Assembly: GCA_937891975.1 (NCBI GenBank)
Contig: CALAUA010000015.1
Span: 145,378-209,377 of the forward strand
Origin: an uncultured Bacteroidales bacterium
GTDB lineage: Bacteria > Bacteroidota > Bacteroidia > Bacteroidales > Paludibacteraceae
DNA length: 64,000 nt
Direction of reading: 5' to 3'
In this document: piece by piece, positions 1 through 64,000 of the stretch
Layout: every line of letters starts with the position of its first letter
Numbering within the stretch: position 1 is the first letter of the stretch
Notes under the pieces: generated by a model
Told to the model about the DNA's origin: nothing
Database searches by the model: none
Seen by the model: only the letters and a program-made list of their open reading frames with translations
Position numbers and translations under genes: made by a program

Positions 1-13
1 CGAAAATTATCCA

Positions 14-1372
14 TTACTCCCACTTTGCTGAATTGAGATAACCGCGATATACATCACTCAATGACTCTGTTTGTGATTGACCTCCTATGATATAGATGTT
101 GTGGTCATTATCCACCACCACACTTTGGTTTTGTCGAGTGATATATGTGTTTGGTAGTTGGTTGTTCGTAGTGTCAGGTACATACCAGTTCATGCCTTCA
201 TCATCCGAGTATAGCATATCGCTGCGCCATTTCAAATCATTATCTATACCGCCAAACATCATCAAACGATGGTCATATTGGATAATCGAAATGCCTGTCA
301 GCGAATTGAAGCTTGGCTGTGCTATAGAGAAGTCTTTTAGGCGATACCCATCATACGAAGCATATTCTAAATTCCATCTAGTGTTTACCGCCTCACCGGC
401 CATGTTGCGTCCTCCAACTACCATGGCACGTGGGCGCTCGCTGCTACTGCCAAACGACAATGCAGTAAAGTCGCTAATGGGGAAATTCGAGGGTAATATA
501 CCGTTCTTGATACCTGACAATTGCTGCATTACTTCGATGCTATCTTCAGTTATGGTGGCCAATTGCAACTCGCTATTTGTGTTCTGTACCAAGCACCATG
601 CTTTGCCAGCAAAACTCACCACCATATTCACCAGTTTATATCCGCCTACCGTGTTTGTCCATTTATCCCAAGTTAATCCATCAGTTGAGCTATATAGTGC
701 ATTATCATCTATGTAATATAAAGTGTCATGATGTTGTATAATATCGCGCACGTGGCAGGGCGTAGGGAGTGTTGAGATAGTGCTGTTCAGCTGTGTCCAC
801 TTATCGCCTTTGTTTGACTGGTATGCTTGGGTGGACCATCCATTATTCACCAATAGCAGCAATTTGCCACGATGGAAGAAGGCTTTTGTCTCGCAACTCT
901 GCTTAGCAAATATATGCTCTGTCATGCGTTCCCATACAAACAAATCTGGGTTTGCTTTATGCACGTCAATCTCTATGCGATACCATCTCTCGTTCTCTAA
1001 GTTTGATGACACTACGTGCAAATAGATAGGGCGCTTTGTAAAGTCCATCGTATCCACGCCAGTACTCTCTATTATTGTGTCAGGGAAAATAAAACTAGCA
1101 GAACCTGGTGTCTCCATATAAGTTACATATGGAACCACGCTATCTAATCGTGTACCAAACAATAGCGAATCGGCACTGTATATCAATCCCGTATCGCTGC
1201 GATGCTCAATCGTATAGGTCGCTTTGGTCAAACCTATATTAGCGGTGTCTTTGTAGAATGTAAAATTCTTTACCCTTGTTTCCGAAGAAGTGGTGACTTG
1301 CGTGCTTTCCTCATCACAACCCACCAATATTATTCCGATAAATACTAAAAATATGTAAATAAATTTGCGCAT
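14..1372 (-). CDS. Secreted lipoprotein with Kelch-like beta-propeller repeats
   Basis: ORF 14..1507 trimmed to the ATG at 1372, which gives the lipoprotein signal MRKFIYIFLVFIGIILVGC. Recurrent GG-containing blade motifs (MVVGGRN, MMFGGID, YIIGGQS). Confidence 0.6.
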   Translation of the reverse strand: MRKFIYIFLVFIGIILVGCDEESTQVTTSSETRVKNFTFYKDTANIGLTKATYTIEHRSDTGLIYSADSLLFGTRLDSVVPYVTYMETPGSASFIFPDTIIESTGVDTMDFTKRPIYLHVVSSNLENERWYRIEIDVHKANPDLFVWERMTEHIFAKQSCETKAFFHRGKLLLLVNNGWSTQAYQSNKGDKWTQLNSTISTLPTPCHVRDIIQHHDTLYYIDDNALYSSTDGLTWDKWTNTVGGYKLVNMVVSFAGKAWCLVQNTNSELQLATITEDSIEVMQQLSGIKNGILPSNFPISDFTALSFGSSSERPRAMVVGGRNMAGEAVNTRWNLEYASYDGYRLKDFSIAQPSFNSLTGISIIQYDHRLMMFGGIDNDLKWRSDMLYSDDEGMNWYVPDTTNNQLPNTYITRQNQSVVVDNDHNIYIIGGQSQTESLSDVYRGYLNSAKWE

Positions 1373-1389
1373 AGTTACAAAATTTCGCA

Positions 1390-1437
1390 CAAAGATACTA
1401 CTTTTTTTGCACACGTGCAAAAAAAGTAGTACTTTTG
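1390..1437. promoter_or_regulatory. Palindromic divergent promoter pair (two TAnnTTTG -7 boxes)
   Basis: CAAAGATA at 1390-1397 (minus) and TACTTTTG at 1430-1437 (plus) sit in the near-perfect palindrome tactactttttttgcac/gtgcaaaaaaagtagta between two divergent start codons. Confidence 0.55.
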
Positions 1438-1457
1438 TACGTTTTTTTAGTGGAATT

Positions 1458-2072
1458 ATGCTTTTCGAATCATTACTTTTAGATATCAGCAAGTTTTTGC
1501 CGAACAAAAAGTTGCTCCGTGAAAAGAATCAGATGCGTGAGTTGTTAGCGCAGAAGCGTCGAATCTTAACCAAGGAGCAAATTGAGGAAAATTCGGCTGT
1601 TGTTGTATCGCATTTGGAGCAGTTGCCTGCTTTTCAGGCAGCCAAATCGGTACTAATCTATTATCCTACTCACAACGAGGTAGAGCTTTTGTCTTTAATC
1701 AAAAAGTATAAGAAAGAGAAGACTTTTCTTTTTCCAGTTGTCCACCGCAAGTTTATGACGGCTTGCCCATATGAGGGCAATGCCAAGATGCATCGTGGTC
1801 AGTTCAATATCCCTGAACCTACTACCGCGCCCTTTACAGGTCATATTGACCTCATTCTTGTGCCAGGAGTAGCTTTTGATGCCGAGGGCAATCGCCTTGG
1901 ACGTGGCGGAGGATATTACGACCGTTTTATCAACACGCTCTCATCTCATGCCACTCTGGTTGGGGTGGGCTACGATTTCCAACTAGTAAATCATGTGCCT
2001 ACCAATCGCCGCGACAAGAAGATGCACTTCATCATCTCCCCAACTCGTGGCATCATCAAAATTCCAAACTAA
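1458..2072 (+). CDS. 5-formyltetrahydrofolate cyclo-ligase
   Basis: ORF 1365..2072 trimmed to the ATG at 1458. Family motifs: LIYYPTHNEVE, VPGVAFDAEGNRLGRGGGYYDRF. Confidence 0.8.
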   Translation: MLFESLLLDISKFLPNKKLLREKNQMRELLAQKRRILTKEQIEENSAVVVSHLEQLPAFQAAKSVLIYYPTHNEVELLSLIKKYKKEKTFLFPVVHRKFMTACPYEGNAKMHRGQFNIPEPTTAPFTGHIDLILVPGVAFDAEGNRLGRGGGYYDRFINTLSSHATLVGVGYDFQLVNHVPTNRRDKKMHFIISPTRGIIKIPN

Positions 2073-2811
2073 TCTGCTGCTTACGTTGCTCCACAATCTT
2101 CTGATCGGTCTGTGCGGTCAGTTTAGCTTCGCCTGTTCGGTAGTAGTATATCATACCGTATGCTTGACATTTCTGTAGTTTTGCATAGGGTAGTTCATCT
2201 TTGTAGAATGCTTCTACTTGATCCCAGATATCCAAGATGATTGTGTCGGCTTTTTTGCGCAGTGTTTCGGTGTCCTCATATACACGGCTATGCGTTTTCT
2301 TGTGCAACTGATGGCTAGTGTAATCTTCTTTAAACATTTCGTAGTGCACTTTCACCTTGTTGATAGAGGGGTTGTAGATAGCAAATCCTCCTGCTGCGGT
2401 GCGCTTCATTTCGCCGTCGATGATATTTTGTCCCCATTCCATCAATCCTTCCTCTGTAGTCAAGTCGGGTAGGGTATTGCTTTTTGGGTCCAAGTGGTAC
2501 AACTCTTTCTGACTACGTTTTATCTCTCCGCGAATAACGGCTAAGTTCAGTACTTGGATGAAGTGTGAGATGTACATACGCGCATTGTGTATGCGATGAC
2601 GATATTGCTTGTTTGCTGTTACCTTGCTATCAAAATTAGCATGGTATTGTGCCACTTGATTTTCAAACTGCATCAAGAAGCGTTGCGCTTCTGTGATAGT
2701 ACGATAATTGATTGCTTGATCATTGTACGCAGCATTTCCTGCTTGTTGTATTGCTTTCTGCAATGCTCGCAGACGTGCTTGATCTGTTTTTGGTAATCGA
2801 CGATAAGGCAT
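2056..2811 (-). CDS. Conserved hypothetical protein (no recognisable domain)
   Basis: Clean 251-aa ORF, last gene of the ddl / polyprenyl synthase string. Its 3' end overlaps the convergent gene by 17 nt. Confidence 0.55.
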   Translation of the reverse strand: MPYRRLPKTDQARLRALQKAIQQAGNAAYNDQAINYRTITEAQRFLMQFENQVAQYHANFDSKVTANKQYRHRIHNARMYISHFIQVLNLAVIRGEIKRSQKELYHLDPKSNTLPDLTTEEGLMEWGQNIIDGEMKRTAAGGFAIYNPSINKVKVHYEMFKEDYTSHQLHKKTHSRVYEDTETLRKKADTIILDIWDQVEAFYKDELPYAKLQKCQAYGMIYYYRTGEAKLTAQTDQKIVEQRKQQISLEF

Positions 2812-2851
2812 ATATCTCTAAACTCTAAACACTAAACACTAAACTCTAAAC
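2812..2851. repeat. Heptamer word array NCTAAAC (B-word) filling a gene junction
   Basis: tctctaaactctaaacactaaacactaaactctaaacact spans the whole gap between the upstream stop (2846-2848, inside the array) and the downstream start (2811). Confidence 0.9.
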
Positions 2852-3808
2852 ACTCCTCGCAAGCAGCTTCTCCGCCATTTGGCGCAGCTGTTCAGTAGCG
2901 GCATTTTGTGGCAGTGTATCTAGTATTTGCAAGGCTTTCTTGGTGTAATCTGCCACCACTTGTTCACATATCTCGCGCACGCCCAATTGCTCAAAAATCT
3001 CTTTTACGCGTGCAATCTTCTCTTTGTTGTCATCCAGCAATTTTCCATACCAATCTTCCAACTCTTCTCTTGCCTCTAGGCTTATCGCCTCATCACCTAA
3101 TAGCCTCATCGCCTGTAGATATACAAACGTCTTCTTGTTGCAGGCAATATCTCCACCTATGGCTTTACCAAAAGTCTTTGGGTCGCCCCATACATCCAAT
3201 ATGTCATCTTGTATCTGGAAAGCCAGTCCGATGTTGATACCGAACTGATATAGTGCTCTTTGTTCTTCTTCGGTTGCTCCAGCGATGTAGGCTCCTATCT
3301 GCAATGCATTGGCTAGTAATACCGATGTTTTTAGGCGAATCATCATCAGGTATTCATCGATGCTCACATTGTTTTCCTGTTCGAAGTCCACATCATATTG
3401 TTGTCCTTCGCAGATTTCGGTAGCCATCTGGTTAAATAGTTGCAGTACGCGCGCGAGCGTGTGTGTGGGTACCTTACTTAATTGTGTATAAGCTTCTATC
3501 ATCATCTGGTCGCCAGAGAGGATAGCGGTATTTTCGTTCCATTGTATGTGTACTGTTGGACGTCCGCGACGCACTTCTGCTTTGTCCATCACGTCATCGT
3601 GAAGTAGAGTGAAGTTGTGAAAAATCTCTAGTGCCAATGCTGCAGGCAATACGTCTTCATCTTTACCGCCGAACATTTGGCTAGCTATGATTGCCAACTG
3701 CGGACGCACACGCTTACCGCCTGCTGCTAATGTGTAGGCGATTGGTGCGTATAAGCCCTTGGGCTCACGATCCCAATTGAGTTGTAATATCTTGCTATTA
3801 ATATCCAT
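2846..3808 (-). CDS. Polyprenyl diphosphate synthase (trans-isoprenyl, IspB/GGPPS-like)
   Basis: ORF trimmed to MDINSK at 3808. Both Asp-rich motifs are present: LLHDDVMD and QIQDDILD. Confidence 0.85.
   Translation of the reverse strand: MDINSKILQLNWDREPKGLYAPIAYTLAAGGKRVRPQLAIIASQMFGGKDEDVLPAALALEIFHNFTLLHDDVMDKAEVRRGRPTVHIQWNENTAILSGDQMMIEAYTQLSKVPTHTLARVLQLFNQMATEICEGQQYDVDFEQENNVSIDEYLMMIRLKTSVLLANALQIGAYIAGATEEEQRALYQFGINIGLAFQIQDDILDVWGDPKTFGKAIGGDIACNKKTFVYLQAMRLLGDEAISLEAREELEDWYGKLLDDNKEKIARVKEIFEQLGVREICEQVVADYTKKALQILDTLPQNAATEQLRQMAEKLLARSV
3083..3114. repeat. Octamer word TCGCCTCA (A-word) inside the polyprenyl synthase CDS
   Basis: cttatcgcctcatcacctaatagcctcatcgcc, read in frame as MRLLGDEAIS. 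Confidence 0.8.
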
Positions 3809-3840
3809 ATCTCTAAACACTAAACTCGAAACACTAAACG
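3809..3840. repeat. B-word array filling the ddl / polyprenyl synthase junction
   Basis: atctctaaacactaaactcgaaacactaaacg. The ddl stop (3834-3836) lies inside it. Confidence 0.9.
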
Positions 3841-4955
3841 GTGAAATTGTCTTCCACAATTTCACTAAGCACCTGACCAATATTCAATCCTGCTGCGCGT
3901 ATTTGCTGCGGAATAAACGATGTTGCAGTCATACCTGGTGTAGTATTCACTTCTAGCAGATTAATTGTCCATCCTCCCTCTTCGCCTAATCGCCTCATCG
4001 CCTCATCGCCCTCTCGCCTCATCGCCTCATCGCCTGTCAATATATAATCCACGCGAATGATTCCCTTACATCCTAGTATATCGTATATTTTCAGTGTCAG
4101 AGCTTGCACCTCATCGCGCACGCTATCGGGGATACGTGCAGGGGTGATTTCTTCTACTTGTCCGTTGTATTTCGCATCGTAGTCAAAGAACTCGTTGCTT
4201 GTCACCACTTCGGTGATGGGAAAAGCTACGGCTTTGTTTTTAGTCTTGTACACACCGCATGTGATTTCTATGCCCTTCATCTCTGCCTCGCAAATCACCT
4301 CGTCGCCTTCGCCAAAGGCTTTTTCTATCGCGGGTACCACATCTTCCAGAGTCTTCACTTTGGTTACGCCAAACGACGACCCACCTACATTTGTTTTGAT
4401 AAAACATGGCAATCCTACTTGCTTAATAATATCTTCGCCTATCGCCTCATCGCCTAATTGCCTCATCGCCTCTTTGCGCAGCAAAACACTCTCCGCCACA
4501 TTCACACCAAATCCCTTCAGGTACTGGTTGCAGGTGTATTTGTTGAACGTCATGGCTGCAGCCAATACGCCGCAACAGGAGTAGGGTACTCCCACCATGT
4601 CCAAGTATCCTTGCAGCACACCGTTCTCGCCGGGTGTGCCGTGGATAGTGATATATGCAAAGTCAAATTGTATTTTTTCGCCCTTGTAGGTGTATGAGAA
4701 GTCGTTTTTGTCGATATCCACCCACTTTTCAGATTCTATAGGCACGGCACCATTGTGCTTTTCTATCTCTATATTGGTTTCCGCCAATGCGCGCCACTCT
4801 TTCCCACGCAAACAAACAATGGTCAAATCATAGTCATGCCTTGACTCCTGACTTGCGATTTCCGATAAAAACGAGTAGATCCCTGCTGCGCTGCGTAACG
4901 ACACTTCGTATTCCGAACTGTCCCCACCTGCTATGATAGCTATTTTGCGACGCAT
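3834..4955 (-). CDS. ddl: D-alanine--D-alanine ligase
   Basis: ORF trimmed to MRRKIAIIAGGDSSEYEVSLRSA at 4955, because the longer ORF would overlap the tRNA. ATP-grasp motifs: FIKTNVGGSSFGV, LEVNTTPGMT. Confidence 0.9.
   Translation of the reverse strand: MRRKIAIIAGGDSSEYEVSLRSAAGIYSFLSEIASQESRHDYDLTIVCLRGKEWRALAETNIEIEKHNGAVPIESEKWVDIDKNDFSYTYKGEKIQFDFAYITIHGTPGENGVLQGYLDMVGVPYSCCGVLAAAMTFNKYTCNQYLKGFGVNVAESVLLRKEAMRQLGDEAIGEDIIKQVGLPCFIKTNVGGSSFGVTKVKTLEDVVPAIEKAFGEGDEVICEAEMKGIEITCGVYKTKNKAVAFPITEVVTSNEFFDYDAKYNGQVEEITPARIPDSVRDEVQALTLKIYDILGCKGIIRVDYILTGDEAMRREGDEAMRRLGEEGGWTINLLEVNTTPGMTATSFIPQQIRAAGLNIGQVLSEIVEDNFTV
3981..4036. repeat. Seven tandem A-word octamers inside ddl
   Basis: ttcgcctaatcgcctcatcgcctcatcgccctctcgcctcatcgcctcatcgcctg encodes GDEAMRREGDEAMRRLGEE. 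Confidence 0.9.
4434..4473. repeat. Second A-word array inside ddl
   Basis: cttcgcctatcgcctcatcgcctaattgcctcatcgcctc encodes EAMRQLGDEAIGED. Confidence 0.85.
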
Positions 4956-4972
4956 AAGAAGTAAGAATTTTG

Positions 4973-5043
4973 TTGCCAAACTAGGACTCGAACCCAGACA
5001 GACAGAACCAGAATCTGTAGTGCTACCATTACACCATTTGGCA
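4973..5043 (-). tRNA. tRNA-Gln (anticodon CTG)
   Basis: The reverse complement folds as a cloverleaf. Acceptor TGCCAAA/TTTGGCA, anticodon stem ACAGA/TCTGT with loop TTCTGGT, T-arm GGGTTCGAGTCC. CCA is not encoded. Confidence 0.85.
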
Positions 5044-5087
5044 GTGATTATGTCTTCGTAAGACGCATGTCTTTCTCAAATCGGGCA

Positions 5088-5177
5088 CAAAATTACTGCT
5101 TTTTTATTACATATGCAAATAAATTTCACTTTTTTCGTCAAAATATTTGCGTGATTGCAAAAAAAGCAGTAATTTTG
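5088..5177. promoter_or_regulatory. Divergent promoter pair for tRNA-Gln and rplS
   Basis: CAAAATTA at 5088-5095 (minus) and TAATTTTG at 5170-5177 (plus). Both sit in the inverted copies aaaattactgctttttt / aaaaaagcagtaatttt. Confidence 0.55.
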
Positions 5178-5286
5178 CAGCCGATTTTCGACTATAGTCT
5201 CTGGCGATCAGCATAGAGCACGCTTTTTTGCGGCTTGAACAGTAGCGTATACTATAGTTACTTAACCCATTAAAAAACAAAAGAAA

Positions 5287-5640
5287 ATGGATTTAATGAA
5301 AATTGCCGAAGAGGCATTCGCTGGCGAGAAGAAAGAGTTTCCAGCATTCGCTGCAGGTGATCAAGTGACTGTAGCTTATCGTATTAAAGAGGGTAACAAG
5401 GAGCGTATTCAGGAGTTCCGCGGTGATGTTATTTGCATCCACGGTAGCGGTGATAAGAAGCGTTTCACTGTTCGTAAGATGTCTGGCAACGTAGGTGTTG
5501 AGCGTATCTTCCCTATGGATAGCCCATTCATCGAGAAAATTACTGTTAACAAGTACGGTAAAGTTCGTCGCTCTAAATTGTACTACTTGCGTGCACTCAC
5601 TGGTAAGAAAGCTCGTATTCCAGAGCGCCGCGTAAAGTAA
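5287..5640 (+). CDS. rplS: 50S ribosomal protein L19
   Basis: The 117-aa translation is typical L19 ([36 protein letters not shown]). Confidence 0.95.
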
Positions 5641-5674
5641 TCTTCGATTAGAACGCAATCGCGATTCAGCGAAT

Positions 5675-5708
5675 AAAATAGCCGAGGTCCCCCTCGGCTA
5701 TTTTATTG
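5675..5708 (+). terminator. Rho-independent terminator after rplS
   Basis: Stem gccgagg/cctcggc extended by aaaata/tatttt, followed by a T-run. Confidence 0.7.
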
Positions 5709-5749
5709 AATCATATACCTGTTGACACTGATTGTCATTATCCTCGAAT

Positions 5750-5788
5750 TGACCTTTAAAAACAACAGAGCCGAGAACTTCTCGGCTC
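5750..5788 (-). terminator. Rho-independent terminator for giant gene 1
   Basis: Stem gagccgag/ctcggctc (5768-5788), followed on the minus strand by tgttgtttt. Confidence 0.6.
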
Positions 5789-5800
5789 GTGTTATTGTTT

Positions 5801-5866
5801 ATCTACAGCCACTTTGTGGCGATCTACCATCTACAGGGCTTTAGCCCGATCTACAGCGCAGCGATC
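5801..5866. repeat. ATCTACAG word copies alternating with GC mini-hairpins
   Basis: atctacag-ccactttgtgg-cgatctacc-atctacag-ggctttagcc-cgatctacag-cgcagcg, immediately 3' of the giant gene 1 stop (5867-5869). Confidence 0.8.
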
Positions 5867-8800
5867 TTACAAGCGATGTCCCTGCGCGTCGAAAATGCCC
5901 TCCGCGGTACGGATGATGAGCTTACCGTCGATGAGGTATTTCTCAATGCCTTTCGCCTCATCGCCTACATTACCCACTCCTGTGGTCACATCCTTCTGTG
6001 GTTGGATATGGAGCGCAAAGCGATTCTCGTAACTACCAGCAGACAGAGTAATGGTATAATCGTCGAGCAAGAGGTTAGTGCGTGTATTTGTCTCGTAGTC
6101 AATGAGTTCTACCACCATACCCTCTGTGCCGTCAGGCATACGGAAGGTGTACTCACCTTCGGTGGCAATCTTCACGCCAACAGGCACGATAACCTCTTCC
6201 ATTGGTAATGTGTTACCCGCAAATGGGATGCCTTCAGACAATGTATAGATATTAGGTTTGCCGCTATTGAATACTTTGTTGAGGTCTTTGTTTTGGTCGA
6301 AGGTCGTTGTACCATCTTCATCTAAAGCTACAAATGTTTGGTCTTGCTTTTCGCCTTCTGTATTGGCAAGTTCGAGGCGCATGGTTACAGATGAACGTTC
6401 TGCTTGTGCTCTGCGAGGTGCCGCCAATGGTTCAGGCACCGTTTCATTGATAGGGTTCCAAGTAATAGTACCTGCAAACTGCACCATATAGCCGTAGAAG
6501 GATTTGTAGGTAGCAGTCTTACCATCTTCAGGAGTATAGTTATAACTTGTTCGGTTATTATTGTTGTCAAAAGTATAACTATATTGATAACGGAAACTTG
6601 GTGCTTCAGTTAATTCTTTATATTCTGGATCATTATCTTTATCATATTCTTTCACAGTCGCATTATTGTAACTGGTAGTACCAATCATCTTCCAGTTGCT
6701 ATCTTGCAAGTAGCGATTATGGAGAGTAAGAGTACATGGATGATTTGGGTAAGTGACAGTAAGTTGTTGCGTTGACTGCTGCTGCAAATCAAATCCACTA
6801 CCGATAGATGGGAAGTAGAGACGTAGCATAGAGATTATTTCTTTTTGTCCTTCTATAACATCGCCATTTGCATCAGTCTTATCCACTTCTATCTCATTCC
6901 ATGTGGCATTTTTCTTGTCAAATGCGAGCAGATATCCTTCACCTGCCTTCAACGTGTCCTTAGGAGACATCCACTCCCAGAATGTTGCCGTCTCTGCATA
7001 CCAACCCTTTTGAGCGCGAAGGTCACCGCGATAGCGTTGAATACCCCATAATTCCATATAACCATGCACACCAGATATACTACCTACCACGCAGTCAAAT
7101 GGTAAAGTGAACATATATTGCTCTTCATGACGTTCGTCTTCATTTGTACTACCACGGTGCAATTCCATTGCAAAGAATAGACTCTTTAAATTATTAATTT
7201 CACCATTGCCAGATAGTGTAATCTGTGGTACATTTTCATTCTCCTTGCGGATGAAAAGTACATCCGCATTTACTGTTTTATCTGTAGTAATAGTTAAGTC
7301 TGTTGCTATTTCCCAAACAGCTATGATTCGGTTCGTTTTGAAATCATACACTACGCGCACTTTATATACGCCATTATCCGTGCCCGAACCAATAACCGTT
7401 TTCTGAATAGGTGTGCTAGTTTCTTCGCCAGTTACTTCATTGATGCCGTAGCCCAATAAGTGGTTATACACAGTAGTATCAGTACGAGGTGATTTGGCTT
7501 CTACATACAGAGAAGCAGAAGGTGTTCCGTTGGTAATATTTACGTAAACATCTCGCTCATATACCCAGTTGCTGACATCGCGGAATTTATTGCCGTCATT
7601 ATTAGTATTGTTTCCGTATGGTAATTTTTTTGTACATTCCTTATCTGCATATGCATTGTCACAATGCAAATTGAGATAGCTTGCGTCTGCACTACCTTGC
7701 AGAACAGCTCGGCCGAAATAGTTGGTACGTGGGTCATAACCGAAGCGTACATTGATAACTTTACCTGTACCAACCTTGATATCGCCATATTCATTAGTAT
7801 TCTTATCTTGCAACAATTTGCCAGCTAGGTCATCGTTGTAGTCGTTTGCCACGCAGGCACTTACATCTTTACCATCGTAACCTCCAGAGTTCATAGCTTG
7901 TACCCAATAGTGGTTGTAGAACTCACCTTCGCGTGAAACAAATTCAGTGAATGTGCGGCTAGCTTTTTCGGAGTCTGTCCAATCATGAATAGAGTTCCAA
8001 CCCTTGTTGCTGATATCGCCATCTGTACCCCATGTACGGATGTAGAAGTTACCTGAATAAACTGCTACATTGGTAAGACCTGTACCATCTGCATTAAGTT
8101 TTGCTGTATAGACGTTTGACGCTGTGAATGTTTCAGGTGCGATTGTTGCATGCAAATTGCCGTTCTTATACAACATGACTACACCTGAACGGTAATTAAC
8201 TTCATCTTTACCAGGAGCAAAGAATGAGAGAATATCAGAGGTGCTGGTGACTATATTAGAAGAATACTCCTTACCATTTTGCATGACTATCTTCACTTGG
8301 TATTCATCTGCATCCTCCCAGCAATAATCGCCAGAACGTGAAATGGAAGGTTGATTCCCATATCCTTCATTTTTCATCGTATAACATCCATCTGTACTAA
8401 CATCTTTTACATCTGGTGATTTGCGCCAATTGTCATTCATGTTTTCATAAAACACCAAGAAACTTGTTTTTCCGTTAGTGTGTAATGGCACTTCCGCTTG
8501 TAGATATTTATACTTTCCAGACTCCTCATACACAAATTCCAATGCAATATCTGCATTATAACCAGAACTATACCAATAGTGTATCTTAATTTCGGAATTA
8601 TTGTTCCAACCAATATTGTCATATGTTCCTCCATCTGCTATTGGCACCTTCACTTGAATAGTGATGTGCGTATCTTTTTCTACGGTTACTTGGAATTTTT
8701 TGGTAACAGTTTCCTCGTGCAATGTGTAGTTCACAGTGATGGTGGTTGTGCCATCTTCGTGACCATATACGATGATGTTGGTTCCTGACATGATAGCTGT

Positions 8801-11800
8801 TGCAACAGTCGTGTTGGCGCTGCTAACTGTAGCTGTCACATCGCTCAGTTTATTACCCAAACTTACTTGTATAGAAGGTGAAACTATTTTTTGCTCGCCC
8901 TGTGTAAGAGTGATATTGTCAATATTACTTACTGCCAAATCACCAGGGCAATCGGCATTGGTAAGTGTGTAGTTGTTATATCCATTTTGATTAACCTTGT
9001 TATTACTTAATTGATAACATGTATTTTCACTTGGTATCTCGTAGTTGAAGGTTTGATTTGCATCGCTTCCGCCGTTTACGATAAAGTGGTCGTAGTATGG
9101 GTATTTCACCACGAATACGCGCCATGTACCAAAGTGTTGAGCAAAACTCTCACCAGGCCATTCGGTCTTCACATCTGCTGCACCAGCGTCGTCTCCGCGC
9201 CACATATATACATTGCTCAATATGCTATTGGGATCGTTGACCTTGATAGTGACTAATTTATAAACAGCCACTTCGGTACGTACCTCAAATACACGTCCTG
9301 CCACTTCTTCGGTTGTAGCGGTGAAGGTCAAGATACCTACTTGTTGAGCAGGTGTGTATTCGGTTGCATATTTTTCATTATAGGTTGTTGTTAATGTGGT
9401 TTCGTTAACCTTGATAGTTACGTTTCCAGTGTAACCATTGTAGGTGGCACTATATGATACTTCTACGTTGGTTCCTTGTTGTACTTTCTCTAAACTGATT
9501 TCGTCTCCAGGGGTGGTCAAAAGTACCATTTCAGGTGTCAAGACTTGTTGGAAGTAAACCGTGGTGGTAGCTTCGGTTCCCTTCTTTCCGTAAGAGTCTT
9601 TGTAGTAGGTGGTGATAGTGATAGGAGTAACCTCGGTGGTGATGTTCGTTAGGTCAAACGTATTGGCTGTTTGCTCTGTCTCACCTACTTTGTAGTAGGC
9701 AGTCAATCCTGCTACTTCTGTCAGTGGGGTTACTGTCAATCTTACCGTTTCATCGTTGTATAATTGGTAAGGGGTAGCTTGCGCTCCATCGCCTGCAATC
9801 CATTCATTGATTGTCTGCTCCTTATATACGCGCACTGCGGTGTATGTGACTGCAGGTGTTGTTGGTAGAGCGGGGTAGGTGATCTTCACTTGTGGTGCGG
9901 TCAAGGATATACCATCTGCTCCAGACCAACGGATATGAATGGTGTATGAACCTGCTTGCGTTGATTTGAATTTGATTGCGGAATTGGCATCTTTCCAAAT
10001 CTTTACCCAGTCAGCACATGATTGAAGGGCGCTGACAGAATTGCCGTATTCCGCAGAATTATTTGCATAGTCTTTTACTTTGAAACTGTATTCGGTATTT
10101 GCAGCCAAAGTAACGATGCATGCCCAACTGCCATCGCCTTGCTTGGTGAAATATGGATTGTTGCCAGGGAGGGTGTTGGTAGCATGTTTGCTAATCAATT
10201 GGTATCTCTCTGAGAAGGTCGCAACGAGTAATCCATCGCCTATTGTACCATTACCGCTAAGGGTGGTAGTATTGCCTGTGGTAGCAGAACTTACTGCAGG
10301 AGCAGTTGCAGTCCAACTTTGTGTATAATAACCCTCAGCAGGAGTTGCGGTAACAGTAACGGTGGTTTCCACACCCACACTTGCCTCTTGTGGTGATACT
10401 GTTCCCTTGTTATCATCGGATGATTTGATGTCAATAGAGGCTTTGTTTTCAACAAATACTGCTTTCACAGTTACATCCGCATTCACAGTGCAGGTGTAAG
10501 ATGGATCAGTCGATAATTGATTACCACTCCCGTCTGTCCACTTAGAGAAAGTGTAACCAGTATTTGCTTCTTGTGTAAATACAACACTTTTTCCCTTTAA
10601 CACATAGTCGCCAGAAGTAATTGCAACTCCATCCACTTTGGCAGTAACAGTCTTACCCCCCGTCCCCTTACTAAAGGTTACTTTGTATGCCTCTGGATAG
10701 GTTACGGAGAGGTTTTTATTAGAACTGTTGAATGTGAAAGTATAATTGCCTGCGACATCGGTTTTAAGAGTTAAATTATTGCTGCTTGTGCTTAATGTCT
10801 TACTTGACGATGCACGCGTAAGATCTCCACTGCTTGCACCATACCACTCTGAATCATATACAATCTTGAAAGTATATGTGGTGTTCGCGTTTAGGCTACG
10901 AGTGACAGTATAAGTACCCGAGCCAGTCATGTCAAATTCACCTGTATTAGTTGCGTCTGCTGGATTTGCAGCTGATATACGCAATTGATTATATACAGGC
11001 CATGTGACTTCTAAAGTTGGCTTTGAAGAATCATCATAGTTGAGGTGGAAAGTATATTTACCTGCTAGATAAGGCTTAAAGCGTATGTTGTTACTAGCGC
11101 TGGTGGAAAGCGTGAGGTTATTGTTCTCTTTGGTTAGCCAATAATGATCACCACCAGATCCCCAACCTAACCATTTTTTATTGTCATCGGAGCCTGCTGC
11201 ATTATAAATTTTAAATTCCCATTGATTGTCATTAGGAGTTACTTTACTTTGAGGGACATCAATTTCCCAATAAACATCATTAGAATTCGCGTTCCCAGAA
11301 TGCTTTTTCATCATTGTATTTTGATTAGCATTCCATCCTTCAGAAAAAGGTCCAGCATTATCACCTTGTACGTAGTATGTACTTGTTAAATCTTCTGCAT
11401 AATTTGCAACGACTTCAGCAGCTTTGCTATCGCCATTAGAGCGAACAGTGATGTTTGTTGCATCAGCTGCTCCGCCATCGGTGCGGGTACAATTGGTAAG
11501 CGTCCAACCTGTAAAAGTGTAGCCATTGCCTGCTGCAGTAGCTGTGACTGTGGCTGTGGTTTCATAACCTATTGAATTTACTGATGCTGTTGGAACTGCA
11601 TAGCCAGGGTCGCCTGCATCGTATTTATTGGAGGTTGTCAGCGTGGACATGTTTTCCGTAGCAGAAGCAGTCACTATAACCGAACCATTTTTTACGGTTA
11701 CGGTTGTGTTTGCTGTTGTTGCGTTGCCGAATGTAGCGTTTGCTGCTGGATTAGCAGTCCAAGTGCTGAAAGTGTAACCCGTTTTAGGTGTGGCTGTGAT

Positions 11801-12904
11801 ATTGTAGGTGCTTCCTAATGTTACAGGGTCAGTAGAACCACCAACGGTGTTTATTCCATCGCCTGCCAGTACGGTCAAGGAGTGGGTTGCTGTTGAGCGG
11901 AAGTTGGCTTTCAATGTACCTGCGGCAGTTGCAGTGATGGTTGTAGAAGCAGCTGTCGTATTTGCTACAACAACACCTCCTGTAGCTGTCCAATTAACAA
12001 ATTCGTAATTTGCATCTGGAGTGGCAGTGACTGCCGTCGTTGTGACTTGTCCAATAGTCTTATTTCCTAAAGGAGATACTGTTCCGCCAGAGCCTGCTGA
12101 GATAGTGACAGCATATGTATTCTCTGTCCAAATAGGAGTAATTGTTACATTGCTGGTAAGTGTATAGGTTTGAGAAGCGATGTCTGCTGCAGCAATAGTA
12201 GTAGTTGTACTACCATTATTGATTTGTACACCGCCAAAGGTATATCCTGTAGAGGCAGATGCGCTGAATTTAAGAACAGTGAGGTGAATTTTGCTTGCAC
12301 CAGTAGCAATAGTGTTGTTGTCGTAGTCCTTTACGGTTAGTGTGCCACCTGTAGGGCTATTGATTGTGACAGTATAGTCTGATTTAGTAGAAGTAGACCA
12401 ATTGTATACAGTACACTTCGTATCAAAGTGCGTAACTGAAGTAGTCCCATTTGCCTTATAAATTGTAGTTGCGTTCCAAACAGATGTGCGAATATTTGTC
12501 ACATTATTGTTGCCATGGTACACAAATTTATATACATTTTCACCGTTAGAGTCCCACCATTTCTCTTTGCTGACTACCCAACCTGATGCTCCATCCCATG
12601 AATTTCCATTATTCCATCCTTTTGCCAATTTCCAAAGGTACTGTGTACCAGAAACACGAGTCATGGCATAGCAAGATGTATGAGAATCATGACCGATATA
12701 AACGTAACAGTTCGTCCATTTTGATGTGGAGTTATCAAAGTATAAATCCACATTTGATTGGTTGATAGCCGCCCACGCATTACTAACTCCCATTAGTAGG
12801 AGAATGAGGATAGCAGTTGTTCGTATACCTTTGGTATATCCTTGTAATAGGTTAAGAAATTGTTTCGCCTTCTTCTCGGCGCAATTTGTAAATGTTTTAT
12901 TCAT
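5867..12904 (-). CDS. Giant cell-surface protein with divergent InlB B-repeat modules and a T9SS-like C-terminal tail
   Basis: Uninterrupted 2345-aa ORF. Leader MNKTFTNCAEKKAKQFLNLLQGYTKGIRTTAILILLLMGVSNAWA. Many ~75-aa modules of type Y.VT....GGTVSP.......TATP..GY.F..WT. Tail ends KYLIDGKLIIRTAEGIFDAQGHRL. Confidence 0.85.
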   Translation of the reverse strand: MNKTFTNCAEKKAKQFLNLLQGYTKGIRTTAILILLLMGVSNAWAAINQSNVDLYFDNSTSKWTNCYVYIGHDSHTSCYAMTRVSGTQYLWKLAKGWNNGNSWDGASGWVVSKEKWWDSNGENVYKFVYHGNNNVTNIRTSVWNATTIYKANGTTSVTHFDTKCTVYNWSTSTKSDYTVTINSPTGGTLTVKDYDNNTIATGASKIHLTVLKFSASASTGYTFGGVQINNGSTTTTIAAADIASQTYTLTSNVTITPIWTENTYAVTISAGSGGTVSPLGNKTIGQVTTTAVTATPDANYEFVNWTATGGVVVANTTAASTTITATAAGTLKANFRSTATHSLTVLAGDGINTVGGSTDPVTLGSTYNITATPKTGYTFSTWTANPAANATFGNATTANTTVTVKNGSVIVTASATENMSTLTTSNKYDAGDPGYAVPTASVNSIGYETTATVTATAAGNGYTFTGWTLTNCTRTDGGAADATNITVRSNGDSKAAEVVANYAEDLTSTYYVQGDNAGPFSEGWNANQNTMMKKHSGNANSNDVYWEIDVPQSKVTPNDNQWEFKIYNAAGSDDNKKWLGWGSGGDHYWLTKENNNLTLSTSASNNIRFKPYLAGKYTFHLNYDDSSKPTLEVTWPVYNQLRISAANPADATNTGEFDMTGSGTYTVTRSLNANTTYTFKIVYDSEWYGASSGDLTRASSSKTLSTSSNNLTLKTDVAGNYTFTFNSSNKNLSVTYPEAYKVTFSKGTGGKTVTAKVDGVAITSGDYVLKGKSVVFTQEANTGYTFSKWTDGSGNQLSTDPSYTCTVNADVTVKAVFVENKASIDIKSSDDNKGTVSPQEASVGVETTVTVTATPAEGYYTQSWTATAPAVSSATTGNTTTLSGNGTIGDGLLVATFSERYQLISKHATNTLPGNNPYFTKQGDGSWACIVTLAANTEYSFKVKDYANNSAEYGNSVSALQSCADWVKIWKDANSAIKFKSTQAGSYTIHIRWSGADGISLTAPQVKITYPALPTTPAVTYTAVRVYKEQTINEWIAGDGAQATPYQLYNDETVRLTVTPLTEVAGLTAYYKVGETEQTANTFDLTNITTEVTPITITTYYKDSYGKKGTEATTTVYFQQVLTPEMVLLTTPGDEISLEKVQQGTNVEVSYSATYNGYTGNVTIKVNETTLTTTYNEKYATEYTPAQQVGILTFTATTEEVAGRVFEVRTEVAVYKLVTIKVNDPNSILSNVYMWRGDDAGAADVKTEWPGESFAQHFGTWRVFVVKYPYYDHFIVNGGSDANQTFNYEIPSENTCYQLSNNKVNQNGYNNYTLTNADCPGDLAVSNIDNITLTQGEQKIVSPSIQVSLGNKLSDVTATVSSANTTVATAIMSGTNIIVYGHEDGTTTITVNYTLHEETVTKKFQVTVEKDTHITIQVKVPIADGGTYDNIGWNNNSEIKIHYWYSSGYNADIALEFVYEESGKYKYLQAEVPLHTNGKTSFLVFYENMNDNWRKSPDVKDVSTDGCYTMKNEGYGNQPSISRSGDYCWEDADEYQVKIVMQNGKEYSSNIVTSTSDILSFFAPGKDEVNYRSGVVMLYKNGNLHATIAPETFTASNVYTAKLNADGTGLTNVAVYSGNFYIRTWGTDGDISNKGWNSIHDWTDSEKASRTFTEFVSREGEFYNHYWVQAMNSGGYDGKDVSACVANDYNDDLAGKLLQDKNTNEYGDIKVGTGKVINVRFGYDPRTNYFGRAVLQGSADASYLNLHCDNAYADKECTKKLPYGNNTNNDGNKFRDVSNWVYERDVYVNITNGTPSASLYVEAKSPRTDTTVYNHLLGYGINEVTGEETSTPIQKTVIGSGTDNGVYKVRVVYDFKTNRIIAVWEIATDLTITTDKTVNADVLFIRKENENVPQITLSGNGEINNLKSLFFAMELHRGSTNEDERHEEQYMFTLPFDCVVGSISGVHGYMELWGIQRYRGDLRAQKGWYAETATFWEWMSPKDTLKAGEGYLLAFDKKNATWNEIEVDKTDANGDVIEGQKEIISMLRLYFPSIGSGFDLQQQSTQQLTVTYPNHPCTLTLHNRYLQDSNWKMIGTTSYNNATVKEYDKDNDPEYKELTEAPSFRYQYSYTFDNNNNRTSYNYTPEDGKTATYKSFYGYMVQFAGTITWNPINETVPEPLAAPRRAQAERSSVTMRLELANTEGEKQDQTFVALDEDGTTTFDQNKDLNKVFNSGKPNIYTLSEGIPFAGNTLPMEEVIVPVGVKIATEGEYTFRMPDGTEGMVVELIDYETNTRTNLLLDDYTITLSAGSYENRFALHIQPQKDVTTGVGNVGDEAKGIEKYLIDGKLIIRTAEGIFDAQGHRL

Positions 12905-12975
12905 GATTTTTGTTATTTTAGTCTGTAGAATTTTAGTTTCACGCTTATTATGATGTTTTAGTATGCCTTTTATAC

Positions 12976-13959
12976 TTAAATGTAATTTTGAGCAATGTTC
13001 TCTATTATCTGTGCTAAGGCAGATGAATATTCAAAGTCCATATCAAGAAGCAGTGGTATTGGTACATTATGCTTGTAATAATATGGATGAGGGTTAGGAG
13101 CCAATATTATTTCGTAGTTATACCAAAAATACAATTCAAATAATTTATTGTAAGTTTCACCACGTGTTCTACAAGCGGTAAGTATAATATCGCATCCTAT
13201 CTGCTCAAAATCATCTATGGATTCAGGCATACGAGAATCTGGATCTCCTTGGCTCTCAACACCTATTAAACAATTATTTATATTAACAACACCTTGAACA
13301 TCCCCATCATCTTTAATAAGGTTATTAGGATACTTATTTGATAATATATTCCACACTCCTTTGATTGAGGTAGATTTGCCCATATATCCATGACCACAAT
13401 CAGCAATAATATAACGAGGTCTACTATAATCAACAGGGAGCTCACGCATCGTATTCTCAATTTGAAAGCCCCTATTATTTACCTTTAATTCATACCATTT
13501 ATGATCCAAGTTATCCAAAAGTTGTAGGTAACATGTAAATCCCAATGCTTCAGAAGAAAACGTATGTAATTGTTCTTTACTCCACTGGATTCCTACGATA
13601 TTGGCCACACGCCGTAAAGCATCAACGAGTTGTTCTGGTTCCCATTCTGCATAGTTTTGCAGTATGTTTGCTACTTCCTTAGCAAATGCAATAACTTTTT
13701 GAGGACGAGACAATGCTTCTTGTATTTCCTCTTTGAGCACCCCTGGAATATTTTCTAATTCTTGTTGATTAGCTACAATATGTGGTTGTTTATCCCCGTA
13801 CAAAGGTATTTCTATTTCTACCTTTTTTCGTTTCCCGTTTACAAGTATCGGCTGTTTTGTTTTCTTATGAATATGAACCGAAGTAATATCCATCGGACGA
13901 CCATCTCCCCTCTGATGGCTATCAATGCGCAGTATCTGATTATTAATTAATGGTTTCAT
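12976..13959 (-). CDS. Hypothetical protein with a C-terminal P-loop (Walker A) domain, AT-rich
   Basis: 327-aa ORF 72 nt upstream of giant gene 1 on the same strand. GHGYMGKST fits GxxxxGK[ST] and CLIGVESQGD is Walker-B-like. A sampled 60-nt line counted 19 G+C, clearly below neighbouring genes. Confidence 0.5.
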   Translation of the reverse strand: MKPLINNQILRIDSHQRGDGRPMDITSVHIHKKTKQPILVNGKRKKVEIEIPLYGDKQPHIVANQQELENIPGVLKEEIQEALSRPQKVIAFAKEVANILQNYAEWEPEQLVDALRRVANIVGIQWSKEQLHTFSSEALGFTCYLQLLDNLDHKWYELKVNNRGFQIENTMRELPVDYSRPRYIIADCGHGYMGKSTSIKGVWNILSNKYPNNLIKDDGDVQGVVNINNCLIGVESQGDPDSRMPESIDDFEQIGCDIILTACRTRGETYNKLFELYFWYNYEIILAPNPHPYYYKHNVPIPLLLDMDFEYSSALAQIIENIAQNYI

Positions 13960-14146
13960 ATTTTTTCTTTTCTCCCTTTTGGGTGGTTTTGCTTTTATCT
14001 TATTTCTTTTATCTCTTGTTTTTATCTCTCAAATTAACGCACATGAATTGTCATTGATTTTACATCCTTATTTATGTCCGCAGAACTCACTCTTAAAATC
14101 ACAACTCCCTCATTATCAACACTCATTCTTTAAAACTATGTTAGGA

Positions 14147-14189
14147 CATTTGTGGCATTTTTGGCATTTGTGGCATTTTTGGCATTTTG
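14147..14189. repeat. TTTGGCATT / TGTGGCATT word array
   Basis: catttgtggcatttttggcatttgtggcatttttggcattttg. Confidence 0.85.
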
Positions 14190-14260
14190 AAATTCCTGAA
14201 AATCCCTATATTCCCGTTTCCCTAATTATCCTTTTCTACTTTTGCAAAGCTCTTGCTTTA

Positions 14261-14303
14261 CTATGTCATTACTATGTCATTACTATGTGATTACTATGTT
14301 ATT
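14261..14303. repeat. 11-nt word array CTATGTCATTA, four copies
   Basis: ctatgtcattactatgtcattactatgtgattactatgttatt. Confidence 0.9.
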
Positions 14304-14328
14304 CCGCTACCCTTGCGCTACCTTTACG

Positions 14329-14486
14329 CTATCTTCAGGGTATCTTCAGGGTATCTTCGGGACATCCTATATATATCCCTTATACATCCCTTGGTTATCC
14401 TATGCTGCTCCTTCGGTGAGGTTCCGATGAGATTCCAATCAGGTTCCGATGAGGTTCCGATGGAAGTAAGGGGCATGTAAGGGGCA
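14329..14486. repeat. Composite repeat, left copy (inverted partner at 18699-18834)
   Basis: Three GTATCTTCRGG units, then a ~45-nt unique core (gacatcctatatatatccc..ggttatcctat), a variable 11-nt word module (GAGGTTCCGAT), then ggaagtaaggggcatgtaaggggca. Confidence 0.85.
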
Positions 14487-14490
14487 AATA

Positions 14491-14913
14491 TTATGCCGTC
14501 TGCTTCTTGCGTAACCTAATAACCACCGCCGCCACTGCTGCAAACAATAGCAATATCCATGGTTCGCCTACAGGGCTGCCACCTTGCGTACCAGGGTCAC
14601 CACCTCCGGCAAGATTCTTCCTCCCACTTATTCCTTTTGGACCGCTATTGCTATTGCCACTCTCGCTGGGCGGAGTGTCATTAAACGGCTCATACACAGT
14701 GCCTTGGTATGCCTTGTACTCGGTGGAGAGTGCCTCTGCATTACCCATCACACGATAGTCGCTCTTCATCGCACCACCATACGCTCCCCACTGCTGTGAG
14801 GAAGCGGTCGGTTGTGTATAACCGCCAACTTGATAAGAGTTAGATGCATTGTAGGATTGAGCGTAAACCTCTACGCCAAAAGCAAATAAAATCAGTAAAC
14901 ATGCGCATTTCAT
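14491..14913 (-). CDS. Small secreted Gly/Ser/Pro-rich protein with a PEP-CTERM-like C-terminal anchor (expressed copy)
   Basis: ORF trimmed to MKCACLLILFAFGVEVYAQ at 14913. The C-terminus PVGEPWILLLFAAVAAVVIRLRKKQTA is motif + TM helix + basic tail. A -7 box lies upstream at 15007-15014. Confidence 0.65.
   Translation of the reverse strand: MKCACLLILFAFGVEVYAQSYNASNSYQVGGYTQPTASSQQWGAYGGAMKSDYRVMGNAEALSTEYKAYQGTVYEPFNDTPPSESGNSNSGPKGISGRKNLAGGGDPGTQGGSPVGEPWILLLFAAVAAVVIRLRKKQTA
14657..14817. repeat. Inverted repeat IR-L of the putative inversion switch
   Basis: Reverse complement of 15342-15502 with about 8 mismatches by eye. Lies inside the CDS. Confidence 0.85.
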
Positions 14914-15006
14914 AACTGCGCCAAGAGAGTGTGTCTGTTCAGTATTATTAACTAGCATAATTGTTAGTGTTTTTTATCAAATTTAAAGTTTTCACATAAA
15001 GCGTGG

Positions 15007-15014
15007 CAAAGTTA
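15007..15014 (-). promoter_or_regulatory. -7 box (TAACTTTG on the minus strand) for the small secreted protein gene
   Basis: CAAAGTTA about 90 nt upstream of the ATG at 14913. Located inside the segment bracketed by IR-L and IR-R. Confidence 0.5.
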
Positions 15015-15231
15015 CAACATTTTTTTGAATCACACAAGTATTACTATGAAATTTATTTCATTCTTTCTTGCAAACGATTGCAAACAGGGATAGTTACGTA
15101 CAAAAAAAGGAGGCATCGCCTCCTGTGATTTCAGTTAGATTTGGATAGAAAAGAGGGTTATTGAAGTTCATTACACTACAATGGTATATCTGTATAAAAA
15201 CAGTGATTTGAGCAAATTTTTCATACAAAAA

Positions 15232-15319
15232 GTGCTCAAAATAAGAAAATTTATCTCATTTGAGCACAAACAAGACAACAAAATTGCTCAAAACGAGGAA
15301 TTTTATCTCGTTTGAGCAC
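15232..15319. promoter_or_regulatory. Two tandem copies of a ~36-nt hairpin element
   Basis: gtgctcaaa-(18 nt)-tttgagcac and ttgctcaaa-(27 nt)-tttgagcac, with a half-site tttgagcaaa at ~15208. Confidence 0.5.
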
Positions 15320-15713
15320 GAAAGCGCGCGTTTTTTGTATCACACAACCGACCGCTTCCTCACAGCAGTGGGGAGCGTATGGTGGTGCGATGAAGAGCGA
15401 CTATCGTGTGATGGGTAATGCAGATGTACTCTCAACTGAGTACAAGGCATACCAAGGCACTGTGTATGAGCCGTTTAATAACACTCCTCCAAGCGAGGGT
15501 GGAAGTGGTCCTAGAGGCATCTCTGGCAGACGCAATGGCAACTCTTGGAGTGGTCCTGGTATGGGTGAAGGCAATGGCGGTGAAGAAGGTGATGACCCTA
15601 ATCGTGATGAAGGTGAGCCTGTAGATGGTCCCGTTGGCGAACCCTTTGTGCTGTTGCTGTTTGCGGCAGTGGCGGCACTTTTCGTGGCACGTCGCCAACG
15701 CCAAGCAGCATAA
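15312..15713 (+). other. Promoterless, signal-peptide-less alternative 3' cassette of the small secreted protein
   Basis: Shares TQPTASSQQWGAYGGAMKSDYRVMGNA..LSTEYKAYQGTVYEPFN and the PVGEPFVLLLFAAVAALFVARRQRQAA tail type with 14491-14913. It has only a TTG start, no leader peptide, and a different middle. Confidence 0.6.
15342..15502. repeat. Inverted repeat IR-R of the putative inversion switch
   Basis: Reverse complement of 14657-14817. Confidence 0.85.
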
Positions 15714-15974
15714 CCCTAGCTGAAACACTCGCATGTTTATCAGTTGCTGTTGTGGTTAGCACAATCTTCCAACAGATAAACAACGCACCCAACGAATTGA
15801 CAATCATTGACTCCTTAATTGACAATCATTGTCTTTAAAAAATAACCCCGTCGCTCCGCGACAAAAAGCGATCTTTGAAACACTGTATTTTGTAGAGTAT
15901 AGCAACGCACTTTGCAAGTTTATTTTCTCGAAAATATTTTTGCAAAAATCCTTGCGTATATGCATTTTTTTTAG

Positions 15975-15982
15975 TACCTTTG
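15975..15982 (+). promoter_or_regulatory. -7 box TACCTTTG for the Bro-N gene
   Basis: Canonical TAnnTTTG 20 nt upstream of the ATG at 16003. Confidence 0.55.
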
Positions 15983-16002
15983 CACCATAAAACATAATAG
16001 CT

Positions 16003-16848
16003 ATGGAGCAAAGTGAAATCAAATTATTCGAAGGACAAAACATCCGTTACGTTTGGGATGAACAGAAGGAGCAATACTTCTTCTCTGTGGTAGATGTCAT
16101 CCAAGTGTTGACCGATAGCCCACGCCCTCGCAAGTATTGGAACGCGCTGAAAACCAAGCTGCAAGCAGAAGGAAGTGAAGTGTCCCAAAATATGGGACAG
16201 TTGAAATTGCCTGCTCTAGATGGCAAGATGCGTCTTACCGACGTGGCTACAACGGAGCAGTTGTTGCGCCTCATTCAGTCGGTGCCGAGCAAGAAAGCTG
16301 AGCCATTCAAGTTGTGGTTGGCTGAGGTCGGTCGTCAGCGATTGGAGCAGTTGCAAGACCCCGAGCAGAGTATAGAGCAGGCGATTCGTGATTACCGTCG
16401 CTTGGGGTATTCGGAGGCATGGATTAACCAGCGTATCAAGACCATTGAGGTACGCAAGGGCTTGACCGATGAATGGAAACGTGGCGGTATGCAGGAGGAG
16501 CGCGACTATGCGATTTTAACAGACATTATCTCCAAGGCATGGAGTGGAATGACGACTCGCGAGTATAAGCAGCACAAGGGACTGCGCAAAGAGAGTTTGC
16601 GCGATAACATGACCAATGTTGAGCTGATGCTCAATGGTCTTGCGGAGGCGGCTGCTACGGAGTTGAGTCAGCGCGAGAACCCACAAGGTTTTAGCGAGAA
16701 CGCGCAGATAGCGCAACGCGGTGGCAATGTAGCCCATGTGGCTCGTGAGCAACTGGAGCATGAGTTGGGAACTACGGTGATTTCTGACAAACGCGCGCTG
16801 CATTTCACGACTCCGCCCGATGAATTGCCATTGAGCACCGAAGAGTAA
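16003..16848 (+). CDS. Bro-N domain protein (antirepressor / DinD-like)
   Basis: N-terminus FEGQNIRYVWDEQKEQYFFSVVDVIQVLTDSPRPRKYW and EPFKLWLAEVGRQRLEQLQDPE match the widespread Bro-N / DinD-like family as I recall it. Confidence 0.65.
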   Translation: MEQSEIKLFEGQNIRYVWDEQKEQYFFSVVDVIQVLTDSPRPRKYWNALKTKLQAEGSEVSQNMGQLKLPALDGKMRLTDVATTEQLLRLIQSVPSKKAEPFKLWLAEVGRQRLEQLQDPEQSIEQAIRDYRRLGYSEAWINQRIKTIEVRKGLTDEWKRGGMQEERDYAILTDIISKAWSGMTTREYKQHKGLRKESLRDNMTNVELMLNGLAEAAATELSQRENPQGFSENAQIAQRGGNVAHVAREQLEHELGTTVISDKRALHFTTPPDELPLSTEE

Positions 16849-16881
16849 TTTGATTGCATAGCAATCTAACGGCTATATTCT

Positions 16882-16922
16882 ACAAGTTCTTAGTCTTTAC
16901 GGATTAGGAACTTGTTTGTTTT
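16882..16922 (+). terminator. Rho-independent terminator after the Bro-N gene
   Basis: acaagttcttagtc-tttacg-gattaggaacttgt followed by ttgtttt. Confidence 0.55.
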
Positions 16923-17145
16923 ATAACTATGAGCAAACAAAATACAATATAACAACGGCGTTGCCCCTTACTCCCGTAGGGGCTTCATAGGAACTCACCG
17001 AAGGGGCAAGGGACTTTGACCAGGGATGAATAGAGCAAAAACATAAACGCGGAGCTACTAACGTGAGCGAAGCGAACCTAAGAGCGATCTTTGACATAGT
17101 GGAATTACTAAAAATGATTCTGGCATTTTGATGACACAAAACGCC

Positions 17146-17226
17146 AAAGTCGTTCATAAAAGTGTGTCATTTTATGCAAAAGTCGTTCATGAAAATGCGA
17201 AAAATCACAAAAAGTCGTTCATAAAA
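17146..17226 (+). repeat. Three phased direct repeats AAAGTCGTTCATRAAA
   Basis: gtcgttcat at 17149, 17182 and 17214 (32-33-nt spacing), just upstream of the -7 box at 17261. Confidence 0.8.
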
Positions 17227-17260
17227 ATGTAAATCATTTGCATATATCATTTATTTTCAG

Positions 17261-17268
17261 TACCTTTG
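17261..17268 (+). promoter_or_regulatory. -7 box TACCTTTG for the DUF4143 ATPase gene
   Basis: Canonical TAnnTTTG 35 nt upstream of the ATG at 17304. Confidence 0.55.
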
Positions 17269-17303
17269 CGGCGAATTTAAAAACATATCAATAAAACATA
17301 CAT

Positions 17304-18605
17304 ATGGAACGGCTAATAATTGAAGAATTGTTGCAATGGAAAACCAGTCCACGACGCAAGCCATTGATACTAAATGGCGCGCGACAAGTTGGCAAGACAT
17401 GGATTCTAAAGCATTTTGGAGAAATGCATTATGACAATGTAGCATATATCAACTGCGATAAGGAGTCGCTGGCTGCCAAATTGTTTGAAGATTATGATGT
17501 CAAACGCATCGTTCAAGCATTGGAAGCGATGACCAACACCCAGATTGTTGCAGGTAAAACACTCATTATCATAGATGAGATTCAGGAGGTTCCACGAGGA
17601 CTGCATGCCCTAAAGTATTTTGCTGAAAACGCACCCGAGCAACACATCGCTGTTGCGGGTTCACTGTTGGGACTATTGCTACACCAAGGCGAGAGTTTTC
17701 CTGTTGGCAAAGTGAATATGTTGCAAATGCATCCTATGACTTTTCTGGAATTTCTCAAAGCAATAGGAGAGGATAAGATGTACCAACAGCTCCTGAATAG
17801 AGAATGGAGCGTAACGAACACAGTACACGAAAAGATTGTAAAGCATTTGCGCATGTATCTCTATGTCGGAGGAATGCCAGAGGCGGTACAGGCGTATTGT
17901 GACAATGTGCCATTGCGTGAGATTCGCAGCATTCACAACGAAATTCTCACGGCATATATCAACGACCTTTCGAAGCATGCCCCTAAAGAGCAGGTGGTTC
18001 GTATTACGCAAGTATTCCGATCAGTTCCAACACAAATAGCTAAAGAAAACAAGAAGTTTGTATTTGGAATGCTCAAAAAAGGCGCAAGAGCCAAGGATTT
18101 TGAATTGGCTATCCAATGGTTGATGGACGCTGGACTTGTGCATAAAGTCTGTCAGGTTAGCAAACCAGAAGCGCCATTGACCTTTTATGAAGAGGCAGAT
18201 GCGTTCAAACTGTTCTTGTTGGATTGCGGATTATTAGGTGCAATGAATATGACAGATGCCACAGAAGCCATGCTGACAGATAACATCTTTGAGGAGTACA
18301 ATGGTGCGTTGACAGAACAATTGGTACTTCAAGAGCTAAAGTGCTTGCCAAACTTGCCTGTGTATTACTATAACAAACCAAATTCGCAACAAGAGATTGA
18401 TTTTGTGATTGAGATTAAAAATCGTGCTATTCCTGTAGAAGCCAAAGCAGGAGAGAACTTGCAAGCGAAATCGTTGAAACAATTCATACAGGAGAATAAA
18501 TCAGAAAAGGCAATCAAGACCTCTCTCAAACAATACAAAGGCAACGAGATTATAGACAATGTACCTCTATATGCATTGTATTGTTATCTTCAGGAACCAC
18601 ACTGA
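17304..18605 (+). CDS. AAA-family ATP-binding protein (AAA_14 + DUF4143 type)
   Basis: Walker A in LILNGARQVGKTW, Walker B in LIIIDEIQ. Overall layout is typical of the DUF4143 ATPases common in Bacteroidota. Confidence 0.75.
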   Translation: MERLIIEELLQWKTSPRRKPLILNGARQVGKTWILKHFGEMHYDNVAYINCDKESLAAKLFEDYDVKRIVQALEAMTNTQIVAGKTLIIIDEIQEVPRGLHALKYFAENAPEQHIAVAGSLLGLLLHQGESFPVGKVNMLQMHPMTFLEFLKAIGEDKMYQQLLNREWSVTNTVHEKIVKHLRMYLYVGGMPEAVQAYCDNVPLREIRSIHNEILTAYINDLSKHAPKEQVVRITQVFRSVPTQIAKENKKFVFGMLKKGARAKDFELAIQWLMDAGLVHKVCQVSKPEAPLTFYEEADAFKLFLLDCGLLGAMNMTDATEAMLTDNIFEEYNGALTEQLVLQELKCLPNLPVYYYNKPNSQQEIDFVIEIKNRAIPVEAKAGENLQAKSLKQFIQENKSEKAIKTSLKQYKGNEIIDNVPLYALYCYLQEPH

Positions 18606-18640
18606 GTTGTAAGATAAATTCATACCAACCACTTTCCCAA

Positions 18641-18680
18641 AAACGGTAATTCCACTAATTGACGGAGTTGCCGTTTTTGT
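18641..18680 (+). terminator. Possible terminator after the ATPase gene
   Basis: aaacggtaa / ttgccgttt stem (one G-U pair) with a large 18-nt loop, followed by ttgttt. Confidence 0.35.
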
Positions 18681-18698
18681 TTAGGTTGGCCCTTGTAT

Positions 18699-18834
18699 TG
18701 CCCCTTACATGCCCCTTACTTCCATAGGGACTTCATAGGGACTTCGCCGAAGAATCAGTATAGGATAACCAAGGGATGTATAAAGGATATATATAGGATG
18801 TCCCGAAGATACCCTGAAGATACCCCGAAGATAG
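18699..18834. repeat. Composite repeat, right copy (inverted partner of 14329-14486)
   Basis: Same ends and unique core as the left copy. The internal word module is GAAGTCCCTAT instead of GAGGTTCCGAT. Ends 70 nt upstream of the giant gene 2 start. Confidence 0.85.
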
Positions 18835-18903
18835 GGCATTTGGTCATTGGCTTGACCTCTGCTCACAAAACAAAATAATAACTAGACTAAAATAACAAAA
18901 ATC

Positions 18904-21900
18904 ATGAATACAACATTTACAAATTACGCCGAGAAGAAGGCGAAACAAATTCTTAATCTATTACAAGGCTATACCAAAGGTATACGAATAACTGCCATCC
19001 TCATTCTCCTACTCATGGGAGTTAGTAATGCGTGGGCGTGGACAGCGCACTTTTCTCTTATGGGCGATCCTGTTGGTAATAATTGGCAGAATGATCGAGA
19101 TTTCATGATTAACACAAGTACAGGAACTACGGACGAGTGGTATATCTATGCATATGTAGCAAATAATCAATATTTTGCTTTAAACAATGGAAGTAATCAG
19201 TACGGACCTTCAAGCAACGGTCAGGCTATAAAAAACGGCACAGGTGGAGGTCAGGGCAATTATAATACAAATTCATGGAAATTCACAGGAACTAGTGGAA
19301 TCATAAAGATTTGCTGTGCGGAAAGTAATGACCGTGAATGGTATCCATGGGTATGGGTAGAAGAATCCGCACCAACTATCAAATTTAAACATCCATGGAA
19401 TGGTGGTAGTTGGAGTGAACAAACAGCAACAAAACAAAATGACGGGACATATACCTACGATGGTAAATATGGAAATAACAAAGGCTTTAATGCAGGTCCT
19501 TCTGGTAAGTACAAATATAACGCAAGTCAAACAACCGTAGAAGGTTCACCCGCTACAGGAGATATGTGTAGATTTATTTGGAATCCTGTTGGTTATGTAC
19601 AAGGAGGAGCAGAAACAAAAGCATCTGGAACATTTAAAATTGTTAAACTTTGTTCGCTCACCTATGATGGCAATGGAAAAACAGGAGGAACAGTACCTTC
19701 TGCTACTAACAACCAACTATATAACACATCTATTACATTATCATCCGAAACTTTAACTAAGGCTGGTTATACACATACTGGTTGGAATACCAAAGCAGAT
19801 GGCACAGGAACCCATTATGACAAAGGAGCATCCTACACATTAACAGCAGCGAGTACCACTCTCTATGCAGAATGGACATCTACCGCTCCTACCATAACCA
19901 TTTCTACTGAAAAAACATACTTAAGAACAGCTTATGATAAATTAATTTTAAAGATTTATTACTCAAATATCCCAGAAGGATATACTTATCGTGTCCATGC
20001 AACTCCAGAGGCTTACTTCAATGGTAATGAGAATGGGGATAATGTTGATCGGGTGAGTATTTCAGGTAATGGAAACACTACTTTTGTATCTAATGGATAT
20101 CTTGCCCAGAATCAATATACTGTAGAAGTGATATTATGGAATAATGGTGGTGCAACAGATATAATATCAAATTCCCTTTCCATCACGGTAGAACCTCAAT
20201 TATCTGTTCAAACACGAGCTCGTTTTAATAATCAAATAAACACAACTGCCGCAGAGCACCCACAACCAGAATGGGTACATCCTTCGCAGAATGTAGGAGA
20301 AACAATTACAGCTAGCGAACCGAAACCAGGTTATACATTTGCGGGTTGGACTGCTAATGATGATAACCTTATTAAGTTTGATAATCCTAATTCACTTACA
20401 ACTATTGTTAAATCGAAAGTAAATGGTAATAACAATGCAGTGGCTTACGCCAACTATACCCGTGTAGAAACCTATGCCTTTATACAAGGTCGTTTTCGTG
20501 TGAATAGTGCATCACGAAATCAGATGACATATACTTATGATGATGGTGGTCAATGGAACGAAGGGAGCACTAATATCCAAATGGAATATGATGATACAAA
20601 CTCACGTTTCTATCTTCACACATATATGAAGCCTAAAGAGCTAACAGAGCCCCATGGTACTAATTGTGGTGAATGTAAGCCTTATTTTTATATTAAAACA
20701 AGTACCTCTAGTAGTTCTCTTACGAATGCTACACCATATTGGTCTTCATCCAAACAATATATAATAGAAGCGGGAAAAGAGAACAAAAAGGAATTAACGA
20801 ATTCTTCTAGCAATGTGGTTAACAATAACTTACGCTTTAACACTCAAGATGAATCAGGTTATGTAATATTATATTTCGATCAACAATACATCTGGTATGA
20901 GTTGGAGCATAGATTAGAATACGATGCCAACGGTGGTACAGGTAGTGCACCAAGCAGAACGTATCATCTTAAAGGTTCCACAACTACTACCGCTTCGGAC
21001 AACATATTCACTCGTGACGGCTATGATTTCCAGGGTTGGAACACCAAAGCAGATGGTACGGGCAATCAGTATGAGGCAGAAGCAAACATTACGATAGAGG
21101 CAAACACAACTCTCTACGCACAATGGGCAAAACCAACATTCACCGTTACACTAGACCCACAGGGTGGTACAGACGGAACTACTTCTGTTGAAGCAACTTA
21201 TGGAGAAGAAATGCCCGAAGCAACGATGCCTCAGCGTGAGGGATTTACTTTTGGCGGATATTTCACAGAGACTAATGGCGGTGGCACTCAGTATTACAAT
21301 GCTGATGGCTCTAGTACGAAGAATTGGGATATCAAAGAACCTAAAACCCTCTACGCCAAATGGATACAACAATATGTGATTGTGGGTAATGGTAAAGGTA
21401 GTTGGCTGAATGGTGCTAACTGGATAGAAAGTGTGATAGCAGATGATAGCTTTGACGTTACCAAGCAGTCAAGCAATATTATTGATGGTAGTGTTACCTA
21501 CTCTGCTTGTCCTGCTGGACTGAAGAACTTCCGCATTGTGCCATGGGGTAAATGGGATACAAATCATGGTAAAGAGCAGCTAACTAGTTGCAATGTACCT
21601 TCCTACACCAATGAAGACAATAATATTGCGTTCGTAACTGTGGCGGAAGCTGCCATCACAATCGGATTTGATGGCACGAATATTACAGTACAAGTAGATT
21701 ATGATGCTGAAGATTTAGCCAATGTAAAAGCCGAAGTCGTCGCAGACACAAAACGAATGTTCTATTTTGGAGACGAGTTAACAGATCGATCAAGGCAGTA
21801 TTTATACGTTAATGAACTTGAAAATAGCACAGATAACCACGTTGTTACAGAAACGAAAGGATTACTTTTAGAAGGTGTAGGTGCACAAAAGTGGCTAGCT

Positions 21901-24900
21901 GTGGCGATACTGCCTCCTAAGACATATAACATTTCTAATGATGCTAACTGGGGAGGTGTTTCTACAGGTGAAGTTGTTCAAGCGGGTGCAATATATGCAT
22001 GGCACGGCAATCAAGTGATGGTAAAAACAGCAGGCACCCCGCCGACATTAGGAGATGTAAGCATTAGAGTAGGAAGAGCCAACTCTGGATTAACTGCATC
22101 TGCTGGCGGCTCCTCTATCGGACAGGCACAAACCATCACCGATTACTACTATAAAAAGGAGGGTGAGAGTACTTGGACTAAGTTTGACCCGAATAACGTA
22201 AGTGCTTTGCCAGTAGGTATATACAAGGTACACGCGCTCGCACACGATGGCAATATCTACGTGCGCACCGCAGAACCTGCTACTTTGACGATATATGACG
22301 ATTACACCATCACCTATAAAGATCAAGGCGGTAGTGCTTTCACTGGTGCACACGAAGCTGGTTGTCCTGCTATACACCTCTACGGACAGACAACTGAACT
22401 GAAATCAGCAACCAAAACTGGTTATGAGTTTGGCGGTTGGTTTACAAGTCCAGATTGTACAGGCGAACCTATCACTACACTTGGAGCAACAGATTATACT
22501 GCAGACATTACCCTCTACGCTAAGTGGACTGCCAAGACTTATCCCGTTACCCTTGACCAAACTGGTGCAAAAACACCAGGAACTCCCTCTGTAACTGCTA
22601 CTTATTATGCTGCAATGCCTCACATAGAAACTCTACCTACTCCAAAAGATGGCTATGCATTTGCAGGATATTACGACCAAAAAGATGGCGCAGGTACACA
22701 ATATTATGACGCAGAGGGCGCGAGCGCGCACGTGTGGGATAAGGCAAATGATGGTATTCTCTATGCAAAATGGGAGGCAATCACTTACACCATCACTTAT
22801 CATCTCAACGGTGGAAGTGGCGCCGCAAACAGCACTTACACCATCGAATCTGAGGATATTATCTTACCAACCCCTACTAAAGCAGGTCACACCTTTGGCG
22901 GTTGGTATGACAACGAAGGTTGTACAGGAGAAGCTATTACCAAGATAGCTCAAGGTTCTACTGGCCACAAAGAGTATTGGGCAAAGTGGACAATCAATAG
23001 TTATACCATCCTCTTTGGTACAGAAGATGGCGGAACTGTAAGTGCTACTGTAGGTGGGAATGCAATCAGTAGTGGTACTTCACTTACGTATGGTACACAA
23101 GTTCAATTGACTGCCACTCCCGAACCTGGGTATTCTTTCAGCGAATGGACAAATGGTAGTGGCAATGAGGTTTCTACATCCAATCCTTATACAGTGACCA
23201 TAGACGGCAATATCACCCGAAATGCTGTCTTTATTGAAGCGACTACCCTGTATCTCAAACCAAACGCTGATTGGCTGAAAGACGGTGCACGCTTCGCTGC
23301 GTATGCATTTGATGGAGGAGAGGCAACTTGGTATGATATGGAAGAAGTGGGATGTTCTGGTATTTATTCATGTGCCATTCCGGGAAGTTATAATAAGGTT
23401 ATTTTTGGGCGCATGAATCCAAACAAAACGGAGAATAATTTTGATAATGAAGTAAGATGGGAACAGACCATTGATTTAAGTATTCCAACAGATGGTACTA
23501 ATTTATTCACTGTCACAAACAAGCCAGTAGGAAGCAACTGGAATGGTGAATGGGAATCCGAGCCATTTAATCCTCTAGCATATACTATTACGCTGGAAGG
23601 TGAAGGTGGTACGATAGAAATCACACATGAAGGTGGTACAGCTACGGAGAATACTACTGTAGCACCCAATACCATCATCACCGTTGCTCTTTACCCTCAT
23701 AGCGGTTACACGGTAGGTACACCTAAAATAAAGATTGGTTCCAATGCTGCAGCTAACTTGGTAGTAGGGCAAAAATATACTATTTGCGGACCTACTACGA
23801 TTACCGCTAATTGGGTTGAAACGAAATATGCTGTAGCAGTTAATTCAAACAATAATACTTACGGAACGGTAAGTCCAAGCTCTGTACAAGTGGGACAATA
23901 CACTCCTTCTCAGAAGATTACTGCTACGCCGAAAGCTGGTTATCGTTTTGTGAATTGGACAGCCACCGAAGGTGTGTCAATCAATTCCCCAATCTTTGAA
24001 TCCACCACCATCACTGCTTCCCAAGCAGGTACACTAACCGCCAACTTCGAAAAAGACCCTACCGTTTACCTCAAGCCAAGTGCTGTTTGGAAAAAAGATG
24101 GTGCACGTTTTGCAGTGTATTGGTGGAAGGATACAAAGAACGGTTGGATAGATATGACCACTGTCGGCTGTAACGACGAATATTATACAGCCGAATTGCC
24201 TGCAGGAGTTACGAATTTTAAGTTTGTTAGGTTAAAACCTAGTGGTGGGCATGCTTTTAGCAATGCATGGGATCAGACTATAGATCTTACCTTGCCAACT
24301 AACGCCAACAACCTATTTGCAATGAAAAAATTGCATCTCAATATAGGAGAATGGAATAAAGATAATCAGAAATGTTATGCGGCACACTTCTACAATTCAT
24401 CAAATGAAAGTAAGACCATTAATTTGACCGAAGGTAATGATCCGATGGTTTATTACTGCGATATACCAACGGATAAACATTATACGAATGTTGTGTTCTA
24501 TCGTGTGAATCCTAGTAATACTGGAGAAATATGGCATCAAACAAATGACCTGACTATAGACGGCGATTTCTACACGATTACCTCATTCGGTGGAGATGGT
24601 AACAAAGCAGAAGGTACTTGGACGTTACAGAGTATAGGTGAATGGTTGGCGTTGCCGTTGCCTACTATCACCTACACTCAACCAGAGAATGGTACGATTA
24701 TCGTTAAGACCATACGAGGTGTGGAAATACCTAGCGGAACAAAAGTTCCATGGGATACGCAAGTCCTCGTGTCGGTACAACCGAATACAGGATATTCTGT
24801 TGAATATGCTAATATCGATATTGGTGGTACACAGCATGATGTTCAATCGGGTACACCTTACACCATCTGCGGAAATACAACTATCTCTGCTACCATGGAA

Positions 24901-27897
24901 GAACATACAGATTACTATCTAGTAGGTTTGGATGGTGATTGGAGCCCTAAAGCAACAAACAAGTTTGTGGATGGGAAACTGAATATCAACCTCGAAGGAA
25001 ATGGTACAAAAGAATTTAAAATTATCAAGCAACAAGGTAATGCGCAAAAATGGCTGAGCAAACAGTTTACGTTCAAACCTACGGCTCTCACGACTTCGGG
25101 TATCACTGAGGATGGCGAAAATATGAAGATTGAGACGGTGCATAATGGCATTTACCAGTTTACGTGGAATAATGGTACGCTGACTGTGGCATATCCAGAC
25201 GTATGTTACTTGCATGGAGACTTTAATAGTTGGACAGATCACCCAAATCATGCGTTGCACAACAGAGATGCAAAAGTATTCTTGGAAGAGGGTGTTACGT
25301 ATGAGTTTAAAGTGGCAGAAAAGGGAGTATATCGTACACAGAGCGGCAACTTATGGGAAACTCCGATTACTTATACTGAGGGTGGCAAGACTATTATAAT
25401 GAATGATGCTACTTCTTATGACTCGGAACCACATCATAACTCCAAAATCACCGCTAATATGTCAGGATTCTACATCTTCCATTACGATGCAGAGACAAAG
25501 AAATTAACTATTTCCTTCCCTCTGGATGTAGACGACTATCGTTTAGCGTACAAAGATGATATTCATCCTTTCCACCCTGCAGGAATTTACATCAAACAAT
25601 GCACAAGTGGAGAACAATTGGATACAATAAGTTTCTTCGTACATCATGAGAAAAAACCGCTTATCATTTTACAACAATGCTTGTCAGTCACTGGAAACTC
25701 TGCAACATGGGAAACCGTTTGCACGTATGAAACCACCAAAAATTTAGAAACAAATATTGAAGGTCATGGCATAGATTCGACGGGTGTATTCAACTTTGTA
25801 TTGCAACAAACCAACGACCCTGAACATGCTGCTCAACTCTTGACAGAAGATGTACATCCATACACGGGCGACTACTACATCCGTACAAATGCAGCTCCAG
25901 GTAAGTGGGTGGAATTCCAGCAAGATGGCAACAAAATGACATACAGCAGTTATGCAGATAACAACGAGCCATTTAGCCACTACTTCTGTAAGTGGGTATC
26001 CACAGAAGCAGAAGCTGCAAATAATACAAATAATGTGAAATATACCATTGCCAATGACTATAGCTATTGCATATCCGACACTTTGGCTGCTGACCCAGAA
26101 GATGCAAGTCCTCGAATTGTGGCAAATGCAAGTGGTGATTTGCCTACCAATAGCGCAAACGTGCGCTTTGGTTGGGATTGGGGTACCAACCAACTTACAC
26201 GTGCATACATGGCAGGTGCTACTAATGCCACAGCGGCTACATTCTTACGAATAGAACAAGCAGAGGACTTGGAGAATAACGAAGGAGCGGCTGTAACAGA
26301 GATTAATTTTACAGACTTGCAAAACTGGATTTATCAAGTGGATGTGAGAGCCAAAAACACAACAACGATAAAACTGACTGCGCTGTATGCTGAGCATCTA
26401 CAATATTTCAAGGGTGATAAAGATAATAGCATGAGGTTGTTGTCGAGTGATGCAGCGGAGAATAAATGGTTTAATATGCGATTAACTTATGATTTCAAGA
26501 CGAACCACTTGATTATAGCTTGGTTACCTGATGATAAACCAATAGGGGGTGAGTTAGATGCAGATATGATGGTGATTCGTGAGCACAATAGGACTGGTGT
26601 ATCGGTTACTCAATTAAATTTGAATAATGCCTTGGAAAAGGTGAAAACAGTATATGCCGTGATGAGCTTTACACAAGATTGGATTAAGAAAAACTCGCGT
26701 GAGCAAAGCATCTACTGGGTATCCTTCCCATTTGATGTGAAACTCTCTGAGGCATTCGGATTCGGAGAGTATGCCGATGCGTGGATCATGCAATACTACG
26801 ATGGCGAAGAACGTGCTAAGAAGGGTTTATATGCAAACTCAGGTACCTATTGGAAGTATATCTTTGATCCAGAGACGATATTAAAGAAAGGTGTGGGTTA
26901 CGTATTGGTACTTGATCTAAATAAGGTTAAGTTTAATCATGGTGTAAATAGCGTTAGTCTCTATTTCCCATCCAATGGTGAGGTGGGTACGATTACGCAA
27001 GCGGAGGAGCCAAATGTCACAGTAGAGGTACCTGCTCACCAATGTAATTTAGGTGTAAGTACAACAGGTATGGATCATAATATTACGGACTCGCACTGGA
27101 ACCTCATTGGTGTACCTGCGTTCAAAGAAATTGACCAATTCAATGTTACGCAATACCATTATGACCAACAAGATGCTAGTTTCTACTATAAGTTCAATAC
27201 GAATTTGAGTAAGTACACTGTTATAAGTTCTACAAGTGTGACTTTCGAAGCAATGTATTCGTATATGGTACAGTTTGCTGGAACAATCAACTGGACAACC
27301 AAAACAGTTGAGGGTGTTACTCCTGCCCAACTCGCAGCACGTCGCAATAGCGAGAGTGAGTTGCCAGAGAAGGTAGTTCTGAACGTAGAGTTGCTTCAAG
27401 GTGAAGAGATGGCAGACCAAACTTTCGTACAACTGCAGCAAGAGGGCGCAACCGCTGACTTTGATATGAACCTCGACCTCACGAAGATTATCAATAGTGG
27501 TGCGAACATCTACACCCTCGCAGGCGAGCAACGTATCCAGTCTGCAGGTAATGCGCTGCCAATGGGCGAAGCCATTGTGCCAGTGGGTGTACAAATCGCT
27601 ACCGAAGGCGAATACACCTTCCGTATGCCTGACGGCACAGAGGGTGTGGTGGTAGAACTCATTGACTACGAGACCAATACGCGTACCAATCTTTTGCTTA
27701 GCGATTATATCGTCACCCTGCCAAAGGGCACAGAAGAAAATCGTTTTGCACTGCATATCCAACCTGAGAAGGATGTGACCACAGGAGTGGGTAATGTAGG
27801 CGATGAGGCGAAAGGCATTGAGAAATACCTCATCGACGGCAAACTCATCATCCGCACCGCAGAGGGTATCTTCGATGCGCAGGGACATAGGTTGTAA
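18904..27897 (+). CDS. Giant cell-surface protein with Listeria-Bacteroides (InlB B) repeats and a T9SS-like C-terminal tail
   Basis: Uninterrupted 2997-aa ORF. Leader is near-identical to giant gene 1. Canonical repeats such as YDGNGKTGGTVP...KAGYTHTGWNTKADGTGTHYDKGASYTL..STTLYAEW. The last ~100 aa are near-identical to giant gene 1. Confidence 0.9.
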   Translation: MNTTFTNYAEKKAKQILNLLQGYTKGIRITAILILLLMGVSNAWAWTAHFSLMGDPVGNNWQNDRDFMINTSTGTTDEWYIYAYVANNQYFALNNGSNQYGPSSNGQAIKNGTGGGQGNYNTNSWKFTGTSGIIKICCAESNDREWYPWVWVEESAPTIKFKHPWNGGSWSEQTATKQNDGTYTYDGKYGNNKGFNAGPSGKYKYNASQTTVEGSPATGDMCRFIWNPVGYVQGGAETKASGTFKIVKLCSLTYDGNGKTGGTVPSATNNQLYNTSITLSSETLTKAGYTHTGWNTKADGTGTHYDKGASYTLTAASTTLYAEWTSTAPTITISTEKTYLRTAYDKLILKIYYSNIPEGYTYRVHATPEAYFNGNENGDNVDRVSISGNGNTTFVSNGYLAQNQYTVEVILWNNGGATDIISNSLSITVEPQLSVQTRARFNNQINTTAAEHPQPEWVHPSQNVGETITASEPKPGYTFAGWTANDDNLIKFDNPNSLTTIVKSKVNGNNNAVAYANYTRVETYAFIQGRFRVNSASRNQMTYTYDDGGQWNEGSTNIQMEYDDTNSRFYLHTYMKPKELTEPHGTNCGECKPYFYIKTSTSSSSLTNATPYWSSSKQYIIEAGKENKKELTNSSSNVVNNNLRFNTQDESGYVILYFDQQYIWYELEHRLEYDANGGTGSAPSRTYHLKGSTTTTASDNIFTRDGYDFQGWNTKADGTGNQYEAEANITIEANTTLYAQWAKPTFTVTLDPQGGTDGTTSVEATYGEEMPEATMPQREGFTFGGYFTETNGGGTQYYNADGSSTKNWDIKEPKTLYAKWIQQYVIVGNGKGSWLNGANWIESVIADDSFDVTKQSSNIIDGSVTYSACPAGLKNFRIVPWGKWDTNHGKEQLTSCNVPSYTNEDNNIAFVTVAEAAITIGFDGTNITVQVDYDAEDLANVKAEVVADTKRMFYFGDELTDRSRQYLYVNELENSTDNHVVTETKGLLLEGVGAQKWLAVAILPPKTYNISNDANWGGVSTGEVVQAGAIYAWHGNQVMVKTAGTPPTLGDVSIRVGRANSGLTASAGGSSIGQAQTITDYYYKKEGESTWTKFDPNNVSALPVGIYKVHALAHDGNIYVRTAEPATLTIYDDYTITYKDQGGSAFTGAHEAGCPAIHLYGQTTELKSATKTGYEFGGWFTSPDCTGEPITTLGATDYTADITLYAKWTAKTYPVTLDQTGAKTPGTPSVTATYYAAMPHIETLPTPKDGYAFAGYYDQKDGAGTQYYDAEGASAHVWDKANDGILYAKWEAITYTITYHLNGGSGAANSTYTIESEDIILPTPTKAGHTFGGWYDNEGCTGEAITKIAQGSTGHKEYWAKWTINSYTILFGTEDGGTVSATVGGNAISSGTSLTYGTQVQLTATPEPGYSFSEWTNGSGNEVSTSNPYTVTIDGNITRNAVFIEATTLYLKPNADWLKDGARFAAYAFDGGEATWYDMEEVGCSGIYSCAIPGSYNKVIFGRMNPNKTENNFDNEVRWEQTIDLSIPTDGTNLFTVTNKPVGSNWNGEWESEPFNPLAYTITLEGEGGTIEITHEGGTATENTTVAPNTIITVALYPHSGYTVGTPKIKIGSNAAANLVVGQKYTICGPTTITANWVETKYAVAVNSNNNTYGTVSPSSVQVGQYTPSQKITATPKAGYRFVNWTATEGVSINSPIFESTTITASQAGTLTANFEKDPTVYLKPSAVWKKDGARFAVYWWKDTKNGWIDMTTVGCNDEYYTAELPAGVTNFKFVRLKPSGGHAFSNAWDQTIDLTLPTNANNLFAMKKLHLNIGEWNKDNQKCYAAHFYNSSNESKTINLTEGNDPMVYYCDIPTDKHYTNVVFYRVNPSNTGEIWHQTNDLTIDGDFYTITSFGGDGNKAEGTWTLQSIGEWLALPLPTITYTQPENGTIIVKTIRGVEIPSGTKVPWDTQVLVSVQPNTGYSVEYANIDIGGTQHDVQSGTPYTICGNTTISATMEEHTDYYLVGLDGDWSPKATNKFVDGKLNINLEGNGTKEFKIIKQQGNAQKWLSKQFTFKPTALTTSGITEDGENMKIETVHNGIYQFTWNNGTLTVAYPDVCYLHGDFNSWTDHPNHALHNRDAKVFLEEGVTYEFKVAEKGVYRTQSGNLWETPITYTEGGKTIIMNDATSYDSEPHHNSKITANMSGFYIFHYDAETKKLTISFPLDVDDYRLAYKDDIHPFHPAGIYIKQCTSGEQLDTISFFVHHEKKPLIILQQCLSVTGNSATWETVCTYETTKNLETNIEGHGIDSTGVFNFVLQQTNDPEHAAQLLTEDVHPYTGDYYIRTNAAPGKWVEFQQDGNKMTYSSYADNNEPFSHYFCKWVSTEAEAANNTNNVKYTIANDYSYCISDTLAADPEDASPRIVANASGDLPTNSANVRFGWDWGTNQLTRAYMAGATNATAATFLRIEQAEDLENNEGAAVTEINFTDLQNWIYQVDVRAKNTTTIKLTALYAEHLQYFKGDKDNSMRLLSSDAAENKWFNMRLTYDFKTNHLIIAWLPDDKPIGGELDADMMVIREHNRTGVSVTQLNLNNALEKVKTVYAVMSFTQDWIKKNSREQSIYWVSFPFDVKLSEAFGFGEYADAWIMQYYDGEERAKKGLYANSGTYWKYIFDPETILKKGVGYVLVLDLNKVKFNHGVNSVSLYFPSNGEVGTITQAEEPNVTVEVPAHQCNLGVSTTGMDHNITDSHWNLIGVPAFKEIDQFNVTQYHYDQQDASFYYKFNTNLSKYTVISSTSVTFEAMYSYMVQFAGTINWTTKTVEGVTPAQLAARRNSESELPEKVVLNVELLQGEEMADQTFVQLQQEGATADFDMNLDLTKIINSGANIYTLAGEQRIQSAGNALPMGEAIVPVGVQIATEGEYTFRMPDGTEGVVVELIDYETNTRTNLLLSDYIVTLPKGTEENRFALHIQPEKDVTTGVGNVGDEAKGIEKYLIDGKLIIRTAEGIFDAQGHRL

Positions 27898-27922
27898 GAT
27901 TGCTGCCCAAAAACCTCGCTGA

Positions 27923-27968
27923 AGGTTAAAGGTTAAAGGCGAGAGGTTAGAGGTTAGAGGCGAGGATA
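27923..27968. repeat. Heptamer word array GGTTAAA/GGTTAGA/GGCGAGA (F-word)
   Basis: aggttaaaggttaaaggcgagaggttagaggttagaggcgagg, just 3' of the giant gene 2 stop. Confidence 0.9.
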
Positions 27969-27971
27969 AGA

Positions 27972-28006
27972 AAAATGAGTTGGACACCAATCCAACTCAT
28001 TTTTTA
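27972..28006 (+). terminator. Rho-independent terminator of giant gene 2
   Basis: Perfect 10-bp stem atgagttgga/tccaactcat, 6-nt loop, then TTTTT. Confidence 0.8.
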
Positions 28007-28016
28007 CATTCCAGCC

Positions 28017-28114
28017 TTTACACTTTACACCCTACACTTTACACCTTACACTTTACACCTTACACCCTACACCCTACACTTTACACCTTACACTCTACAC
28101 CTTACACCCTACAC
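28017..28114. repeat. Fourteen tandem heptamers YYTACAC (C-word)
   Basis: tttacac tttacac cctacac tttacac cttacac ..., an uninterrupted 7-nt phase that continues into a B-word unit tctaaac. Confidence 0.95.
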
Positions 28115-28151
28115 TCTAAACAGTAGCCCACATCGTGGGCGTTCACTAAAC
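28114..28151. repeat. B-word / GC-hairpin / B-word composite element (copy 1)
   Basis: ctctaaacagta-gcccac-atc-gtgggc-gttcactaaac. Confidence 0.8.
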
Positions 28152-28259
28152 CGCATCATTGGCACACATCCGTCACGTGGCTAGTGGTAACCGAGTGGTT
28201 TGCGAACTTCAAAATATGTTATATTTTCTCTAAAATTTGGATAATTCAGAAAAAAGCAG

Positions 28260-28267
28260 TAACTTTG
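28260..28267 (+). promoter_or_regulatory. -7 box TAACTTTG for the response regulator gene
   Basis: Embedded in aaaaaagcagtaactttg, the same context as the rplS promoter. Lies 28 nt upstream of the ATG at 28296. Confidence 0.55.
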
Positions 28268-28295
28268 CGCGGAATATTATAAAATTGGAAATGTC

Positions 28296-29462
28296 ATGGC
28301 ACGCATACTGGTGATTGATGACGAGCGCGCGATACGCAATACGCTCAAAGAGATACTAGAGTTTGAGGGCTATACAGTAGATATAGCAGAGAACGGACGT
28401 GTGGGCTTGGAGAAAGCCCTCACGGCACATTTCGACCTTATCTATACCGATATTAAAATGCCAGAAATGGACGGTATGGAGGTGCTTCAGTCCTACCGCA
28501 AAACCATCCAAGAGCATGGAGGAGAAGAAGCGCCTGTGGTGATGATCTCTGGACATGGCACTGTGGAGACGGCCGTGGAAGCACTCAAAAATGGTGCGTT
28601 TGACTTCATCGTTAAGCCACTCGACCTCAACCGCCTGCTACTCACTACCCAACATGCCATTGAGCACAAATCGCTCGTACAAGAAACCAAAGTGCTGCGC
28701 AAAAAGATTGGTGCACGCAATAAGATGGTGGGCGAGAGTGCTGCCATCGAGCGCGTGCGCGCGGTGATAGAAAAGGTGGCACCCACCGAAGCACGAGTGA
28801 TGATTACAGGTGCCAATGGTACGGGCAAAGAGGTAGTTGCACACCTTATTCATGAAAATAGTGCACGTGCCAAGAAACCAATGGTAGAGGTCAACTGCGC
28901 TGCTATACCTAGTGAACTCATTGAGAGTGAACTGTTTGGACATACCAAAGGTAGTTTTACTAGTGCCATCAAAGACAGAGCAGGTAAGTTTGAGCAAGCC
29001 GATGGCGGTACACTCTTCCTCGATGAGATTGGCGATATGAGTCTATCAGCACAAGCCAAAGTGCTACGCGCACTACAAGAGAACGAGATTACACGCGTAG
29101 GTAGCGACAAACCAATCAAAGTCAACGTGCGCGTACTGGCGGCTACGAACAAAGACCTCAAGCACGAGATAGCCGAAGGACGCTTCCGCGAGGACTTGTT
29201 CCACCGACTCAACGTTATTCCTATTCACGTACCTGCGCTCGATGAGAGAAAAGAGGATATACCTTTGCTAGTCAATCACTTTGCAGAGCATATATGCCAA
29301 GAACAGGGGTGGAAAATCAAGACCTTTGATGATAGTGCACTGACCGCATTGCAAGCATGCAATTGGCCAGGTAATATCCGCGAACTGCGCAACGTAGTGG
29401 AGCGACTTATCATCCTCGGCGGCGATACCATTACTGCTGACGATGTGGCGACATTCGCGTGA
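28296..29462 (+). CDS. Sigma-54-dependent response regulator (REC + AAA+), without a C-terminal HTH
   Basis: REC domain (ILVIDDE, TDIKMPEMDG, KPLD). AAA+ domain (ITGANGTGKE, ESELFGHTKGSFTSA, FREDLFHRLNV). Ends 30 aa after WPGNIRELRN. Confidence 0.8.
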   Translation: MARILVIDDERAIRNTLKEILEFEGYTVDIAENGRVGLEKALTAHFDLIYTDIKMPEMDGMEVLQSYRKTIQEHGGEEAPVVMISGHGTVETAVEALKNGAFDFIVKPLDLNRLLLTTQHAIEHKSLVQETKVLRKKIGARNKMVGESAAIERVRAVIEKVAPTEARVMITGANGTGKEVVAHLIHENSARAKKPMVEVNCAAIPSELIESELFGHTKGSFTSAIKDRAGKFEQADGGTLFLDEIGDMSLSAQAKVLRALQENEITRVGSDKPIKVNVRVLAATNKDLKHEIAEGRFREDLFHRLNVIPIHVPALDERKEDIPLLVNHFAEHICQEQGWKIKTFDDSALTALQACNWPGNIRELRNVVERLIILGGDTITADDVATFA

Positions 29463-29481
29463 TGGAACTTAATAGTAGGTG

Positions 29482-29510
29482 TCGCGATTCGGGAGTCGGG
29501 AATTAGGAAT
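29482..29510. repeat. Heptamer word array TCGGGAG/TCGGGAA (E-word) at the regulator / recF junction
   Basis: tcgcgattcgggagtcgggaattaggaat. Confidence 0.85.
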
Positions 29511-29514
29511 AGTA

Positions 29515-30639
29515 ATGATTTTGCGAGAACTTAACATATTGAACTACAAGAATATCCGCGAAGCTGCCATGCAGTTCTCGGATAAGCTCAATTGTTTTAT
29601 CGGGCTCAACGGTCAAGGCAAAACCAATGTGCTTGACGCAATATACTACCTCAGTTTCACTAAGTCTGCCTACAATGCGATTGATAGCCAAAATATCCAC
29701 CACGATGAGGAGATGGCTATGATACAAGGACAATACCTCTTGGGCGAAGACATCGAAACGATTAGTTGTGGACTCAAGCGAGGCGTGAAAAAGCAGTTTC
29801 GTCGTGGTAAGAAAGATTATAAGCGACTACTTGACCACATAGGGCTGATTCCGCTAGTGATGGTATCGCCACAAGATAGCGAACTAGTGGTAGAAGGCAG
29901 CGATGAGCGACGCAAGTTTATGGACGGAGTCATCTCGCAGTACAGCAAACCCTATCTGGAGCACCTTACGCAATACAATGCCTTGCTCAAGCAACGCAAT
30001 GCCCTGCTCAAGCAATATGCTGAGGTAGCAGCCGACGCATTGCCTGTGGCATTGTTTGAAGTATTGGAGATGCAACTCGTACAACATGCGCTACCTATTT
30101 ACCAAGAGCGAGTGCGCTTTATTGAGCAGTTTGTCCCCTACTTCCAAGAGGTATACCGCGCCATATCGGGGGATAAGGAGCAAGTGGCACTGCAATACAT
30201 ATCGCAACTCCACGAACGCGACCTGACTGAAGCACTCGCACGCACACGTCAACGCGACCTCATACTAGGGTGGACATCGCAGGGCATACACAAAGATGAA
30301 CTGGAGATGTCGCTCGGCAACTATCCGCTCAAGCGCGTGGGCAGCCAAGGACAGCAGAAGACCTATCTCTTGGCGATGAAACTGGGACAGGCGCTGTACT
30401 TAGATTCGGTGCATGCAGTGAATACGAAGCCGATATTGCTATTAGATGACATCTTCGACAAACTAGATAGCGAACGCGTGGAAAGGATTGTGCAACTGGT
30501 TGTAGGTGAGCAGTTTGGACAGATATTCATTACCGATACTGACCGCCAACACCTGACTGCTATTCTAAGCGAACAATATATGAATGCCAAAGTTTGGCAT
30601 GTGGATAATGGACAAATTATTGAATCAAACAAACAATAG
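29515..30639 (+). CDS. recF: DNA replication and repair protein RecF
   Basis: ORF trimmed to MILRELNILNYKNI at 29515. Walker A in GLNGQGKTNVLDAIYY. Signature region SQGQQKT, LLLDDIFDKLD. Confidence 0.9.
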   Translation: MILRELNILNYKNIREAAMQFSDKLNCFIGLNGQGKTNVLDAIYYLSFTKSAYNAIDSQNIHHDEEMAMIQGQYLLGEDIETISCGLKRGVKKQFRRGKKDYKRLLDHIGLIPLVMVSPQDSELVVEGSDERRKFMDGVISQYSKPYLEHLTQYNALLKQRNALLKQYAEVAADALPVALFEVLEMQLVQHALPIYQERVRFIEQFVPYFQEVYRAISGDKEQVALQYISQLHERDLTEALARTRQRDLILGWTSQGIHKDELEMSLGNYPLKRVGSQGQQKTYLLAMKLGQALYLDSVHAVNTKPILLLDDIFDKLDSERVERIVQLVVGEQFGQIFITDTDRQHLTAILSEQYMNAKVWHVDNGQIIESNKQ

Positions 30640-30679
30640 TTTAATTAACTCAATTATTAATCTTAAAAACAAAAAAAGT

Positions 30680-32158
30680 ATGAAAAAAATTACTCTTTTT
30701 CTAAGTGCAATGCTCTTTAGCCTGATGAGCATGGCTCAAACAACGGTAAAAATGGACTTTACTACTGCCGAAGGGTTGGATGCTTTAGGTATTCCTCAAC
30801 CAACCGTTGCTGATGGTAGTGCATACAAAACAGACTTGGAAGTTGGCTCTGTTTATACACAGGAGGGAGTCACTTTTACAGCAACAAAGCATGGTAGCGC
30901 AGCTACTCGTATATGGAAGACAACTTCTTATCAAGAATTACGTCATTATAAAGGTGGTGTTATTACCATCGGTGCTCCAACTGGAAAAGTGATTACAAAG
31001 ATTGAGTTGACAGGTTATACTGATGTGATTGGCTTCGAAAATGTCACAGATGGAGTATGGGAAGGATCTTTATCTTCAGTTGACCTAACGGCAGAAGCAA
31101 ATGCTGCTACTATTAAGATCCAGACGATTACTGTTACTTTAGGCGAAGGTGGTGGTGAAAATCCTGGTGGTGACAACCCTGGAGGTGAACTAACCGAAGA
31201 AGTGACTATTAGCGATTTGGCTTATGCGATGGCTTTCTACGAGGAAGAGGAAGGCTTTGCCTATTGGGAAATGCAATTGTTTAATTTGGATGCAACAGGA
31301 GAGGGTATTGACTTTCCACTTGCAATGGTAGCTGTAGAGGCAAAGAGCAAAACTGCGCTCAATGGTACATATGATATGCTTATGGCTGTATATGGAACTG
31401 GAGAAGATGCTGAAGGATATGTTGAGGGTGTTTACATGAGCGAGGATGCTGCTGGTACATTGACCATCAAGAATGTAGATAACGAAGGAACTTACTCATT
31501 TGTAGGTACATTCGTTGGTGAGGATGGTAAGACATACAAACTGAACACAGAATCATTTATGATGTGGGTAGAAGATGGTGTTACTGGTGAGGAGATTACC
31601 TTGAATGAAAATGGTGACGACACCCCAGGCGATGATGACCCTGTAACTCCTCCTGCTGGTGGTGGTGTGACATTCGATGCAGATGTGGACAAAGGTAATG
31701 CAACTGAAACTCGTGCTGCCTATGAAGTGGCTAAGGAAGGTATCACAATGTCTGTAACAGACGGTCGTCTTGGTACATACAATAATGAGGTACACTATCG
31801 CATCTATAAGAGTGCTACCATGACCCTCACTTCTACAGTAGGTAATATCGTTTCTGTAGAGTTTACTTGCACAGGAAATGATGATGAAGATTATGGTCCA
31901 GCTCACTTCACTGTTGATAGTGGCAACTATACCTATGCTGGTGCTATGGGTACATGGACTGGCAATGTATCTACAGTGGTCTTCACTGCAACTACTGCTC
32001 AAGTACGTGCTTCTCAAATCGTTGTGAAGGTTGCTACTGGTACGGGCCTTGAGGATGTAACTACCATCGAGATCCCTGTTAAGGTAATGCAAAATGGTCA
32101 AGTGATGATTATCCGTGGCGAGAACGTTTACAATGTACTTGGTGCACAAGTGAAGTAA
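30680..32158 (+). CDS. Secreted protein of unknown function with a T9SS-like C-terminal tail
   Basis: ORF trimmed to MKKITLFLSAMLFSLMSMAQ at 30680. Gly/Pro linkers (GGGENPGGDNPGG). Tail IPVKVMQNGQVMIIRGENVYNVLGAQVK. Confidence 0.6.
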   Translation: MKKITLFLSAMLFSLMSMAQTTVKMDFTTAEGLDALGIPQPTVADGSAYKTDLEVGSVYTQEGVTFTATKHGSAATRIWKTTSYQELRHYKGGVITIGAPTGKVITKIELTGYTDVIGFENVTDGVWEGSLSSVDLTAEANAATIKIQTITVTLGEGGGENPGGDNPGGELTEEVTISDLAYAMAFYEEEEGFAYWEMQLFNLDATGEGIDFPLAMVAVEAKSKTALNGTYDMLMAVYGTGEDAEGYVEGVYMSEDAAGTLTIKNVDNEGTYSFVGTFVGEDGKTYKLNTESFMMWVEDGVTGEEITLNENGDDTPGDDDPVTPPAGGGVTFDADVDKGNATETRAAYEVAKEGITMSVTDGRLGTYNNEVHYRIYKSATMTLTSTVGNIVSVEFTCTGNDDEDYGPAHFTVDSGNYTYAGAMGTWTGNVSTVVFTATTAQVRASQIVVKVATGTGLEDVTTIEIPVKVMQNGQVMIIRGENVYNVLGAQVK

Positions 32159-32178
32159 TCACTATTTCATCATACTAA

Positions 32179-32211
32179 AATAGGCTACCTTTTGTAGGTA
32201 GCCTATTTTTT
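32179..32211 (+). terminator. Rho-independent terminator
   Basis: taggctacc / ggtagccta stem followed by TTTTTT. Confidence 0.8.
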
Positions 32212-32256
32212 GTTTAGAGAACGCTCACAAAGCGAACTTCTGTTTAGTGTTTAGAG
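32211..32256. repeat. B-word / hairpin / B-word composite element (copy 2)
   Basis: tgtttagagaa-cgct-cacaa-agcg-aacttctgtttagtgtttagag. The stop of gene 32251..32607 lies in the last word. Confidence 0.8.
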
Positions 32257-32607
32257 TGCGTTAACTTCTCGGAAACGTACTTGCTCGCGGCAGAAGCGGA
32301 ACTCAACTGGGCAGTACTTGAAGCCGCGTTCGTTGGTCACAGGTTTACCCCAAAATAGATAGGCATGCTCACCACGACGAACATAAGCACCTTCTTCTTT
32401 CCACTGTTCATAAGTCTTTAATTCGGCATCGATGAGGTTGTAGCACTCGCGAAGTAGCTGATTACAAGTGTATTTACTACGACCTGCTGCCTTTGCCATT
32501 TCTACAAGACCATCGGTAATAGTACGCAAATGCATACGGTAATCGTGCATCTTAGATGAGAGTTGATTGCTGGTGAGTGTATTCACCTCGTTGATTGTAG
32601 TTGTCAT
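32251..32607 (-). CDS. Small hypothetical protein (weak ArdC-N / DUF1738-like resemblance)
   Basis: 118-aa ORF. TYEQWKEEGAYVRRGEHAYLFWGKP resembles the ssDNA-binding N-domain motif of ArdC-type proteins. From memory only. Confidence 0.4.
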   Translation of the reverse strand: MTTTINEVNTLTSNQLSSKMHDYRMHLRTITDGLVEMAKAAGRSKYTCNQLLRECYNLIDAELKTYEQWKEEGAYVRRGEHAYLFWGKPVTNERGFKYCPVEFRFCREQVRFREVNAL

Positions 32608-32844
32608 AGTTGTAAAAAATTAAAAGTGAATAATATTTGATTTAAATTCTAGTTGGTTTCGCCAAAATTTGCATCCAAACAATAATACTGTAGATATTGT
32701 TGAATAATTCTGTAGCATTGGTGTGTAAATCCTTTTGGTTAAAATTCAATTCTAGTTGCATAATCTTACAAGTTTTAGTGGTTATTTTCAATTGACGGTG
32801 CAAAATTACTACATCAAACTGCTAAAACTTGTCAGTATCTAAGA

Positions 32845-32884
32845 AAAAATGCACTTTTTTTTGAGAAAAGTGCATCTTTTTGTT
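32845..32884 (-). terminator. Hairpin terminator downstream of the WYL gene (possibly bidirectional)
   Basis: atgcactttt / aaaagtgcat stem flanked by A-run and T-run. Confidence 0.6.
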
Positions 32885-32915
32885 TAGTGTTTAGAGTTTA
32901 GTGTTTAGAGGCTGG
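32881..32915. repeat. B-word array
   Basis: tgtttagtgtttagagtttagtgtttagaggctggg. The ending ttagaggctggg recurs at 62868-62880. Confidence 0.9.
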
Positions 32916-32928
32916 GTTTAAGTTTACC

Positions 32929-33831
32929 TTAAACACAATACATTTCGTAGGCTTTTTGGGCTTCGTCGCGGAAGATGGCAACTAACTCTTCGGGTTCGCG
33001 TATGCGGATATCTGTGCCGTGGGTACGTAACTCTTGAATGAAATCCAGAGTGGGAGCTATATAATACTCAAAAAATGTATTGCCGTGGAACTGGCGTAGC
33101 TCTTTTTGCGAAGCGTGCAAAGGCAAAAGGCGAAGAAATTGTGCTGATTGAGGCGTTGCTTCGATAATCACCTTCGTAGGCGTAGCATTGCGGAAAACTC
33201 CATAGTAGGGCGCAAAGAAGGACTTGGCGTTGAAGTTCTTAGGATAAACGAACTTGTCGGTTGTGGGGCGCATATCTTGTACCCGATCCAAGGCGTAGAT
33301 ACGCCTCTCATTGGGGTGGGTAGATGGGCAGCCAGCTACATACCATCGTTGCTTAAATACCTTTAAGCAATAAGGTGCAAGCGCCAATTCGTATTGCTCT
33401 TGGCGATTAAAACTGTGATATGTGAAGCGGAGTTGAGTGCGGTGCTTAATGGCATCTACAATCATACTCAGAAATTGTGCCCCCTCGGGAATATCTTCGT
33501 ATAAGATACATGCATTCATATCCTGTGCTTGATCCATCATGGAGTGTACCGCCATAGCATTGAGCAGCCATTTGCGAGTACCACCTGATATATCATCTTT
33601 ATTCTCTATGTAATAGACGTTGCCGCGCGACTTGCTACAACGGATAGTTACATCAAAAATCTCCTGTATTTCCTCTTTATAGCGATGGAACTTACGTTCA
33701 GGAAACTCCGTCTCATGGTTGTCGTTGTAGCGGCAATGTGCCCAACGACGGTTGATATCTTCGCGAGTTAGATTGCCAGAGGCAATCGTGTCAATCAACC
33801 AGAAATAAACGTTTACTTGATGTGCTGCCAT
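32929..33831 (-). CDS. WYL domain-containing transcriptional regulator
   Basis: 300-aa ORF. Central RFTYHSFNRQEQYELALAPYCLKVFKQRWYVAG fits the WYL-domain pattern. The N-terminal region is wHTH-like. Confidence 0.6.
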   Translation of the reverse strand: MAAHQVNVYFWLIDTIASGNLTREDINRRWAHCRYNDNHETEFPERKFHRYKEEIQEIFDVTIRCSKSRGNVYYIENKDDISGGTRKWLLNAMAVHSMMDQAQDMNACILYEDIPEGAQFLSMIVDAIKHRTQLRFTYHSFNRQEQYELALAPYCLKVFKQRWYVAGCPSTHPNERRIYALDRVQDMRPTTDKFVYPKNFNAKSFFAPYYGVFRNATPTKVIIEATPQSAQFLRLLPLHASQKELRQFHGNTFFEYYIAPTLDFIQELRTHGTDIRIREPEELVAIFRDEAQKAYEMYCV

Positions 33832-33841
33832 ATTGTGTGTT

Positions 33842-33870
33842 GAGTGTTTAGAGTTTAGTGTTTAGTGATT
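33842..33870. repeat. B-word array at the U32 / WYL junction
   Basis: gagtgtttagagtttagtgtttagtgatt. The U32 stop (33855-33857) is inside the array. Confidence 0.9.
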
Positions 33871-35618
33871 CGCATTTCGCAGTGTTTGCAGTCGAACTCT
33901 AGAGTGAGGATAGTGCCGTTTTGCAAACGCAGATAGCGTGGTTCGTTGGTCATAGGATTGCTCTTCCTACAGTGTCCTAACTCATGGAGGATACAATATT
34001 TGCAGGTCATGAGGGGGTAATGGGACGCTTCGCTGTAGGACGGCGTGCCGCCTATTGGATATTGGACGCCCGTTGGGCTATTGGGTAATGGACGCTTCGC
34101 TATTGGATATTGGACGCCCTGCGGGCTATGGGAAGCAATGAGCTCTCTACGCCATTGGTTGAGTAAGCTAGTAGGTATGAAATATGGGAAGGTGTCGGAG
34201 CATAATTGGTCGTGTGCAAAGATTTGGATATCGTTGGCGATATAATCAGTATCTCCGAGTTTGCTCAATTGCTGAATGATGGTTTGTAATGCACGCTCTG
34301 GGTTAGTGGCAGATTGATGCTCCGCTTCAAATATCGTACTCTTCTCTCCGATTGTTAGGCGATAGCCTTCTGGTATTATCTCAAAACGAATATCTACTGG
34401 TATTTGTCGTTTGGCTCGCAGCGAACGTAGAAATTCGTTATCGAGATTTCTATACAGCGTTGTTCCGATTACCCGATTCCCGATTTGCGACACCTGAATA
34501 TTTGGAAAAATCCAATCACCTTCTATACGGTTGATTGCGAAGCCTTGATCTTCGTAGCAGATACCATCGCCATTATGCAACGTGATATTGGGACGCAGTT
34601 GCACACGAATGGCATTGTGCTTGGTGGCAATGACTGTGCCAATCTTCTCGCCTGTGGATTTGGGTGTTTGCCAATTCGCCATTTTGGCGGTGCGACCGTG
34701 CAAGAAATAATCAGTACCTCCACGATGAAAAGTCTTAGCAGGGTTAGGAGTGAAACTATATTGATAGACCGAACGTGTAGAGGCATGTTGTAGAGTAGGA
34801 TGACTATCCATTAGTTGGTCAAGCAGTTGACGATAGTATGCCACAATATTGGTGACATAGTCGCGATCCTTTAATCTGCCCTCAATCTTGAAGGTGGTTA
34901 TGCCCGCTTCAATCATCTCAGCAAGATAGCGACTGCGGTCCATATCTTGCAACGAAAGCAGGTAACGCTGGTGAATAGGTTGTCCATTGTTGTCTATAAT
35001 CTCATTGCCATCTTTGTCTAGTAAATCGTAGCGTTGACGGCAGAGTTGGGCGCAGCAACCGCGATTGGCACTACGATTCATCAATGCCTCCGATAGATAA
35101 CATCTACCGCTATAGCTCACGCAAAGGGCTCCGTGGACGAAGGCTTCGAGTTCGATGGGGGCGACTTCGTCGCGGTGTAGGGTGTAGGGGGTAGAGTGTA
35201 AAGTATGGTGGATGTCGCGGATTTGTTCGAGGGATAGTTCGCGTGCGAGGACAGCACGACGGAACCCCATTTGTTGCAAGCGAAGTACTTGCTCTGGGGT
35301 GCGGTTGTCGCATTGCGTAGAAGCATGCAAGCGAATAGGTGGCAAATCGTAATCCAGCAAATGTAGGTCTTGGATAATAAGAGCATCTACTCCTACCTTA
35401 TATAGTTCGTGCGCGAGCGCGCATGCGCGAGGATATTCATCTTCGTGGAGCAGGGTGTTGAGTGTGACAAGTACTTTAACACCAAAGCGATGGGCATACT
35501 TGACCAACTGCGTAATATCCTCCAAAGAGTTGCCTGCTGCTTGGCGCGCACCAAACTCGGGTGCACCAATGTACACCGCATCAGCACCCGCTTGAATGGC
35601 TGCTATTCCTACTTCCAA
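33855..35618 (-). CDS. Peptidase U32 family protein (long form)
   Basis: AGADAVYIGAPEFGARQAAGN, EAFVHGALCVSYSGRCYLS. The conserved N-terminal SLLAPARDLE continues in frame upstream of the TTG at 35618, so the true start may lie at 35643-35666. Confidence 0.85.
   Translation of the reverse strand: MEVGIAAIQAGADAVYIGAPEFGARQAAGNSLEDITQLVKYAHRFGVKVLVTLNTLLHEDEYPRACALAHELYKVGVDALIIQDLHLLDYDLPPIRLHASTQCDNRTPEQVLRLQQMGFRRAVLARELSLEQIRDIHHTLHSTPYTLHRDEVAPIELEAFVHGALCVSYSGRCYLSEALMNRSANRGCCAQLCRQRYDLLDKDGNEIIDNNGQPIHQRYLLSLQDMDRSRYLAEMIEAGITTFKIEGRLKDRDYVTNIVAYYRQLLDQLMDSHPTLQHASTRSVYQYSFTPNPAKTFHRGGTDYFLHGRTAKMANWQTPKSTGEKIGTVIATKHNAIRVQLRPNITLHNGDGICYEDQGFAINRIEGDWIFPNIQVSQIGNRVIGTTLYRNLDNEFLRSLRAKRQIPVDIRFEIIPEGYRLTIGEKSTIFEAEHQSATNPERALQTIIQQLSKLGDTDYIANDIQIFAHDQLCSDTFPYFIPTSLLNQWRRELIASHSPQGVQYPIAKRPLPNSPTGVQYPIGGTPSYSEASHYPLMTCKYCILHELGHCRKSNPMTNEPRYLRLQNGTILTLEFDCKHCEMRITKH
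34021..34135. repeat. TATTGGA/CTATTGG word block (D-word) inside the U32 CDS
   Basis: ...ggacggcgtgccgcctattggatattggacgcc...gctattggatattggacgccc... encodes GVQYPIAKRPLPNSPTGVQYPIGGTPSYSE. Confidence 0.85.
34463..34490. repeat. E-word heptamers inside the U32 CDS
   Basis: ttccgattacccgattcccgatttgcga encodes QIGNRVIG. Confidence 0.75.
35174..35206. repeat. C-word heptamers inside the U32 CDS
   Basis: ggtgtagggtgtagggggtagagtgtaaagtat encodes HTLHSTPYTLH. Confidence 0.8.
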
Positions 35619-35650
35619 ATCACGAGCAGGAGCGAGGAGTGATATTTTAT

Positions 35651-35683
35651 AGTTGACAATTGACAGTTTACAGTTGACAGTTA
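35651..35683. repeat. GACAGTT/GACAATT word array at the trmH-like / U32 junction
   Basis: agttgacaattgacagtttacagttgacagtta. Includes the upstream stop codon. Confidence 0.85.
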
Positions 35684-36208
35684 GCGGAGCATATTGCTGA
35701 GTTGGTACATGACTATACCAGCAGTAACGCTGACGTTGAGCGAGTGCTTGGTACCATACTGCGGAATCTCAATACAACCATCGGCAGCATCTACTACCTC
35801 TTGTTGTACACCAAACACCTCATGTCCCATCACAATAGCAGTCTTTTGATTTTGAGGCAATTGTAGGTCACCAAGCATGGTCGCTCCATGTGCTTGCTCA
35901 ATGGCATAGACCGTATAGCCGTCGGCTTGCAACGCCTTGACGGCATCCAGAGTGTGCTCAAAATAGCGCCAATCCACGGTGAGTTCTGCACCGAGGGCGG
36001 TCTTGTGAATCTCGTTGTTGGGTGGACAGCAACATATTCCACACAGCCATACTCCTTGCAGGCAAAATGCATCCGCTGTGCGGAATACGGCACCGATATT
36101 ATGTTGGCTGCGGACATTGTCCAGTACCACAACGAGGGGTACCTTCTGTGCCTCGTGGAATGCCTCTGGGGTGAGGCGGTTCATTTCTTGTATCGTTGTT
36201 TTTTGCAT
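35681..36208 (-). CDS. SpoU/TrmH-family RNA 2'-O-methyltransferase
   Basis: LVVVLDNVRSQHNIGAVFRTADAF, IVMGHEVFGV, IEIPQYGTKHSLNVSVTAGIVMY. Confidence 0.85.
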   Translation of the reverse strand: MQKTTIQEMNRLTPEAFHEAQKVPLVVVLDNVRSQHNIGAVFRTADAFCLQGVWLCGICCCPPNNEIHKTALGAELTVDWRYFEHTLDAVKALQADGYTVYAIEQAHGATMLGDLQLPQNQKTAIVMGHEVFGVQQEVVDAADGCIEIPQYGTKHSLNVSVTAGIVMYQLSNMLR

Positions 36209-36244
36209 AATTGTTGTCTTGTGATCCTATAGCAAGGGTATAGG

Positions 36245-36343
36245 AATAGTGCGTGTATTGTGCGTTTATTGTGCGTGTATTGTGCGTGAATAGTGCGTCT
36301 ATTGTGCGTGTATTGTGCGTGAATAGTGCGTCTATTGTGCGTG
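36245..36343. repeat. Nine tandem 11-nt units WATWGTGCGTN (G-word)
   Basis: aatagtgcgtg tattgtgcgtt tattgtgcgtg ..., exact 11-nt phase. Fills the rimM / trmH-like junction and encodes the last residues and stop of rimM. Confidence 0.95.
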
Positions 36344-36841
36344 AAATATAAAAGGCAAACAGATGGTCAGTAATTCGTTTTCTTGGTCAATATTGATGAT
36401 AAAATCCTCGTGTAGCGGAATGAGTTGGTCGTTGTCAAGGGTGATGAGGGTGTTGATAGTGGTTTCATCCACGTGTACGATGGTGCCCAGTTCGCCTTGA
36501 TCGGTATCCAATACTCGGTAGCCCGTAAGACTTTGCCAAGTAGGCAGCAGTTCATCTTCTTCGCTTAGATCGCTGGCGAGCATATATGCCTGACAACCAA
36601 TGAGTGCTTGTGCCGATTGTTCATCCGTGATATGATCCAGTTGGAAGATAAGCGAGTCGCTACCTTTGCCACGCCAATCAAGTACACGGAAAGGAACAAG
36701 GATATTGTCGATGTTGAGAATAAGGAAAGTAGCATCTGCATTATCCCAAAACTCGTTGCTAGTAAGGCACTGAATTTCACCACGTTTCCCATGTGTGCGG
36801 GTGATGCGGCCAATAGCTATTACTTCTTCTTTTGTTATCAT
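36332..36841 (-). CDS. rimM: Ribosome maturation factor RimM
   Basis: IGRITRTHGKRGEI N-terminal motif, a PRC-barrel-like C-terminus, and size 169 aa. Confidence 0.8.
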   Translation of the reverse strand: MITKEEVIAIGRITRTHGKRGEIQCLTSNEFWDNADATFLILNIDNILVPFRVLDWRGKGSDSLIFQLDHITDEQSAQALIGCQAYMLASDLSEEDELLPTWQSLTGYRVLDTDQGELGTIVHVDETTINTLITLDNDQLIPLHEDFIINIDQENELLTICLPFIFHAQ

Positions 36842-39800
36842 TGTATAGTGTGAATAGTTTGTAGTGCATTATAGATGATATGCCCTTCGGTGGTATATCC
36901 CATTTGCTGTAGTAGCGTCATATAATCGCGTACTTGCTCAAGATGGGATTTGGGTTGTTCGTGACCGAATTTATAATCAATGACAATAGCATGGAGATCT
37001 TTAATCATCACGCGGTCAGGGCGTTGCATGTTGCCCGAAGGAGTGATGATGTCTTGTTCAGCGAGTATGCGGTATTGGTCAGTAAACCACTCATTGTGAT
37101 TTTCACGTTGTATGAGTGATTGGAGTTGAGCGAGTTGCTGACGCATTTCAATAGCTTGCTGATCAGTTACTTGTCCTTCTCGCAGTAGTTTCAATAACTG
37201 TGGTTCAGCATCCTGCCATGTGCGGATATGTGATAGCCAAAGGTGCATCAAAATACCTAAATCGACCGTAGCCAATGGGGTGTCTTGTGCGAAGTCATCT
37301 TCCGCTCTGCTGCGTAGCGTGAGTCGCTCTCCAATAGGTACAGACACGTATTGAGCAGGAATGGTAGGGAACTCGTCATCGTTGTCAGGAGGCAGTGGCG
37401 CAGGGACGCCTTGCGTGGGGATACAATAGATGAGTTGGTCATTAAGCAGGTTTTTGTAGATCGCATGCACTTCTGCTCCTACGCTACCTGCTGTTTTGCG
37501 ATTTAATTGCCCGTAGATGTATAAGCGGTATTTAGGGCGCGTAATGGCAACGTATGTGAGGTTGAGATTATCGATGGATTGAGCAATCTGCTCCTGAATA
37601 TATTCGTTGCGGAAATGCGATTGCAGCAGGGCTTGCGAAGGACGTATCGCCACCAGAGGTAGTTGGTTAAATGGTGGCATTTGTGGCTCACACCAAATGA
37701 TGTCGTTTTGGCGGTTTTTGGTTAGCTCCCACGTGAAGAATGGTATGAAAACGATGTCAAACTCTAATCCCTTGCTGCTATGTATGGTCATGATGCGGAT
37801 AGCGTCAGGGGCTTGTGGAGCAGGAATAGTTTTGTTTTTTCCTTTTCGTTCCCAAAACGTGAGGAATGCCTTGCGGTCTGCTGTGCGATTCTGAGTGAAT
37901 AGGTAGATAATATCTTGAAAAGCAGTGAGATATGGAATGAGTTCCTTTTGCTGCGGTAGTTGCAAGATGTCGATAAGTTGTTGTACTTGTTCATAGAGGG
38001 GAAGTCGCTGTGCTTGTAATATCGCATCGGTTTGCTTGTCAGTGAAATTGCCAAAATGCTGCTGGATATATGCTTGGTGTATTGGTTCGAGAACATGACC
38101 TTCTTGTTGAAGCAGGTTGATTAAGAGTTGTATGACAGGGTGAGCACCAAGTTGCAACCCCTCGGATGACTGCACATTGTAGCCATGGCCGATGAGGAAC
38201 TGCGCGAGCATAGCAGCTTGACTAGTATAGCGAACAAGTAGTGTAACTCGTTTGAGGTCAATACCTTCTTGCTGTAGCGATTGAAGTTGAAGATGCAATT
38301 GCTCGAGTGTTTGTTCTTCCGCAGTATCGCCTTCGAAGAACTGCATGTGGAAATAGCCCTGATATTGCTTGGCTGGTTCCTGATGCATATACTCTGGATC
38401 GAAGATATAGGCAATGTCAGTACCTAAATCATCTTGATTGTATTTTGTGCAGATGTTTCCTGCTACGCGTTGGCTAAACGCCTGCATCAGTTTTTCATTT
38501 TCTTGAATGATGATAGGGGCGGTACGCCAGTTGCTAGGCATGATATGTGCTTGATGGCGAGGGAACTGATAGGGGATGCCCTTGAGCAGGCTCCAGTCGG
38601 AGTTGCGGAAACGATAGATACTCTGCTTGACATCTCCAACAATCAGGTTGTCAGCATGATACCCTTCGCTTTCTTGGATGAGGGGCGCGAAATTCTCCCA
38701 TTGAAGTGCACTAGTGTCTTGAAACTCGTCAATCATATAGTGGCGAAAGTATTGCCCGAAACGTTCGTAAATGAATGGTGCTTCTTGTCCGTCAATGATT
38801 TGGTTGACCAGTTGGTTAGTTTCTGAAATGGGTAAGCGACCGATATGGCGATTGGTTGTTTCAATCTGTTTGGCTACATCTTGTAGAATACCAAGTGTGT
38901 AAAGATGCGGTAGAATCTCTTTGGCAGTAATATAATCACGTGCTGTCTTGCCTGTACATAGCTCGTTGAGCGAGAGGAAGATAGGAAATAGTTGCTTGTC
39001 GTAGATCTCTAGTAGAATAGTTTGCTCCGCTTTAGATGTCTTGGATTTGGTAAGAATTTTGATAGGGTCGGCAAGTACGTTGAAGAACGTAGTTCCCATG
39101 GCTGCTTTTAACCAATTCTCAGGGGATTTCTTGAAGGCCGCTAGGATATTTCTATTCCATTTCTCTTCTGCTTGGGTTTGAAAAATCAGATTGGCTTGTA
39201 GCAGTAATGTGGCGATTTGTTGCTCACTATTGGTGCAAATTTGCTGTAAATCAGTACGGTATTTCCGCAGGAAATCTTTATCTTCGAAAATCTCTTGCAA
39301 CTTAGGCATACGACGTATGACCTGTTCTCGAAGCAGTTGTCGAGAGAACAATTTAATGGATTCGTTAGGATTCCATCTATGATCTTCATCAATATTCTTC
39401 TGGATGAATTCGAGTAACCATTTGATAAGTTCCTTATCGTCAGTATATTCCTCTCTGATTCGCTTAAAGATTTCGTCCACAGCCTCTTGTATCATTTCTT
39501 CTCCATCGAGTGATAGGTCGTAGGTGGCAGATAGTCCTAGTTCTCGAGCAAAAGTGCGGATGACCTGCTGAAAGAAACCATCAATGGTAGAAATGGAAAA
39601 GCGTGAGTAGTCTTGCAAGATACCAATGAGCAGATGGTTAGCACGCTGCTGTAATTGTTCGATGGTGATACCTAGGTCCTGCAGCAAAAATTGTCTATGT
39701 AGAGAGTTTTCAGGATTGGTGGATAGAATGAACAATTCGTGTAAGATGCGCTCTTTCATCTCTGCTGTGGCTTTCTTGGTGAAGGTGACAGCTAAGATGC

Positions 39801-39921
39801 GGCTATGTGGAAGTCGTTTGTCGTCAGCAGGTTGCGCATCACGTAGCAACATACGTAAGTATTCGCGTGTAAGGGTGAAGGTCTTTCCACTTCCAGCAGA
39901 GGCATTGTAGATATGTAGCAT
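36838..39921 (-). CDS. UvrD/AddA-family helicase with a C-terminal PD-(D/E)XK (RecB-like) nuclease
   Basis: N-terminal Walker A in NASAGSGKTFTL, MIDEFQDTS, TIHSSKGLEFD. C-terminal RPDRVMI...VIDYKFG nuclease motif. Confidence 0.8.
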   Translation of the reverse strand: MLHIYNASAGSGKTFTLTREYLRMLLRDAQPADDKRLPHSRILAVTFTKKATAEMKERILHELFILSTNPENSLHRQFLLQDLGITIEQLQQRANHLLIGILQDYSRFSISTIDGFFQQVIRTFARELGLSATYDLSLDGEEMIQEAVDEIFKRIREEYTDDKELIKWLLEFIQKNIDEDHRWNPNESIKLFSRQLLREQVIRRMPKLQEIFEDKDFLRKYRTDLQQICTNSEQQIATLLLQANLIFQTQAEEKWNRNILAAFKKSPENWLKAAMGTTFFNVLADPIKILTKSKTSKAEQTILLEIYDKQLFPIFLSLNELCTGKTARDYITAKEILPHLYTLGILQDVAKQIETTNRHIGRLPISETNQLVNQIIDGQEAPFIYERFGQYFRHYMIDEFQDTSALQWENFAPLIQESEGYHADNLIVGDVKQSIYRFRNSDWSLLKGIPYQFPRHQAHIMPSNWRTAPIIIQENEKLMQAFSQRVAGNICTKYNQDDLGTDIAYIFDPEYMHQEPAKQYQGYFHMQFFEGDTAEEQTLEQLHLQLQSLQQEGIDLKRVTLLVRYTSQAAMLAQFLIGHGYNVQSSEGLQLGAHPVIQLLINLLQQEGHVLEPIHQAYIQQHFGNFTDKQTDAILQAQRLPLYEQVQQLIDILQLPQQKELIPYLTAFQDIIYLFTQNRTADRKAFLTFWERKGKNKTIPAPQAPDAIRIMTIHSSKGLEFDIVFIPFFTWELTKNRQNDIIWCEPQMPPFNQLPLVAIRPSQALLQSHFRNEYIQEQIAQSIDNLNLTYVAITRPKYRLYIYGQLNRKTAGSVGAEVHAIYKNLLNDQLIYCIPTQGVPAPLPPDNDDEFPTIPAQYVSVPIGERLTLRSRAEDDFAQDTPLATVDLGILMHLWLSHIRTWQDAEPQLLKLLREGQVTDQQAIEMRQQLAQLQSLIQRENHNEWFTDQYRILAEQDIITPSGNMQRPDRVMIKDLHAIVIDYKFGHEQPKSHLEQVRDYMTLLQQMGYTTEGHIIYNALQTIHTIQ

Positions 39922-39933
39922 GGCAGCAGTCGT

Positions 39934-40395
39934 TTAGTTGATTACACGCAATGTCAGACCGGTGACACTAGTATTGATTATAGTACGATATTTGCGTAGA
40001 GGTTCGTGTGTGAATCCTTGTGTAGGAAGTGCTAAACCATAGCTGAGATCAAACTGTTCGTTGCAAATAGGGCATACTGCATAGATACCATCTATCTCAA
40101 CGGGTTTGTTGGGTTTGAGGCAATGCGGACAGCAAAGGTCAGCAGCATGGTAGTTTCCATCCATTGCTATCCAAAGGAGCAAGCCAGCATAGCCTACGTA
40201 CTCGCGTTCGTATCTTGACTGGGTGACTGTAATCGTTTGGAAGCCGTTGTCAACGATGAAATGTGGGTATTCACTCGTGATATTGAGAGTGAAATTGACA
40301 GGTACGGAAGGCACCGAACTGCGGTAATTAGGGTTCTCGCAGCTGATAAAGAGTGTGGTAATGAACAATATGATGATATACGAATACCTCATCAA
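39934..40395 (-). CDS. Hypothetical lipoprotein with paired CxxC motifs
   Basis: Signal MMRYSYIIILFITTLFISC. CCPHC...CPIC suggests a metal site. Confidence 0.5.
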   Translation of the reverse strand: MMRYSYIIILFITTLFISCENPNYRSSVPSVPVNFTLNITSEYPHFIVDNGFQTITVTQSRYEREYVGYAGLLLWIAMDGNYHAADLCCPHCLKPNKPVEIDGIYAVCPICNEQFDLSYGLALPTQGFTHEPLRKYRTIINTSVTGLTLRVIN

Positions 40396-40868
40396 TTCAC
40401 TCTTTTGAGTTCTACACGGAATATGAGAGTGGAGTAAGGAGGAATATGGCTGCTGGTACCTTCTAAACCTGTGCCATCAATGCCATAGCCTAAATCGTAT
40501 GGAATGTAAAACTCATAGATGCCAAACTCGTGCATCTTTTTCAGCCCTTCGCTGAAACCTGGTACAAAGTCACTTACATAACCCATGTACTCTTCTGTAG
40601 CATCAAATTGATATCCATTGATGAGTTTGCCAGTGTATTTGATGGTAACTAGTTTGGTGTCATCTGGTCGTGCCGAGTGCTCCCAACCTGCGAAAATACA
40701 CTTGTATTGTAGCCCAGTAGGGGTGGATTTGACACTGTCGTTTTGGGCATTTTGGAGTAGCCACAGTTCGTTCTGTGTTTTCCAATCGAGCCAATCATTT
40801 TGTTTACAACTGCATACTAGCATAACCATGCATAGTAGGGCAAATATCTTTGTTGTTTTCATATGCAA
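40392..40868 (-). CDS. FKBP-type peptidyl-prolyl cis-trans isomerase (lipoprotein)
   Basis: GLQYKCI...VTIKYTGKLINGYQFD...IPPYSTLIFRVEL. Signal ends in LVCSC. The start may be the ATG at 40862. Confidence 0.8.
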   Translation of the reverse strand: MHMKTTKIFALLCMVMLVCSCKQNDWLDWKTQNELWLLQNAQNDSVKSTPTGLQYKCIFAGWEHSARPDDTKLVTIKYTGKLINGYQFDATEEYMGYVSDFVPGFSEGLKKMHEFGIYEFYIPYDLGYGIDGTGLEGTSSHIPPYSTLIFRVELKRVN

Positions 40869-40911
40869 ATACTATTTTTAATTCGTTTGTAGTTAATACT
40901 TTTCATTTTTG

Positions 40912-42078
40912 TTATTGTGCTAACCATAGACTAGGATTGAGTATGGAGCGATCTTTGTATATTTGGAAATATAGTTCCGTTTTATTATCTTCACTAGCAT
41001 CGGTGAATATTGTTCCGATGTTTTGTTTTGCCTTTACCTTGTCGCCTTGTTTGACGTTGATGGATTTGAGTGGCGAATAGACGCTACGGTAGTTACCATG
41101 TTGGATAATCACAGCATAGTTACCATTCATTTGTGCGCACCATGTTACTTCTCCTTCATATACGGCTCGAGCAGCGGCACCACTAACAGTTTGCAGGTAT
41201 ATGCCTTTGTTATCAATGGTCACGTGTTCGTGTAGGGGGTGCTGGTGTTTGCCAAAATGTCCACTGATGTATCCTTTCTCTACAGGCCAAGGCATGCGCC
41301 CTTGATTGGCTTCAAAACCACCTGCAATGAGTTGTTGCTCCTTGGTTAAAGTGGTAGTCGTTCGCACTTGTTTGGCAATCAGTTCTTCAATTTGCTTGTT
41401 GAGTGCATCTGCTTTTTTCTGTTGTGCTTTTTGTTGTGCGAGCAAGTCTTTTTCTTTTTTCTTGAGTGATTGTAGCATATTCTTTTGTTTGCGCTCATCA
41501 CTAGTGAGTTTATCTTGTTCGCGTTTTTGATTTTTCAAAGCAACAGCGCGATCGTTGCGTCGTTGCTCAAGCAGGTTGTTTTGTATGTCTATGTCCGTCT
41601 GTAGTTGTTCTATTTGTCGTACTTGTTCTTTGCGATAGGTAGCAAACTCTTGCATATATCTCACACGCCGAGTGAGCTGCTGAAAGTTTTGCGAAGATAG
41701 GATAAATAGTAAAGGCGACTGCTGCATATCTGCATAGTGCGTTTCTCGAATCAAGCGAGCATAGTCTTGTTTGCAGTCTTCTAGCTTATCTTGCAAACTT
41801 TGTCGTTTGGAGCGCAACTGTCCCATCTCGTTATTCAGACCAGAAATTTCTGATTGGATATTGCGGATGAGTTTTTTTCGCGTTTTAATATCGTTGTTGA
41901 GCAGATTGAGTTTGTTGACAGTAGCAGTCTCATTTTGTTTGGTTTGCTTGAGCATTTTCTGTGTCTGCTCTAGTTGCTGCTGGAGTTCGCGTTGCTGCTT
42001 CTGCAGTTCTTTTACACTTTGTGCAGGCAATGCTAATACCATCAGTAAGGTGATATATATGACAATGATTCGTTTCAT
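40912..42078 (-). CDS. M23/LytM-family peptidase with an N-terminal coiled coil (EnvC-like)
   Basis: Long Q/K/E-rich coiled coil, then GIYLQT..GAAARAVYEGEVTW...GNYAVIIQHGNYRSVYSPL. Confidence 0.8.
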   Translation of the reverse strand: MKRIIVIYITLLMVLALPAQSVKELQKQQRELQQQLEQTQKMLKQTKQNETATVNKLNLLNNDIKTRKKLIRNIQSEISGLNNEMGQLRSKRQSLQDKLEDCKQDYARLIRETHYADMQQSPLLFILSSQNFQQLTRRVRYMQEFATYRKEQVRQIEQLQTDIDIQNNLLEQRRNDRAVALKNQKREQDKLTSDERKQKNMLQSLKKKEKDLLAQQKAQQKKADALNKQIEELIAKQVRTTTTLTKEQQLIAGGFEANQGRMPWPVEKGYISGHFGKHQHPLHEHVTIDNKGIYLQTVSGAAARAVYEGEVTWCAQMNGNYAVIIQHGNYRSVYSPLKSINVKQGDKVKAKQNIGTIFTDASEDNKTELYFQIYKDRSILNPSLWLAQ

Positions 42079-42611
42079 AAAGGTAATATGTCACGCAGTG
42101 AAATGTGTTTATATTTCTGTGTATCTAAACGTTTGGGTACTTTTAGTGAATTGTACTCGCGCTGGCTGAAAGTGCAATCAATAGATAATTGGTGTCCTCC
42201 AATGCGAAAACTTCGTTCGCTTTTGGCTTGGATTTTTGGTGTAGTAGGTACGGTCATAAACTCTTGTATCATTTTGAATGATGGGGTAGGATGGATTGCC
42301 GTTGTTGACGCATCACTAAAATTGATAGTTGTATAACGACGATTCATCTTATCGAAAATCAATACACTGTCTTGATTGACCTCTATGCGTACCATTTCAA
42401 TACCTAACATTGGTTGCAATGATATGATAATCAATTCATTTCGCCATAATTGTACGGTGCATCCCATCGTGTGTTGATGCTCATCTAACTGCATGCTGAC
42501 ATTGGCTTTTTGAGTCAATGTCTGGTAGCGGCGTGGTTCCACAGAGCGCGATGTGCTACATGATGAGAAGATTACGCTCAGCAGGAGCAATATGGGCAAT
42601 AGGCGCTTCAT
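42075..42611 (-). CDS. DUF4292-like lipoprotein
   Basis: ORF trimmed to MKRLLPILLLLSVIFSSC at 42611 (ATGA overlap with the upstream TPR gene). Sits in the usual TPR / DUF4292 / M23 gene order. Confidence 0.55.
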   Translation of the reverse strand: MKRLLPILLLLSVIFSSCSTSRSVEPRRYQTLTQKANVSMQLDEHQHTMGCTVQLWRNELIIISLQPMLGIEMVRIEVNQDSVLIFDKMNRRYTTINFSDASTTAIHPTPSFKMIQEFMTVPTTPKIQAKSERSFRIGGHQLSIDCTFSQREYNSLKVPKRLDTQKYKHISLRDILPL

Positions 42612-43579
42612 TGTTTCAGTTTCTTTAAAATGGCTTTGCGGTGTGTGGTTATCTCTTTTATCGTTTGTGGTGTAGCGCAATCCATAGCTCGTAAGATATA
42701 GAAATGTGCCGTTTCGTAGTCGCCCATTGTGTACATAATCCATGCGTAAGTGTCTAAGTATATAGGATTGCTAGGCTCTGCCATAATGGTAGTACGTGAT
42801 AGTTGTTCTGCACGGGTTAGATTTTGTTTTGCAAGGCATAGATGCCATGCAAGATTATTCATCAGCATTAAGTTACGGGGTTCGAAACGCAACAATGCTG
42901 TATAGGCTAATATCATTTTTTCCGGTGGCTGTTGCGTTTCTTCATAGAGTTGCGCGCGGAATACTTGAAACTGCATATTGTCGGGTTCTTCCTCAAGAAA
43001 ACGCTCCACTTCATAGATTGCCATTTTATTATTCTTCATCATAGCATTTAGACGATAGCGTTGCATCGCACTCATCGCAGTATAACCTGCGATAGAGTCC
43101 AGACGATCTTGCATATGGAGAGCCCTCTTATAATCTTTTACATGGATATATGCTCGTTGTAGCATGGCATGTACATCTTCGTCCTTAGGATTAGCCTTTG
43201 CGACTTTTTCTAAATCACGAATGGCGGTTTTCTCTTGCTTCTTATCCTTGCTTTGTAGTAAATACAGAGTATGTTGATACCAATAGGTGCTAGGTTCTAA
43301 AGCAAAAGCACGATGAAAATAATGTGCTGCTTTCTCTGATTGGTCAAACGCCTCCATGAATACTCCCATATAATAATTAACTGCAGCATCATTGGGCTTC
43401 AAGTCATGGCAAAACTGTACTAATTCCCAAGCTGGTGCAATCTCCTGCTTTTGAATTAGTCGCTGTGCTTCATAGAAATAGTAGAGAAACTGTTGGTCTT
43501 CTTCCACATTTCCCCATACTGTTCCTGTTGAGAACAGCATCAGAATACCGATTAATATTAATTTGCCGTTTTTGAACAC
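42608..43579 (-). CDS. Tetratricopeptide-repeat protein
   Basis: Signal peptide followed by repeated A..YY.G......A..YF..A TPR-like helices. Confidence 0.65.
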   Translation of the reverse strand: MFKNGKLILIGILMLFSTGTVWGNVEEDQQFLYYFYEAQRLIQKQEIAPAWELVQFCHDLKPNDAAVNYYMGVFMEAFDQSEKAAHYFHRAFALEPSTYWYQHTLYLLQSKDKKQEKTAIRDLEKVAKANPKDEDVHAMLQRAYIHVKDYKRALHMQDRLDSIAGYTAMSAMQRYRLNAMMKNNKMAIYEVERFLEEEPDNMQFQVFRAQLYEETQQPPEKMILAYTALLRFEPRNLMLMNNLAWHLCLAKQNLTRAEQLSRTTIMAEPSNPIYLDTYAWIMYTMGDYETAHFYILRAMDCATPQTIKEITTHRKAILKKLKQ

Positions 43580-43593
43580 TATATCTTAAACTC

Positions 43594-44028
43594 TTATTTC
43601 ACGCCGCTATGCCCAAAACCTCCAGCTCCGCGTTCGGTTTCCCCGAGAACCTTCACTTCTATCAATTCGGGTTGCTCATGCTTAGCAATCACCATCTGGC
43701 AAATGCGCTCTCCTGGTTCAATAGTTTGTGGTTCGCTGCTGAGGTTAATGAGAATCACTCCGATCTCGCCGCGATAATCGGCATCAATTGTTCCTGGGGT
43801 GTTCAATACCGTTAGTCCGCGTTTGAGTGCCAAACCGCTACGAGGACGAATCTGTGCTTCATAGCCCACGGGCAACTCAATGTACAAACCAGTTGGCAAT
43901 AGTTTGCGCTCTAATGGTTGCAAGGTAACTGGCTCTGCCAAATGGCAACGGATATCCATACCTGCTGCCTGCTCACTCTCGTAGCGTGGCAACGGATTGC
44001 AACTCTTATTGATAATTTTTATTTCCAT
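43594..44028 (-). CDS. dut: dUTP diphosphatase
   Basis: [47 protein letters not shown]. Confidence 0.95.
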
Positions 44029-44032
44029 ATAT

Positions 44033-44911
44033 TTAAAATCTTTTTTTTACCAACACTTTTAAACCATCTTCTACAATCTTTACATGCAACTCTGCAGGCA
44101 TTGTCATAGGTGTACCATCAATATGCATTGGACCATCGCTGTTACGAGTTAGGGTTAATTCTTTTGTGCGGATGGTAGTCATGTATAACTTCTCATCTAT
44201 ATTTTTGGTGAACAAACTTAGTGCCAAACCTGCTGCTGCGACCATAGGGAACTCACTTACGATAGCTACATCTAACCATCCATCTTGTACACTTGCTTTA
44301 GGAGCGATATACGCATCGTATCCCCATTGTCCAGCATTAGCAAAGTTTACCAAGAATGCAGTTGTTGTTTGGTTGATACCATTTCCAGTTATGTGATACG
44401 TTTCGGGCTTGTATTGGAATAAATCTTTGAAAATGCTTTGAAGGTATCCCTTGAATCCACGACTACTGTCGGAGAAATCGTGTGCTACTACAGCATCAAA
44501 ACCTACACCACAGGTTGAGAAAAATGGTATGTTGTTCACCATTCCGTAGTCCACGTTGATTACCTCGCTGCTATTCAGCATCTCTATGGCACGATTCATA
44601 CGAGTAGAGATCTCTAGGTGACGAGCAAAACCGTTGCCACTACCATTGGGAATAATACCGAGTGCTGTGTTTGTGCCAATAAGCCCAGTTGCCACTTCAT
44701 TTACCGTTCCATCGCCACCTACTGCTACTACCGCATAATAGTCTTGCATGGCAAATTGTTGTGCTAGCTGAGTCGCATGACCGGCATACTCGGTGACTAC
44801 CACTGTGGGAGCAAATAGTTGCGGGTCTAGTAACTCTCGAATCAATTTTGCCACACGGTTTTTGGCTTTAGTACCTGAAACAGGGTTTACGATAAATGCT
44901 ATATTTTTCAT
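44033..44911 (-). CDS. Diacylglycerol/lipid kinase family protein (YegS-like)
   Basis: [33 protein letters not shown]. Confidence 0.85.
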
Positions 44912-44951
44912 CTTTTACATATGTTAGACAATTTTACGCCAAAGTAACGCG

Positions 44952-44959
44952 CAAAGGTA
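44952..44959 (-). promoter_or_regulatory. -7 box (TACCTTTG on the minus strand)
   Basis: CAAAGGTA 40 nt upstream of the start at 44911. Confidence 0.5.
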
Positions 44960-45063
44960 CAAAAAAAAAATGATATTACAAAATATCTTTGACTATTTAG
45001 TCAAAATATATTATAATCTGCGTAAAACACTTGGTTCCTATTGCTTGTATGATATATTTTGTT

Positions 45064-45071
45064 TACCTTTG
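45064..45071 (+). promoter_or_regulatory. -7 box TACCTTTG
   Basis: 31 nt upstream of the ATG at 45103. Confidence 0.5.
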
Positions 45072-45102
45072 CAAACAAATTTTCATATTGCCATTTATAA
45101 CC

Positions 45103-46440
45103 ATGTTTACACCATCTGACTTGACCCAACTTGAGGCGCGTGGCATTTCTGTAGAGAAAGCCGAAAAGCAACTCCAGTCATTCGCAACTGGTTTCCCAGA
45201 ATTAGACATTGTTTCAGCCGCTTCGGTTGGAAACGGAGTCCTTAACCCATCTGAAGAAGAAATCGATGCCTACGTAAAGGCGTGGCAAGATTATCTTGAT
45301 GAGGGGCATACCGTCCTAAAGTTCGTACCAGCTAGTGGAGCGGCAAGCCGCATGTTTAAAAACTTGTTTGAGTACTTAGAAGATGGCAAAAAGACCGATT
45401 TCATCGAGAAATTCTTGTCGGAAAAAGACCATTTTGCCTTTGGTCCTCAACTTGCTAATCTAGACGAACAAGCCGCCGTCTCTCATTTGCTCAAAGATAT
45501 GAACTATGGCAACCTACCTAAGGGCTTGCTACTCTTCCATTCTTACGAAGATGGTCCTCGTACTCCAGCACTAGAGCATCTTGTAGAAGGGGCAATGTAC
45601 GCAGCTTCTAAGGGAGAAGTAAATATTCACTTCACAGTTAGCCACGAGCATCTGCCTCTGTTCCAAGCACATATTGCAGAAAACCTATCTGCATACGAAG
45701 CGAAATTAGGTGTTAAGTTTCACGTATCCTACTCTGAACAAAAGCCTTCTACCGATACACTGGCTGCTAATCCCGATGGCACACCATTCCGTACTGCAGA
45801 TGGCAAGTTGCTTTTCCGTCCGGGGGGACATGGTGCATTGATTGAAAACCTCAATGAGCAATCGGCAGACATCATATTCATCAAGAATATTGACAATGTA
45901 GTGCCAGACCGCCTCAAAGGCGATACCGTTCGCTACAAGCAACTGCTTGCAGGTGTATTAGTTACAGAGCAAAAGAAAGTATTTGAGAAATTGCAAGATC
46001 CTAATCTCAGTGCAGAGGAACGTGCTCGTTTAGCTCGTCCATTGCGTGTGTGCGGCGTGGTTAAGAATACAGGTGAGCCTGGTGGTGGTCCTTTCCTTGT
46101 GCGTGAAGAGGATGGTAGTATCTCTTGCCAAATTTTAGAGTCTAGCCAAATCTCTGACCCTGCACTTATGCAACAAGCTACCCACTTCAACCCTGTGGAT
46201 CTCGTGTGTGCTACCCGCGACGTGGAGGGCAAACCATTCTATTTGCCTGACTTTGTAGATGAGAAGACGGGCTTTATCTCGCATAAGTCCAAAGACGGTA
46301 AGGAACTGTTGGCATTGGAGTTGCCAGGGTTATGGAATGGTACAATGAGTCGTTGGAATACCATCTTCGTAGAAGTACCCGTATCCACCTTCAATCCTGT
46401 GAAGACGGTGAATGATTTACTACGTGCAGAACATCAATAA
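45103..46440 (+). CDS. DUF4301 family protein
   Basis: ORF trimmed to MFTPSDLTQLEARGISVEKAEKQLQSFATGFP at 45103. This N-terminus is characteristic of DUF4301 as I recall it. Confidence 0.65.
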   Translation: MFTPSDLTQLEARGISVEKAEKQLQSFATGFPELDIVSAASVGNGVLNPSEEEIDAYVKAWQDYLDEGHTVLKFVPASGAASRMFKNLFEYLEDGKKTDFIEKFLSEKDHFAFGPQLANLDEQAAVSHLLKDMNYGNLPKGLLLFHSYEDGPRTPALEHLVEGAMYAASKGEVNIHFTVSHEHLPLFQAHIAENLSAYEAKLGVKFHVSYSEQKPSTDTLAANPDGTPFRTADGKLLFRPGGHGALIENLNEQSADIIFIKNIDNVVPDRLKGDTVRYKQLLAGVLVTEQKKVFEKLQDPNLSAEERARLARPLRVCGVVKNTGEPGGGPFLVREEDGSISCQILESSQISDPALMQQATHFNPVDLVCATRDVEGKPFYLPDFVDEKTGFISHKSKDGKELLALELPGLWNGTMSRWNTIFVEVPVSTFNPVKTVNDLLRAEHQ

Positions 46441-47111
46441 TGACTGTAGATAAAGCATATTTTTTTGACATGGATGGGGTGTTGTTTGATTCAATGCCCC
46501 ATCATGCTATTGCTTGGGAAGAGGTAATGAAAATACACGATTTGCCGTTTACGGCCTACGATTGTTATATCAATGAAGGTCGTACAGGCGAGTCTGTAAT
46601 CCGTGAGGCATTTCAAAAGGCACTTGGTAGAGATGCTACTCCTGACGAAGTAAAAACAATATATGCGGAGAAATCTGCATACTATCATCAACTATTAAAG
46701 ACCACAACTCCTACAATCCCTGGTGTGGCTGATGTACTACAGTATGTAAAGAATAGCGGTAGTCAGATTTGGGTTGTTACTGGATCTGGTATGCGAATAC
46801 TACTGGATAGCCTAAATACCGTATTCCCATCTGTCTTTCAGCAAGATAGAATGATAACTGCTTTTGATGTCACACGTGGTAAACCTGATCCTGAACCCTA
46901 TCTAAAAGCATGGGAGCGCTCTGGACTCCCAAAAGAGAAATGTTTTGTCATCGAAAATGCACCTTTAGGTATTCGTTCTGGTAAGGCGGCAGGACTAACC
47001 GTTTATGCAGTGAATACAGGTATTCTTACGCGCGGAGACTTGATTGATGCAGGGGCAGATGAGGTGTTCAATTCAATGAAAGAATTGCTTGTTTTCTTGC
47101 AAGTACAATAA
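46440..47111 (+). CDS. HAD-superfamily hydrolase (beta-phosphoglucomutase-like)
   Basis: Motif I FFDMDGVLFDS, motif II VTGSG, motif IV ENAPLGIRSGKAAG. Confidence 0.8.
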   Translation: MTVDKAYFFDMDGVLFDSMPHHAIAWEEVMKIHDLPFTAYDCYINEGRTGESVIREAFQKALGRDATPDEVKTIYAEKSAYYHQLLKTTTPTIPGVADVLQYVKNSGSQIWVVTGSGMRILLDSLNTVFPSVFQQDRMITAFDVTRGKPDPEPYLKAWERSGLPKEKCFVIENAPLGIRSGKAAGLTVYAVNTGILTRGDLIDAGADEVFNSMKELLVFLQVQ

Positions 47112-47118
47112 GTGACTA

Positions 47119-47916
47119 CTACTCTTTTCGGAAAATATCTTCGGGATATTCTACATGCGTGAGAAATAGCCCTTCAGCAGGGGCTGAGTCGCCTGCTGCG
47201 CAGCGGTTGTGCTGCGTGATGACCTCGGCAAACTGCTCCTTAGTCATCTTACCACGACCGACTTCAAACAATGTACCTACTACCGCACGCACCATATTAC
47301 GCAGAAAACGGTCAGCAGCGATAGTGAATACGGCGTGTCCGTTGCCCAATTCTTTCCACTCAGCACGCGTAAGGTCGCAAATCGTGGTCTTGACATCCGT
47401 ATTCGTGCGGCAGAAAGAAGCAAAATCCTGTTTGCCAATCAACAATTGTGCTGCCTCATTCATCGCTGCGAAGTCCAATCCTGGGCGTACACGCGTGGCT
47501 TGTGTACAAAGGAAAGGGTCTTTGTGATCAATGATATGATATTCGTATGTACGACGCACTGCATCAAAGCGTGCATGCGCATCATCCCTCACAGGGTAAA
47601 CATCAAAGACTGCGATAGAATCGGGCAAAATGCCGTTGAGGCGGAAGACCAAATTAGGGGGTATAGGACGCACTATTGGGCTATTGGACGGTGTTCCGCC
47701 TATTGGATATTGGCTATTGGGTAAATCAAAATGCGCATACATCTCGCGGGCATGTACACCTGCGTCGGTGCGACCAGCAAAAGTGAACGGTACCTCCTCA
47801 CGGAAAATCATAGCCAACGCCTGTTCCATAGTTTCCTGAACAGTCACGCCATTAGGCTGGCGTTGCGAGCCATGAAAGGCAGTACCATCATATGCAAAGC
47901 GGAGGAAATAGCGCAT
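47119..47916 (-). CDS. truA: tRNA pseudouridine(38-40) synthase TruA
   Basis: RYFLRFAYDGTAFHGSQRQPNG, AGRTDAGVHA, RFLRNMVRAVVGTL. Confidence 0.9.
   Translation of the reverse strand: MRYFLRFAYDGTAFHGSQRQPNGVTVQETMEQALAMIFREEVPFTFAGRTDAGVHAREMYAHFDLPNSQYPIGGTPSNSPIVRPIPPNLVFRLNGILPDSIAVFDVYPVRDDAHARFDAVRRTYEYHIIDHKDPFLCTQATRVRPGLDFAAMNEAAQLLIGKQDFASFCRTNTDVKTTICDLTRAEWKELGNGHAVFTIAADRFLRNMVRAVVGTLFEVGRGKMTKEQFAEVITQHNRCAAGDSAPAEGLFLTHVEYPEDIFRKE
47660..47721. repeat. D-word block inside the truA CDS
   Basis: ctattgggctattggacggtgttccgcctattggatattggctattgg encodes NSQYPIGGTPSNSPIV. Shares about 30 nt with the U32 insert. Confidence 0.85.
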
Positions 47917-47919
47917 GTT

Positions 47920-47957
47920 CTGTTTAGTGGACGCCCTAAAGGGCTACTGTTTAGTGA
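47920..47957. repeat. B-word / hairpin / B-word composite element (copy 3)
   Basis: ctgtttagtggac-gccc-taaa-gggc-tactgtttagtga. Fills the flippase / truA junction and encodes the flippase C-terminus ITKQ and its stop. Confidence 0.85.
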
Positions 47958-49461
47958 TTAATGACTGGATTTGCTGGTTGATTTCGGGAGAGAGGTTTTT
48001 GAACCATGCTACGGCGCAACCTCCTCCGATAAGTACTAAGGAACGAACGATACTACTAAACCATATATTATTGATAGGCAAGTACTTCTGCCATAGGAAA
48101 TTCAAATTAAGTATCACCACAATCAGCAGCAGAATCTTCAGATGTTGGCGCGTGAAAGTTGGCGCATGAAGCGTGTAACGAACTGTCAATGTGATAAATA
48201 GAAAATATATTGCGTAGGCTATGAGATTGCTCACGGCTGCTCCATTCATGCCGAAATGAGGAATGAGAAGATTATTGAGCAATATGGACAAGGTGGTTAG
48301 GATAAACGAAAACAATAGCGAGAAAGCGTAAAAACGCGAATAGTTGAGGGCGGAAGAGGTAAACGTACATACCGCAATAAACAATTGGCTTGTTGCTAAC
48401 ATCAATACCACTTGACGGGCTGAGGCATAGGTCTCGCCATTGGGTAGTATATGGAAAATGAGGTCGATATTTAGCCAAATTACACAAAGGATGATTCCGC
48501 CTATAAGTAGCAATGTACTACTGACTTGCTGTATGAGGTGGGCCGTCTCGTGTTGGTTGTTCTCTTTGATAGCAGTCGCCAACTGTGGTGCCGCAATTGC
48601 AGCCATCGAACGATAAGGGATACTGACCATCACGGCGATATAGGTGGCGATGGCGAAGATGCCCGTATAAGCAAGACCCATCTCGGCAGTGATAAAGAAA
48701 GATGAAAGAGTAGGGGCTAACACCGAAGCTACTGCGGAAATAAGTAGGAAGCCCGTATAAAGCAAGTATTGTCGCACCAATGAGCGATTGTTGCGTAAGA
48801 AGTTCCAATCTGGGCGCAAAGAAATTTCGCCCAGCGAAAAGAGATAGCCCATATTGCAGAACATCGCCACGGCATACACGCTGCATAATGCCACTACAAA
48901 ACCATTGATATCCACTACGCGGAATGCGTAGAGTAGGTAGGCAACGAGCAATCCAATGCGAGTGATGAGTTCGCGCACGGCACGAGGCACTACAATGCGC
49001 ATACGCACGTTGGCATTGGTCTCGAAAACAGTCTGATAGAGCATGAAGAATGCCATAGGTAGCACCATATAGTAGTACTCTACAAACAGAGGCGATTTCT
49101 CGCCAAACCATTGGCTAAGTGGTTCGTGGCATGCGCAATACACTGCGGTAAAGAGTGCGAAGCCAATGAGTGGCACAATTAGTGTCCAGAAAAAGAAACC
49201 GTGGTCAGAGTTCTTGCCTATAACCTCCAATCTTTCGTCTTTCGCCTTAAAGTGTGGATAGAAGCGGATGATGGAGGACGAAGTACCGAGTTGGGCAAGT
49301 CCGATAAAGAGTGTAGCAGCATCCACCAATACGCGTGCCAAACCAATCTCCTCAGCCGAGAGGAAACGCGTCAGCACAAAGAACGTAGTAACAAAGCCCA
49401 CCGCCACCCCAAGATAGGTGACGATGGTGCCTTGAATACTTTGTTTGGCGATGATGCCCAT
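47944..49461 (-). CDS. MOP-superfamily polysaccharide/oligosaccharide flippase
   Basis: 505 aa, about 14 predicted hydrophobic helices, typical Wzx-like N-terminus. Confidence 0.65.
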   Translation of the reverse strand: MGIIAKQSIQGTIVTYLGVAVGFVTTFFVLTRFLSAEEIGLARVLVDAATLFIGLAQLGTSSSIIRFYPHFKAKDERLEVIGKNSDHGFFFWTLIVPLIGFALFTAVYCACHEPLSQWFGEKSPLFVEYYYMVLPMAFFMLYQTVFETNANVRMRIVVPRAVRELITRIGLLVAYLLYAFRVVDINGFVVALCSVYAVAMFCNMGYLFSLGEISLRPDWNFLRNNRSLVRQYLLYTGFLLISAVASVLAPTLSSFFITAEMGLAYTGIFAIATYIAVMVSIPYRSMAAIAAPQLATAIKENNQHETAHLIQQVSSTLLLIGGIILCVIWLNIDLIFHILPNGETYASARQVVLMLATSQLFIAVCTFTSSALNYSRFYAFSLLFSFILTTLSILLNNLLIPHFGMNGAAVSNLIAYAIYFLFITLTVRYTLHAPTFTRQHLKILLLIVVILNLNFLWQKYLPINNIWFSSIVRSLVLIGGGCAVAWFKNLSPEINQQIQSLITKQ

Positions 49462-49464
49462 AAT

Positions 49465-50718
49465 CTACTTCTCGATTTCAAGCAACTCAACTTCGAAAAT
49501 AAGGGTAGAGTATGGAGGGATAGAACCTGCTTGTTGTGCGCCGTAACCCAACTCTTGTGGGATATAGAAGCGGAACTTGCTGCCAACAGGCATGAGTTGT
49601 ACGCCTTCGGTCCAACCTTTGATTACTTGGTTCAAACCAAATACGATAGGTTCGCCACGATCTACACTGCTGTCGAATACAGTACCGTCGATGAGGGTAC
49701 CATGATAGTGTACTTTAACGCGATCTGTAGCAGCAGGTTTTTTGCCTTTACCCATCTTGATTACCTCATATTGAAGACCACTCTCGGTAACTTTTACGCC
49801 TTCTTTGAGTGCGTTTTCAGCCAAGAACTTCTCACCATCTTCTTTCACAGTACCGTATTTGATATTGTTCATTGTTGTTTGGATATACTCGCCTGCTTGT
49901 TCGCCAGTCATGGTGGTGTCACCGAGTAAGCCGTTGATGAAACCTTGCTTGATAAGAGCAAAATCAGTAGCCAAACTTGGTTCGCCAATTAAGCCTTGAG
50001 CCTCTTGTGATTTGATGTTTTTACCGATTTGTTCACCCATATTTACGATTTGTGGATTTTTAACGGTACTCTTCAGACCTTTGTTGATATAGGTGATAAA
50101 ATCTTTAGTCATTTGCCCAGTAGTGTCCATGAGCAATACGTAGCGAGCTACTTCGTCACCATTAAGATAACCAAATGCGTAGTTGATACTATCGTTTTGG
50201 TTTTTCAATTCAATGGTCTTTACTTTGTAGATGCATTTGCCTTTTACGACTTTGCCCATCTCTAAGCTATCGTTGATGGTAGCAGAAGCTTGGTATTGTG
50301 CTTGGAAGTAGTTGCGTGCATCTTCTGCTTTCATCATAGTAGTGTCATGGCGTAAGCCGTTTACCAATCCTTGGAAGAACACTTTTTGGTTGATAGCCCA
50401 TGCAGGATTGTCTGCTAAACCAGTTTTCTCTGCGTTCTTGATAGCTTGACCAATATTTTTACCGATGTTAGCTGCTTCGCTCAATTCTTCTATTTTGCCA
50501 TCGTAACCACGTTGTAGTGCATCGATAAACTCAGTAATGGTTTCAATAGAAGAATCGTTGCGTAATTGATACATTTTCATTTGTGCACCATTCACTACGC
50601 CAAGAGCATAGTTCATACTGTCGTTTTGGTTAGTGAGGGCAACTTTTTCTATTTGATAAGTGTTGCCACATGAAATCATTGCCATTGCAGCAATGAGAAG
50701 AATAGATACTTTTTTCAT
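49465..50718 (-). CDS. FKBP-type peptidyl-prolyl isomerase lipoprotein with duplicated N-terminal domains
   Basis: ORF trimmed to MKKVSILLIAAMAMISC. C-terminus GLQYEVIKMGKG...VKVHYHGTLIDGTVFDSS...IPPYSTLIFEVELL. Confidence 0.8.
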   Translation of the reverse strand: MKKVSILLIAAMAMISCGNTYQIEKVALTNQNDSMNYALGVVNGAQMKMYQLRNDSSIETITEFIDALQRGYDGKIEELSEAANIGKNIGQAIKNAEKTGLADNPAWAINQKVFFQGLVNGLRHDTTMMKAEDARNYFQAQYQASATINDSLEMGKVVKGKCIYKVKTIELKNQNDSINYAFGYLNGDEVARYVLLMDTTGQMTKDFITYINKGLKSTVKNPQIVNMGEQIGKNIKSQEAQGLIGEPSLATDFALIKQGFINGLLGDTTMTGEQAGEYIQTTMNNIKYGTVKEDGEKFLAENALKEGVKVTESGLQYEVIKMGKGKKPAATDRVKVHYHGTLIDGTVFDSSVDRGEPIVFGLNQVIKGWTEGVQLMPVGSKFRFYIPQELGYGAQQAGSIPPYSTLIFEVELLEIEK

Positions 50719-50743
50719 TGTTAATTGTATATTTAGTTGATTA

Positions 50744-51328
50744 TTATTCAATTCCTAGCAACTCTACGGTGAAGATTAATGCTGCGTATGGAGGAATGTT
50801 GGCTCCTGCACCGCGCTCGCCGTATGCCAGTTGGTATGGCAAGTAGAGTTTGTATTTGCTACCGATAGACATGAGTTGCAGACCCTCTGTCCAACCTTTG
50901 ATGACTTGGTTGAGACCAAAAGTGATGCTCTCGCCGCGCTTGTAGCTGCTATCGAAGACAGTGCCATCGATGAGGGTACCTTCGTAGTGTACACGTACTT
51001 TGTCGGTTGCTTTAGGTTTTTGTCCGATAGTTGCTTCCAATACTTCGTATTGCAAACCGCTTTCGGTTACTTTCACACCTTCGCGCTTAGCGTTCTCTGC
51101 GAGGAATGCCTCGCCTGCTGCTTTGGCTTCGCCTGCGATTTTTGCTTCGAGTTCGCTAAAGAACTTACCCAACACTTGTTGAGCCTCTTGATAAGAAATT
51201 TGTGGTTGGTTTTTCTCTAATACATCTTTGATACCTGCTGCCAAATCAGCATATTCGAGGGAAGTAACGCCACTTCCCATCAGATTCTGACCCATGCTAA
51301 GGCCAATTGCATAACTAATTTTATCCAT
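50744..51328 (-). CDS. FKBP-type peptidyl-prolyl isomerase (FklB-like)
   Basis: GLQYEVLEATIG...VRVHYEGTLIDGTVFDSS...IPPYAALIFTVELL. Confidence 0.85.
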   Translation of the reverse strand: MDKISYAIGLSMGQNLMGSGVTSLEYADLAAGIKDVLEKNQPQISYQEAQQVLGKFFSELEAKIAGEAKAAGEAFLAENAKREGVKVTESGLQYEVLEATIGQKPKATDKVRVHYEGTLIDGTVFDSSYKRGESITFGLNQVIKGWTEGLQLMSIGSKYKLYLPYQLAYGERGAGANIPPYAALIFTVELLGIE

Positions 51329-51334
51329 TTCTTG

Positions 51335-51952
51335 TTATTGTATTAATTGATTCATTCTTGTGATATATTTGCCGATAATATCGAATTCAAGGTTCACTTG
51401 TGTACCCACCTGAATATACTTGAAATTGGTGTTGTCGTGGGTATAAGGAATAATACATACGCTTACATACCCCTTACCATCCTCCACATCGGGTTCGCAT
51501 ACGGTCAGACTCACGCCATTGATACTCACAGATCCCTTATCCACGCAGAAATAGCCACGCATAGCCATCTCACGGGTACTCTCATACTCAAAGCGGTAGT
51601 ACCAGCTGCCCTCTGTTTCTTTGACTTCGATGCAACGCGCCGTTTGGTCCACATGCCCTTGCACGATATGTCCGTCTAATCGTTCGCCGAGCAGCATGGA
51701 GCGTTCGAGGTTTACCCAATCGCCCTCTTTTGCTTCGCCGAGGTTGGTGCGGTTGAGTGTCTCTTGCATGGCGGTGACAGTGTAGAGGTCTCCCTCCATC
51801 TTTACTACAGTCAAGCATACGCCGTTGTGCGCGATAGACTGATCAATGCTCAGCGGCTCGCCATAGGGATTGCGCAGCGTGAAGTGTTTATTGGTTTGTT
51901 CTTGCTCAATCTTCACGATTTGAGCCATTGTTTCTACTATTCCTGAAAACAT
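51335..51952 (-). CDS. ribE: Riboflavin synthase alpha subunit
   Basis: MFSGIVETMAQIV, two lumazine-binding repeats (SIAHNGVCLTV / SVSINGVSLTV). Confidence 0.9.
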   Translation of the reverse strand: MFSGIVETMAQIVKIEQEQTNKHFTLRNPYGEPLSIDQSIAHNGVCLTVVKMEGDLYTVTAMQETLNRTNLGEAKEGDWVNLERSMLLGERLDGHIVQGHVDQTARCIEVKETEGSWYYRFEYESTREMAMRGYFCVDKGSVSINGVSLTVCEPDVEDGKGYVSVCIIPYTHDNTNFKYIQVGTQVNLEFDIIGKYITRMNQLIQ

Positions 51953-51954
51953 AG

Positions 51955-53469
51955 TTATTTCTTCTTAATGAGCGTCTTTCCATCCAAACGATAGAAGATG
52001 ACACAATATATAATAAGGAGTATAGTACCTATACCCATTTTCATCCATTCATTGATTGGCAATAAGTGTGCCAAAGTGTAATATTCTGCCAAAAGTGTCA
52101 CTACAAGTAGGGTATATATGCCAATTCGGCGCAAATCGTATGGTATCTCGAGGTGTTTGCGTCCCACGAGATAGGACAGTAGCATAATCACGAAATAGCA
52201 TATAGTACTGCTGGCTGCGGAAGCCATATATCCAATTCGTGGCACGAAAATAGCTTGCAATGCGAAGGTAATCACCACGCCGATGATGGAGAAGTAGGCG
52301 CCCCATTGCGTCTTGTCGGTGAGTTTGTACCAGAAGCTGAGGTTGAAATACACACCTTGGAAGATATATGTCCAGAGGACTACTGGTACGATTTTTAGTC
52401 CTTCCCAATAGGAAGGGGCGATGATAAACTTCAGTAGGTCGAGGTAGAAAATCATCCCCAAGAGAATCATGTAGGAGAAGATGATATAGTATTTCATTGC
52501 ATCTGCATAGGCAGCTACGGATTCGCGGTCTTTGTGTTTGGCAAAGACAAAGGGTTCGTAGGCGTAGCGGAATGCTTGGGTGAACATCATCATTACCATC
52601 GCCACTTTGAAGCAGGCTCCGTAGATACCTAACTGCGCTTGCGCATCGGCTCCGTCATAGAAGAAGGGGAAGAGGATACGGTCAAGCGTTTGGTTCATTA
52701 TACCGCACACCCCCAAGACCAAGAGGGGCAACGAGTAGCGAAGCATTCGCTTCAGCAATTTTCCTGAAAATAGTCGTCGGGAGTCGGAAGTCGGGAGTCC
52801 GTGCTCATTTTTAAAGCCCTCAACTATCGCTGGTAACAAACATAGTGTTTGTATGCCCGTAGCCAAGATATTTGCCACGAAGACATACCCTACTCCATAG
52901 TTGGGATTGTACCATGAGGAGATGATTGCCCAATCCTGAATCTTCGGACAAAGTACGAGGAAGAAGAGATTGAGGGCGATATTGAGGAATACGAATAGGA
53001 GTTTGAGTGCCGCAAATTGCAAAGGGCGTTTCTTGTAGCGCAAGTATGCAAATGGAATACTAGCGAAGGCATCCATTGCCACTACTATACCGAGCAGTGC
53101 GATGAACTCGCTGTGCGTAGGGTATCCCAATGCGGTGGCAATAGGCATTTGCCATATCACACATGCTACGGCGAACAGTAAAGAGGTAGTAAAAAGCGTA
53201 ATGAGCGAAGTTCTATAAACCGTCTTAGGATTTTCTTCGGTTTTGTTGGCAAAGCGGAAGAAACCCGTTTCCATACCGTAGGTGAGAATCACTAGCAATA
53301 GTGCTGTCCACGCATAGAGGTTGGTCACGATACCATAATCTGACTGCTGTTGCAGCACGTATGTGTACAGCGGAACGAGCAGCCAGTTGAGAAACTTGCC
53401 TACAATGGATGAGACGCCATAAATGGCGGTTTCTTTAGCCAATATTTTCATTTGCAGATTACTGCTCAT
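51955..53469 (-). CDS. MOP-superfamily flippase / polysaccharide biosynthesis protein
   Basis: 504-aa polytopic membrane protein with a Wzx/MurJ-like N-terminus. Confidence 0.65.
   Translation of the reverse strand: MSSNLQMKILAKETAIYGVSSIVGKFLNWLLVPLYTYVLQQQSDYGIVTNLYAWTALLLVILTYGMETGFFRFANKTEENPKTVYRTSLITLFTTSLLFAVACVIWQMPIATALGYPTHSEFIALLGIVVAMDAFASIPFAYLRYKKRPLQFAALKLLFVFLNIALNLFFLVLCPKIQDWAIISSWYNPNYGVGYVFVANILATGIQTLCLLPAIVEGFKNEHGLPTSDSRRLFSGKLLKRMLRYSLPLLVLGVCGIMNQTLDRILFPFFYDGADAQAQLGIYGACFKVAMVMMMFTQAFRYAYEPFVFAKHKDRESVAAYADAMKYYIIFSYMILLGMIFYLDLLKFIIAPSYWEGLKIVPVVLWTYIFQGVYFNLSFWYKLTDKTQWGAYFSIIGVVITFALQAIFVPRIGYMASAASSTICYFVIMLLSYLVGRKHLEIPYDLRRIGIYTLLVVTLLAEYYTLAHLLPINEWMKMGIGTILLIIYCVIFYRLDGKTLIKKK
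52774..52800. repeat. E-word heptamers inside the flippase CDS
   Basis: tcgtcgggagtcggaagtcgggagtcc encodes GLPTSDSRR in a predicted loop. Confidence 0.8.
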
Positions 53470-53475
53470 ATCTCA

Positions 53476-53509
53476 CTATCTTCGGGGTATCTTCGGGATA
53501 TCTTCAGGA
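53476..53509. repeat. 11-nt word array GTATCTTCGGG (H-word) at the rsmI / flippase junction
   Basis: ctatcttcggggtatcttcgggatatcttcagga. The same word opens the composite repeats at 14329 and 18834. Confidence 0.9.
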
Positions 53510-53513
53510 TAAA

Positions 53514-54185
53514 TTACTTTTCGTTTTTGCCTTCCACAACAAGTACAATTTCGCCTTTGGGTGGGGTCTGCTTGTAGTGCGCTGCTAACTCAAGCAGGGT
53601 GCCGCGTTGGGTGTCTTCGTGCAGTTTGCTGATCTCGCGGCTGACGCTTGCTCGGCGTTCGCCGCCCATCACCTCTGCCAATTGCTCTAAGGTCTTCACC
53701 AGTCGGAAGGGCGATTCGTAGATAATCATCGTATGTGTCTGCTCGGCAAGAATCTTCATGCGAGTTTGGCGGCCTTTTTTCTGTGGGAGAAATCCCTCGA
53801 AATAGAATCGGTCGTTGGGCAAGCCCGAATCAACTAATGCGGGCACGAAGGCCGTTGCTCCAGGCAGACATTGCACTTCTACACCTTTTTCTACGCAGGC
53901 ACGCACCAGCATAAACCCTGGGTCGGAGATACAGGGTGTACCTGCATCGGAGATAAGTGCCACGGTCATGCCCGCAGCAATACGTTCCGCCATATCATCG
54001 CTCGTTTCATGTTCGTTGAACTTATGATGGCTTTTGAGCGGCGTATGGATGTCGTAATGCTTGAGCAGCACGGATGAGGTGCGAGTGTCTTCAGCAAGAA
54101 TGAGGTCCACCTCTTTCAGTACGCGGAGCGCACGAAAAGTGATGTCCTCAAGATTGCCAACGGGTGTAGGTACTATGTATAACAT
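53514..54185 (-). CDS. rsmI: 16S rRNA (cytidine1402-2'-O)-methyltransferase RsmI
   Basis: LYIVPTPVGNLEDITFRALRVLKEVDLILAEDTR, SDAGTPCISDPG. Confidence 0.9.
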   Translation of the reverse strand: MLYIVPTPVGNLEDITFRALRVLKEVDLILAEDTRTSSVLLKHYDIHTPLKSHHKFNEHETSDDMAERIAAGMTVALISDAGTPCISDPGFMLVRACVEKGVEVQCLPGATAFVPALVDSGLPNDRFYFEGFLPQKKGRQTRMKILAEQTHTMIIYESPFRLVKTLEQLAEVMGGERRASVSREISKLHEDTQRGTLLELAAHYKQTPPKGEIVLVVEGKNEK

Positions 54186-54191
54186 GTTTTT

Positions 54192-54236
54192 TCTCTAAAC
54201 ACTAAACAGTAGCGCTGAAAGCGCGTTCACTAAACG
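54192..54236. repeat. B-word / hairpin / B-word composite element (copy 4)
   Basis: tctctaaacactaaacagta-gcgc-tgaaa-gcgc-gttcactaaacg. Fills the junction upstream of rsmI. Confidence 0.85.
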
Positions 54237-55025
54237 TTACGCGAAGCGTCTCTTGAGTACGTTCTCGAAGAGTTGTACTGCGGTGGACTCTTTGTCCCAA
54301 TCGAAGTTGTCGAGCACGTAGTCCATCGCCTCGTTGAGTGAACCGAGATTGTTAATTTCATCCAATGTTTTTTGCATCAACTCACCATTGCCTGCAAAGA
54401 GTTCGCGTTGAAAGAGGAAACGGTCCCCCAAAGAGATAGCTTGGCGGATATCCTCTACTGCCGCACCAAACAACGATGTTTGTTGTGGCACAGGACGTGG
54501 AGCAGGTTGTGGAGCAGGTGCTGGCTCTACCACTGGCTCTGCCTTTACTTCTGGTTGTGGAGCAGGTTCCACGATTGGTTCCACCACTGGCTCTGCCGTT
54601 GCTTCTGGTTGTGGAGCAGGTGCTGGCGCTACAACTGGTTCTTCTACAACCGGTGCTTCTACCTCTGGAGTATCTATAATATCCAGCGTTTCTAGTTCTT
54701 CTTTAACTTCCTCTTGTGGTTTTTCTGCGGGCTCTTCAGCGAACTCGTTTTCAATTGTCACCTCTTCGTTTTCACTTTCAGTTTCTTCTTCAACGATGAG
54801 TTCGATCTCTACTTCTGGTTCTGCAGCTTGTGCAGCTACAGCACCTGTAGCTGCCAATGCAGCCACTTCGGCTTGCAAGGTTGCTATTAGGGCTTTCGCC
54901 TCATCGCCTTCTCGCCTCATTGCCTCATTGGCTTCTTCGAGTTGCGCCACACGCGCCTCCAGAGCAGAGAGTTTCTGCTCCAGAGCGGTCGTGTAGTTGG
55001 TTATTGCTTGAATAAGATTGTTCAT
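54237..55025 (-). CDS. Hypothetical protein: coiled coil + acidic / Pro-rich EPVVEP repeats + C-terminal globular domain
   Basis: 262-aa ORF. Low-complexity centre PAPAPQPEATAEPVVEPIVEPAPQPEVKAEPVVEPAPAPQPAP. Confidence 0.5.
   Translation of the reverse strand: MNNLIQAITNYTTALEQKLSALEARVAQLEEANEAMRREGDEAKALIATLQAEVAALAATGAVAAQAAEPEVEIELIVEEETESENEEVTIENEFAEEPAEKPQEEVKEELETLDIIDTPEVEAPVVEEPVVAPAPAPQPEATAEPVVEPIVEPAPQPEVKAEPVVEPAPAPQPAPRPVPQQTSLFGAAVEDIRQAISLGDRFLFQRELFAGNGELMQKTLDEINNLGSLNEAMDYVLDNFDWDKESTAVQLFENVLKRRFA
54896..54932. repeat. A-word octamers inside the CDS
   Basis: ttcgcctcatcgccttctcgcctcattgcctcattgg encodes NEAMRREGDEAK. Confidence 0.8.
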
Positions 55026-55028
55026 AGA

Positions 55029-56555
55029 TTACTTCGTTGCGTCTTCGAGTTTTTTCATCATTGCGAACATAAAGATAGCTGCGATAGCACATACAGCTAC
55101 GAATACGCTCCATACGCCCCACAATGGCATGTCACCCCAGAGGTTACCACCGATAGATACAAGGTAGTTGCCGATTGCGGTAGCCACGAACCAGCCACCC
55201 ATCATCATACCTTTGTACTTAGGAGGAGCCACTTTGGTCACGAAGGAGATACCCATTGGGCTGAGAAGCAACTCAGCGAAGGTGAGAATCAAGTAGGTGT
55301 AGATGAGTACGTTGGCATTCACGAAGGTTGGGTCGCCAGTTACGCGAGCCAACTCTTGTGCGTTAGGAGTGAGCAGACCGACACAAGCTACAGCCATCAC
55401 GATATAGGCGATAGTAGCCACCACCATACCTAGCGCAATCTTGCGTGGAGCAGATGGCTCTTTGCCTTTCTTAGCCAATGCGCCGAACAATGCCATGCTG
55501 AATGGCGTGAGTGCCACTACATAGAATGGGTTGAATTGTTGGAAGATAGGTGCGCTCAAGGTGATTCCTTCTGGAGAGATATTGAGGTACTTGTATGCCA
55601 ATACGCCCAATGCAGCTGCGATAGCCACGCCAGAGAATACTTTTGCTTTAGCAGTCTTGCTTTGTACCAATGAGAAACCTGCATATACGATGATGACAAT
55701 CATCACAAGGTTGATGATGTCAAACCACATGGTTTGTACGCCAGTGCAGAGTGGTTGTACGAACTCGTTAGCGAAGTAGGTAAGGGTCAAACCGTTTTGG
55801 TGGAATGCCATCCAGAAGAAGATGACCACAGCAAATACGAGGCAGAGAGCCACGATACGCTTTTTAGTTTGCTCTGGGGTCAATTCTTCTACTTTTGCAC
55901 CAGTAGCAGCTGCTTGCTTAGCAGAGTTCTCTACGTGCTTGAACCAAGGACGGCAAGCGTAGTAGATTACGATACTGAGTATCAATGATGCGCAAGCAAC
56001 CATGAATGCGAAGTGATAACTATCGTTCACGCTCACGCCAAGACTGGTTTGTGCCCAATCCATAATCTTTACGGCTGCGGTAGGAGCGAACATTGCACCA
56101 ATGTTGATAGCCATGTAGAAAAGTGAGAAAGCTGCATCGCGCTTGTCAGCGTATTTAGGATCATCGTAGAGGTTACCCACCATCACTTGCAAGTTACCTT
56201 TGAACAAGCCAGTACCGAAACTGATGAGTACCAATGCTGCAATCATCGCACCCATAGCGGTGCCACCTGCGCCCAATGGAATAGCCAGCAGAATGTATCC
56301 GAGGAACATTACCATGATACCGATGGTTACGCACTTACCATAACCAATCTTGTCAGCCAAGATACCGCCTACGAGTGGCAAGAAATACACCAACGCAAGG
56401 AAAGTAGAATAGATTTGTCCTGCGGTGGCAGCTTCTAATCCGAAGTTCGCACGGAGGAAGAGTGCAAATACGGCTAACATGGTGTAGTAGCCAAATCGTT
56501 CGCCTGTGTTGGCAAGTGCCAATGCAAACAGACCTTTAGGTTGATTTTCAAACAT
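55029..56555 (-). CDS. POT/PTR2-family di-/tripeptide:proton symporter
   Basis: N-terminus GLFALALANTGERFGYYTMLAVFALFL (ExxERFxYY motif), 508-aa polytopic protein. Confidence 0.85.
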   Translation of the reverse strand: MFENQPKGLFALALANTGERFGYYTMLAVFALFLRANFGLEAATAGQIYSTFLALVYFLPLVGGILADKIGYGKCVTIGIMVMFLGYILLAIPLGAGGTAMGAMIAALVLISFGTGLFKGNLQVMVGNLYDDPKYADKRDAAFSLFYMAINIGAMFAPTAAVKIMDWAQTSLGVSVNDSYHFAFMVACASLILSIVIYYACRPWFKHVENSAKQAAATGAKVEELTPEQTKKRIVALCLVFAVVIFFWMAFHQNGLTLTYFANEFVQPLCTGVQTMWFDIINLVMIVIIVYAGFSLVQSKTAKAKVFSGVAIAAALGVLAYKYLNISPEGITLSAPIFQQFNPFYVVALTPFSMALFGALAKKGKEPSAPRKIALGMVVATIAYIVMAVACVGLLTPNAQELARVTGDPTFVNANVLIYTYLILTFAELLLSPMGISFVTKVAPPKYKGMMMGGWFVATAIGNYLVSIGGNLWGDMPLWGVWSVFVAVCAIAAIFMFAMMKKLEDATK

Positions 56556-56608
56556 AAATAAGTTCGTTTTTTTATGGTTAATAATTATTTTTTACACAAA
56601 AATCCGCG

Positions 56609-56616
56609 CAAAGGTA
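56609..56616 (-). promoter_or_regulatory. -7 box (TACCTTTG on the minus strand)
   Basis: CAAAGGTA 53 nt upstream of the start at 56555. An atgcaaat (-33 TTTG) lies further upstream. Confidence 0.5.
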
Positions 56617-56661
56617 ATAATTTTTTTGCATATATGCAAATAAAATCGTTCGGTTGAGCGA

Positions 56662-57504
56662 TTAGAATATTCTTTGTGCGAAAATGATGAGATAGTCTAT
56701 CCAGTTTTGCCATGAGTGTCCGCCTGCTGATTCATGGTATTCGTATGGATATTGTTTCTCATCCAGGTATTTGCGATAGATGACATTGTCTTCGTATAGG
56801 AAATCATCTACACCGCAGGCAATCCAGTAGAGTTGTGGTGGGTTGGCAAACTGTTGTTGCAGCAGTGCTTCCGTTTGTTGGTATGCAGGTTTGTCTGACA
56901 AAGCCAATGCGCTCATCTCTATAGTACGCTCGGCGTGAGGTTGCTTGGTATGTGGCACATATAGCGCAGAGAAGATACCCACGTAGTCAAATGTCTGGTT
57001 CAGCAATGCAGCCGTATGCATGGTGTGGAACCCGCCCATGGACAAACCTGCGATGGCTCGGTGCTGCTTGTCATTGATGGTGCGATAATTGGCTTCTGTC
57101 CACGCAATGAGATTGCTAAAGTTCTCCTCGAATGTACTTTCCATCCATAGGCGTGATTCAGGTGCATAGTATTTACCTGTTTGCTCCAGATATCCGTTGG
57201 GCATAACCACAATCATAGGTGGGCATAGTTGGTTGGTAATCAACGAGTCAATGATGGCTTTCGCCTTGCCTTTGGTCAGCCAGCCCGTCTCATCATCGCC
57301 ACTGCCATGCAAAAGATAGAGGACCGGGTAATCCGTTTTAGATGCAGCATATCCTGCCGGCAGATATACTGCTACACCCGCTTCGCCGATAGAGGAAGGA
57401 TAAGAAGTAACAACTACTTGACTTGGGTCATTTGTTTGTGTTGCTTTTGGACCACAGCCCACACATGCAATCATCAATAATACTAGTGCAAATTTGTTTT
57501 TCAT
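56662..57504 (-). CDS. Esterase-family alpha/beta hydrolase lipoprotein
   Basis: Signal LVLLMIACVGC. LYLLHGSGDDETGW. Nucleophile elbow GLSMGG. Confidence 0.75.
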   Translation of the reverse strand: MKNKFALVLLMIACVGCGPKATQTNDPSQVVVTSYPSSIGEAGVAVYLPAGYAASKTDYPVLYLLHGSGDDETGWLTKGKAKAIIDSLITNQLCPPMIVVMPNGYLEQTGKYYAPESRLWMESTFEENFSNLIAWTEANYRTINDKQHRAIAGLSMGGFHTMHTAALLNQTFDYVGIFSALYVPHTKQPHAERTIEMSALALSDKPAYQQTEALLQQQFANPPQLYWIACGVDDFLYEDNVIYRKYLDEKQYPYEYHESAGGHSWQNWIDYLIIFAQRIF

Positions 57505-57537
57505 GTTTTTTATTTTGTTTGATAGTCATTAAAAACA

Positions 57538-58581
57538 CTATATTTCCACTACCATACACCATCCGTGCTTGTCTTCAGTGCGACCATACTGGATGTCCTG
57601 CAAGGCGTGGTATAGCTTTGTGAGTACAGGGCCTGGCTTGTCGCCGAAAGGGTAGGTGATATTCTTGTCAGGGTCGAAGACCTTGGTCAGAGGCGAAATA
57701 ACGCACGCTGTACCGCAAGCAGCTGCTTCTTGAATATCAGTCAATTCCTCTACACGAATATGACGGCGAGTGACCTTCATACCCATCTCACGCGCCAAAG
57801 TCATCAACGAATCGTTGGTGATGCTAGGCAAAATGGCACTACTGCGGGGGGTGAGGTATTCGAAGTAAGATTCCCGATTCTCGACTCCCGACTCATGATG
57901 CTTTATTCCTATGAAATTGGATGCCGTGCACTCATCAATATACTTGTGCGTTTTAGCATCGGTGAACATACACTCATAGCCCATGGCGTGTGCCGCTTCG
58001 CTGGCGCGGAAGGATGCCGCGTAGTTACCACCCACTTTCCAGCAGCCCGTACCTTGTGGTGCCGCACGATCAATGGTGCGGTTCACTATTGCAGGTATGC
58101 CTTTGAAACCATTGGGGAAATACGAACCGATAGGTGTAGGAATGACCACAAACTCGCAGTCTTTGCCAGGCCCCACACTAATATCAGGCGTAGTAGCAAC
58201 TAGCAACGGACGGAAATAGAGCGTGGCGCCAGTCTCGTAAGGAGGAAGGAAAGCGATATTCTTCTCCAATGCCAGTAAAATAGCTTCGCAAAAGAGTTCA
58301 ACGGGCACGGGTGTCATCAGTAGTCCCTCGGCGGAGTGGTACATGCGTTTGGCGTTCTCCTCCATGCGGAAGATACGCACCTTACCGTCCACACCACGAA
58401 AGGCCTTTAGCCCTTCGAAGCACTCTTGACCATAGTGCAGGCCCGTGGCTGCGGCATGGATAGGAATCATCTTGTCGCGTGTGGCATAGGGGCGCTCCCA
58501 TACACCATTCTTGCATGCCGCACGAACGATATAGTCCGTCTCGGTATAGTGAAATGTCAGTTTATTCCAGTCTATATTCAT
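57538..58581 (-). CDS. ilvE: Branched-chain amino acid aminotransferase
   Basis: HYGQECFEGLKAFR, GNYAAS, class IV fold length 347 aa. Confidence 0.85.
   Translation of the reverse strand: MNIDWNKLTFHYTETDYIVRAACKNGVWERPYATRDKMIPIHAAATGLHYGQECFEGLKAFRGVDGKVRIFRMEENAKRMYHSAEGLLMTPVPVELFCEAILLALEKNIAFLPPYETGATLYFRPLLVATTPDISVGPGKDCEFVVIPTPIGSYFPNGFKGIPAIVNRTIDRAAPQGTGCWKVGGNYAASFRASEAAHAMGYECMFTDAKTHKYIDECTASNFIGIKHHESGVENRESYFEYLTPRSSAILPSITNDSLMTLAREMGMKVTRRHIRVEELTDIQEAAACGTACVISPLTKVFDPDKNITYPFGDKPGPVLTKLYHALQDIQYGRTEDKHGWCMVVEI
57871..57895. repeat. E-word heptamers inside the ilvE CDS
   Basis: ttcccgattctcgactcccgactca encodes ESGVENRE. Confidence 0.8.
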
Positions 58582-59111
58582 ATCTTCATTACGGATTCAG
58601 GTCCGTATTCAAATAATATGTCTAATATGCTTTGTCCGTTGCCGAATGCTTGCTCTAAATCTTGCCCTGCCCAATCTGTAGTGGTAATCAGTCTTTGTTC
58701 TTGGCTCTTGGTTCTTGGTTCATCGTTCGCTATCAAACGAATGATTACCTCGTGGATTTTCTCGTTGAAATCGACCAAAAAGCGTGTTTCTTGTTCGTAG
58801 AACGGGCGGAAGAAATCGGCGTAATAATCGAAGTAGGGTGTACGTTTGTAAGCACTCACGAGAGCAATCCAATGCTGATGTTGCCAACGCTTCTGGTAAC
58901 TAATCTCCACATCGCGAGTGAACTGTTTGCTATCCACGCGCTTCACGGGCACAGTAAGTGTCAGTGGCCCGTCTGGTGTGGCGATAGTACACCGATTGCG
59001 GTAGGTTTGCTTCGGAAAACTCTCCATTACCTCAATCTGCACTGCCGATGGATTCGCCAAAAACTGGCTGTACCATTCCGCAGGACCCATATATGTTGTT
59101 GGTAGTATCAT
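58578..59111 (-). CDS. WbqC-like family protein
   Basis: 177 aa. N-terminus ILPTTYMGPAEWYSQF and FPKQTYRNRCTI resemble the WbqC family. From memory only. Confidence 0.5.
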   Translation of the reverse strand: MILPTTYMGPAEWYSQFLANPSAVQIEVMESFPKQTYRNRCTIATPDGPLTLTVPVKRVDSKQFTRDVEISYQKRWQHQHWIALVSAYKRTPYFDYYADFFRPFYEQETRFLVDFNEKIHEVIIRLIANDEPRTKSQEQRLITTTDWAGQDLEQAFGNGQSILDILFEYGPESVMKI

Positions 59112-59120
59112 GTTTTTGGT

Positions 59121-59159
59121 ATCGGGAATCAGGAATCAGGAATCGGGACTCGGGAATCC
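59121..59159. repeat. E-word heptamer array at the lepB / wbqC-like junction
   Basis: atcgggaatcaggaatcaggaatcgggactcgggaatcc. Confidence 0.9.
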
Positions 59160-59165
59160 AGATTT

Positions 59166-60539
59166 TTATTCAAAATTGCTGAGTCCGATGCGATTCCAAC
59201 GGATATGACCTTTGCCCCATGGGTTGTCTTTCTCAACACTGAGCCAAACGAACATTGGGCGACCTACGATATGGTCTTCTGGCACAAAGCCCCAATAACG
59301 GCTATCGGCTGACTTATGACGGTTGTCGCCCATCATCCAATAGTAATCCATCTCAAACACATAAGGTTCGCCCACTTTCATTGGCTTGAACTCATACGCA
59401 TCTGCTATGCGCTTATACAACCAATAATTCTCCTCGGTAATCATCACCGTATCCCCCTTGGCAGGGATATAGATTGGACCATAGTTATCGCGCGTCCAAG
59501 TGTTGTGTCCCAAAGGATACACCTCACCCCCTTGGTCTTCGGGTTCGATGTCGATGCTGAGCACATGGCTGTTCTTCTCAAGTTCGGCTTTCATCTCAGC
59601 GGTCAGTGGTAGGCGATAAACGCCATTGCCATTGCTCTCGCGATCTTCTTTGGAAATACCGAGTTTGCTCAGGTAACTATTACCCAACACATGACCATCG
59701 GTGCGAACGATATAGTTGTATTGCAAGTATGGGTGTATGGGCTCTTTCACACCGTCGATATAAATCACATTATCAATGATTTGCAACGTGTCGCCTGGTG
59801 TGCCTACGCAACGCTTCACATAGTTTTCGCGGCGGTCCACAGGGCGAACGACAATCTCTCCAAAGACATCCTTGCGGTTCTCCACCGTGCGCTTGCCATA
59901 GTAGTGGCAAAGAGTGTAGTAGTCAGGATTCTGCATTTTCGTGCAGACGGTATCACCCGTAGGGAAGTTAAACACCACAATATCGCCTTTCTCCACTTTG
60001 TCCCAACCACGGAGGCGTTTATACTCCCATTGTGGGTTGTCGAAATAGCTCTTTCCGCCCCAAGGGAAGGTGTGTTGCACCAGCGGCATGGAGAGTGGCG
60101 TGTTAGGCACGCGTGCTCCATAACTCATCTTATTCACACAGAGAAAGTCGCCCACACGCAGGGTTTTCTCCAGCGAAGAAGTGGGGATTTGGTAGTTTTG
60201 GAAGATATAGACATTGATGAAATACACCGCTACCAACGCAAAAACGATGGCGTCTATCCACGAGCAAATGGTATAGAGTGTGCTGTTGGCATGTGGATTC
60301 TTTTTGCCTGCCGCCTCTTCCTCTTTGGTGAGGGGTTTGTACTTCTTCCACCAGTTCCAAGGGATATACTTGGTGGTGAACATATCAGCAATAATTGGCA
60401 ACAGCACGAGCCAGCCGAGACTAGCCCAATCGCCCCATGCTACCCAAACGACAAACGCGATGTAGATCGCGCACCATATGCCACAAGAGATCCACCCTTT
60501 GGTGGTTACTTCTTGGATTCTATCTTGAAAACTTTTCAT
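59166..60539 (-). CDS. lepB: Signal peptidase I
   Basis: SLEKTLRVGDFLCVNKMSYG (catalytic Ser region), GDNRHKSADSRYWGFVPEDHIVGRP. Confidence 0.9.
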   Translation of the reverse strand: MKSFQDRIQEVTTKGWISCGIWCAIYIAFVVWVAWGDWASLGWLVLLPIIADMFTTKYIPWNWWKKYKPLTKEEEAAGKKNPHANSTLYTICSWIDAIVFALVAVYFINVYIFQNYQIPTSSLEKTLRVGDFLCVNKMSYGARVPNTPLSMPLVQHTFPWGGKSYFDNPQWEYKRLRGWDKVEKGDIVVFNFPTGDTVCTKMQNPDYYTLCHYYGKRTVENRKDVFGEIVVRPVDRRENYVKRCVGTPGDTLQIIDNVIYIDGVKEPIHPYLQYNYIVRTDGHVLGNSYLSKLGISKEDRESNGNGVYRLPLTAEMKAELEKNSHVLSIDIEPEDQGGEVYPLGHNTWTRDNYGPIYIPAKGDTVMITEENYWLYKRIADAYEFKPMKVGEPYVFEMDYYWMMGDNRHKSADSRYWGFVPEDHIVGRPMFVWLSVEKDNPWGKGHIRWNRIGLSNFE

Positions 60540-60570
60540 ATGCGTTAGTATGTTTTTGTAAAAAATCGTG

Positions 60571-60578
60571 CAAAGGTA
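60571..60578 (-). promoter_or_regulatory. -7 box (TACCTTTG on the minus strand)
   Basis: CAAAGGTA 31 nt upstream of the start at 60539. Confidence 0.5.
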
Positions 60579-60623
60579 CTAAAAATTATGCACATGCGCA
60601 AGCGCATGCAAATTTTTCTACAA

Positions 60624-61298
60624 TCACCACACCCACGGAATCAGTCGCCAACGAACGCGCTGTTGGTAGTCGGCATAGCCCTCTAACCCTGAGGTAAGCA
60701 CTTGTTCTTCGTTACGTATCCGTTTGATTATCAATAGGGGATAGATAGCAAACAATGCTAGTGCCCACCATGAGCCCAAGATGAGAGGCATTGAGAGAAA
60801 CATCAGCAGGGTGGCTGTGTACATGGGATGGCGAACAATGCCGTATAAACCCGTATCAATGAGTTGCTGGTCGTCTTGTACTTCAATAGTGCGCGATAAA
60901 TACGCATTTTCGCGTAGCACTTCGGCGTAAAGGATATAACCTATCAAAAAGAACACAGAGGCCGTAGCAACCACCCACACTGGTATTTGAGACCAAGCGA
61001 AGCGGTAATCAAAACCGCAGAGCAAAAAGCCACCGATAAACATCAATCCTGATAGGGCAACCACATGCTTTTGTGTTTGCTCTTTCTCCTTATTATTCAG
61101 TCGTTTAGATAAGAGTTCGGGGGAGGATAATAGCAGCCATATACCCATGCACATCATGGGAATAAACAGTAGCGCAATCAGCAGCCATGCATGCCAATAA
61201 TGCCATGAACCAGCGGGCAGAAATAGTAGCAAACCTATAATGCCCAAACCAACTACAAGTTTGGATAACGCACTAAAGATGAGTTGTAATTTATTCAT
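60624..61298 (-). CDS. Isoprenylcysteine carboxyl / phospholipid methyltransferase family membrane protein
   Basis: Polytopic membrane protein. GLYGIVRHPMY motif. EEQVL...GY..Y...V C-terminus. Confidence 0.75.
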   Translation of the reverse strand: MNKLQLIFSALSKLVVGLGIIGLLLFLPAGSWHYWHAWLLIALLFIPMMCMGIWLLLSSPELLSKRLNNKEKEQTQKHVVALSGLMFIGGFLLCGFDYRFAWSQIPVWVVATASVFFLIGYILYAEVLRENAYLSRTIEVQDDQQLIDTGLYGIVRHPMYTATLLMFLSMPLILGSWWALALFAIYPLLIIKRIRNEEQVLTSGLEGYADYQQRVRWRLIPWVW

Positions 61299-61962
61299 TG
61301 CTCATGATAATTTCGGAGAAATCGTGCCAACCTGTTTTGCCTTTCATCCATTCAGCGGCAATGACAGCCCCAAGGGCAAATCCTTTGCGCGATTTAGCAG
61401 AGTGACTAATGCTGATGGTGTCCACTTCGCTATCCCACACAACCATGTGAATACCAGGCACTTCGCCCTCTCGAATAGACTCGACATCTGCTATAGGTAG
61501 TCGCTCCTCGCCGATGGCCTCTTGCAGCGTTTTGGCTGTGCCGCTGGGGGCATCCAACTTGTGAATATGATGCACCTCTATCATGTGAGGTGTGTAATCG
61601 GGGTATGCTACCATGAGTTTTGCCAATTGGCGGTTGAGGGCAAAGAGGATATTCACGCCTATACTATAGTTGGATGACCACATGAGCCCCGCCTCTTGCG
61701 CCTCTTGCTTTATCGCCTCTACATCCCATCCCGTAGTGCCGCAAACCACAGGTACGCCTGCTGACCAAGCGCGGCGGATGTTCTGCTCCGCTGTTTGCGG
61801 AGTGGTGAACTCTACGGCTACATCTGCCGAAGCAAAGGCCTCCGACTCAAAGTCGCACAAGTTATTTTGGTCTATGATACATACAATCTCGTGCCCGCGC
61901 TCCAGGGCGATGGACTCAATCATGTGTCCCATTTTTCCGTATCCAATCAATGCTATTTTCAT
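61291..61962 (-). CDS. dapB: 4-hydroxy-tetrahydrodipicolinate reductase
   Basis: MKIALIGYGKMG, EVHHIHKLDAPSGTA, short (223 aa) Bacteroidota-type DapB. Confidence 0.85.
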   Translation of the reverse strand: MKIALIGYGKMGHMIESIALERGHEIVCIIDQNNLCDFESEAFASADVAVEFTTPQTAEQNIRRAWSAGVPVVCGTTGWDVEAIKQEAQEAGLMWSSNYSIGVNILFALNRQLAKLMVAYPDYTPHMIEVHHIHKLDAPSGTAKTLQEAIGEERLPIADVESIREGEVPGIHMVVWDSEVDTISISHSAKSRKGFALGAVIAAEWMKGKTGWHDFSEIIMSNE

Positions 61963-62108
61963 TGTTTACCTCATCATTAAAATTTCACAAATTATGTTTG
62001 CATTTTTTACAGCATAATAAACATTTTGCAAAAGTACAAAAAAAAATACAACTGTGCAAATGATACATAATTTTTTAAAGAAAATTTGTTTATATCTAAA
62101 AATTTATG

Positions 62109-62116
62109 TACCTTTG
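62109..62116 (+). promoter_or_regulatory. -7 box TACCTTTG
   Basis: 22 nt upstream of the ATG at 62139. Confidence 0.5.
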
Positions 62117-62138
62117 CAACACAAAAATAAATTTCATC

Positions 62139-62858
62139 ATGAAAACAATTAAAATAACTCTTTTAGTGGTAGGGTTATTCCTCCAAAATTTTACTTTGAT
62201 GCAAGCTGCAGAACGCTGGCTGGAAGGTTACAAGAAAGTTCTCGTTATTGGTGCTCACCCTGATGACCCTGAGACCATGTGCGGCGGTACGATGATTAAA
62301 CTGCGCGAGATGGGTGTAGAGGTTGTATCCGTATATTTTACAGGTGGTGAAGCAGGTATTCCGGGCAAGAGCCACGAAGAGTCACGCACCATTCGCACAG
62401 CAGAGGCTAAGAAGGCATGTGAAGTGATGGGTGTGCGCGCCGTATTTATGACGCAAATCGACGGCAATACAGAAGTAAATAAGGCTCGCTATGCCGAAAT
62501 GAAAGCCCTGATTGAGGCTGAGAAACCCGATATGGTGATTACCCACTGGCCTATTGATTCGCACCGTGATCATCGTGTATGCTCGATTCTGGTGTATGAT
62601 GCATGGCGACAAACAGGATATAATTTTGACCTCTACTATGGCGAGGTTATGACAGGTATGCAAACGCAAACATTTGCTCCCAATCATTGGGTGAATATCA
62701 CCAAGCAACACGACCAAAAAGTGAAAGCATACTATTGCCACGAGAGCCAAGACATGCCTTTGGTACAAGAATGGCACGATGCGATGGAAATCCTCCGAGG
62801 TATGGAATGTCATACCAAATATGCTGAAGCATTCACCAAGCAAGTGTGGACGGAGTAG
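62139..62858 (+). CDS. PIG-L (LmbE-like) family deacetylase, secreted
   Basis: ORF trimmed to MKTIKITLLVVGLFL. VLVIGAHPDDPETMCGG and HWPIDSHRDH metal-site motifs. Confidence 0.8.
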   Translation: MKTIKITLLVVGLFLQNFTLMQAAERWLEGYKKVLVIGAHPDDPETMCGGTMIKLREMGVEVVSVYFTGGEAGIPGKSHEESRTIRTAEAKKACEVMGVRAVFMTQIDGNTEVNKARYAEMKALIEAEKPDMVITHWPIDSHRDHRVCSILVYDAWRQTGYNFDLYYGEVMTGMQTQTFAPNHWVNITKQHDQKVKAYYCHESQDMPLVQEWHDAMEILRGMECHTKYAEAFTKQVWTE

Positions 62859-62882
62859 AGGTTAAAGGTTAGAGGCTGGGAT
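62857..62882. repeat. F-word heptamers at the PIG-L / glycerate kinase junction
   Basis: tagaggttaaaggttagaggctggga. Contains the upstream stop codon. Confidence 0.85.
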
Positions 62883-62883
62883 T

Positions 62884-64000
62884 ATGAAGATAGTTGTAGC
62901 TTCGGATTCGTTTAAGGGGTCGTTGAGTAGCACGGAAGTGGCGACTGCGGCTGCACGTGGAATAAAATCAGTATATCCTGATTGCGAAGTGGTGGCGGTA
63001 AGTATGGCAGATGGCGGAGAGGGTACGGTAGAAGCTATTGTGAAAGCACTAGATGGTGAAATAGTAAATGCCGTAGTGAGCGATCCCCTTGGTCGCGCTG
63101 TGCAGGCGCATTATGGCATAGCTGGAGGGATGGCGATAATAGAGATGGCGGCGGCAAGTGGTTTGCCGTTGCTCAGTGCGAAAGAACGCAATCCTTGGTT
63201 GACATCAACCCATGGTACTGGTGAAATGATTATGGATGCGATAGGTCGTGGTTGTAGGGATTTTCTCATCGGAATTGGTGGTAGTGCTACGAATGATGCA
63301 GGTACGGGTATGCTGCAAGCTATGGGTTTCCGTTTTTACGATATTCATGGAAAAGAGATAAGGGATTGCTGCGGTGGTAGGTTGGGCGATATTAGGCGGA
63401 TAGATGATAGTGGGGTGACGGAAGGGGTGCGTCAATCAACATTTACTGTGGCATGTGATGTGGACACGACGTTTTGTGGTCGGGAAGGTGCTGCCTATGT
63501 GTTTGCTCCGCAGAAAGGCGCTGATGCGGAAATGATAACTCGATTGGATGCGGGTATGGCATCACTGGCGAAAGTGATAGAAGAAAAATATCACATTAAT
63601 ATTGTGCCTATTGCAGGTGCAGGTGCAGCAGGTGGTATGGGAGGTGGATTCTGTGCCTTTCTGAATGCTAGGCTCAAACGAGGAGTAGATATGGTGCTGG
63701 ATGCAATAGGTTTTGATACCATTATCCAAGGTGCTGACTTGGTGATAACTGGGGAAGGGAAGATTGATAGTCAAACAGCAAAAGGAAAGACGGCTGCAGG
63801 TGTGTTGGCCCGTGCTAAAGCACAAGGCATACCTGTGGTGGCGATAGCTGGACGTGTGGAGATGTGCGATAGTGTAGCGCAGATGGGCTTTGCGGGCATC
63901 TACCCCATACTGGAAGAGAAAGTACCATTGGAAGTGGCAATGCAAGCGGATTTTGCTGCTGCTAATGTGGAAAAGACGGTAAAGAATTTGCATATATCGC
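62884..64000 (+). CDS. Glycerate kinase (3' end truncated by the window edge)
   Basis: Not in the ORF track because no stop is reached. My own translation from the ATG at 62884 gives MKIVVASDSFKGSLSSTEVATAAARGIK...SMADGGEGTVEAIV...IGIGGSATNDAGTGM, open to position 64000. Confidence 0.85.
   Translation, partial: MKIVVASDSFKGSLSSTEVATAAARGIKSVYPDCEVVAVSMADGGEGTVEAIVKALDGEIVNAVVSDPLGRAVQAHYGIAGGMAIIEMAAASGLPLLSAKERNPWLTSTHGTGEMIMDAIGRGCRDFLIGIGGSATNDAGTGMLQAMGFRFYDIHGKEIRDCCGGRLGDIRRIDDSGVTEGVRQSTFTVACDVDTTFCGREGAAYVFAPQKGADAEMITRLDAGMASLAKVIEEKYHINIVPIAGAGAAGGMGGGFCAFLNARLKRGVDMVLDAIGFDTIIQGADLVITGEGKIDSQTAKGKTAAGVLARAKAQGIPVVAIAGRVEMCDSVAQMGFAGIYPILEEKVPLEVAMQADFAAANVEKTVKNLHIS

What the first reader, a model, noticed from the sequence alone, without database searches (positions are those of the whole stretch)
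14494..14574. PEP-CTERM-like tripartite sorting signal in a phylum where T9SS tails are the norm
Both cassettes end with P-V-G-E-P, then a ~15-residue hydrophobic helix (WILLLFAAVAAVVI / FVLLLFAAVAALFV), then a basic cluster (RLRKKQ / ARRQRQ). The second copy is at 15630-15710. This motif + TM + Arg/Lys layout is that of exosortase (PEP-CTERM), rhombosortase or sortase substrates. Conservation of exactly this part between otherwise divergent cassettes argues it is functional. The upstream region is Gly/Ser/Pro-rich and low-complexity, as in many PEP-CTERM proteins. No exosortase-like gene is in the window.
Basis: partly seen in the sequence, partly recalled or inferred. Interest (0 to 1): 0.6.

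Follow-up and report, generated by a model that had tools for sequence, protein, structure and literature searches.

The report
Exosortase-style tail on small envelope proteins
A small, disordered exported protein of an uncultured gut Paludibacteraceae bacterium ends in a strongly conserved Pro-Val-Gly-Glu motif, a membrane helix and a basic tail; this is an uncatalogued variant of the exosortase-type "PID-CTERM" sorting tails, the genome has one exosortase-like enzyme that could cut it, but cutting is not shown.

Summary
Both cassettes end in PVGEP, a hydrophobic helix and a basic cluster, at the stated coordinates.

**Evidence of function**
- The first 16 tail codons differ by 8 synonymous changes and 2 conservative replacements.
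- SPVGEP is the most conserved stretch of the family and sits next to its most variable linker.
- A profile of the tail finds four ORFs in this genome (37-63 bits; noise below 9).
- It finds 273 protein clusters in public data. Nearly all are 54-249 aa and end with the tail.

- The genome has one exosortase/archaeosortase-family gene, 84 kb upstream of the window, with invariant Cys/Arg/His. Its best match is exosortase X, below cut-off.
- Other proteins carry the tail, each next to a large secreted-protein gene.
- In the family, 56 of 58 genomes with the tail have the enzyme.
- Five enzyme-positive genomes from five other genera all have related tails. Five enzyme-negative genomes have none.

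**Cautions**
- No curated tail model matches, neither PEP-CTERM nor PID-CTERM.
- The enzyme gene is not adjacent.
- In relatives the small protein is fused in frame to the giant protein, so the tail is internal there.
- Cleavage is untested.

This scan has already noted PID-CTERM/XrtX-like mini-proteins on other DNA many times. Verdict: a new variant of a known kind, of moderate interest.

The parts
14491..14958 (-). ORF A, 155 aa. It has a signal peptide (MLVNNTEQTHSLGAVMKCACLLILFAFGVEVYA|QSYN), a disordered Ser/Gly/Pro/Thr-rich passenger of about 95 aa with conserved YQGTVYEPF..PPSE and GISGRKN motifs, a variable linker, and then the tail.
   Evidence: ORF list. 237 homologues. Alignment A1. 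AlphaFold2 gives confident helices only at 11-42 and 133-154.
14560..14574 (-). Signature motif P-V-G-E-P of ORF A. The family consensus is S-P-[VIL]-G-[ED]-[PA].
   Evidence: It is the most conserved block of the family (mean majority fraction 0.90, against 0.39 for the linker just before it). P129 and G131 are invariant; E132 and P133 are at least 90% conserved.
14518..14559 (-). Hydrophobic helix WILLLFAAVAAVVI of ORF A.
   Evidence: AlphaFold2 helix 133-154, pLDDT 78-86. F139, A140 and A141 are invariant.
14494..14517 (-). Basic cytoplasmic end RLRKKQTA of ORF A.
   Evidence: R150 is invariant. Across homologues the ends fall into a few distinct types.
15312..15713 (+). ORF B, a silent cassette that lacks the signal peptide. 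Homology to ORF A starts at about 15342. It has a longer acidic linker and its own tail.
   Evidence: After inversion in silico the product is 170 aa and 97.6% identical over its full length to the public protein P0011.
15630..15710 (+). Tail of ORF B: PVGEP (15630-15644), helix FVLLLFAAVAALFVA (15645-15689), basic end RRQRQAA (15690-15710).
14642..14817 (.). Left arm of the 176-nt, 91% inverted repeat. It lies inside the coding sequence.
15342..15517 (.). Right arm of the inverted repeat.
14818..15341 (.). 524-nt invertible core. It carries the 5' end of the gene (signal peptide) and presumably its promoter.
   Evidence: The promoter is inferred, not shown.
5867..12904 (-). Giant secreted repeat protein 1 (2345 aa), on the side that ORF A faces. 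Genes for tail proteins lie next to such genes throughout the genus.
   Evidence: Five Flg_new_2 (InlB B-repeat) stretches. Its C-terminus matches no T9SS model.
18904..27897 (+). Giant secreted repeat protein 2 (2997 aa), on the side that ORF B faces.

Best explanation
**What it is.** ORF A encodes a small envelope protein. A signal peptide exports about 95 disordered residues to the periplasm. The protein is then held in the inner membrane by a C-terminal module: S-P-[VIL]-G-[ED]-[PA], a helix of about 15 residues, and a basic cytoplasmic end.

**Classification.** This module is a lineage-specific variant (Paludibacteraceae) of the exosortase-type sorting tails that NCBIfam curates as PID-CTERM.

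**Proposed mechanism.** The genome's single XrtX-like exosortase is a small polytopic membrane enzyme with conserved Cys, Arg and His. I propose that it recognises the motif at the outer face of the membrane and cuts there. That would release the disordered passenger from its helix or transfer it onward.

**Partnership.** These small proteins are dedicated partners of very large secreted repeat proteins. They are encoded immediately beside them and, in some species, fused to them.

**Shown versus inferred.**
- Shown: the architecture, selection on the peptide sequence, reuse of the tail on otherwise unrelated small proteins, pairing with and fusion to giant protein genes, presence of the enzyme, and co-occurrence at family level.
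- Inferred: recognition by this enzyme, cleavage, and the fate of the passenger.
For: 1. The tripartite tail is present on both cassettes at the stated coordinates. ORF A also has a signal peptide.
2. Purifying selection acts on the motif and helix. In 16 codons there are 8 synonymous changes and 2 conservative changes, at 59% nucleotide identity. SPVGEP is the most conserved block and abuts the least conserved linker.
3. The tail is reused.
   - Two other small ORFs in this genome carry it: C21:69351-69731 and C15:245950-246408, scoring 42 and 37 bits, with noise below 9.
   - With the tail removed, these proteins show no significant similarity to ORF A.
   - 273 clusters at 50% identity carry it in 1.84 billion representatives. 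Of 146 new ones examined, 138 have it at the extreme C-terminus.
4. The enzyme is present.
   - One gene, at G000:C15:61806-62369 (-), 188 aa.
   - TIGR04178 64.5 bits (cut-off 23) and PF09721 37.5 bits (cut-off 25.7). The best subfamily is XrtX at 87.8 bits.
   - C100, R141 and H160 are invariant in 19 homologues.
5. Co-occurrence across 301 family genomes.
   - The enzyme is in 227. The tail is in 58 at E <= 0.01, and 56 of those have the enzyme.
   - All 28 genomes with a tail hit at E <= 1e-5 have the enzyme.
   - The two exceptions are a 22-aa frame matching the helix only, and a genome that is 82% complete.
6. A broader tail profile gives a clean contrast.
   - It finds genuine small signal-peptide proteins ending in P[VILA][GD]x + TM + basic in all 5 enzyme-positive genomes from 5 other genera, about 13 proteins in all.
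   - It finds none in 5 enzyme-negative genomes from 3 genera.
7. Sister genera carry intermediate forms: PVGGG, PVGSG, PLDGG and PIDD. One reaches the PID-CTERM cut-off (29.9 bits against 26).
Against: - No curated tail model recognises the tail. NF046080 (PID-CTERM) has no match in the genome at E <= 10. Only sub-threshold Loki-, MYXO- and GPS-CTERM hits were reported.
- The enzyme is below the XrtX cut-off (87.8 against 170), as it is in all 227 family genomes that have it.
- The curated XrtX- and XrtF-associated partner proteins are not found above cut-off.
- The enzyme gene sits between tsaD and tnaA. It is 98 kb from ORF A and is not adjacent to any tail gene, except loosely in G204 (about 1.6 kb).
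- The enzyme is much more widespread (227 of 301) than the tail detected with the narrow profile (58 of 301).
- Co-occurrence is confounded by phylogeny. 27 of the 58 tail-positive genomes are in the window's own genus, counting the window's genome (26 of 32 without it), and the enzyme-negative genera may reflect a single loss.
- In four loci in three genomes of the genus, and in public proteins P0272, P0280, P0337 and P0364, the small protein continues in frame into the giant protein. The tail is internal there.
- The passenger is never a folded domain or an enzyme.
Confidence: 0.55

Rival explanations
1. The module is a plain stop-transfer anchor and nothing cuts it. The small protein is a bitopic inner-membrane protein that works with the neighbouring giant protein, for example as an escort or tether during its export. 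On this view the P-x-G-[ED] motif and the AAxAA-like helix are conserved because they cap the helix and pack against another helix, such as the giant protein's own signal peptide.
For: - In-frame fusions have the order signal peptide, passenger, P[IL]G[DE], TM, basic loop, second signal peptide, giant protein. There the module acts as the first half of a membrane hairpin and is not C-terminal.
- Tail genes are strictly paired with large secreted-protein genes: four of four other candidates in this genome and many related loci.
- The helix itself is unusually conserved (F139, A140, A141 invariant).
- The enzyme gene is not linked to tail genes.
- No curated sorting model matches.
Against: - The sharp peak of conservation falls exactly on a Pro/Gly/acidic motif at the membrane surface. 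The same motif occurs on otherwise unrelated passengers. Both are typical of enzyme-recognised sorting signals rather than generic anchors.
- No genuine tail was found in the five enzyme-negative genomes examined, nor at E <= 1e-5 in any of the 74 enzyme-negative family genomes.
- The fusions do not exclude cleavage. The motif would still face the periplasm.
Confidence: 0.3
2. The tail is a sorting signal, but a different membrane protease processes it. Candidates are the genome's rhomboid, a CPBP-type or site-2-like protease, or an uncharacterised membrane protein.
For: - One rhomboid gene is present (PF01694, 104.7 bits).
- The exosortase-like gene shows no linkage to tail genes.
Against: - The rhomboid is not a rhombosortase (25.3 bits against a cut-off of 84), and the tail lacks the Gly-Gly signature.
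- The tail has no invariant Cys, which myxosortase-type signals require.
- No conserved membrane-protease gene was seen next to the tail genes in the loci read.
Confidence: 0.07
3. Chance or annotation artefact: the similarity of the two tails only reflects a recent duplication of one cassette.
For: The two cassettes are copies of one gene and share a 176-nt repeat upstream.
Against: - The tail coding regions are only 59% identical in DNA yet conserved in protein.
- 116 of 120 listed homologues keep the motif.
- Unrelated proteins share the tail.
Confidence: 0.01

Closest known systems
PID-CTERM sorting domain with exosortase X (XrtX) and its associated membrane protein (NCBIfam NF046080, NF046081, NF046082). 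These are curated models. I found no published study of them.
   Same: - Same layout: signal peptide, short passenger, a Pro-hydrophobic-Gly/Asp motif, a TM helix and a Lys/Arg end.
- Found in Bacteroidota.
- The genome's only exosortase-family protein scores best against XrtX.
- Sister genera carry intermediate tails (PVGGG, PLDGG, PIDD), and one passes the PID-CTERM cut-off.
- Earlier notes of this scan report PID-CTERM mini-proteins beside large secreted proteins. Those are unchecked leads, but the same pairing was seen here.
   Different: - The motif is P-[VIL]-G-[ED]-[PA] followed by an aromatic residue, not P-I-D-G-G.
- NF046080 finds nothing in this genome at E <= 10 and passes its cut-off in only 1 of 301 family genomes.
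- The enzyme scores 87.8 bits against a 170-bit cut-off, and no family genome passes.
- No XrtX-associated protein is found above cut-off.
- The enzyme gene is not next to a substrate gene.
- Passengers are longer (median protein length 136 aa).
- Some copies are fused to the giant protein.
- One copy sits under an invertible tail-swapping switch.
PEP-CTERM / exosortase (EpsH, XrtA) system of Gram-negative bacteria (Haft et al. 2006 and 2012, as cited in PMC10936215)
   Same: - Tripartite C-terminal signal with a Pro-containing acidic motif, a TM helix and an Arg/Lys cluster.
- An N-terminal signal peptide.
- Often low-complexity passengers.
- Several substrates per enzyme.
- An enzyme of the same superfamily.
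   Different: - No PEP-CTERM model hit.
- The motif is PxGE rather than PEP.
- The enzyme has 188 aa and scores only 18 bits on the 8-TM EpsH model, against a cut-off of 105.55.
- No link to an exopolysaccharide locus was seen.
- Substrates are few (about 3 loci per genome) and are tied to giant protein genes.
Exosortase F (XrtF) of Flavobacteriia
   Same: - A small Bacteroidota exosortase whose substrates are unknown. PMC10936215 states that they are predicted to be unlike PEP-CTERM, and that deletion mutants lose surface colonisation and biofilm.
- The enzyme here matches XrtF second best (56 bits).
   Different: - Below the XrtF cut-off of 90 bits.
- The XrtF-associated protein TIGR04127 is not found (13.9 bits against 35).
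Mycoplasma pulmonis vsa-type expression-site inversion, as context for the two cassettes
   Same: One promoter plus 5' coding end is joined by DNA inversion to alternative promoterless 3' cassettes. Both orientations are seen in public data.
   Different: Here the swapped part is the linker plus the membrane tail of a small envelope protein. No recombinase gene is nearby.

Membership tests
PID-CTERM sorting domain (NF046080) | Score at or above the curated cut-off (26 bits) on the 25-position model | tested here: not met
   There is no match in the whole genome at E <= 10. hmmscan of ORF A, ORF B and four paralogues lists no NF046080 hit.
PID-CTERM sorting domain (NF046080) | Tripartite layout (Pro-hydrophobic-Asp/Gly motif, TM helix, basic end) at the extreme C-terminus of a signal-peptide protein | tested here: met
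   In some relatives the module is internal because of fusion.
PID-CTERM / XrtX system | A cognate exosortase X (NF046081, cut-off 170 bits) in the same genome | tested here: not met
   The single exosortase-family protein scores 87.8 bits. XrtX is the best subfamily but the score is below cut-off. None of 301 family genomes passes.
PID-CTERM / XrtX system | XrtX-associated membrane protein (NF046082, cut-off 75 bits) | tested here: not met
   The best hit is 20.6 bits, at C14:94558-94854.
Exosortase/archaeosortase superfamily (the enzyme) | Signature domain TIGR04178 / PF09721 over cut-off, with conserved Cys, Arg and His | tested here: met
   64.5 bits against 23, and 37.5 against 25.7. C100, R141 and H160 are invariant in 19 sequences. 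That these are the catalytic residues is inferred from the family literature.
Exosortase-type sorting signal (generic) | The same tail on several otherwise unrelated proteins of one genome | tested here: met
   Four ORFs score 37-63 bits, against noise below 9. With the tail removed, no pair is significant (best E 0.02). All passengers are short and of low complexity.
Exosortase-type sorting signal (generic) | The species distribution of the tail is nested within that of the enzyme | tested here: inconclusive
   56 of 58 tail-positive genomes have the enzyme, and 28 of 28 strong ones. Five of five enzyme-positive genomes have related tails, against none of five enzyme-negative genomes. The direction is as expected, but the lineages are not independent and 75% of the family has the enzyme.
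Exosortase-type sorting signal (generic) | Proteolytic removal of the TM helix and basic end by the enzyme | not testable with these tools
   This needs proteomics or genetics.
PEP-CTERM (TIGR02595) | Model hit with a P-E-P motif | tested here: not met
   No hit is listed at E <= 10. The motif is P-V-G-E-P.
GlyGly-CTERM / rhombosortase | Rhombosortase (TIGR03902, cut-off 84 bits) and a Gly-Gly motif | tested here: not met
   The only rhomboid scores 25.3 bits. There is no Gly-Gly signature before the helix.
T9SS C-terminal domain | TIGR04183 / TIGR04131 / NF033708 hit at the C-terminus | tested here: not met
   No hit for ORF A or ORF B. The tail is a TM helix, not a beta-sandwich domain.

The most novel reading that the evidence does not exclude
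The orphan small exosortases of Bacteroidota have dedicated substrates: short disordered proteins encoded beside, or fused to, giant secreted adhesin-like proteins. On this reading, cutting at the P-x-G-[ED] motif hands the disordered segment to an envelope acceptor. It would then serve the giant protein, for example as its tether or as part of its export route. That would link two sorting systems that are thought to be separate. The in-frame fusions would be the 'Rosetta stone' for the link. The inversion switch would let the cell swap the linker and tail.
Probability: 0.2. Interest if true: 0.75.

Novelty: new variant of a known kind. Interest (0 to 1): 0.5.

Why it matters
- **An open question.** The substrates of the small Bacteroidota exosortases are not known. 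PMC10936215 says this explicitly for XrtF. The enzymes matter for surface colonisation in the one species where they were deleted.
- **A concrete candidate set.** This locus provides a tail motif that current models miss. The tail is present in 273 protein clusters and restricted to one family of gut bacteria.
- **A new link.** The tail proteins are partnered with giant secreted proteins, up to in-frame fusion.
- **A practical consequence.** The curated PID-CTERM and XrtX models cover only part of a wider family. Automatic annotation therefore leaves these proteins as 'hypothetical'.
- **If the tail is only an anchor.** The conserved pairing with giant proteins would still define an unstudied two-gene module.

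Tried and rejected
- **Curated tail models.** NCBIfam and Pfam scans of ORF A, ORF B and four paralogues gave only sub-threshold Loki-, MYXO-, GPS-, JDVT- and Heimdall-CTERM hits. I rejected these as matches to a generic TM helix plus basic end.
- **Rhombosortase.** Rejected.
- **XrtF system.** The enzyme is below cut-off and the partner protein is absent.
- **Co-evolution test.** I asked whether enzymes in genera with PID-like tails score higher on the XrtX model. They do not: all 227 score about 40-106 bits. The test is uninformative.
- **Case-control on the 30 best T9SS-CTD loci per group.** No small tail ORF was found within 1.5 kb in either group. The test is uninformative.
- **Order-wide scan.** The tail was found only in the window's own family, so co-occurrence could not be tested more widely.
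- **Calling the window's giants T9SS cargo.** Their C-termini hit no T9SS model. Only the partner of the C15:245950 gene reaches TIGR04183 (23.1 bits against 23). I therefore call them large secreted repeat proteins.
- **C14:305193-305609 (PVGDM...HNRK) and C22:67134-68063 (PIPSG...RRKQK).** Both look similar by eye but score only 8 and 5 bits on the tail HMM, so I did not count them as members.

Full report
**1. What is at the coordinates**

Window 14494-14574 on the minus strand translates to PVGEPWILLLFAAVAAVVIRLRKKQTA. Window 15630-15710 on the plus strand translates to PVGEPFVLLLFAAVAALFVARRQRQAA.

- The first is the end of ORF A (14491-14958, minus strand, 155 aa). ORF A starts with a signal peptide whose end, VYA|QSYN, is invariant in the family. 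The Gln at +1 fits the 'Q-rule' of Bacteroidota signal peptidase I substrates. That rule comes from my own knowledge and was not tested.
- The second is the end of ORF B (15312-15713, plus strand). ORF B is a copy that lacks the signal peptide.

The upstream halves of the two copies form a 176-nt inverted repeat, 91% complementary (14642-14817 and 15342-15517). A 524-nt core between the arms holds the 5' end of the gene.

Inverting that core in silico gives a 170-aa protein. It is 97.6% identical over its full length to P0011, a protein from a public assembly. The reciprocal truncated cassette also exists, as P0014. ORF B is therefore a usable alternative 3' half. An earlier report of this scan (e1-3844128) reached the same conclusion about the switch.

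**2. Is the tail more than chance?**

- A strict pattern finds only these two ORFs in the 2.07-Mb genome.
- The two tail-coding stretches share 48 of 81 nucleotides. Their first 16 codons differ by 8 synonymous changes and only 2 conservative replacements.
- In an alignment of 29 homologues, SPVGEP is the most conserved block (mean majority fraction 0.90). The linker just before it is the least conserved (0.39) and varies in length. The helix scores 0.73 and the basic end 0.56.
- 116 of the 120 listed homologues keep P-[VIL]-G-[ED].

AlphaFold2, run with this alignment, is confident only for the signal-peptide helix (11-42) and the tail helix (133-154). Residues 42-129 are below pLDDT 50. The passenger is therefore a disordered, Ser/Gly/Pro/Thr-rich segment.

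**3. Other carriers of the tail**

*In this genome.* A tail-only HMM gives four hits: ORF A at 60.7 bits, ORF B at 50.9, C21:69351-69731 at 42.1 and C15:245950-246408 at 37.0. Nothing else scores above 8.7 bits. With the tail removed, these proteins are not significantly similar to each other.

*In public data.* Against 1.84 billion representative proteins, the profile finds 273 clusters at E <= 0.001.

- Of 146 new ones examined, 138 carry the tail at the extreme C-terminus. They are 54-249 aa long, with a median of 136.
- The motifs are PVGE (61), PIGE (40), PIGD (19), PVGD (9), PLGD (7) and PLGE (4).

*Across the order.* In 381 genomes from about 148 families, the tail was found only in the window's own family. 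Record titles name that family as uncultured gut and rumen Paludibacteraceae.

**4. Genomic company**

The tail genes lie immediately beside genes for very large secreted repeat proteins.

- In this genome one lies behind a 1227-aa gene (C21) and another behind a 1794-aa gene (C15). Two look-alike tails lie in front of 2239-aa and 651-aa genes.
- In the window, ORF A and ORF B face the two giant genes (2345 and 2997 aa).
- The same pairing recurs in related loci.

In four loci in three other genomes of the genus, the small protein runs in frame into the giant protein. The order is signal peptide, passenger, P[IL]G[DE], helix, basic loop, second signal peptide, giant protein. Independent gene calls show the same fusions: P0272 (2016 aa), P0364 (1819 aa), P0280 and P0337. 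This ties the small proteins functionally to the giants. It also shows that the module can work when it is not C-terminal.

One caveat applies. The giants of the window match no T9SS C-terminal domain model. Only one partner protein reaches TIGR04183, and barely.

**5. Is there a sorting enzyme?**

Yes. The genome is 99% complete and has one exosortase/archaeosortase-family gene, at G000:C15:61806-62369 (minus strand, 188 aa).

- It scores 64.5 bits on TIGR04178 (cut-off 23) and 37.5 bits on PF09721 (cut-off 25.7).
- Its best subfamily is exosortase X (87.8 bits, cut-off 170), followed by XrtF (56 bits, cut-off 90).
- Cys100, Arg141 and His160 are invariant in 19 homologues.
- It lies between tsaD and tnaA, 84 kb upstream of the window, with no tail gene beside it.
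- The curated XrtX- and XrtF-associated partner proteins are not found.
- The single rhomboid is not a rhombosortase.

**6. Co-occurrence**

*Narrow profile, 301 family genomes.*

- The enzyme is in 227. It is present in all 32 genomes of the window's genus and was not found in genera g28 (0 of 30), g22 (0 of 13), g5 (0 of 6) and g21 (0 of 3).
- The tail profile hits 58 genomes at E <= 0.01, and 56 of them have the enzyme. All 28 genomes with a hit at E <= 1e-5 have it.
- The two exceptions are a 22-aa frame that matches the helix only, and a genome that is 82% complete.

*Broad profile, five genomes per group.* This profile was built from the diverse tails seen in the family.

- It finds genuine small signal-peptide proteins ending in P[VILA][GD]x, a helix and a basic end in all five enzyme-positive genomes, drawn from five other genera. 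There are about 13 such proteins, including a canonical-looking PIDD.
- It finds none in five enzyme-negative genomes from three genera. The best hits there are internal helices of 334-599-aa proteins.

The direction is what a tail-enzyme link predicts. The lineages are not independent, however, and three quarters of the family has the enzyme. I therefore rate this as supportive, not decisive.

**7. Relation to known classes**

- No PEP-CTERM hit was reported.
- The curated PID-CTERM model finds nothing in this genome and passes its cut-off in only 1 of 301 family genomes.
- Sister genera nevertheless show a graded series from PVGE through PVGGG, PVGSG and PLDGG to PIDD.
- No enzyme in the family passes the XrtX cut-off.

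Tail and enzyme are thus uncatalogued relatives of the PID-CTERM/XrtX pair.

The lead to PID-CTERM came from earlier notes of this scan. Those notes report such mini-proteins beside large secreted proteins in many other genomes. I tested the models myself and do not count the notes as evidence.

The literature I could read states that the substrates of Bacteroidota exosortases are still unknown (PMC10936215).

**8. Verdict**

- Most likely (0.55): a lineage-specific exosortase-type sorting tail on dedicated small partners of giant secreted proteins, cut by the XrtX-like enzyme.
- Main rival (0.30): an uncleaved membrane anchor whose conserved motif serves helix capping or helix packing. The fusions and the lack of gene linkage favour this reading.
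- Cleavage has not been observed, so the choice needs an experiment.

Noticed in passing
Related genomes: G145:C31 (about 51250-57000), G242:C9:22346-28735 and 28861-34461, G274:C3:300994-303129; public proteins P0272, P0364, P0280, P0337: The small tail protein is fused in frame to the downstream giant secreted protein. The result is one polypeptide with two signal-peptide-like segments separated by the tail helix and a basic loop of 7-40 residues.
   Followed up: partly
window 5867-6000 (-) and 27760-27897 (+): Both giants end in a shared C-terminal stretch (...KYLIDGKLIIRTAEGIFDAQGHRL). The same stretch recurs on large proteins in related loci. It matches no T9SS C-terminal domain model in NCBIfam or Pfam, so how these proteins are exported or anchored is open.
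   Followed up: partly
homologues P0001-P0120 of ORF A: The cytoplasmic ends fall into a few discrete types: RLRKKQTA, ARRQRQAA, AWRQKRRAQV, AIRKKEPTPALPKGKE, AWRQRRAVLRG, VRNKEPRTKTNQ and YRKRIVSQNNN. Each type combines with different linkers and N-terminal parts. This looks like mosaic exchange between cassettes.
   Followed up: no
window 14620-14650 (-), 15510-15540 (+); G000:C22:67134-68063: A short motif P-[KR]-G-I-S-G-R-[KR]-N lies about 20-45 residues before the tail in ORF A and ORF B. Arg and Asn are invariant or nearly so in the family. The motif also occurs in an otherwise unrelated 306-aa protein that ends in PIPSG + TM + RRKQK and lies in front of a 651-aa secreted protein.
   Followed up: no
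G000:C15:60378-63470 (outside the window); G204:C18:66705-70637: The exosortase-like gene keeps the same neighbour, tsaD, in both genomes read. In G204 a tail gene plus giant gene lies only about 1.6 kb from that tsaD-exosortase pair. This was the one case of near-adjacency seen.
   Followed up: partly
window 12976-13959 (-): This 327-aa ORF lies between ORF A and giant gene 1. It has no Pfam match at E <= 0.001 and has no counterpart on the giant gene 2 side.
   Followed up: no
window 16003-18605 (+): A Bro-N domain protein and an AAA_14/DUF4143 ATPase lie between ORF B and giant gene 2. No recombinase gene was found near the invertible segment.
   Followed up: no

Follow-up and report, generated by a model that had tools for sequence, protein, structure and literature searches.

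The locus studied here poses the question of why two unrelated housekeeping genes, those for a U32-family peptidase and for the tRNA pseudouridine synthase TruA, share a translated stretch of about 30 nucleotides. The initial annotation of the window, that is, the whole stretch of 64,000 nucleotides that was analysed, had regarded this block as an in-frame insertion foreign to both protein families, shared by copying rather than by common descent.

The block shared by the U32 peptidase and truA genes

We found that the exact 18-mer CCGCCTATTGGATATTGG occurs in exactly two copies in the window, read on the + strand at 34048-34065 and 47696-47713, and at least two exact matches were obtained in none of 100 dinucleotide shuffles of the window. 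The block common to the two genes amounts to 31 nt once two mismatches are allowed, in agreement with the ~30 nt first reported, and the likeness extends past it into AGGGGGTA(A)T(G)GGACGC on one flank and CTATTGGGTAA on the other. Moreover, CTATTGG is enriched in the window (23 observed versus 8.3 expected), and at least three ATTGG per 60 nt are found, within the window, only at the U32 and truA sites. Translation of both ORFs confirmed that the block is read as QYPIGGTPS in a frame that is identical relative to the block. The host genes and the elements within them are as follows.

33855..35618, minus strand: host gene 1, U32-family peptidase (Peptidase_U32 + DUF3656 + C-terminal Cys-rich domain; PF01136 + DUF3656)
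34012..34130, minus strand: U32 composite element (site B), from sequence, frame, module parse and orthologue comparison
34033..34065, minus strand: U32 33-nt frame-neutral block, CCAATAT + CCAATAG + GCG-gca-CGC-C + GTCC + TACAG, encoding QYPIGGTPSYS and including the 18-mer at 34048-34065
47119..47916, minus strand: host gene 2, truA, tRNA pseudouridine synthase A (PF01416)
47656..47721, minus strand: truA composite element, from sequence, frame and module parse
47681..47713, minus strand: truA 33-nt frame-neutral block, CCAATAT + CCAATAG + GCGGAACACC + GTCC + AATAG, encoding QYPIGGTPSNS and including the 18-mer at 47696-47713

In the U32 protein, the segment fills the linker from DUF3656 to the C-terminal Cys-rich domain, where distant homologues have an unrelated subdomain or nothing, and where the orthologues L023 and L060 have the same site with different unit compositions; a search of the U32 protein against the PDB gave no sequence match at E ≤ 0.001. 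For TruA, alignment with the E. coli enzyme (1dj0) placed a 15-residue gap precisely at the segment, and relatives of 85–91% identity have other fillings there or a form 12 aa shorter. In both proteins the segment thus fills a variable loop or linker in a lineage-specific manner and is foreign to the family at large, as had been supposed. Insert placement is based on gaps against solved homologues; the AlphaFold2 model of TruA, built from a shallow alignment, had a mean pLDDT of 54 and was unusable for mapping.

With respect to homologues, the segments are indeed in-frame insertions, but the picture of a clean insertion into a pristine site did not hold, both loops being hypervariable and repeat-prone. 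The truA loop carries a heptamer tract in all relatives examined, with differing units, and comparisons of filled and empty sites revealed replacement inside repeat-prone loops rather than clean insertion. No clear target-site duplication was seen in these comparisons; the only repeat that flanked the difference, the CCAATAG linker, belongs to the element. No terminal inverted repeats were found in the element, whose ends (CCAATAT... / ...GTCC-ATTACCC) are not inverted copies of one another.

As a separate observation, the window is full of tandem repeats of period 7, 8 and 11 with many different units, some of them intragenic. An Rfam search of the window returned tRNA only, with no family match for the mini-hairpin repeats described below.

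Hairpin units and the reading frame

As parsed from the sequence, the basic unit consists of a mini-hairpin preceded by a conserved linker, ...CGTCC-(A/C)ATAG..., that is single-stranded. The linker of the repeat family, GTCC(A/C)ATAG, is conserved, and units are strung head to tail with interleaved CCAATAG/CCAATAT heptamers. Each hairpin has (A/C)ATAG on its 5′ side and CGTC(C) directly on its 3′ side, and is closed by a pair between the G of ATAG and the C of CGTCC. Stems of 2–6 bp vary in sequence between units with complementarity kept, and the loops are mostly GNA (GAA 71, GCA 26, GTA 7). We counted 33 distinct perfect hairpins with 11 different stem arms, against 1.5 expected (maximum of 6 in 1000 shuffles). 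Imperfect stems, inspected by eye, included about four distinct cases each of G·U and A·C, too few to tell RNA-level from DNA-level structure. The hairpin units of the U32 composite other than the one within its 33-nt block are listed below.

34112..34130, minus strand: U32 hairpin unit 1, 19 nt, CATAG + CCC-gca-GGG + CGTCC; stem of 4 bp including the closing G-C, 3-nt loop GCA
34090..34104, minus strand: U32 hairpin unit 2, 15 nt, AATAG-C-gaa-G-CGTCC (parse); includes GCGAAGC, a classic stable DNA mini-hairpin (PMC13037366, PMC3201870)
34064..34082, minus strand: U32 hairpin unit 3, 19 nt, AATAG + CCC-aac-GGG + CGTCC (parse)
34023..34037, minus strand: U32 hairpin unit 5, 15 nt, TACAG-C-gaa-G-CGTCC (parse)

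On the coding strand, the U32 composite begins CATAG-CCCgcaGGG-CGTCC / AATATCC / AATAG-CgaaG-CGTCC / ATTACCC / AATAG-CCCaacGGG-CGTCC and continues AATATCC / AATAG-GCGgcaCGC-CGTCC / TACAG-CgaaG-CGTCC / CATTACCCCCT, its translation being SHSPQGVQYPIAKRPLPNSPTGVQYPIGGTPSYSEASHYP. The truA composite reads CCCAATAG / CCAATAT / CCAATAG-GCGgaaCAC-CGTCC / AATAG-CCCaataGTG-CGTCC / TATACCCCCT, with the translation PNSQYPIGGTPSNSPIVRPIPP. Since each of the two truA hairpins in the window has one stem-breaking substitution, this copy is considered to be decaying; the stems are intact in its relatives L094 and L095 (GCG..CGC, CCC..GGG), and several are broken in the L096 copy.

As DNA, the 126-nt U32 composite folded no better than shuffled sequences (z = −0.46); as RNA, its advantage over them was modest (z = −2.2). 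One long palindrome spanning the U32 composite was rejected by the former value, so that the blocks, first described as non-palindromic, are so as composites but not at the level of the unit, each unit being a mini-hairpin of 2–6 bp.

The d(GCGNAGC) and d(C-GNA-G) sequences are DNA mini-hairpins described as extraordinarily stable (PMC13037366, PMC3201870). Similarly, CCC-GCA-GGG has a C-GNA-G core, and the 15-nt units include GCGAAGC, GCGCAGC or GCGTAGC. The commonest hairpin, GCG-GAA-CGC (in the block, for example, G-GCG-gaa-CGC-C), is instead closed by G-C and not C-G, and d(GCGNAGC) denotes a motif of DNA biophysics rather than a genetic element.

The TAG stops, one in each ATAG, leave a single sense frame readable and close the other two, and exactly one sense frame was open in all composites tested. 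Inside genes, survival is limited to module sums divisible by three, such as 15, 21, 12, 33 = 7+7+19 and 45 = 19+7+19 nt; the 33-nt, 11-codon composite recurs in ORFs because 33 is such a frame-neutral sum. The grammar is unusually transparent, in that the combinations tolerated inside genes can be understood from the built-in TAG stops and the lengths of the modules. The translation QYPIGGTPSNS is rich in Pro, Gly, Ser, Thr and Asn. With a 41-aa peptide encoded by the element, a search of a protein collection that required three shared 5-mers gave no match. Identical DNA words are given two readings (GGG CGT CC as GRP and GGC GTC C as GVQ; SNS and PIG/PIA), which, together with the intergenic copies described below, indicates that copying took place at the level of DNA, not peptide.

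Dispersal, copying and constraint

A scan of a 596-Gb genome collection for the 18-mer yielded 89 loci, 78 of them in MAGs of Paludibacteraceae/Bacteroidales with up to 7 loci per genome, in a sample biased by its collection through one exact 18-mer in MAGs and covering ~8 kb per locus (<~1% of each genome). The remaining 11 lie in other phyla and lack the features of the element, against a chance estimate of ~17 matches; none was found in viral contigs. The loci comprise 21 distinct intragenic sites in 19 proteins and about 7 independent intergenic sites. According to Pfam, the hosts include a sigma-54 activator, an FAD-dependent protein (2 sites), CobW, MnmA, MATE, an NrnA-like DHH protein, RecJ, an SDH_alpha-like protein (2 sites), CN-hydrolase, YggS, U32 (2 sites) and TruA; Mfd, an AddB-like nuclease and 4-alpha-glucanotransferase were assigned by eye. 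The repeat family is confined to uncultured herbivore-gut Paludibacteraceae, where it occupies loops of about twenty unrelated housekeeping proteins. Its peptides occupy surface loops and interdomain linkers, and in each of TruA, MnmA and RecJ the gap against a solved homologue falls at the element. In rumen MAGs, such segments inflate and diversify the loops of conserved proteins and can mislead alignment, orthology and structure prediction.

Recording of frame and orientation at the 18-mer sites revealed that all 21 intragenic sites are in sense orientation and in the QYPIGGTPS frame, and that 6–7 of the 7 intergenic sites are co-oriented with the neighbouring genes. Where copies are intergenic, they are found between genes of one direction or downstream of such genes, and the TAG of the tag can abut a stop codon. 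The only inverted unit pair was that of L050 recJ. Apart from it, single antisense matches to GTCC[AC]ATAG were rejected as copies, being at chance level and devoid of element features, and an apparently antisense site (L025) proved to be due to a spurious longer ORF opposite mnmA. Strand-specific insertion of the IS200/IS605 type was disfavoured in a rough test, because orientation does not follow GC skew (element strand positive in 11 groups, negative in 18). No Y1/RAYT transposase, as judged by a Y1_Tnp domain, was found among the ten ORFs flanking intergenic copies, all of which are ordinary genes.

The block thus recurs at 21 unrelated intragenic and several intergenic sites, which supports copying rather than descent as the origin of DNA shared by non-homologous genes. 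We consider it probable that the U32 and truA blocks belong to a family of miniature, modular, REP-like repeats that is specific to the lineage and was copied between loci. Composites are copied as DNA between unrelated loci, and whole modules are afterwards gained or lost locally. The route may involve template switching or ectopic conversion at microhomologies in heptamers and linkers, or possibly a trans-acting enzyme, as has been proposed for REPs; the family offers a tractable system for the question of how REP-like elements spread without a dedicated transposase. As for local changes, the truA alleles L091 and L094 differ by exactly the 33-nt block, with (C)CAA(T/C)AG direct repeats at its edges, and other indels between orthologues measure 12 nt (MATE), 21 nt (FAD-dependent protein) and 15 and 19+8 nt (U32). 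Runs of CCAATAG/T heptamers occur too, as do changes in copy number of 21 nt. The recurrent composite, common to unlinked loci, does not have the structure of a simple tandem repeat.

Sequence constraint was estimated at six orthologous sites, from loci picked by an intact 18-mer. In non-ascertained columns, 9% of element positions were variable versus 28% in the flanks, and the difference was larger at third codon positions (12% versus 52%; p = 1e-9), so that variability by codon position was flat in the element (7/8/12%) and steep in the flanks (10/7/52%). Passive DNA would not be so strongly conserved, and the result hints at either function or homogenisation. Most substitutions between orthologous sites are located in the loops of hairpins, and among paralogous copies the loop of the GCG hairpin varies at the middle N of GNA. 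The truA element evolves faster than the six conserved sites, with 32% of its columns variable among relatives, and its variation is not of the adenine-specific kind that would mark the target of a diversity-generating or other templated retroelement.

Such constraint at the nucleotide level would also be expected if the units were cis-acting nucleic-acid signals under purifying selection for the host, with translation as a tolerated by-product; on mRNA or non-template DNA, they might be recognised by an RNA- or ssDNA-binding protein, influence stability or pausing, or mark sites of processing. The flat codon-position profile, the prevalence of loop changes, the covariation of stems across units, and an orientation that tracks transcription, at intergenic sites too, rather than GC skew are all consistent with this explanation, and RNA-level roles have been proposed for transcribed REPs in the REP literature. 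However, truA copies decay without apparent harm (two broken stems in the window, several in L096), sites become hypervariable once slightly more distant relatives are compared, the host genes have nothing in common that would require the same signal, and Rfam gave no match; moreover, the intergenic sample is small (7 sites), and the conservation was estimated on loci chosen by an intact 18-mer. We therefore regard a host signal as rather unlikely. Within the preferred explanation of REP-like repeats copied between loci, sense orientation and nucleotide conservation may both be due to folding of the hairpin, either by the transcript or by the non-template DNA strand. A bolder and equally doubtful proposal is that the mini-hairpin arrays, rather than being passive passengers, constitute a conserved nucleic-acid code that is carried on the sense strand by ORFs and UTRs throughout a bacterial family and is recognised as RNA or non-template DNA hairpins by a trans-acting factor that propagates them (transcription-coupled, non-RAYT) or regulates many housekeeping genes at once. 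The near-absolute sense orientation, covarying stems and cross-species nucleotide conservation make the family tractable for asking whether REP-like elements are merely tolerated or act as RNA/ssDNA signals.

An origin without any copying between loci, in which a genome-wide tendency to slippage of heptamers and other short non-triplet repeats builds similar tracts in tolerant loops, each on its own, and a small vocabulary leads to the shared 30-mer by convergence, seems very improbable. It would fit the richness of the window in period-7, -8 and -11 tandem repeats, the tract of differing heptamers in the truA loop of every relative, and the whole-module indels between orthologues, which are typical of slippage. 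Nevertheless, slippage cannot yield the same ordered 33–50-nt composite, with its 10-nt hairpin and TAG-to-TAT variant, at 21 unrelated sites; a common source is required for heptamers and linkers that recur unchanged at many loci, and elsewhere in the 596-Gb collection the 18-mer occurs at chance level only. Least credible of all is a functional peptide module (QYPIGGTPS...) under protein-level selection as a linker, modification site or interaction motif, which would account for the same peptide, Pro/Gly/Ser/Thr-rich as in natural linkers, appearing in many proteins and invariably in loops or linkers, but not for synonymous positions conserved as much as non-synonymous ones, the same DNA words read in two frames within one element, copies in non-coding DNA, hosts ranging from cytoplasmic enzymes to membrane proteins (MATE) with no shared pathway, or a truA peptide that varies freely among relatives (GG to GE/GK/SK/GT).

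Relation to known repeat families

The repeat family adds a Bacteroidota counterpart to the intragenic REPs and the RPEs. In-frame colonisation of housekeeping genes by selfish-looking repeats, for which Rickettsia, Opitutus and some Proteobacteria have provided most of the examples, is thereby extended to gut Bacteroidota with a free-living habit. RPEs (Rickettsia palindromic elements), initially named as the closest precedent, are apt as regards behaviour: they too look selfish and lie in frame in many unrelated housekeeping genes, with a conserved fold-compatible peptide (here 21 sites, 19 proteins). They differ in that the RPE-1 type is ~100–150 bp and wholly palindromic, whereas here the modules are 7–19 nt and the block 33 nt with no long palindrome, and in that their hosts are obligate intracellular Alphaproteobacteria, not free-living gut Bacteroidales.

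Closer than the RPEs are the intragenic tagged REPs. Di Nocera et al. 2013 (PMC3733652) described GTAG- and CGTC-tagged REPs, including intragenic copies, even in truA of S. maltophilia; some copies in known genes are in frame and encode 20–30 aa, often in genes for DNA repair or tRNA modification, and RPE-4 and RPE-6 belong to the CGTC REPs. The tagged REP unit is 20–40 bp, with stems of 5–13 bp (GTAG) or 8–9 bp (CGTC); in classical REPs, extragenic copies and head-to-head or tail-to-tail dimers predominate and head-to-tail arrangement is rare (PMC3733652). Association with RAYT (IS200/IS605-type Y1 transposase) is restricted to GTAG REPs. The present units resemble tagged REPs in part: they are short stem-loops with conserved foot motifs, here (A/C)ATAG 5′ and CGTC(C) 3′, comparable to the unpaired GTAG or CGTC tetranucleotide at one end of the REP hairpin, and they are dispersed in dozens of copies whose stems differ by subset with pairing retained. 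They share the in-frame intragenic copies, with hosts here including Mfd, RecJ, AddB-like nuclease, MnmA and TruA, and the position of intergenic copies relative to unidirectional genes and stop codons.

Unlike tagged REPs, the Paludibacteraceae units are only 15–19 nt, with stems of 2–6 bp and mostly GNA triloops. Their 5′ tag is ATAG or CATAG, one base off GTAG, and the C of CGTC pairs with the G of ATAG, so that the CGTC-stem(AT...)-CCA layout of CGTC REPs is not reproduced. They form head-to-tail arrays with heptamer spacers, mainly intragenic (21 versus about 7 sites) and almost exclusively sense, in a different host lineage, Paludibacteraceae, and with no RAYT in the sampled DNA (~8 kb per locus).

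The family also resembles MITEs in being small, non-autonomous and dispersed with occasional in-frame fusions, but it is modular, without terminal inverted repeats, target-site duplication or fixed length. The STRR heptamers of cyanobacteria are comparable heptanucleotide repeats. The cyanobacterial small dispersed repeats (SDRs) of Elhai et al. 2008 are reportedly very small units that bear hairpins and lie within tracts of heptamers. Direct repeats of the heptanucleotide TAACTGA occur in Beggiatoaceae, Cyanobacteria and a few Bacteroidetes (PMC4679880). As in the present family, one heptamer is found at many loci of a genome without a known mechanism of spread, and internal stops restrict its position and orientation relative to ORFs; those repeats are overwhelmingly intergenic, whereas the heptamers described here are interleaved with hairpins, mostly intragenic and in frame.

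A DNA block common to the U32 and truA genes

The 18-mer CCGCCTATTGGATATTGG was found as two exact matches in the window (34048-34065 and 47696-47713), a number reached in 0 of 100 dinucleotide-preserving shuffles, and the block common to the two genes extends to 31 nt when two mismatches are allowed. The host genes, and two further repeat tracts within the U32 gene, are as follows.

33855-35618, minus strand: U32-family peptidase (PF01136 + DUF3656)
47119-47916, minus strand: truA (PF01416)
34465-34485: U32 site A, an in-gene CCGATTA heptamer tract; in the orthologue L060, a hairpin element occupies this place
35174-35200: U32 site C, in-gene CTACAC-type words with a period of ~10 nt, peptide YTTLHNT...; 13 lineage-specific residues inserted when compared with distant homologues

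The likeness of the two copies continues beyond the block, with AGGGGGTA(A)T(G)GGACGC on one side and CTATTGGGTAA on the other, and clusters of the word ATTGG occur in the window only at these two sites. In both genes the block is translated as QYPIGGTPS. These results confirm that truA and U32 carry copies of one mobile-looking DNA block; the initial annotation, which had proposed a block shared in the same reading through insertion or copying and not through common descent, was borne out on the block and its reading and essentially right on its origin.

Against the E. coli TruA structure (1dj0), a 15-residue gap falls exactly at the element segment. Among TruA proteins otherwise 85–99% identical, the stretch from HFD to FRLNGILP is hypervariable, being filled with the full element, a one-hairpin form (NSPKGHP) or unrelated sequence, or being 12 residues shorter. 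The DNA of this loop is a heptanucleotide tract in all relatives examined (e.g., CCAATTG/CCAATCG x4, AATTCTT x3), and the 33-nt difference between the truA alleles of two related genomes (L091 and L094) is exactly the block, with direct repeats (C)CAA(T/C)AG at its edges. In U32, the segment occupies the linker that joins DUF3656 to the C-terminal Cys-rich domain, where most distant homologues have an unrelated subdomain of ~60 residues. The initial annotation had described both families as lacking such a segment at those positions, and these comparisons agree, both segments being lineage-specific. The closest 50%-cluster representative, P0121 (61% identity), has in the same linker (site B) a tandem repeat of its own, SGFKFQVSGDEP x2; thus, different lineages have filled the U32 linker with unrelated repeats. 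The orthologues L023 (82% identity) and L060 (78%) carry elements at site B with a unit composition other than the five hairpin units of the window copy, the module differences being 15 nt and 19+8 nt, and L060 has an extra copy at site A, where the window has no element. Downstream of U32, the window ORF 32929-33831 (minus strand) is an apparent WYL + WCX match by position only, the Pfam assignment having been made on the L023 and L060 proteins and transferred through the place beside U32; in both orthologous loci, an intergenic element follows that gene.

Hairpin modules and reading frame

The element alternates a conserved linker, ...CGTCC-(A/C)ATAG..., with a mini-hairpin closed by pairing of the G of ATAG with the C of CGTCC. 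The stems differ widely yet stay complementary (GCG/CGC, CCC/GGG, C/G, GC/GC, CAGC/GCTG, CTCGC/GCGAG, CGCC/GGCG, CCTC/GAGG, and CCCAC/GTGGG), and 33 distinct perfect hairpins with 11 different stem arms were counted, against 1.5 expected (maximum 6 in 1000 shuffles). Loops are mainly GNA (GAA 71, GCA 26, GTA 7), and the 15-nt units include one of the sequences GCGAAGC, GCGCAGC or GCGTAGC, known as extraordinarily stable DNA mini-hairpins (PMC13037366, PMC3201870). Hairpin units are 19 or 15 nt long with CCAATAG/CCAATAT heptamers in between, and GTCC-ATTACCC is a frequent end. The earlier description of the blocks as not palindromic holds for the whole composite, which is no long palindrome (DNA fold z = -0.46, RNA fold z = -2.2), but not for the mini-hairpins of which it is built. 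No Rfam match was obtained for the element in the window, where the only Rfam match is a tRNA gene (4973-5043, minus strand).

Because every ATAG contains TAG, each composite tested has a single open sense frame, the other two being closed. Moreover, the 19-nt unit moves the frame by one, and therefore only module sums divisible by three fit inside a gene. The recurrent block, CCAATAT + CCAATAG + GCGGAACGCC + GTCC + AATAG, comprises 7+7+19 = 33 nt or 11 codons (QYPIGGTPSNS), its AATAT variant lying exactly where an in-frame TAG would otherwise arise (GTC CAA TAT). Orthologues differ by module-wise indels with frame-neutral sums, such as 12 nt in the MATE gene (one hairpin + CGT) and 21 nt in the FAD-dependent protein (three heptamers). 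Within one element, identical DNA words occur in two different frames, GGG CGT CC giving GRP and GGC GTC C giving GVQ, with SNS and PIG likewise; therefore, it is the DNA that is shared, not the peptide.

Distribution, orientation and conservation of the family

A scan for the 18-mer across the full collection of bacteria and archaea, at one genome per species (596 Gb), yielded 89 loci. The family has a restricted taxonomic range: 78 of the 89 are from Paludibacteraceae/Bacteroidales MAGs (up to 7 loci per genome), many with sample names of sheep, yak, buffalo, deer, cattle or faecal origin, and the remaining 11, from other phyla, have no flanking element features, with ~17 chance matches estimated per 596 Gb. 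The 18-mer was absent from viral contigs. Intragenic copies occupy 21 distinct sites in 19 proteins, with the following hosts.

By Pfam: sigma-54 activator (AAA lid-HTH interval), FAD-dependent protein (two sites), CobW, MnmA, MATE transporter, NrnA-like DHH protein, RecJ, SDH_alpha-like protein (two sites), CN-hydrolase, YggS
By eye: Mfd, AddB-like nuclease, 4-alpha-glucanotransferase
From the window and its orthologues: U32 (two sites), TruA

As in TruA, solved homologues of MnmA and RecJ have gaps, of 12 and 19 residues, exactly at the element. The copies lie in loops and linkers. About seven independent sites are intergenic. In one locus (L020, 3440-3540), an element begins directly after the TAG stop of the 4-alpha-glucanotransferase gene, which also has an in-frame copy further upstream, much as REP tags can provide a stop codon or lie against one.

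At all 21 intragenic sites with the 18-mer, the element runs in the sense direction of the host gene, even though one to three frames on the antisense strand are open. Among copies without the 18-mer, one intragenic copy is antisense, beside a sense copy in recJ of a Paludibacteraceae MAG (L050, 5350-5480); in this inverted pair, the antisense copy reads KGRSGAAMGRSQSELMDNG and the sense copy, which comes directly after it, reads SNSPEGVQYPIAQRPIP, and another element cluster lies further along the gene. At 6 or 7 of the 7 intergenic sites, the copy points the same way as the neighbouring genes; typical positions are the downstream side of a gene and the space separating two unidirectional genes. 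In a rough test, the GC skew of the element-sense strand of 8-kb loci was positive in 11 orthologous groups and negative in 18, and therefore element orientation tracks the gene, not the replication strand.

Variability was compared at six orthologous sites (3–11 species each, the ascertained 18-mer excluded).

Variable columns in the element and in flanking coding sequence
Element: 16/178 (9%); codon positions 1/2/3, 7%/8%/12%
Flanks: 28%; codon positions 1/2/3, 10%/7%/52%

The third-position difference is significant (Fisher p = 1e-9), and the few substitutions in conserved elements include several in loops. The low variability is a nucleotide-level signature, from constraint or homogenisation. 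Unit composition of each site is kept across species, and the six-site copies are therefore inherited vertically. Conservation is heterogeneous, the truA copy being the exception: 21 of 66 element columns (32%) vary in five relatives, compared with 28% for the whole gene and 66% at third positions. L094 and L095 retain intact hairpins, those of L097 are shifted in register, and those of L096 and the window are broken, the window copy having two hairpin units with one stem-breaking substitution in each. A role of the arrays as functional nucleic-acid signals is a minority possibility, which the six-site conservation relative to the flanks favours and the decay of truA copies speaks against.

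The element is probably a REP/RPE-like intragenic repeat family. It may have spread through copying of DNA from one linker or heptamer microhomology to another, or through the action of a putative enzyme, and hairpin formation in the transcript or non-template strand could account for its sense orientation and conservation. Neither its sequence nor its peptide had a match in the searchable literature. RPEs had been named as the closest precedent, which stands for the in-frame intragenic behaviour; the closest described class is, however, that of GTAG- and CGTC-tagged REPs (Di Nocera et al., PMC3733652), in which a short hairpin bears conserved unpaired tags. These have intragenic copies in several species, encoding 20–30 residues; the host genes, among them S. 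maltophilia truA, often serve DNA repair or tRNA modification. R. conorii RPE-4 and RPE-6 are CGTC REPs (PMC3733652), RPEs proper being ~150 bp. The Paludibacteraceae element has a similar tag-hairpin-tag logic and the same intragenic behaviour, but differs in its 2–6 bp stems, GNA triloops, 5' tag ATAG instead of GTAG, mainly intragenic head-to-tail arrays with heptamer spacers, near-exclusive sense orientation (18-mer sites all sense), and host lineage. No RAYT was found among ORFs flanking sampled intergenic copies. Unlike MITEs, the element has neither terminal inverted repeats nor target-site duplications, and the heptamer direct repeats of Beggiatoaceae, Cyanobacteria, and a few Bacteroidetes are intergenic (PMC4679880), in contrast to its mainly intragenic copies.

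Other repeats in the window

Short non-triplet tandem repeats of many units (periods 7, 8, 11, and 14), some of them inside U32, are unusually abundant in the window; the element family therefore sits in a genome generally prone to such repeats.

Period 7: 2816-2854, 3811-3839, 27922-27964, 28018-28118, 32881-32910, 33837-33867, 35651-35682, 52776-52799, 57872-57894, 58692-58728, 59121-59158
Dispersed octamer family TCGCCTCA / CCTCATCG: 3081-3126, 3977-4035, 4435-4472, 5948-5967, 54891-54928
Inverted-repeat arms, roughly 110–160 nt each, 88–89% identity: 14329-14487 and 18698-18838
Separate 176-nt inverted repeat, 91%: 14642-14817 / 15342-15517
11-mer array GTGCGTGTATT x8.6, super-period 33 nt: 36249-36343

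The period-7 units differ (CTCTAAA/CACTAAA, AAGGTTA, TTACACC x14, TGTTTAG, AGTTGAC, GTCGGGA/TCCCGAC, TCTTGGT, ATCGGGA); several of these repeats lie at gene boundaries, e.g., on either side of U32, just past the stop and just ahead of the start, and CTAAACA-type tracts recur at several intergenic sites. In related loci, the octamer family is read in frame as SSPHSP and LIASSPNSPSP and adjoins hairpin elements, e.g., in the CobW gene and a small protein. The inverted-repeat arms are runs of different 11-mers, each x2–4 (TATCTTCAGGG, ACATCCCTTAT, TGAGGTTCCGA, GTAAGGGGCAT), and enclose a 4.2-kb segment with four ORFs, inside which the 176-nt inverted repeat lies; TATCTTCGGGA is present again at 53477-53511. 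The last 12 nt of the minus-strand ORF 36332-36841, stop codon included, lie within the 11-mer array, which also takes up part of the interval between that ORF and the next one on the minus strand, 35681-36208.

Follow-up and report, generated by a model that had tools for sequence, protein, structure and literature searches.

Hairpin modules in heptamer arrays of gut Bacteroidales: a widespread, apparently undescribed repeat with covarying stems

Background

Within 64,000 nucleotides of a Bacteroidales genome (hereafter the window, meaning the whole stretch analysed), four short elements share their flanking GTTTAGW words while the small hairpin between them differs in sequence from copy to copy and keeps its pairing. 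The initial annotation of this DNA took this pattern as the signature of a selected secondary structure, in RNA or in cruciform DNA. The question raised by the locus is whether the pairing is truly constrained and, if so, in which molecule and to whose benefit.

Results

All four elements are present in the window sequence, with stems and 3–5-nt loops as originally described. The covariance-model E value closes each line.

47922..47956, plus strand: copy 1; GTTTAGT, GGAC, hairpin GCCC-TAAA-GGGC (47933-47944), TACT, GTTTAGT G; E = 9e-9
28114..28151, minus strand: copy 2; GTTTAGT, GAAC, hairpin GCCCAC-GAT-GTGGGC (28126-28140), TACT, GTTTAGA G; E = 2.7e-8
32212..32256, plus strand: copy 3, atypical; GTTTAGA, GAA-CGCT-CACAA-AGCG (32222-32234), AACTTCT, GTTTAGT GTTTAGA G; E = 1.7e-4
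54193..54235, minus strand: copy 4; GTTTAGT, GAAC, hairpin GCGC-TTTCA-GCGC (54212-54224), TACT, GTTTAGT GTTTAGA G; E = 6e-10

The word GTTTAGWG occurs 26 times in the window against 4.08 expected, the composite GTTTAGWGRAC-N9-19-CTGTTTAG four times against 0.00 (100 shuffles), and exactly these four are retrieved by a covariance model trained on copies from other genomes, the next match having E = 0.87. A chance origin of the window copies is excluded. The folding energies of single copies are unremarkable (z from +0.3 to -3.4), and we set the z-scores aside as evidence; the support for the element is comparative.

Copy 1, with the layout GTTTAGTG-GAC-GCCC/TAAA/GGGC-TACT-GTTTAGTG, is antisense to its minus-strand neighbour genes; the TAG stop of the upstream gene (47944-47946) falls within its module, and 5 nt separate the module's end from the truA start (47916). 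Copy 4 has the same sense as the surrounding minus-strand genes and occupies the gap from a stop at 54237 to a start at 54185. Three copies had been described as sitting exactly between a stop and the next start, which holds for these two only. Copy 2, antisense to plus-strand genes, lies 217 nt past a giant gene's stop and 144 nt ahead of the next start, adjoining a 14-unit TTACACC heptamer array (28018-28114) 3' of this 2997-aa gene; copy 3 lies 53 nt past a stop, facing a convergent ORF and directly behind a canonical 14-bp terminator hairpin (32177-32209). Copies 1, 2 and 4 share the 3' linker TACT, whereas copy 3 has AACTTCT in its place and its hairpin is left unaligned by the covariance model. 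The window also encodes a sigma-54 activator and a DUF4301 protein. A cyanobacterial source, which the heptamer arrays had suggested, was rejected on these two genes, on the lack of HIP1 and on 93% nucleotide identity to Bacteroidales MAGs; the window species occurs in at least 20 public assemblies.

The flanking words, first read as parts of a fixed composite signal, turned out to be units of period-7 tandem arrays, and the flanks are therefore array context and not isolated boxes. Arrays of the same word also occur bare:

2816..2851, minus strand: GTTTAGW array lacking the hairpin module; it fills an intercistronic gap
3811..3839, minus strand: GTTTAGW array lacking the hairpin module; it lies at an intercistronic gap
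32882..32910, plus strand: GTTTAGW array without a hairpin module
33846..33867, plus strand: GTTTAGW array without a module; the orthologous array in locus L090 carries GAAC-GCTCG-TAA-GCGAGC-TACT, so that this site shows presence and absence of the module

The family consists of tandem GTTTAGW arrays carrying a module of 20–24 nt, in the order G-R-A-C, hairpin, T-A-Y(-T), or (G)TAG, hairpin and CGTYC on the opposite strand; adding up GRAC, an 11–16-nt core and TACT gives 19–24 nt, most commonly 21 nt. The hairpin has an almost purely G/C stem of 4–6 bp that begins with G and ends with C, and a loop of 3–5 nt. Copies that had not been selected by the search pattern keep the linkers as well, namely GRAC followed by TAC (about three quarters) or TAT (most of the rest). 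In all pattern copies GTAG overlaps the first stem base (the complement of ...C-TACT being AGTA-G...), and in non-pattern copies the 3' linker read on the other strand gives GTAG or ATAG; window copy 3 has no GTAG. The parsing of GAA|TACT as a split heptamer was rejected, since no unsplit GAATACT was found amid GTTTAGW units.

The same (G)RAC-[G..C]-TA(Y) logic recurs in TATTGGA, ACAAAAATA and ATCTACA arrays, both between genes and within them:

5801..5866, plus strand: ATCTACA mosaic with GCCAC-TTT-GTGGC (5808-5820), GGGC-TTTA-GCCC (5836-5847) and the 7-nt core GCGCAGC (5856-5862)
34020..34140, plus strand: TATTGGA-family array of five GGAC-[core]-TAT/TGT modules in a period-26 repeat
35161..35206, plus strand: hairpin GCGAC-TTC-GTCGC beside a GGTGTAG heptamer array; weak covariance-model match
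47660..47730, plus strand: TATTGGA-type heptamers with the module GGTG-TTC-CGCC (one G.T pair), in frame in truA

The first of these, directly past the stop of a 2345-aa gene, had been proposed as a relative of the four copies, and it is real: its modules follow the same logic in opposite polarity (hairpin + G), with a weak covariance-model match at 5807-5820. The cores of the second (GCTTCGC, GGCG-TGC-CGCC, GCCC-GTT-GGGC, GCTTCGC and GCCC-TGC-GGGC) lie in frame within the U32-peptidase ORF 33855..35618, and the array in truA encodes a 15-residue insertion relative to E. coli TruA. The heptamer array is host to an inserted GRAC-hairpin-TAY module, and the same module appears in arrays of other words.

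Scanning genomes with a pattern that imposed no pairing requirement gave at least 113 stretches with at least 131 copies and at least 71 different cores; the loci in this set were ascertained by one strict pattern, and every count given from it is a count among the matches listed. Among the matches listed, all come from Paludibacteraceae or Bacteroidales gut MAGs, the window's own clade. Among these same listed matches, 54 of the 61 cores of at least 10 nt have a perfect outer stem of at least 4 bp, compared with 1.25% of shuffled cores, the stem being 5 bp long in 36 cores, 4 bp in 13 and 6 bp in 5; the loop has 3 nt in 38 of the 61, and 257 of 275 stem bases (93%) are G or C in a 44% G+C genome. 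We conclude that the four window elements are genuine members of a repeat that is widespread in gut Bacteroidales and apparently undescribed.

Pair cells are paired in 98.3% of cases among the matches listed, with 46 double-sided changes, a figure that 0 of 500 shuffles reach, and slid controls have 22–54% of cells paired. The result was repeated on 137 covariance-model matches, double-sided changes ranging from 46 to 113 overall. Taken together, the perfect stems, the paired cells and the double-sided changes set against shuffles indicate that the pairing constraint is genuine; a larger copy set had been named as the test of this, and in it the covariation is strongly upheld and stems are rarely disrupted. 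Imperfect pairs among the matches listed comprise five of G.U type versus three of A.C type, few imperfect stems having a clear gene context, and G.T pairs are uninformative about the folded strand. The constraint leaves the stem sequence free even within one genome: JAFYSB has 9 different cores in 11 copies and JAZNPR likewise, up to 11 copies having been sampled per genome. Cruciform extrusion from duplex DNA would probably require longer stems than these 4–6 bp.

About a quarter of the copies among the matches listed have a core of only 7 nt (GCTTCGC, GCTGCGC), and 31 of 38 short cores (again among the matches listed) are complementary to GCGNAGC. Such cores cannot form a stable RNA hairpin, their RNA stem being limited to 2 bp. 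Read on the other strand they become GCGAAGC and GCGCAGC, both belonging to the extraordinarily stable GCGNAGC class of DNA mini-hairpins (Hirao and co-workers; PMC13037366), which melts at 70–76 °C (GCGAAGC at 76 °C, GCGCAGC at 71 °C), with far less stable RNA versions (PMC13037366). This match would suggest that what folds is the (G)TAG strand, as single-stranded DNA. GCTTCGC copies are mostly sense (12 of 15 among the matches listed). The long and 7-nt classes are linked by a pair of loci with 95% identical flanks, GCGGC-TGA-GCCGC in L031 and GCGGCGC in L083.

Comparison of orthologous intergenic sites revealed tandem duplication of modules as well as their gain, loss, replacement and even inversion. 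One such site is empty in L037, carries one, two and five modules in L033, L110 and L036, respectively, and has an inverted module in L082. L037 reads gtttagt[GAACGCGGCAGAGCCGCTACT]gtttagt where L036, L110 and L033 have pure heptamers, and L090 likewise has a module in contrast to the pure heptamers of the window (33846-33867). A 3-nt spacer TCT in the window (55026-55028) corresponds to a 68-nt two-module insert in L051 and L111; L014 and L083 have different arrays between flanks that are 98% identical, and a 14-nt duplication changes the array unit number between strains. As for the window copies themselves, copy 1 is found in identical form in L115, strains L120 and L121 are without copy 2, and the L090 ortholog of the copy 3 site has another palindrome in place. 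At the copy 4 site, L111 keeps position and flanks and has the hairpin GCCC-GAA-GGGC versus GCGC-TGAAA-GCGC in the window, which is a true compensatory replacement at an orthologous site.

Identical 13-mers recur at different sites in 24 pairs, compared with 3.65 ± 2.0 expected, including two sites in one genome. The hairpin is usually unchanged where flanks are at least 87% identical, so module movement is not fast. No clean element ends or target-site duplication could be defined, and no nested modules were seen among the sampled copies. Overall, modules are apparently copied, lost and exchanged from one gene gap to another, in a way that resembles the smallest mobile repeats known.

At Rfam gathering thresholds the window gave a single tRNA and no family covering the element, four module-rich loci searched at E up to 1 gave nothing relevant, and viral contigs had 0 matches to the element. 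An HUH/Y motif scan took in the window and 119 loci in all six reading frames, about 900 kb sampled; the sole Y1_Tnp-like (RAYT-like) gene in the scanned DNA is in L117 (Pfam 6.3e-5), where the gene flanks and an in-frame insertion carry CTTGCRGACGGAAC... hairpins and not the GTTTAG module. Its cognate hairpin being different, no REPtron link was found in the DNA scanned.

Discussion

We lean towards reading the copies as units of a dispersed mosaic repeat of Paludibacteraceae-type Bacteroidales, the modules of which propagate as DNA by way of a folded single strand. Modules would spread either by inserting in a transposition-like manner or through gene conversion between arrays with words in common, and if the copying step requires the folded single strand, only stem-keeping variants would spread, from which covariation would result. 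On the host side, the arrays would provide a stop codon in every frame (the word contains TAG or TAA) together with unstructured spacers, and polycistronic transcripts would acquire a small stem-loop whichever way the module faces; the host may tolerate this or have put it to secondary use, as happens with REP elements. Against propagation as DNA we count the snug placement between stop and start codons and the conservation of words and linkers at saturating divergence, both of which also fit a host function. Furthermore, neutral sites are saturated at ~80% gene identity, so differing hairpins at conserved positions could likewise have arisen by compensatory evolution in situ, under host selection.

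A host-selected RNA element, in which an intercistronic stem-loop protects cistron ends, marks a processing site or uncouples translation, with the heptamers as spacers or protein-binding sites, seems unlikely to us on balance. Most copies do lie in very short gaps between co-directional genes, with the stop -11 to +6 nt from the element and, in antisense orientation, the start codon 5–11 nt past the CACTAAAC end; between species the stem sequence changes but its position, flanks and pairing stay the same; predicted RNA stems have energies of -6.8 to -10.3 kcal/mol, G.U-type pairs are tolerated, and REPs are thought to act in this way (PMC3733652). A G/C palindrome would, moreover, fold whichever strand is transcribed. 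However, there is no transcribed-strand preference despite strongly asymmetric conserved flanks (among the matches listed, 46 antisense [<<], 38 sense [>>], 17 >< and 7 <>), and loops are A-rich on the GTTTAG strand both ways (>> A 29, T 15; << A 50, T 24), which means that loop composition tracks the polarity of the element and not the transcript. The 2-bp RNA stem of the 7-nt cores speaks against an RNA element too, as do the C.A mismatch that 4 of 6 conspecific contigs have in the mRNA-sense stem of copy 1, modules lying in frame in coding regions or missing from the same gaps in close relatives, and the weak single-copy z-scores. Of the originally proposed selected secondary structure, then, the part that stands is a hairpin constrained in structure and not in sequence; a gene-specific RNA signal is not supported as stated, given orientation, loops and 7-nt cores.

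The arms could also stay complementary as a mutational by-product, through intrastrand template switching at quasi-palindromes, in which one arm is copied from its partner and a G-C pair can flip to C-G in a single step, with slippage building and reshuffling the arrays. The commonest stem differences are indeed G-C/C-G swaps without a wobble intermediate (the three middle pairs being CG 21/GC 14, GC 16/CG 15 and GC 19/CG 10 among the matches listed), loops occur in inverted form (GGCGC-AAA-GCGCC and GGCGC-TTT-GCGCC), and the array unit number changes between strains. We nevertheless find this explanation quite improbable, for it does not account for the hundreds of sites, spread over several word families, that have GRAC/TAY-linked hairpins, for near-pure G/C stems in a 44% G+C genome or for identical hairpins recurring at unrelated sites; template switching itself needs hairpin formation and is a mechanism of maintenance, not of origin. 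An intrinsic (Rho-independent) terminator or attenuator, with a G/C hairpin and the T-rich tail TACTGTTTAGTGTTTAG, is very unlikely. A loose scan flags copies 2 and 4 in GTTTAG orientation, the latter sense to its operon, but such terminator-like matches are no more frequent than in shuffles, and elements are sense and antisense to the upstream gene equally often (55 vs 53 among the matches listed), the tail being moderately T-rich in one orientation only and the antisense tail GTTCACTAAAC not T-rich. In addition, the stems have just 4–6 bp, copy 3 already follows a canonical terminator, and many copies occupy 30–70 nt gaps within apparent operons. We give hardly any credence to an operator bound in duplex DNA by a dimeric regulator with sequence specificity, although a palindrome with a 3–5-bp centre beside gene starts would suit one: half-sites vary freely in one genome, as in JAFYSB, and arm length and spacing vary as well, which is incompatible with base-specific recognition of the arms. 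The terminator and the dimeric operator were rejected on orientation and core variability.

Should the spread of modules as folded DNA hold, gut and rumen Bacteroidales would carry hundreds of fold-defined copies per genome, among the smallest structured repeats, and their operon gaps would be rewritten faster than genes diverge, the repeat supplying stop codons, altering C-termini and adding short peptides to enzymes such as TruA. A caution follows for RNA-motif discovery, in that strong covariation with conserved flanks can stem from propagation of a DNA repeat and not from host RNA function. In practical terms, the arrays break short-read assemblies and are possible strain-typing markers.

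Relation to known systems

Integron attC sites and the ends of IS200/IS605 elements are single-stranded DNA hairpins recognised by structure and short conserved flanks. With both, the modules share conserved flanks around a stem of free sequence and kept pairing, which indicates that covariation can arise from recombinase recognition of folded single-stranded DNA. Unlike the modules, attC sites measure 57–141 bp and have R/L boxes, extrahelical bases, cassettes and an integrase, and IS200/IS605 ends flank a transposase gene (background in PMC6006769); none of this context is present here. For the d(GCGNAGC) mini-hairpins, the dominant 7-nt cores on the (G)TAG strand are exact motif matches, but the natural examples are found at phage and plasmid single-strand origins and at promoters, not in dispersed chromosomal repeats (PMC13037366), and the cores here are predicted folds.

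GTAG-tagged REP/BIME elements and their RAYT (TnpA-REP, Y1 HUH) nucleases (Di Nocera et al. 2013, PMC3733652; Quentin et al. 2018, PMC6006769) are defined by a GT[AG]G tetranucleotide 0–2 nt 5' of the hairpin foot, a fully paired stem that is G/C-rich at its base and a loop of 2–5 nt (PMC6006769, PMC3733652), and a RAYT gene that has these repeats on its flanks forms a REPtron. Common to REPs and to the modules are a (G)TAG directly beside the base of a G/C-rich hairpin whose loop has 3 nt (here on the ACTAAAC strand), with a conserved short motif opposite; an extragenic placement in both orientations, mostly between unidirectional or convergent genes; mosaic tandem clusters with other motifs, like BIMEs; and complementary stem changes between sub-families, with occasional in-frame intragenic copies. 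REP stems, in contrast, have 6–13 bp, exceptionally 5 (PMC3733652), or at least 7 bp (PMC6006769) versus 4–6 bp here, although Thauera GTAG-1 REPs have 5-bp stems too (PMC3733652); stem diversity per genome seems far lower in REPs, the copies of which make up one or a few families per genome with a consensus stem each, while the up to 11 copies sampled per genome here have mostly different cores and yet share identical 13-mers at unrelated sites more often than expected. The modules are, moreover, embedded in heptamer arrays. PMC3733652 reports no GTAG REPs in Bacteroidetes.

Intergenic heptamer direct repeats (TAACTGA and others) are known from Beggiatoaceae, Cyanobacteria and some Bacteroidetes (MacGregor 2015, PMC4679880), Paludibacter being a carrier. 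They share with our arrays the short intergenic gaps, often a few nt from start codons, the presence of several families per genome and the differences between close relatives, but they are plain arrays of another word, mostly forward to the downstream gene, and no hairpin modules are described in them (PMC4679880).

In size and dispersal, with four copies in 64 kb and more than 130 in related MAGs (among the matches listed), the modules resemble the SDRs of cyanobacteria. Elhai et al. in 2008 reportedly described SDR1-8 of Nostoc punctiforme, of which SDR4/5/6 especially are embedded in tandem heptamer (STRR) arrays; these elements are said to be 21–27 nt long, to share a predicted structure backed by compensatory changes, to encode no protein and to be present or absent at otherwise conserved sites, suggesting recent mobility. 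Each SDR family reportedly has a consensus sequence, nested self-insertions are said to occur in SDR1 and SDR4, and the elements are reportedly confined to a subgroup of cyanobacteria. As far as these accounts go, the likeness extends to tiny size, heptamer-array setting, compensatory structure, presence/absence and lack of coding capacity. The differences are the phylum (Bacteroidota vs Nostocales), the 7-nt GCGNAGC-type cores, which have no described counterpart among SDRs, and the definition of the family, as the wide variation of stem sequence within one genome makes linkers and structure the defining features here, unlike the SDR consensus families. SDR5 inserts into HIP1 (PMC4390886, PMC3116915); here, no nested self-insertion was seen among the sampled copies, and the HIP1 count in the window is 0.

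A bolder and rather unlikely proposition is that the modules are structure-only "nano" mobile elements, an 8–17-nt single-stranded DNA hairpin with ~7 nt of linker in heptamer arrays, forming the Bacteroidota counterpart of SDRs, with a shared hairpin-dependent machinery of insertion or copying that builds and remodels arrays in Cyanobacteria, Bacteroidota and Beggiatoaceae. Candidates for such a machinery would be domesticated Y1/HUH subclasses, which occur almost only in Cyanobacteria and Bacteroidetes (Quentin et al.; PMC6006769); if it existed, the spacers between cistrons would be rewritten rapidly, and proteins would even receive in-frame insertions. Under the reading favoured here, the modules would provide a second, phylogenetically distant case of hairpin mini-elements in heptamer arrays, earlier known only from Nostoc, and this second case would make the question of movement testable by comparative genomics.

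Four copies of a modular hairpin element

The initial annotation had described a composite of GTTTAG-type words and a G/C hairpin at four sites, and direct reading of all four sequences bears this out:

47922-47956, plus strand: copy 1, GTTTAGTG GAC GCCC-TAAA-GGGC TACT GTTTAGTG
28114-28151, minus strand: copy 2, GTTTAGTG AAC GCCCAC-GAT-GTGGGC TACT GTTTAGAG
32212-32256, plus strand: copy 3, GTTTAGAG AA-CGCT-CACAA-AGCG-AACTTCT GTTTAGTG(TTTAGAG), with a deviant 3' linker
54193-54235, minus strand: copy 4, GTTTAGTG AAC GCGC-TTTCA-GCGC TACT GTTTAGTG(TTTAGAG)

GTTTAGWG occurs 26 times in the window (4.08 ± 2.3 expected), and the composite pattern four times, as against 0.00 in 100 shuffles. A covariance model trained solely on copies from other genomes (R1) found exactly these four copies, with E = 6e-10, 9e-9, 3e-8 and 2e-4, the next-best matches (E ≥ 0.87) being plain heptamer arrays. 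Given both excesses and the model matches, the four copies are not explained by chance. The "words" on either side of them belong to tandem arrays of period 7, and arrays of many different heptamers are found throughout the window. Folding energies of the single window copies are unremarkable (z +0.3 to -3.4).

Three copies had been said to fit exactly between a stop and the next start; this holds for copies 1 and 4 only. The TAG stop of the upstream gene falls within the module of copy 1, 217 nt separate copy 2 from the preceding stop, and copy 3 lies directly after a canonical terminator, opposite a convergent ORF. Canonical bidirectional terminators (A-tract, hairpin, T-tract) adjoin heptamer arrays at 27975-28005 and 32177-32209, and the stem of the latter shows compensatory changes relative to its ortholog in L090, one of 119 loci sampled from other genomes and strains (L-numbers).

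Module anatomy and other word families

Two GTTTAGW units are separated by spacers of two sizes, ~21 nt (GRAC, a 13-nt hairpin and TACT) and 15 nt (GRAC, a 7-nt core and TACT). Copies outside the selection made by the search pattern still have GRAC, then TAC or TAT, and the complementary strand reads (G)TAG, hairpin, CGTYC. Among the listed copies the leading 7-nt cores are GCTTCGC (n=19) and GCTGCGC (n=12), whose complements, GCGAAGC and GCGCAGC, exactly match d(GCGNAGC), a class of "extraordinarily stable" DNA mini-hairpins with Tm of 76 °C (GCGAAGC) and 71 °C (GCGCAGC) and much less stable RNA counterparts (PMC13037366). Where L031 carries GCGGC-TGA-GCCGC, L083 has GCGGCGC, the flanks of this site being 95% identical, so the long-hairpin (13-nt) and 7-nt core classes interconvert.

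The arrangement (G)RAC-(G...C)-TA(Y), or just C plus hairpin, is also seen in other word families. These include the relative proposed at 5801-5866, which does follow the same module logic:

34020-34140: TATTGGA / C(hairpin) / TATTGGA, five modules, two of them GCTTCGC
further word family: ACAAAAATA / C(hairpin) / TACAAAAATA
5801-5866: ATCTACA / (hairpin)G, opposite polarity, including a GCGCAGC core
35161: hairpin adjoining a GGTGTAG array

The array at 34020-34140 runs in frame through ORF 33855..35618 (U32 peptidase and DUF3656), where it separates the DUF3656 domain from a Cys-rich C-terminal segment; the L090 ortholog has only ~38 nt there. In truA (47119..47916, minus), TATTGGA-type heptamers and a hairpin module at 47660-47730 encode, in frame, ...QYPIGGTPSNSPIVRP..., adding 15 residues that E. 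coli TruA (PDB 1dj0) lacks and the L115 ortholog shares.

The window holds further repeats. Two blocks made up of several different 11-nt tandem repeats (14314-14487 and 18698-18838), mutually inverted, 88-89% complementary and 4.2 kb apart, each lie upstream of one of the two divergent giant-gene operons (5867..12904, minus; 18904..27897, plus). They may represent a shared leader/promoter architecture, or else bound an invertible or mobile segment; between the blocks lie a Bro-N gene and a gene for an AAA_14/DUF4143 ATPase. A 176-nt inverted repeat (14642-14817 / 15342-15517) is 91% complementary, with arms 524 nt apart. The 8-nt tandem repeat TCGCCTCA / CCTCATCG (3977-4035, 4435-4472, 54896-54928) lies within two different minus-strand ORFs (3834..4979 and 54237..55025), and an 11/33-nt tandem repeat (GTGCGTGTATT, 8.6 units; 36249-36343), with a small palindrome AATAG-TGCGT-CTATT inside, lies between 35681..36208 and 36332..36841.

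Host range and pairing constraint

The copy set rests on one strict pattern, GTTTAGWGRACG-N4-24-CTACTGTTTAG, with flanks and linkers fixed and pairing not required. A genome-collection scan listed at least 113 stretches, all of them in Paludibacteraceae/Bacteroidales MAGs except one 1.9-kb contig labelled otherwise; a scan of viral contigs found none. The window itself, with genes for DUF4301 and a sigma-54 activator, matches Paludibacteraceae or "uncultured Bacteroidales" gut MAG contigs at 88-93% DNA identity, and its species is found in >20 public metagenome assemblies.

In the listed loci the pattern matches 131 copies, among which 71 different cores occur. Among distinct cores of at least 10 nt, 54 of 61 have a perfect outer stem of at least 4 bp (1.25% of shuffled cores) and 53 are wholly paired outside a 3-5-nt loop. 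The most frequent form is a 5-bp stem with a triloop, and stems are 93% G/C in a genome of 44% G+C. When 35 distinct 13-nt cores, unselected for pairing, were aligned without gaps, 98.3% of pair cells were standard pairs and 46 cells had changed on both sides, a score matched by 0 of 500 shuffles, with slid controls at 22-54%. The R1 matches (n=137 in 100 loci) were 98.0% paired, with 113 double changes. Diversity is high even inside one genome (9 distinct cores in 11 copies, in each of two MAGs). These statistics from the larger copy set favour a pairing constraint: pairing is clearly kept, and the hairpin is clearly under genuine constraint.

Turnover within and between sites

Flank-anchored comparison of orthologous sites (73 locus pairs) showed hairpins mostly unchanged where flanks are 93-97% identical, though array length varies (2 vs 5 modules, L110 vs L036). 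At 79-89%, position, words and linkers are kept, and the hairpin differs yet is perfectly paired. Replacements include GCGC-TGAAA-GCGC in the window vs GCCC-GAA-GGGC in L111; GGCGC-AAA-GCGCC, GCCC-TGC-GGGC and GCGCC-ATGC-GGCGC (x3) at one site in L017, L037 and L035; and GCCC-TGC-GGGC vs GGCAC-TTTTC-GTGCC.

At some other orthologous sites the module is missing altogether. One site is empty in L037 (CAT/CGTTTGG...), holds 1, 2 and 5 modules in L033, L110 and L036, and has a single inverted module in L082. A clean 21-nt module in L037 and L090 corresponds to heptamers only in L036, L110, L033 and the window (33846-33867), and the 3-nt spacer at window 55026-55028 to a 68-nt two-module insert in L051 and L111. 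Between L014 and L083, one intergenic site keeps 98% identical flanks around word arrays that differ entirely, the L014 array having hairpins of its own. The L014 site carries GTTAGAC/TTCTAAC words with GCCC-TGC-GGGC and GCACC-TGC-GGTGC, whereas L083 and L031 carry GTTTAGW arrays (flanks 95-98% identical), so that a whole intergenic cassette is exchanged between these close relatives.

Strain variation in the window species includes a 14-nt duplication of heptamers in copy 1 and, in 4 of 6 strain contigs, a G-to-A change that leaves the mRNA-sense stem of this copy with a C.A mismatch. Strains with an identical downstream gene lack copy 2 together with its arrays. Around ~27900-28170, L120 and L121 have an identical sigma-54 activator and a different upstream segment, homology starting at CCGTCACGTGG; their giant gene encodes 2169-2170 aa (2997 aa in the window) and is followed by two additional small genes, indicating that the giant-gene 3' region and the repeat arrays are strain-variable.

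Identical 13-nt hairpins recur at non-orthologous sites in 24 pairs (3.65 ± 2.0 expected, P < 1/2000), including two sites of one genome.

Gene context and nature of the element

Under a crude ORF model applied to all loci, the flanking genes are co-directional for 84 copies (46 antisense, 38 sense), convergent for 17 and divergent for 7; taking the upstream gene as reference, 55 copies are sense and 53 antisense. The gap is filled tightly, the stop codon lying mostly -11 to +6 nt from the element and, in antisense copies, the following start 5-11 nt past the CACTAAAC end. Since the GTTTAGW word contains TAG (TAA on the opposite strand), an array stops all three frames. Loops are A-rich on the GTTTAG strand in sense (A 29, T 15) and antisense copies (A 50, T 24) alike, and loop polarity is therefore that of the element, not of the transcript.

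What emerges is a modular DNA repeat with a structure-constrained hairpin, and on balance we lean towards its propagation at the DNA level. Such propagation is favoured because both orientations are equally used although the conserved flanks are asymmetric, loop polarity tracks the element, the 7-nt cores would be stable only as one strand's DNA, modules are gained, lost and inverted at orthologous sites, the same hairpins reappear at unrelated sites, and modules occur across word families and in frame within genes. Of the selected secondary structure "in RNA or cruciform DNA" originally proposed, the structural constraint thus stands with the larger copy set, but the data, with orientations evenly split, do not show a gene-specific RNA signal, and a primary RNA function of the hairpin is unlikely. 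A host RNA role may have been secondarily acquired, for instance as REP-like stabilisation or insulation by a stem-loop between cistrons; snug stop-to-start placement, and words conserved where silent sites are saturated, indicate that arrays are at least well tolerated in gaps. Read in the GTTTAG orientation, copies 2 and 4 were picked up by a loosely set terminator scan owing to the T-rich TACTGTTT, but half of all copies have the opposite orientation, and we consider a terminator very improbable. An operator is scarcely credible.

Propagation of such a DNA repeat might proceed by insertion, or by gene conversion among arrays with common words, and the single-strand fold would be either what is recognised or what survives. 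Covariation would then reflect selection for propagation, as it does in REP/REPIN, IS200/IS605 ends and integron attC sites. Stem differences are prevalently G-C/C-G swaps with no wobble intermediate, which fits copy replacement or arm-to-arm template switching and, less well, stepwise compensatory substitution. Hairpins arising purely as a mutational by-product are improbable.

Comparison with known repeat families

The small dispersed repeats of Nostoc punctiforme, as Elhai reportedly described them in 2008, are 21-27 nt long, often lie within tandem heptamers, have a common structure backed by compensatory mutations and are regarded as mobile. In behaviour they are the closest to the module, but the module is not a member: it belongs to another phylum, HIP1 is absent from the window, no nesting is seen and stems are far more variable. 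PMC4390886 and PMC3116915 also treat these repeats.

In anatomy the closest are the GTAG-tagged REPs (PMC3733652, PMC6006769), with which the module shares a GTAG foot, G/C stem and short loop, as well as extragenic mosaic clusters, complementary sub-families and intragenic copies. Unlike them, it has 4-6-bp stems, below both published length criteria (PMC3733652, PMC6006769), and much greater diversity within a genome. The sampled DNA holds only one RAYT-like gene (L117), and the hairpin associated with it, present at both flanks and inside the gene, is a different one. That Y1_Tnp/RAYT-like gene (3444-4472, minus; motifs DHVH ... YIQDNP) has CTTGCRG-ACGGAAC-... on both flanks and as an in-frame insertion, the latter matching the REP-inside-the-gene trait of RAYT subclass 2.4 (PMC6006769); a further copy lies in L018.

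The plain window arrays resemble the heptamer repeats (TAACTGA and others) of Beggiatoaceae, Cyanobacteria and a few Bacteroidetes including Paludibacter, for which hairpin modules are not described (PMC4679880). Y1/HUH subclasses 1.2 and 2.4 are concentrated in Cyanobacteria and Bacteroidetes, and 2.6 in Bacteroidetes (Quentin et al., PMC6006769); these are largely the phyla that carry heptamer arrays, which we take as a lead. No matching family was found in Rfam, nor any description in Rfam or the searchable literature, and we rate the family as a REP/SDR-like structured mini-repeat.
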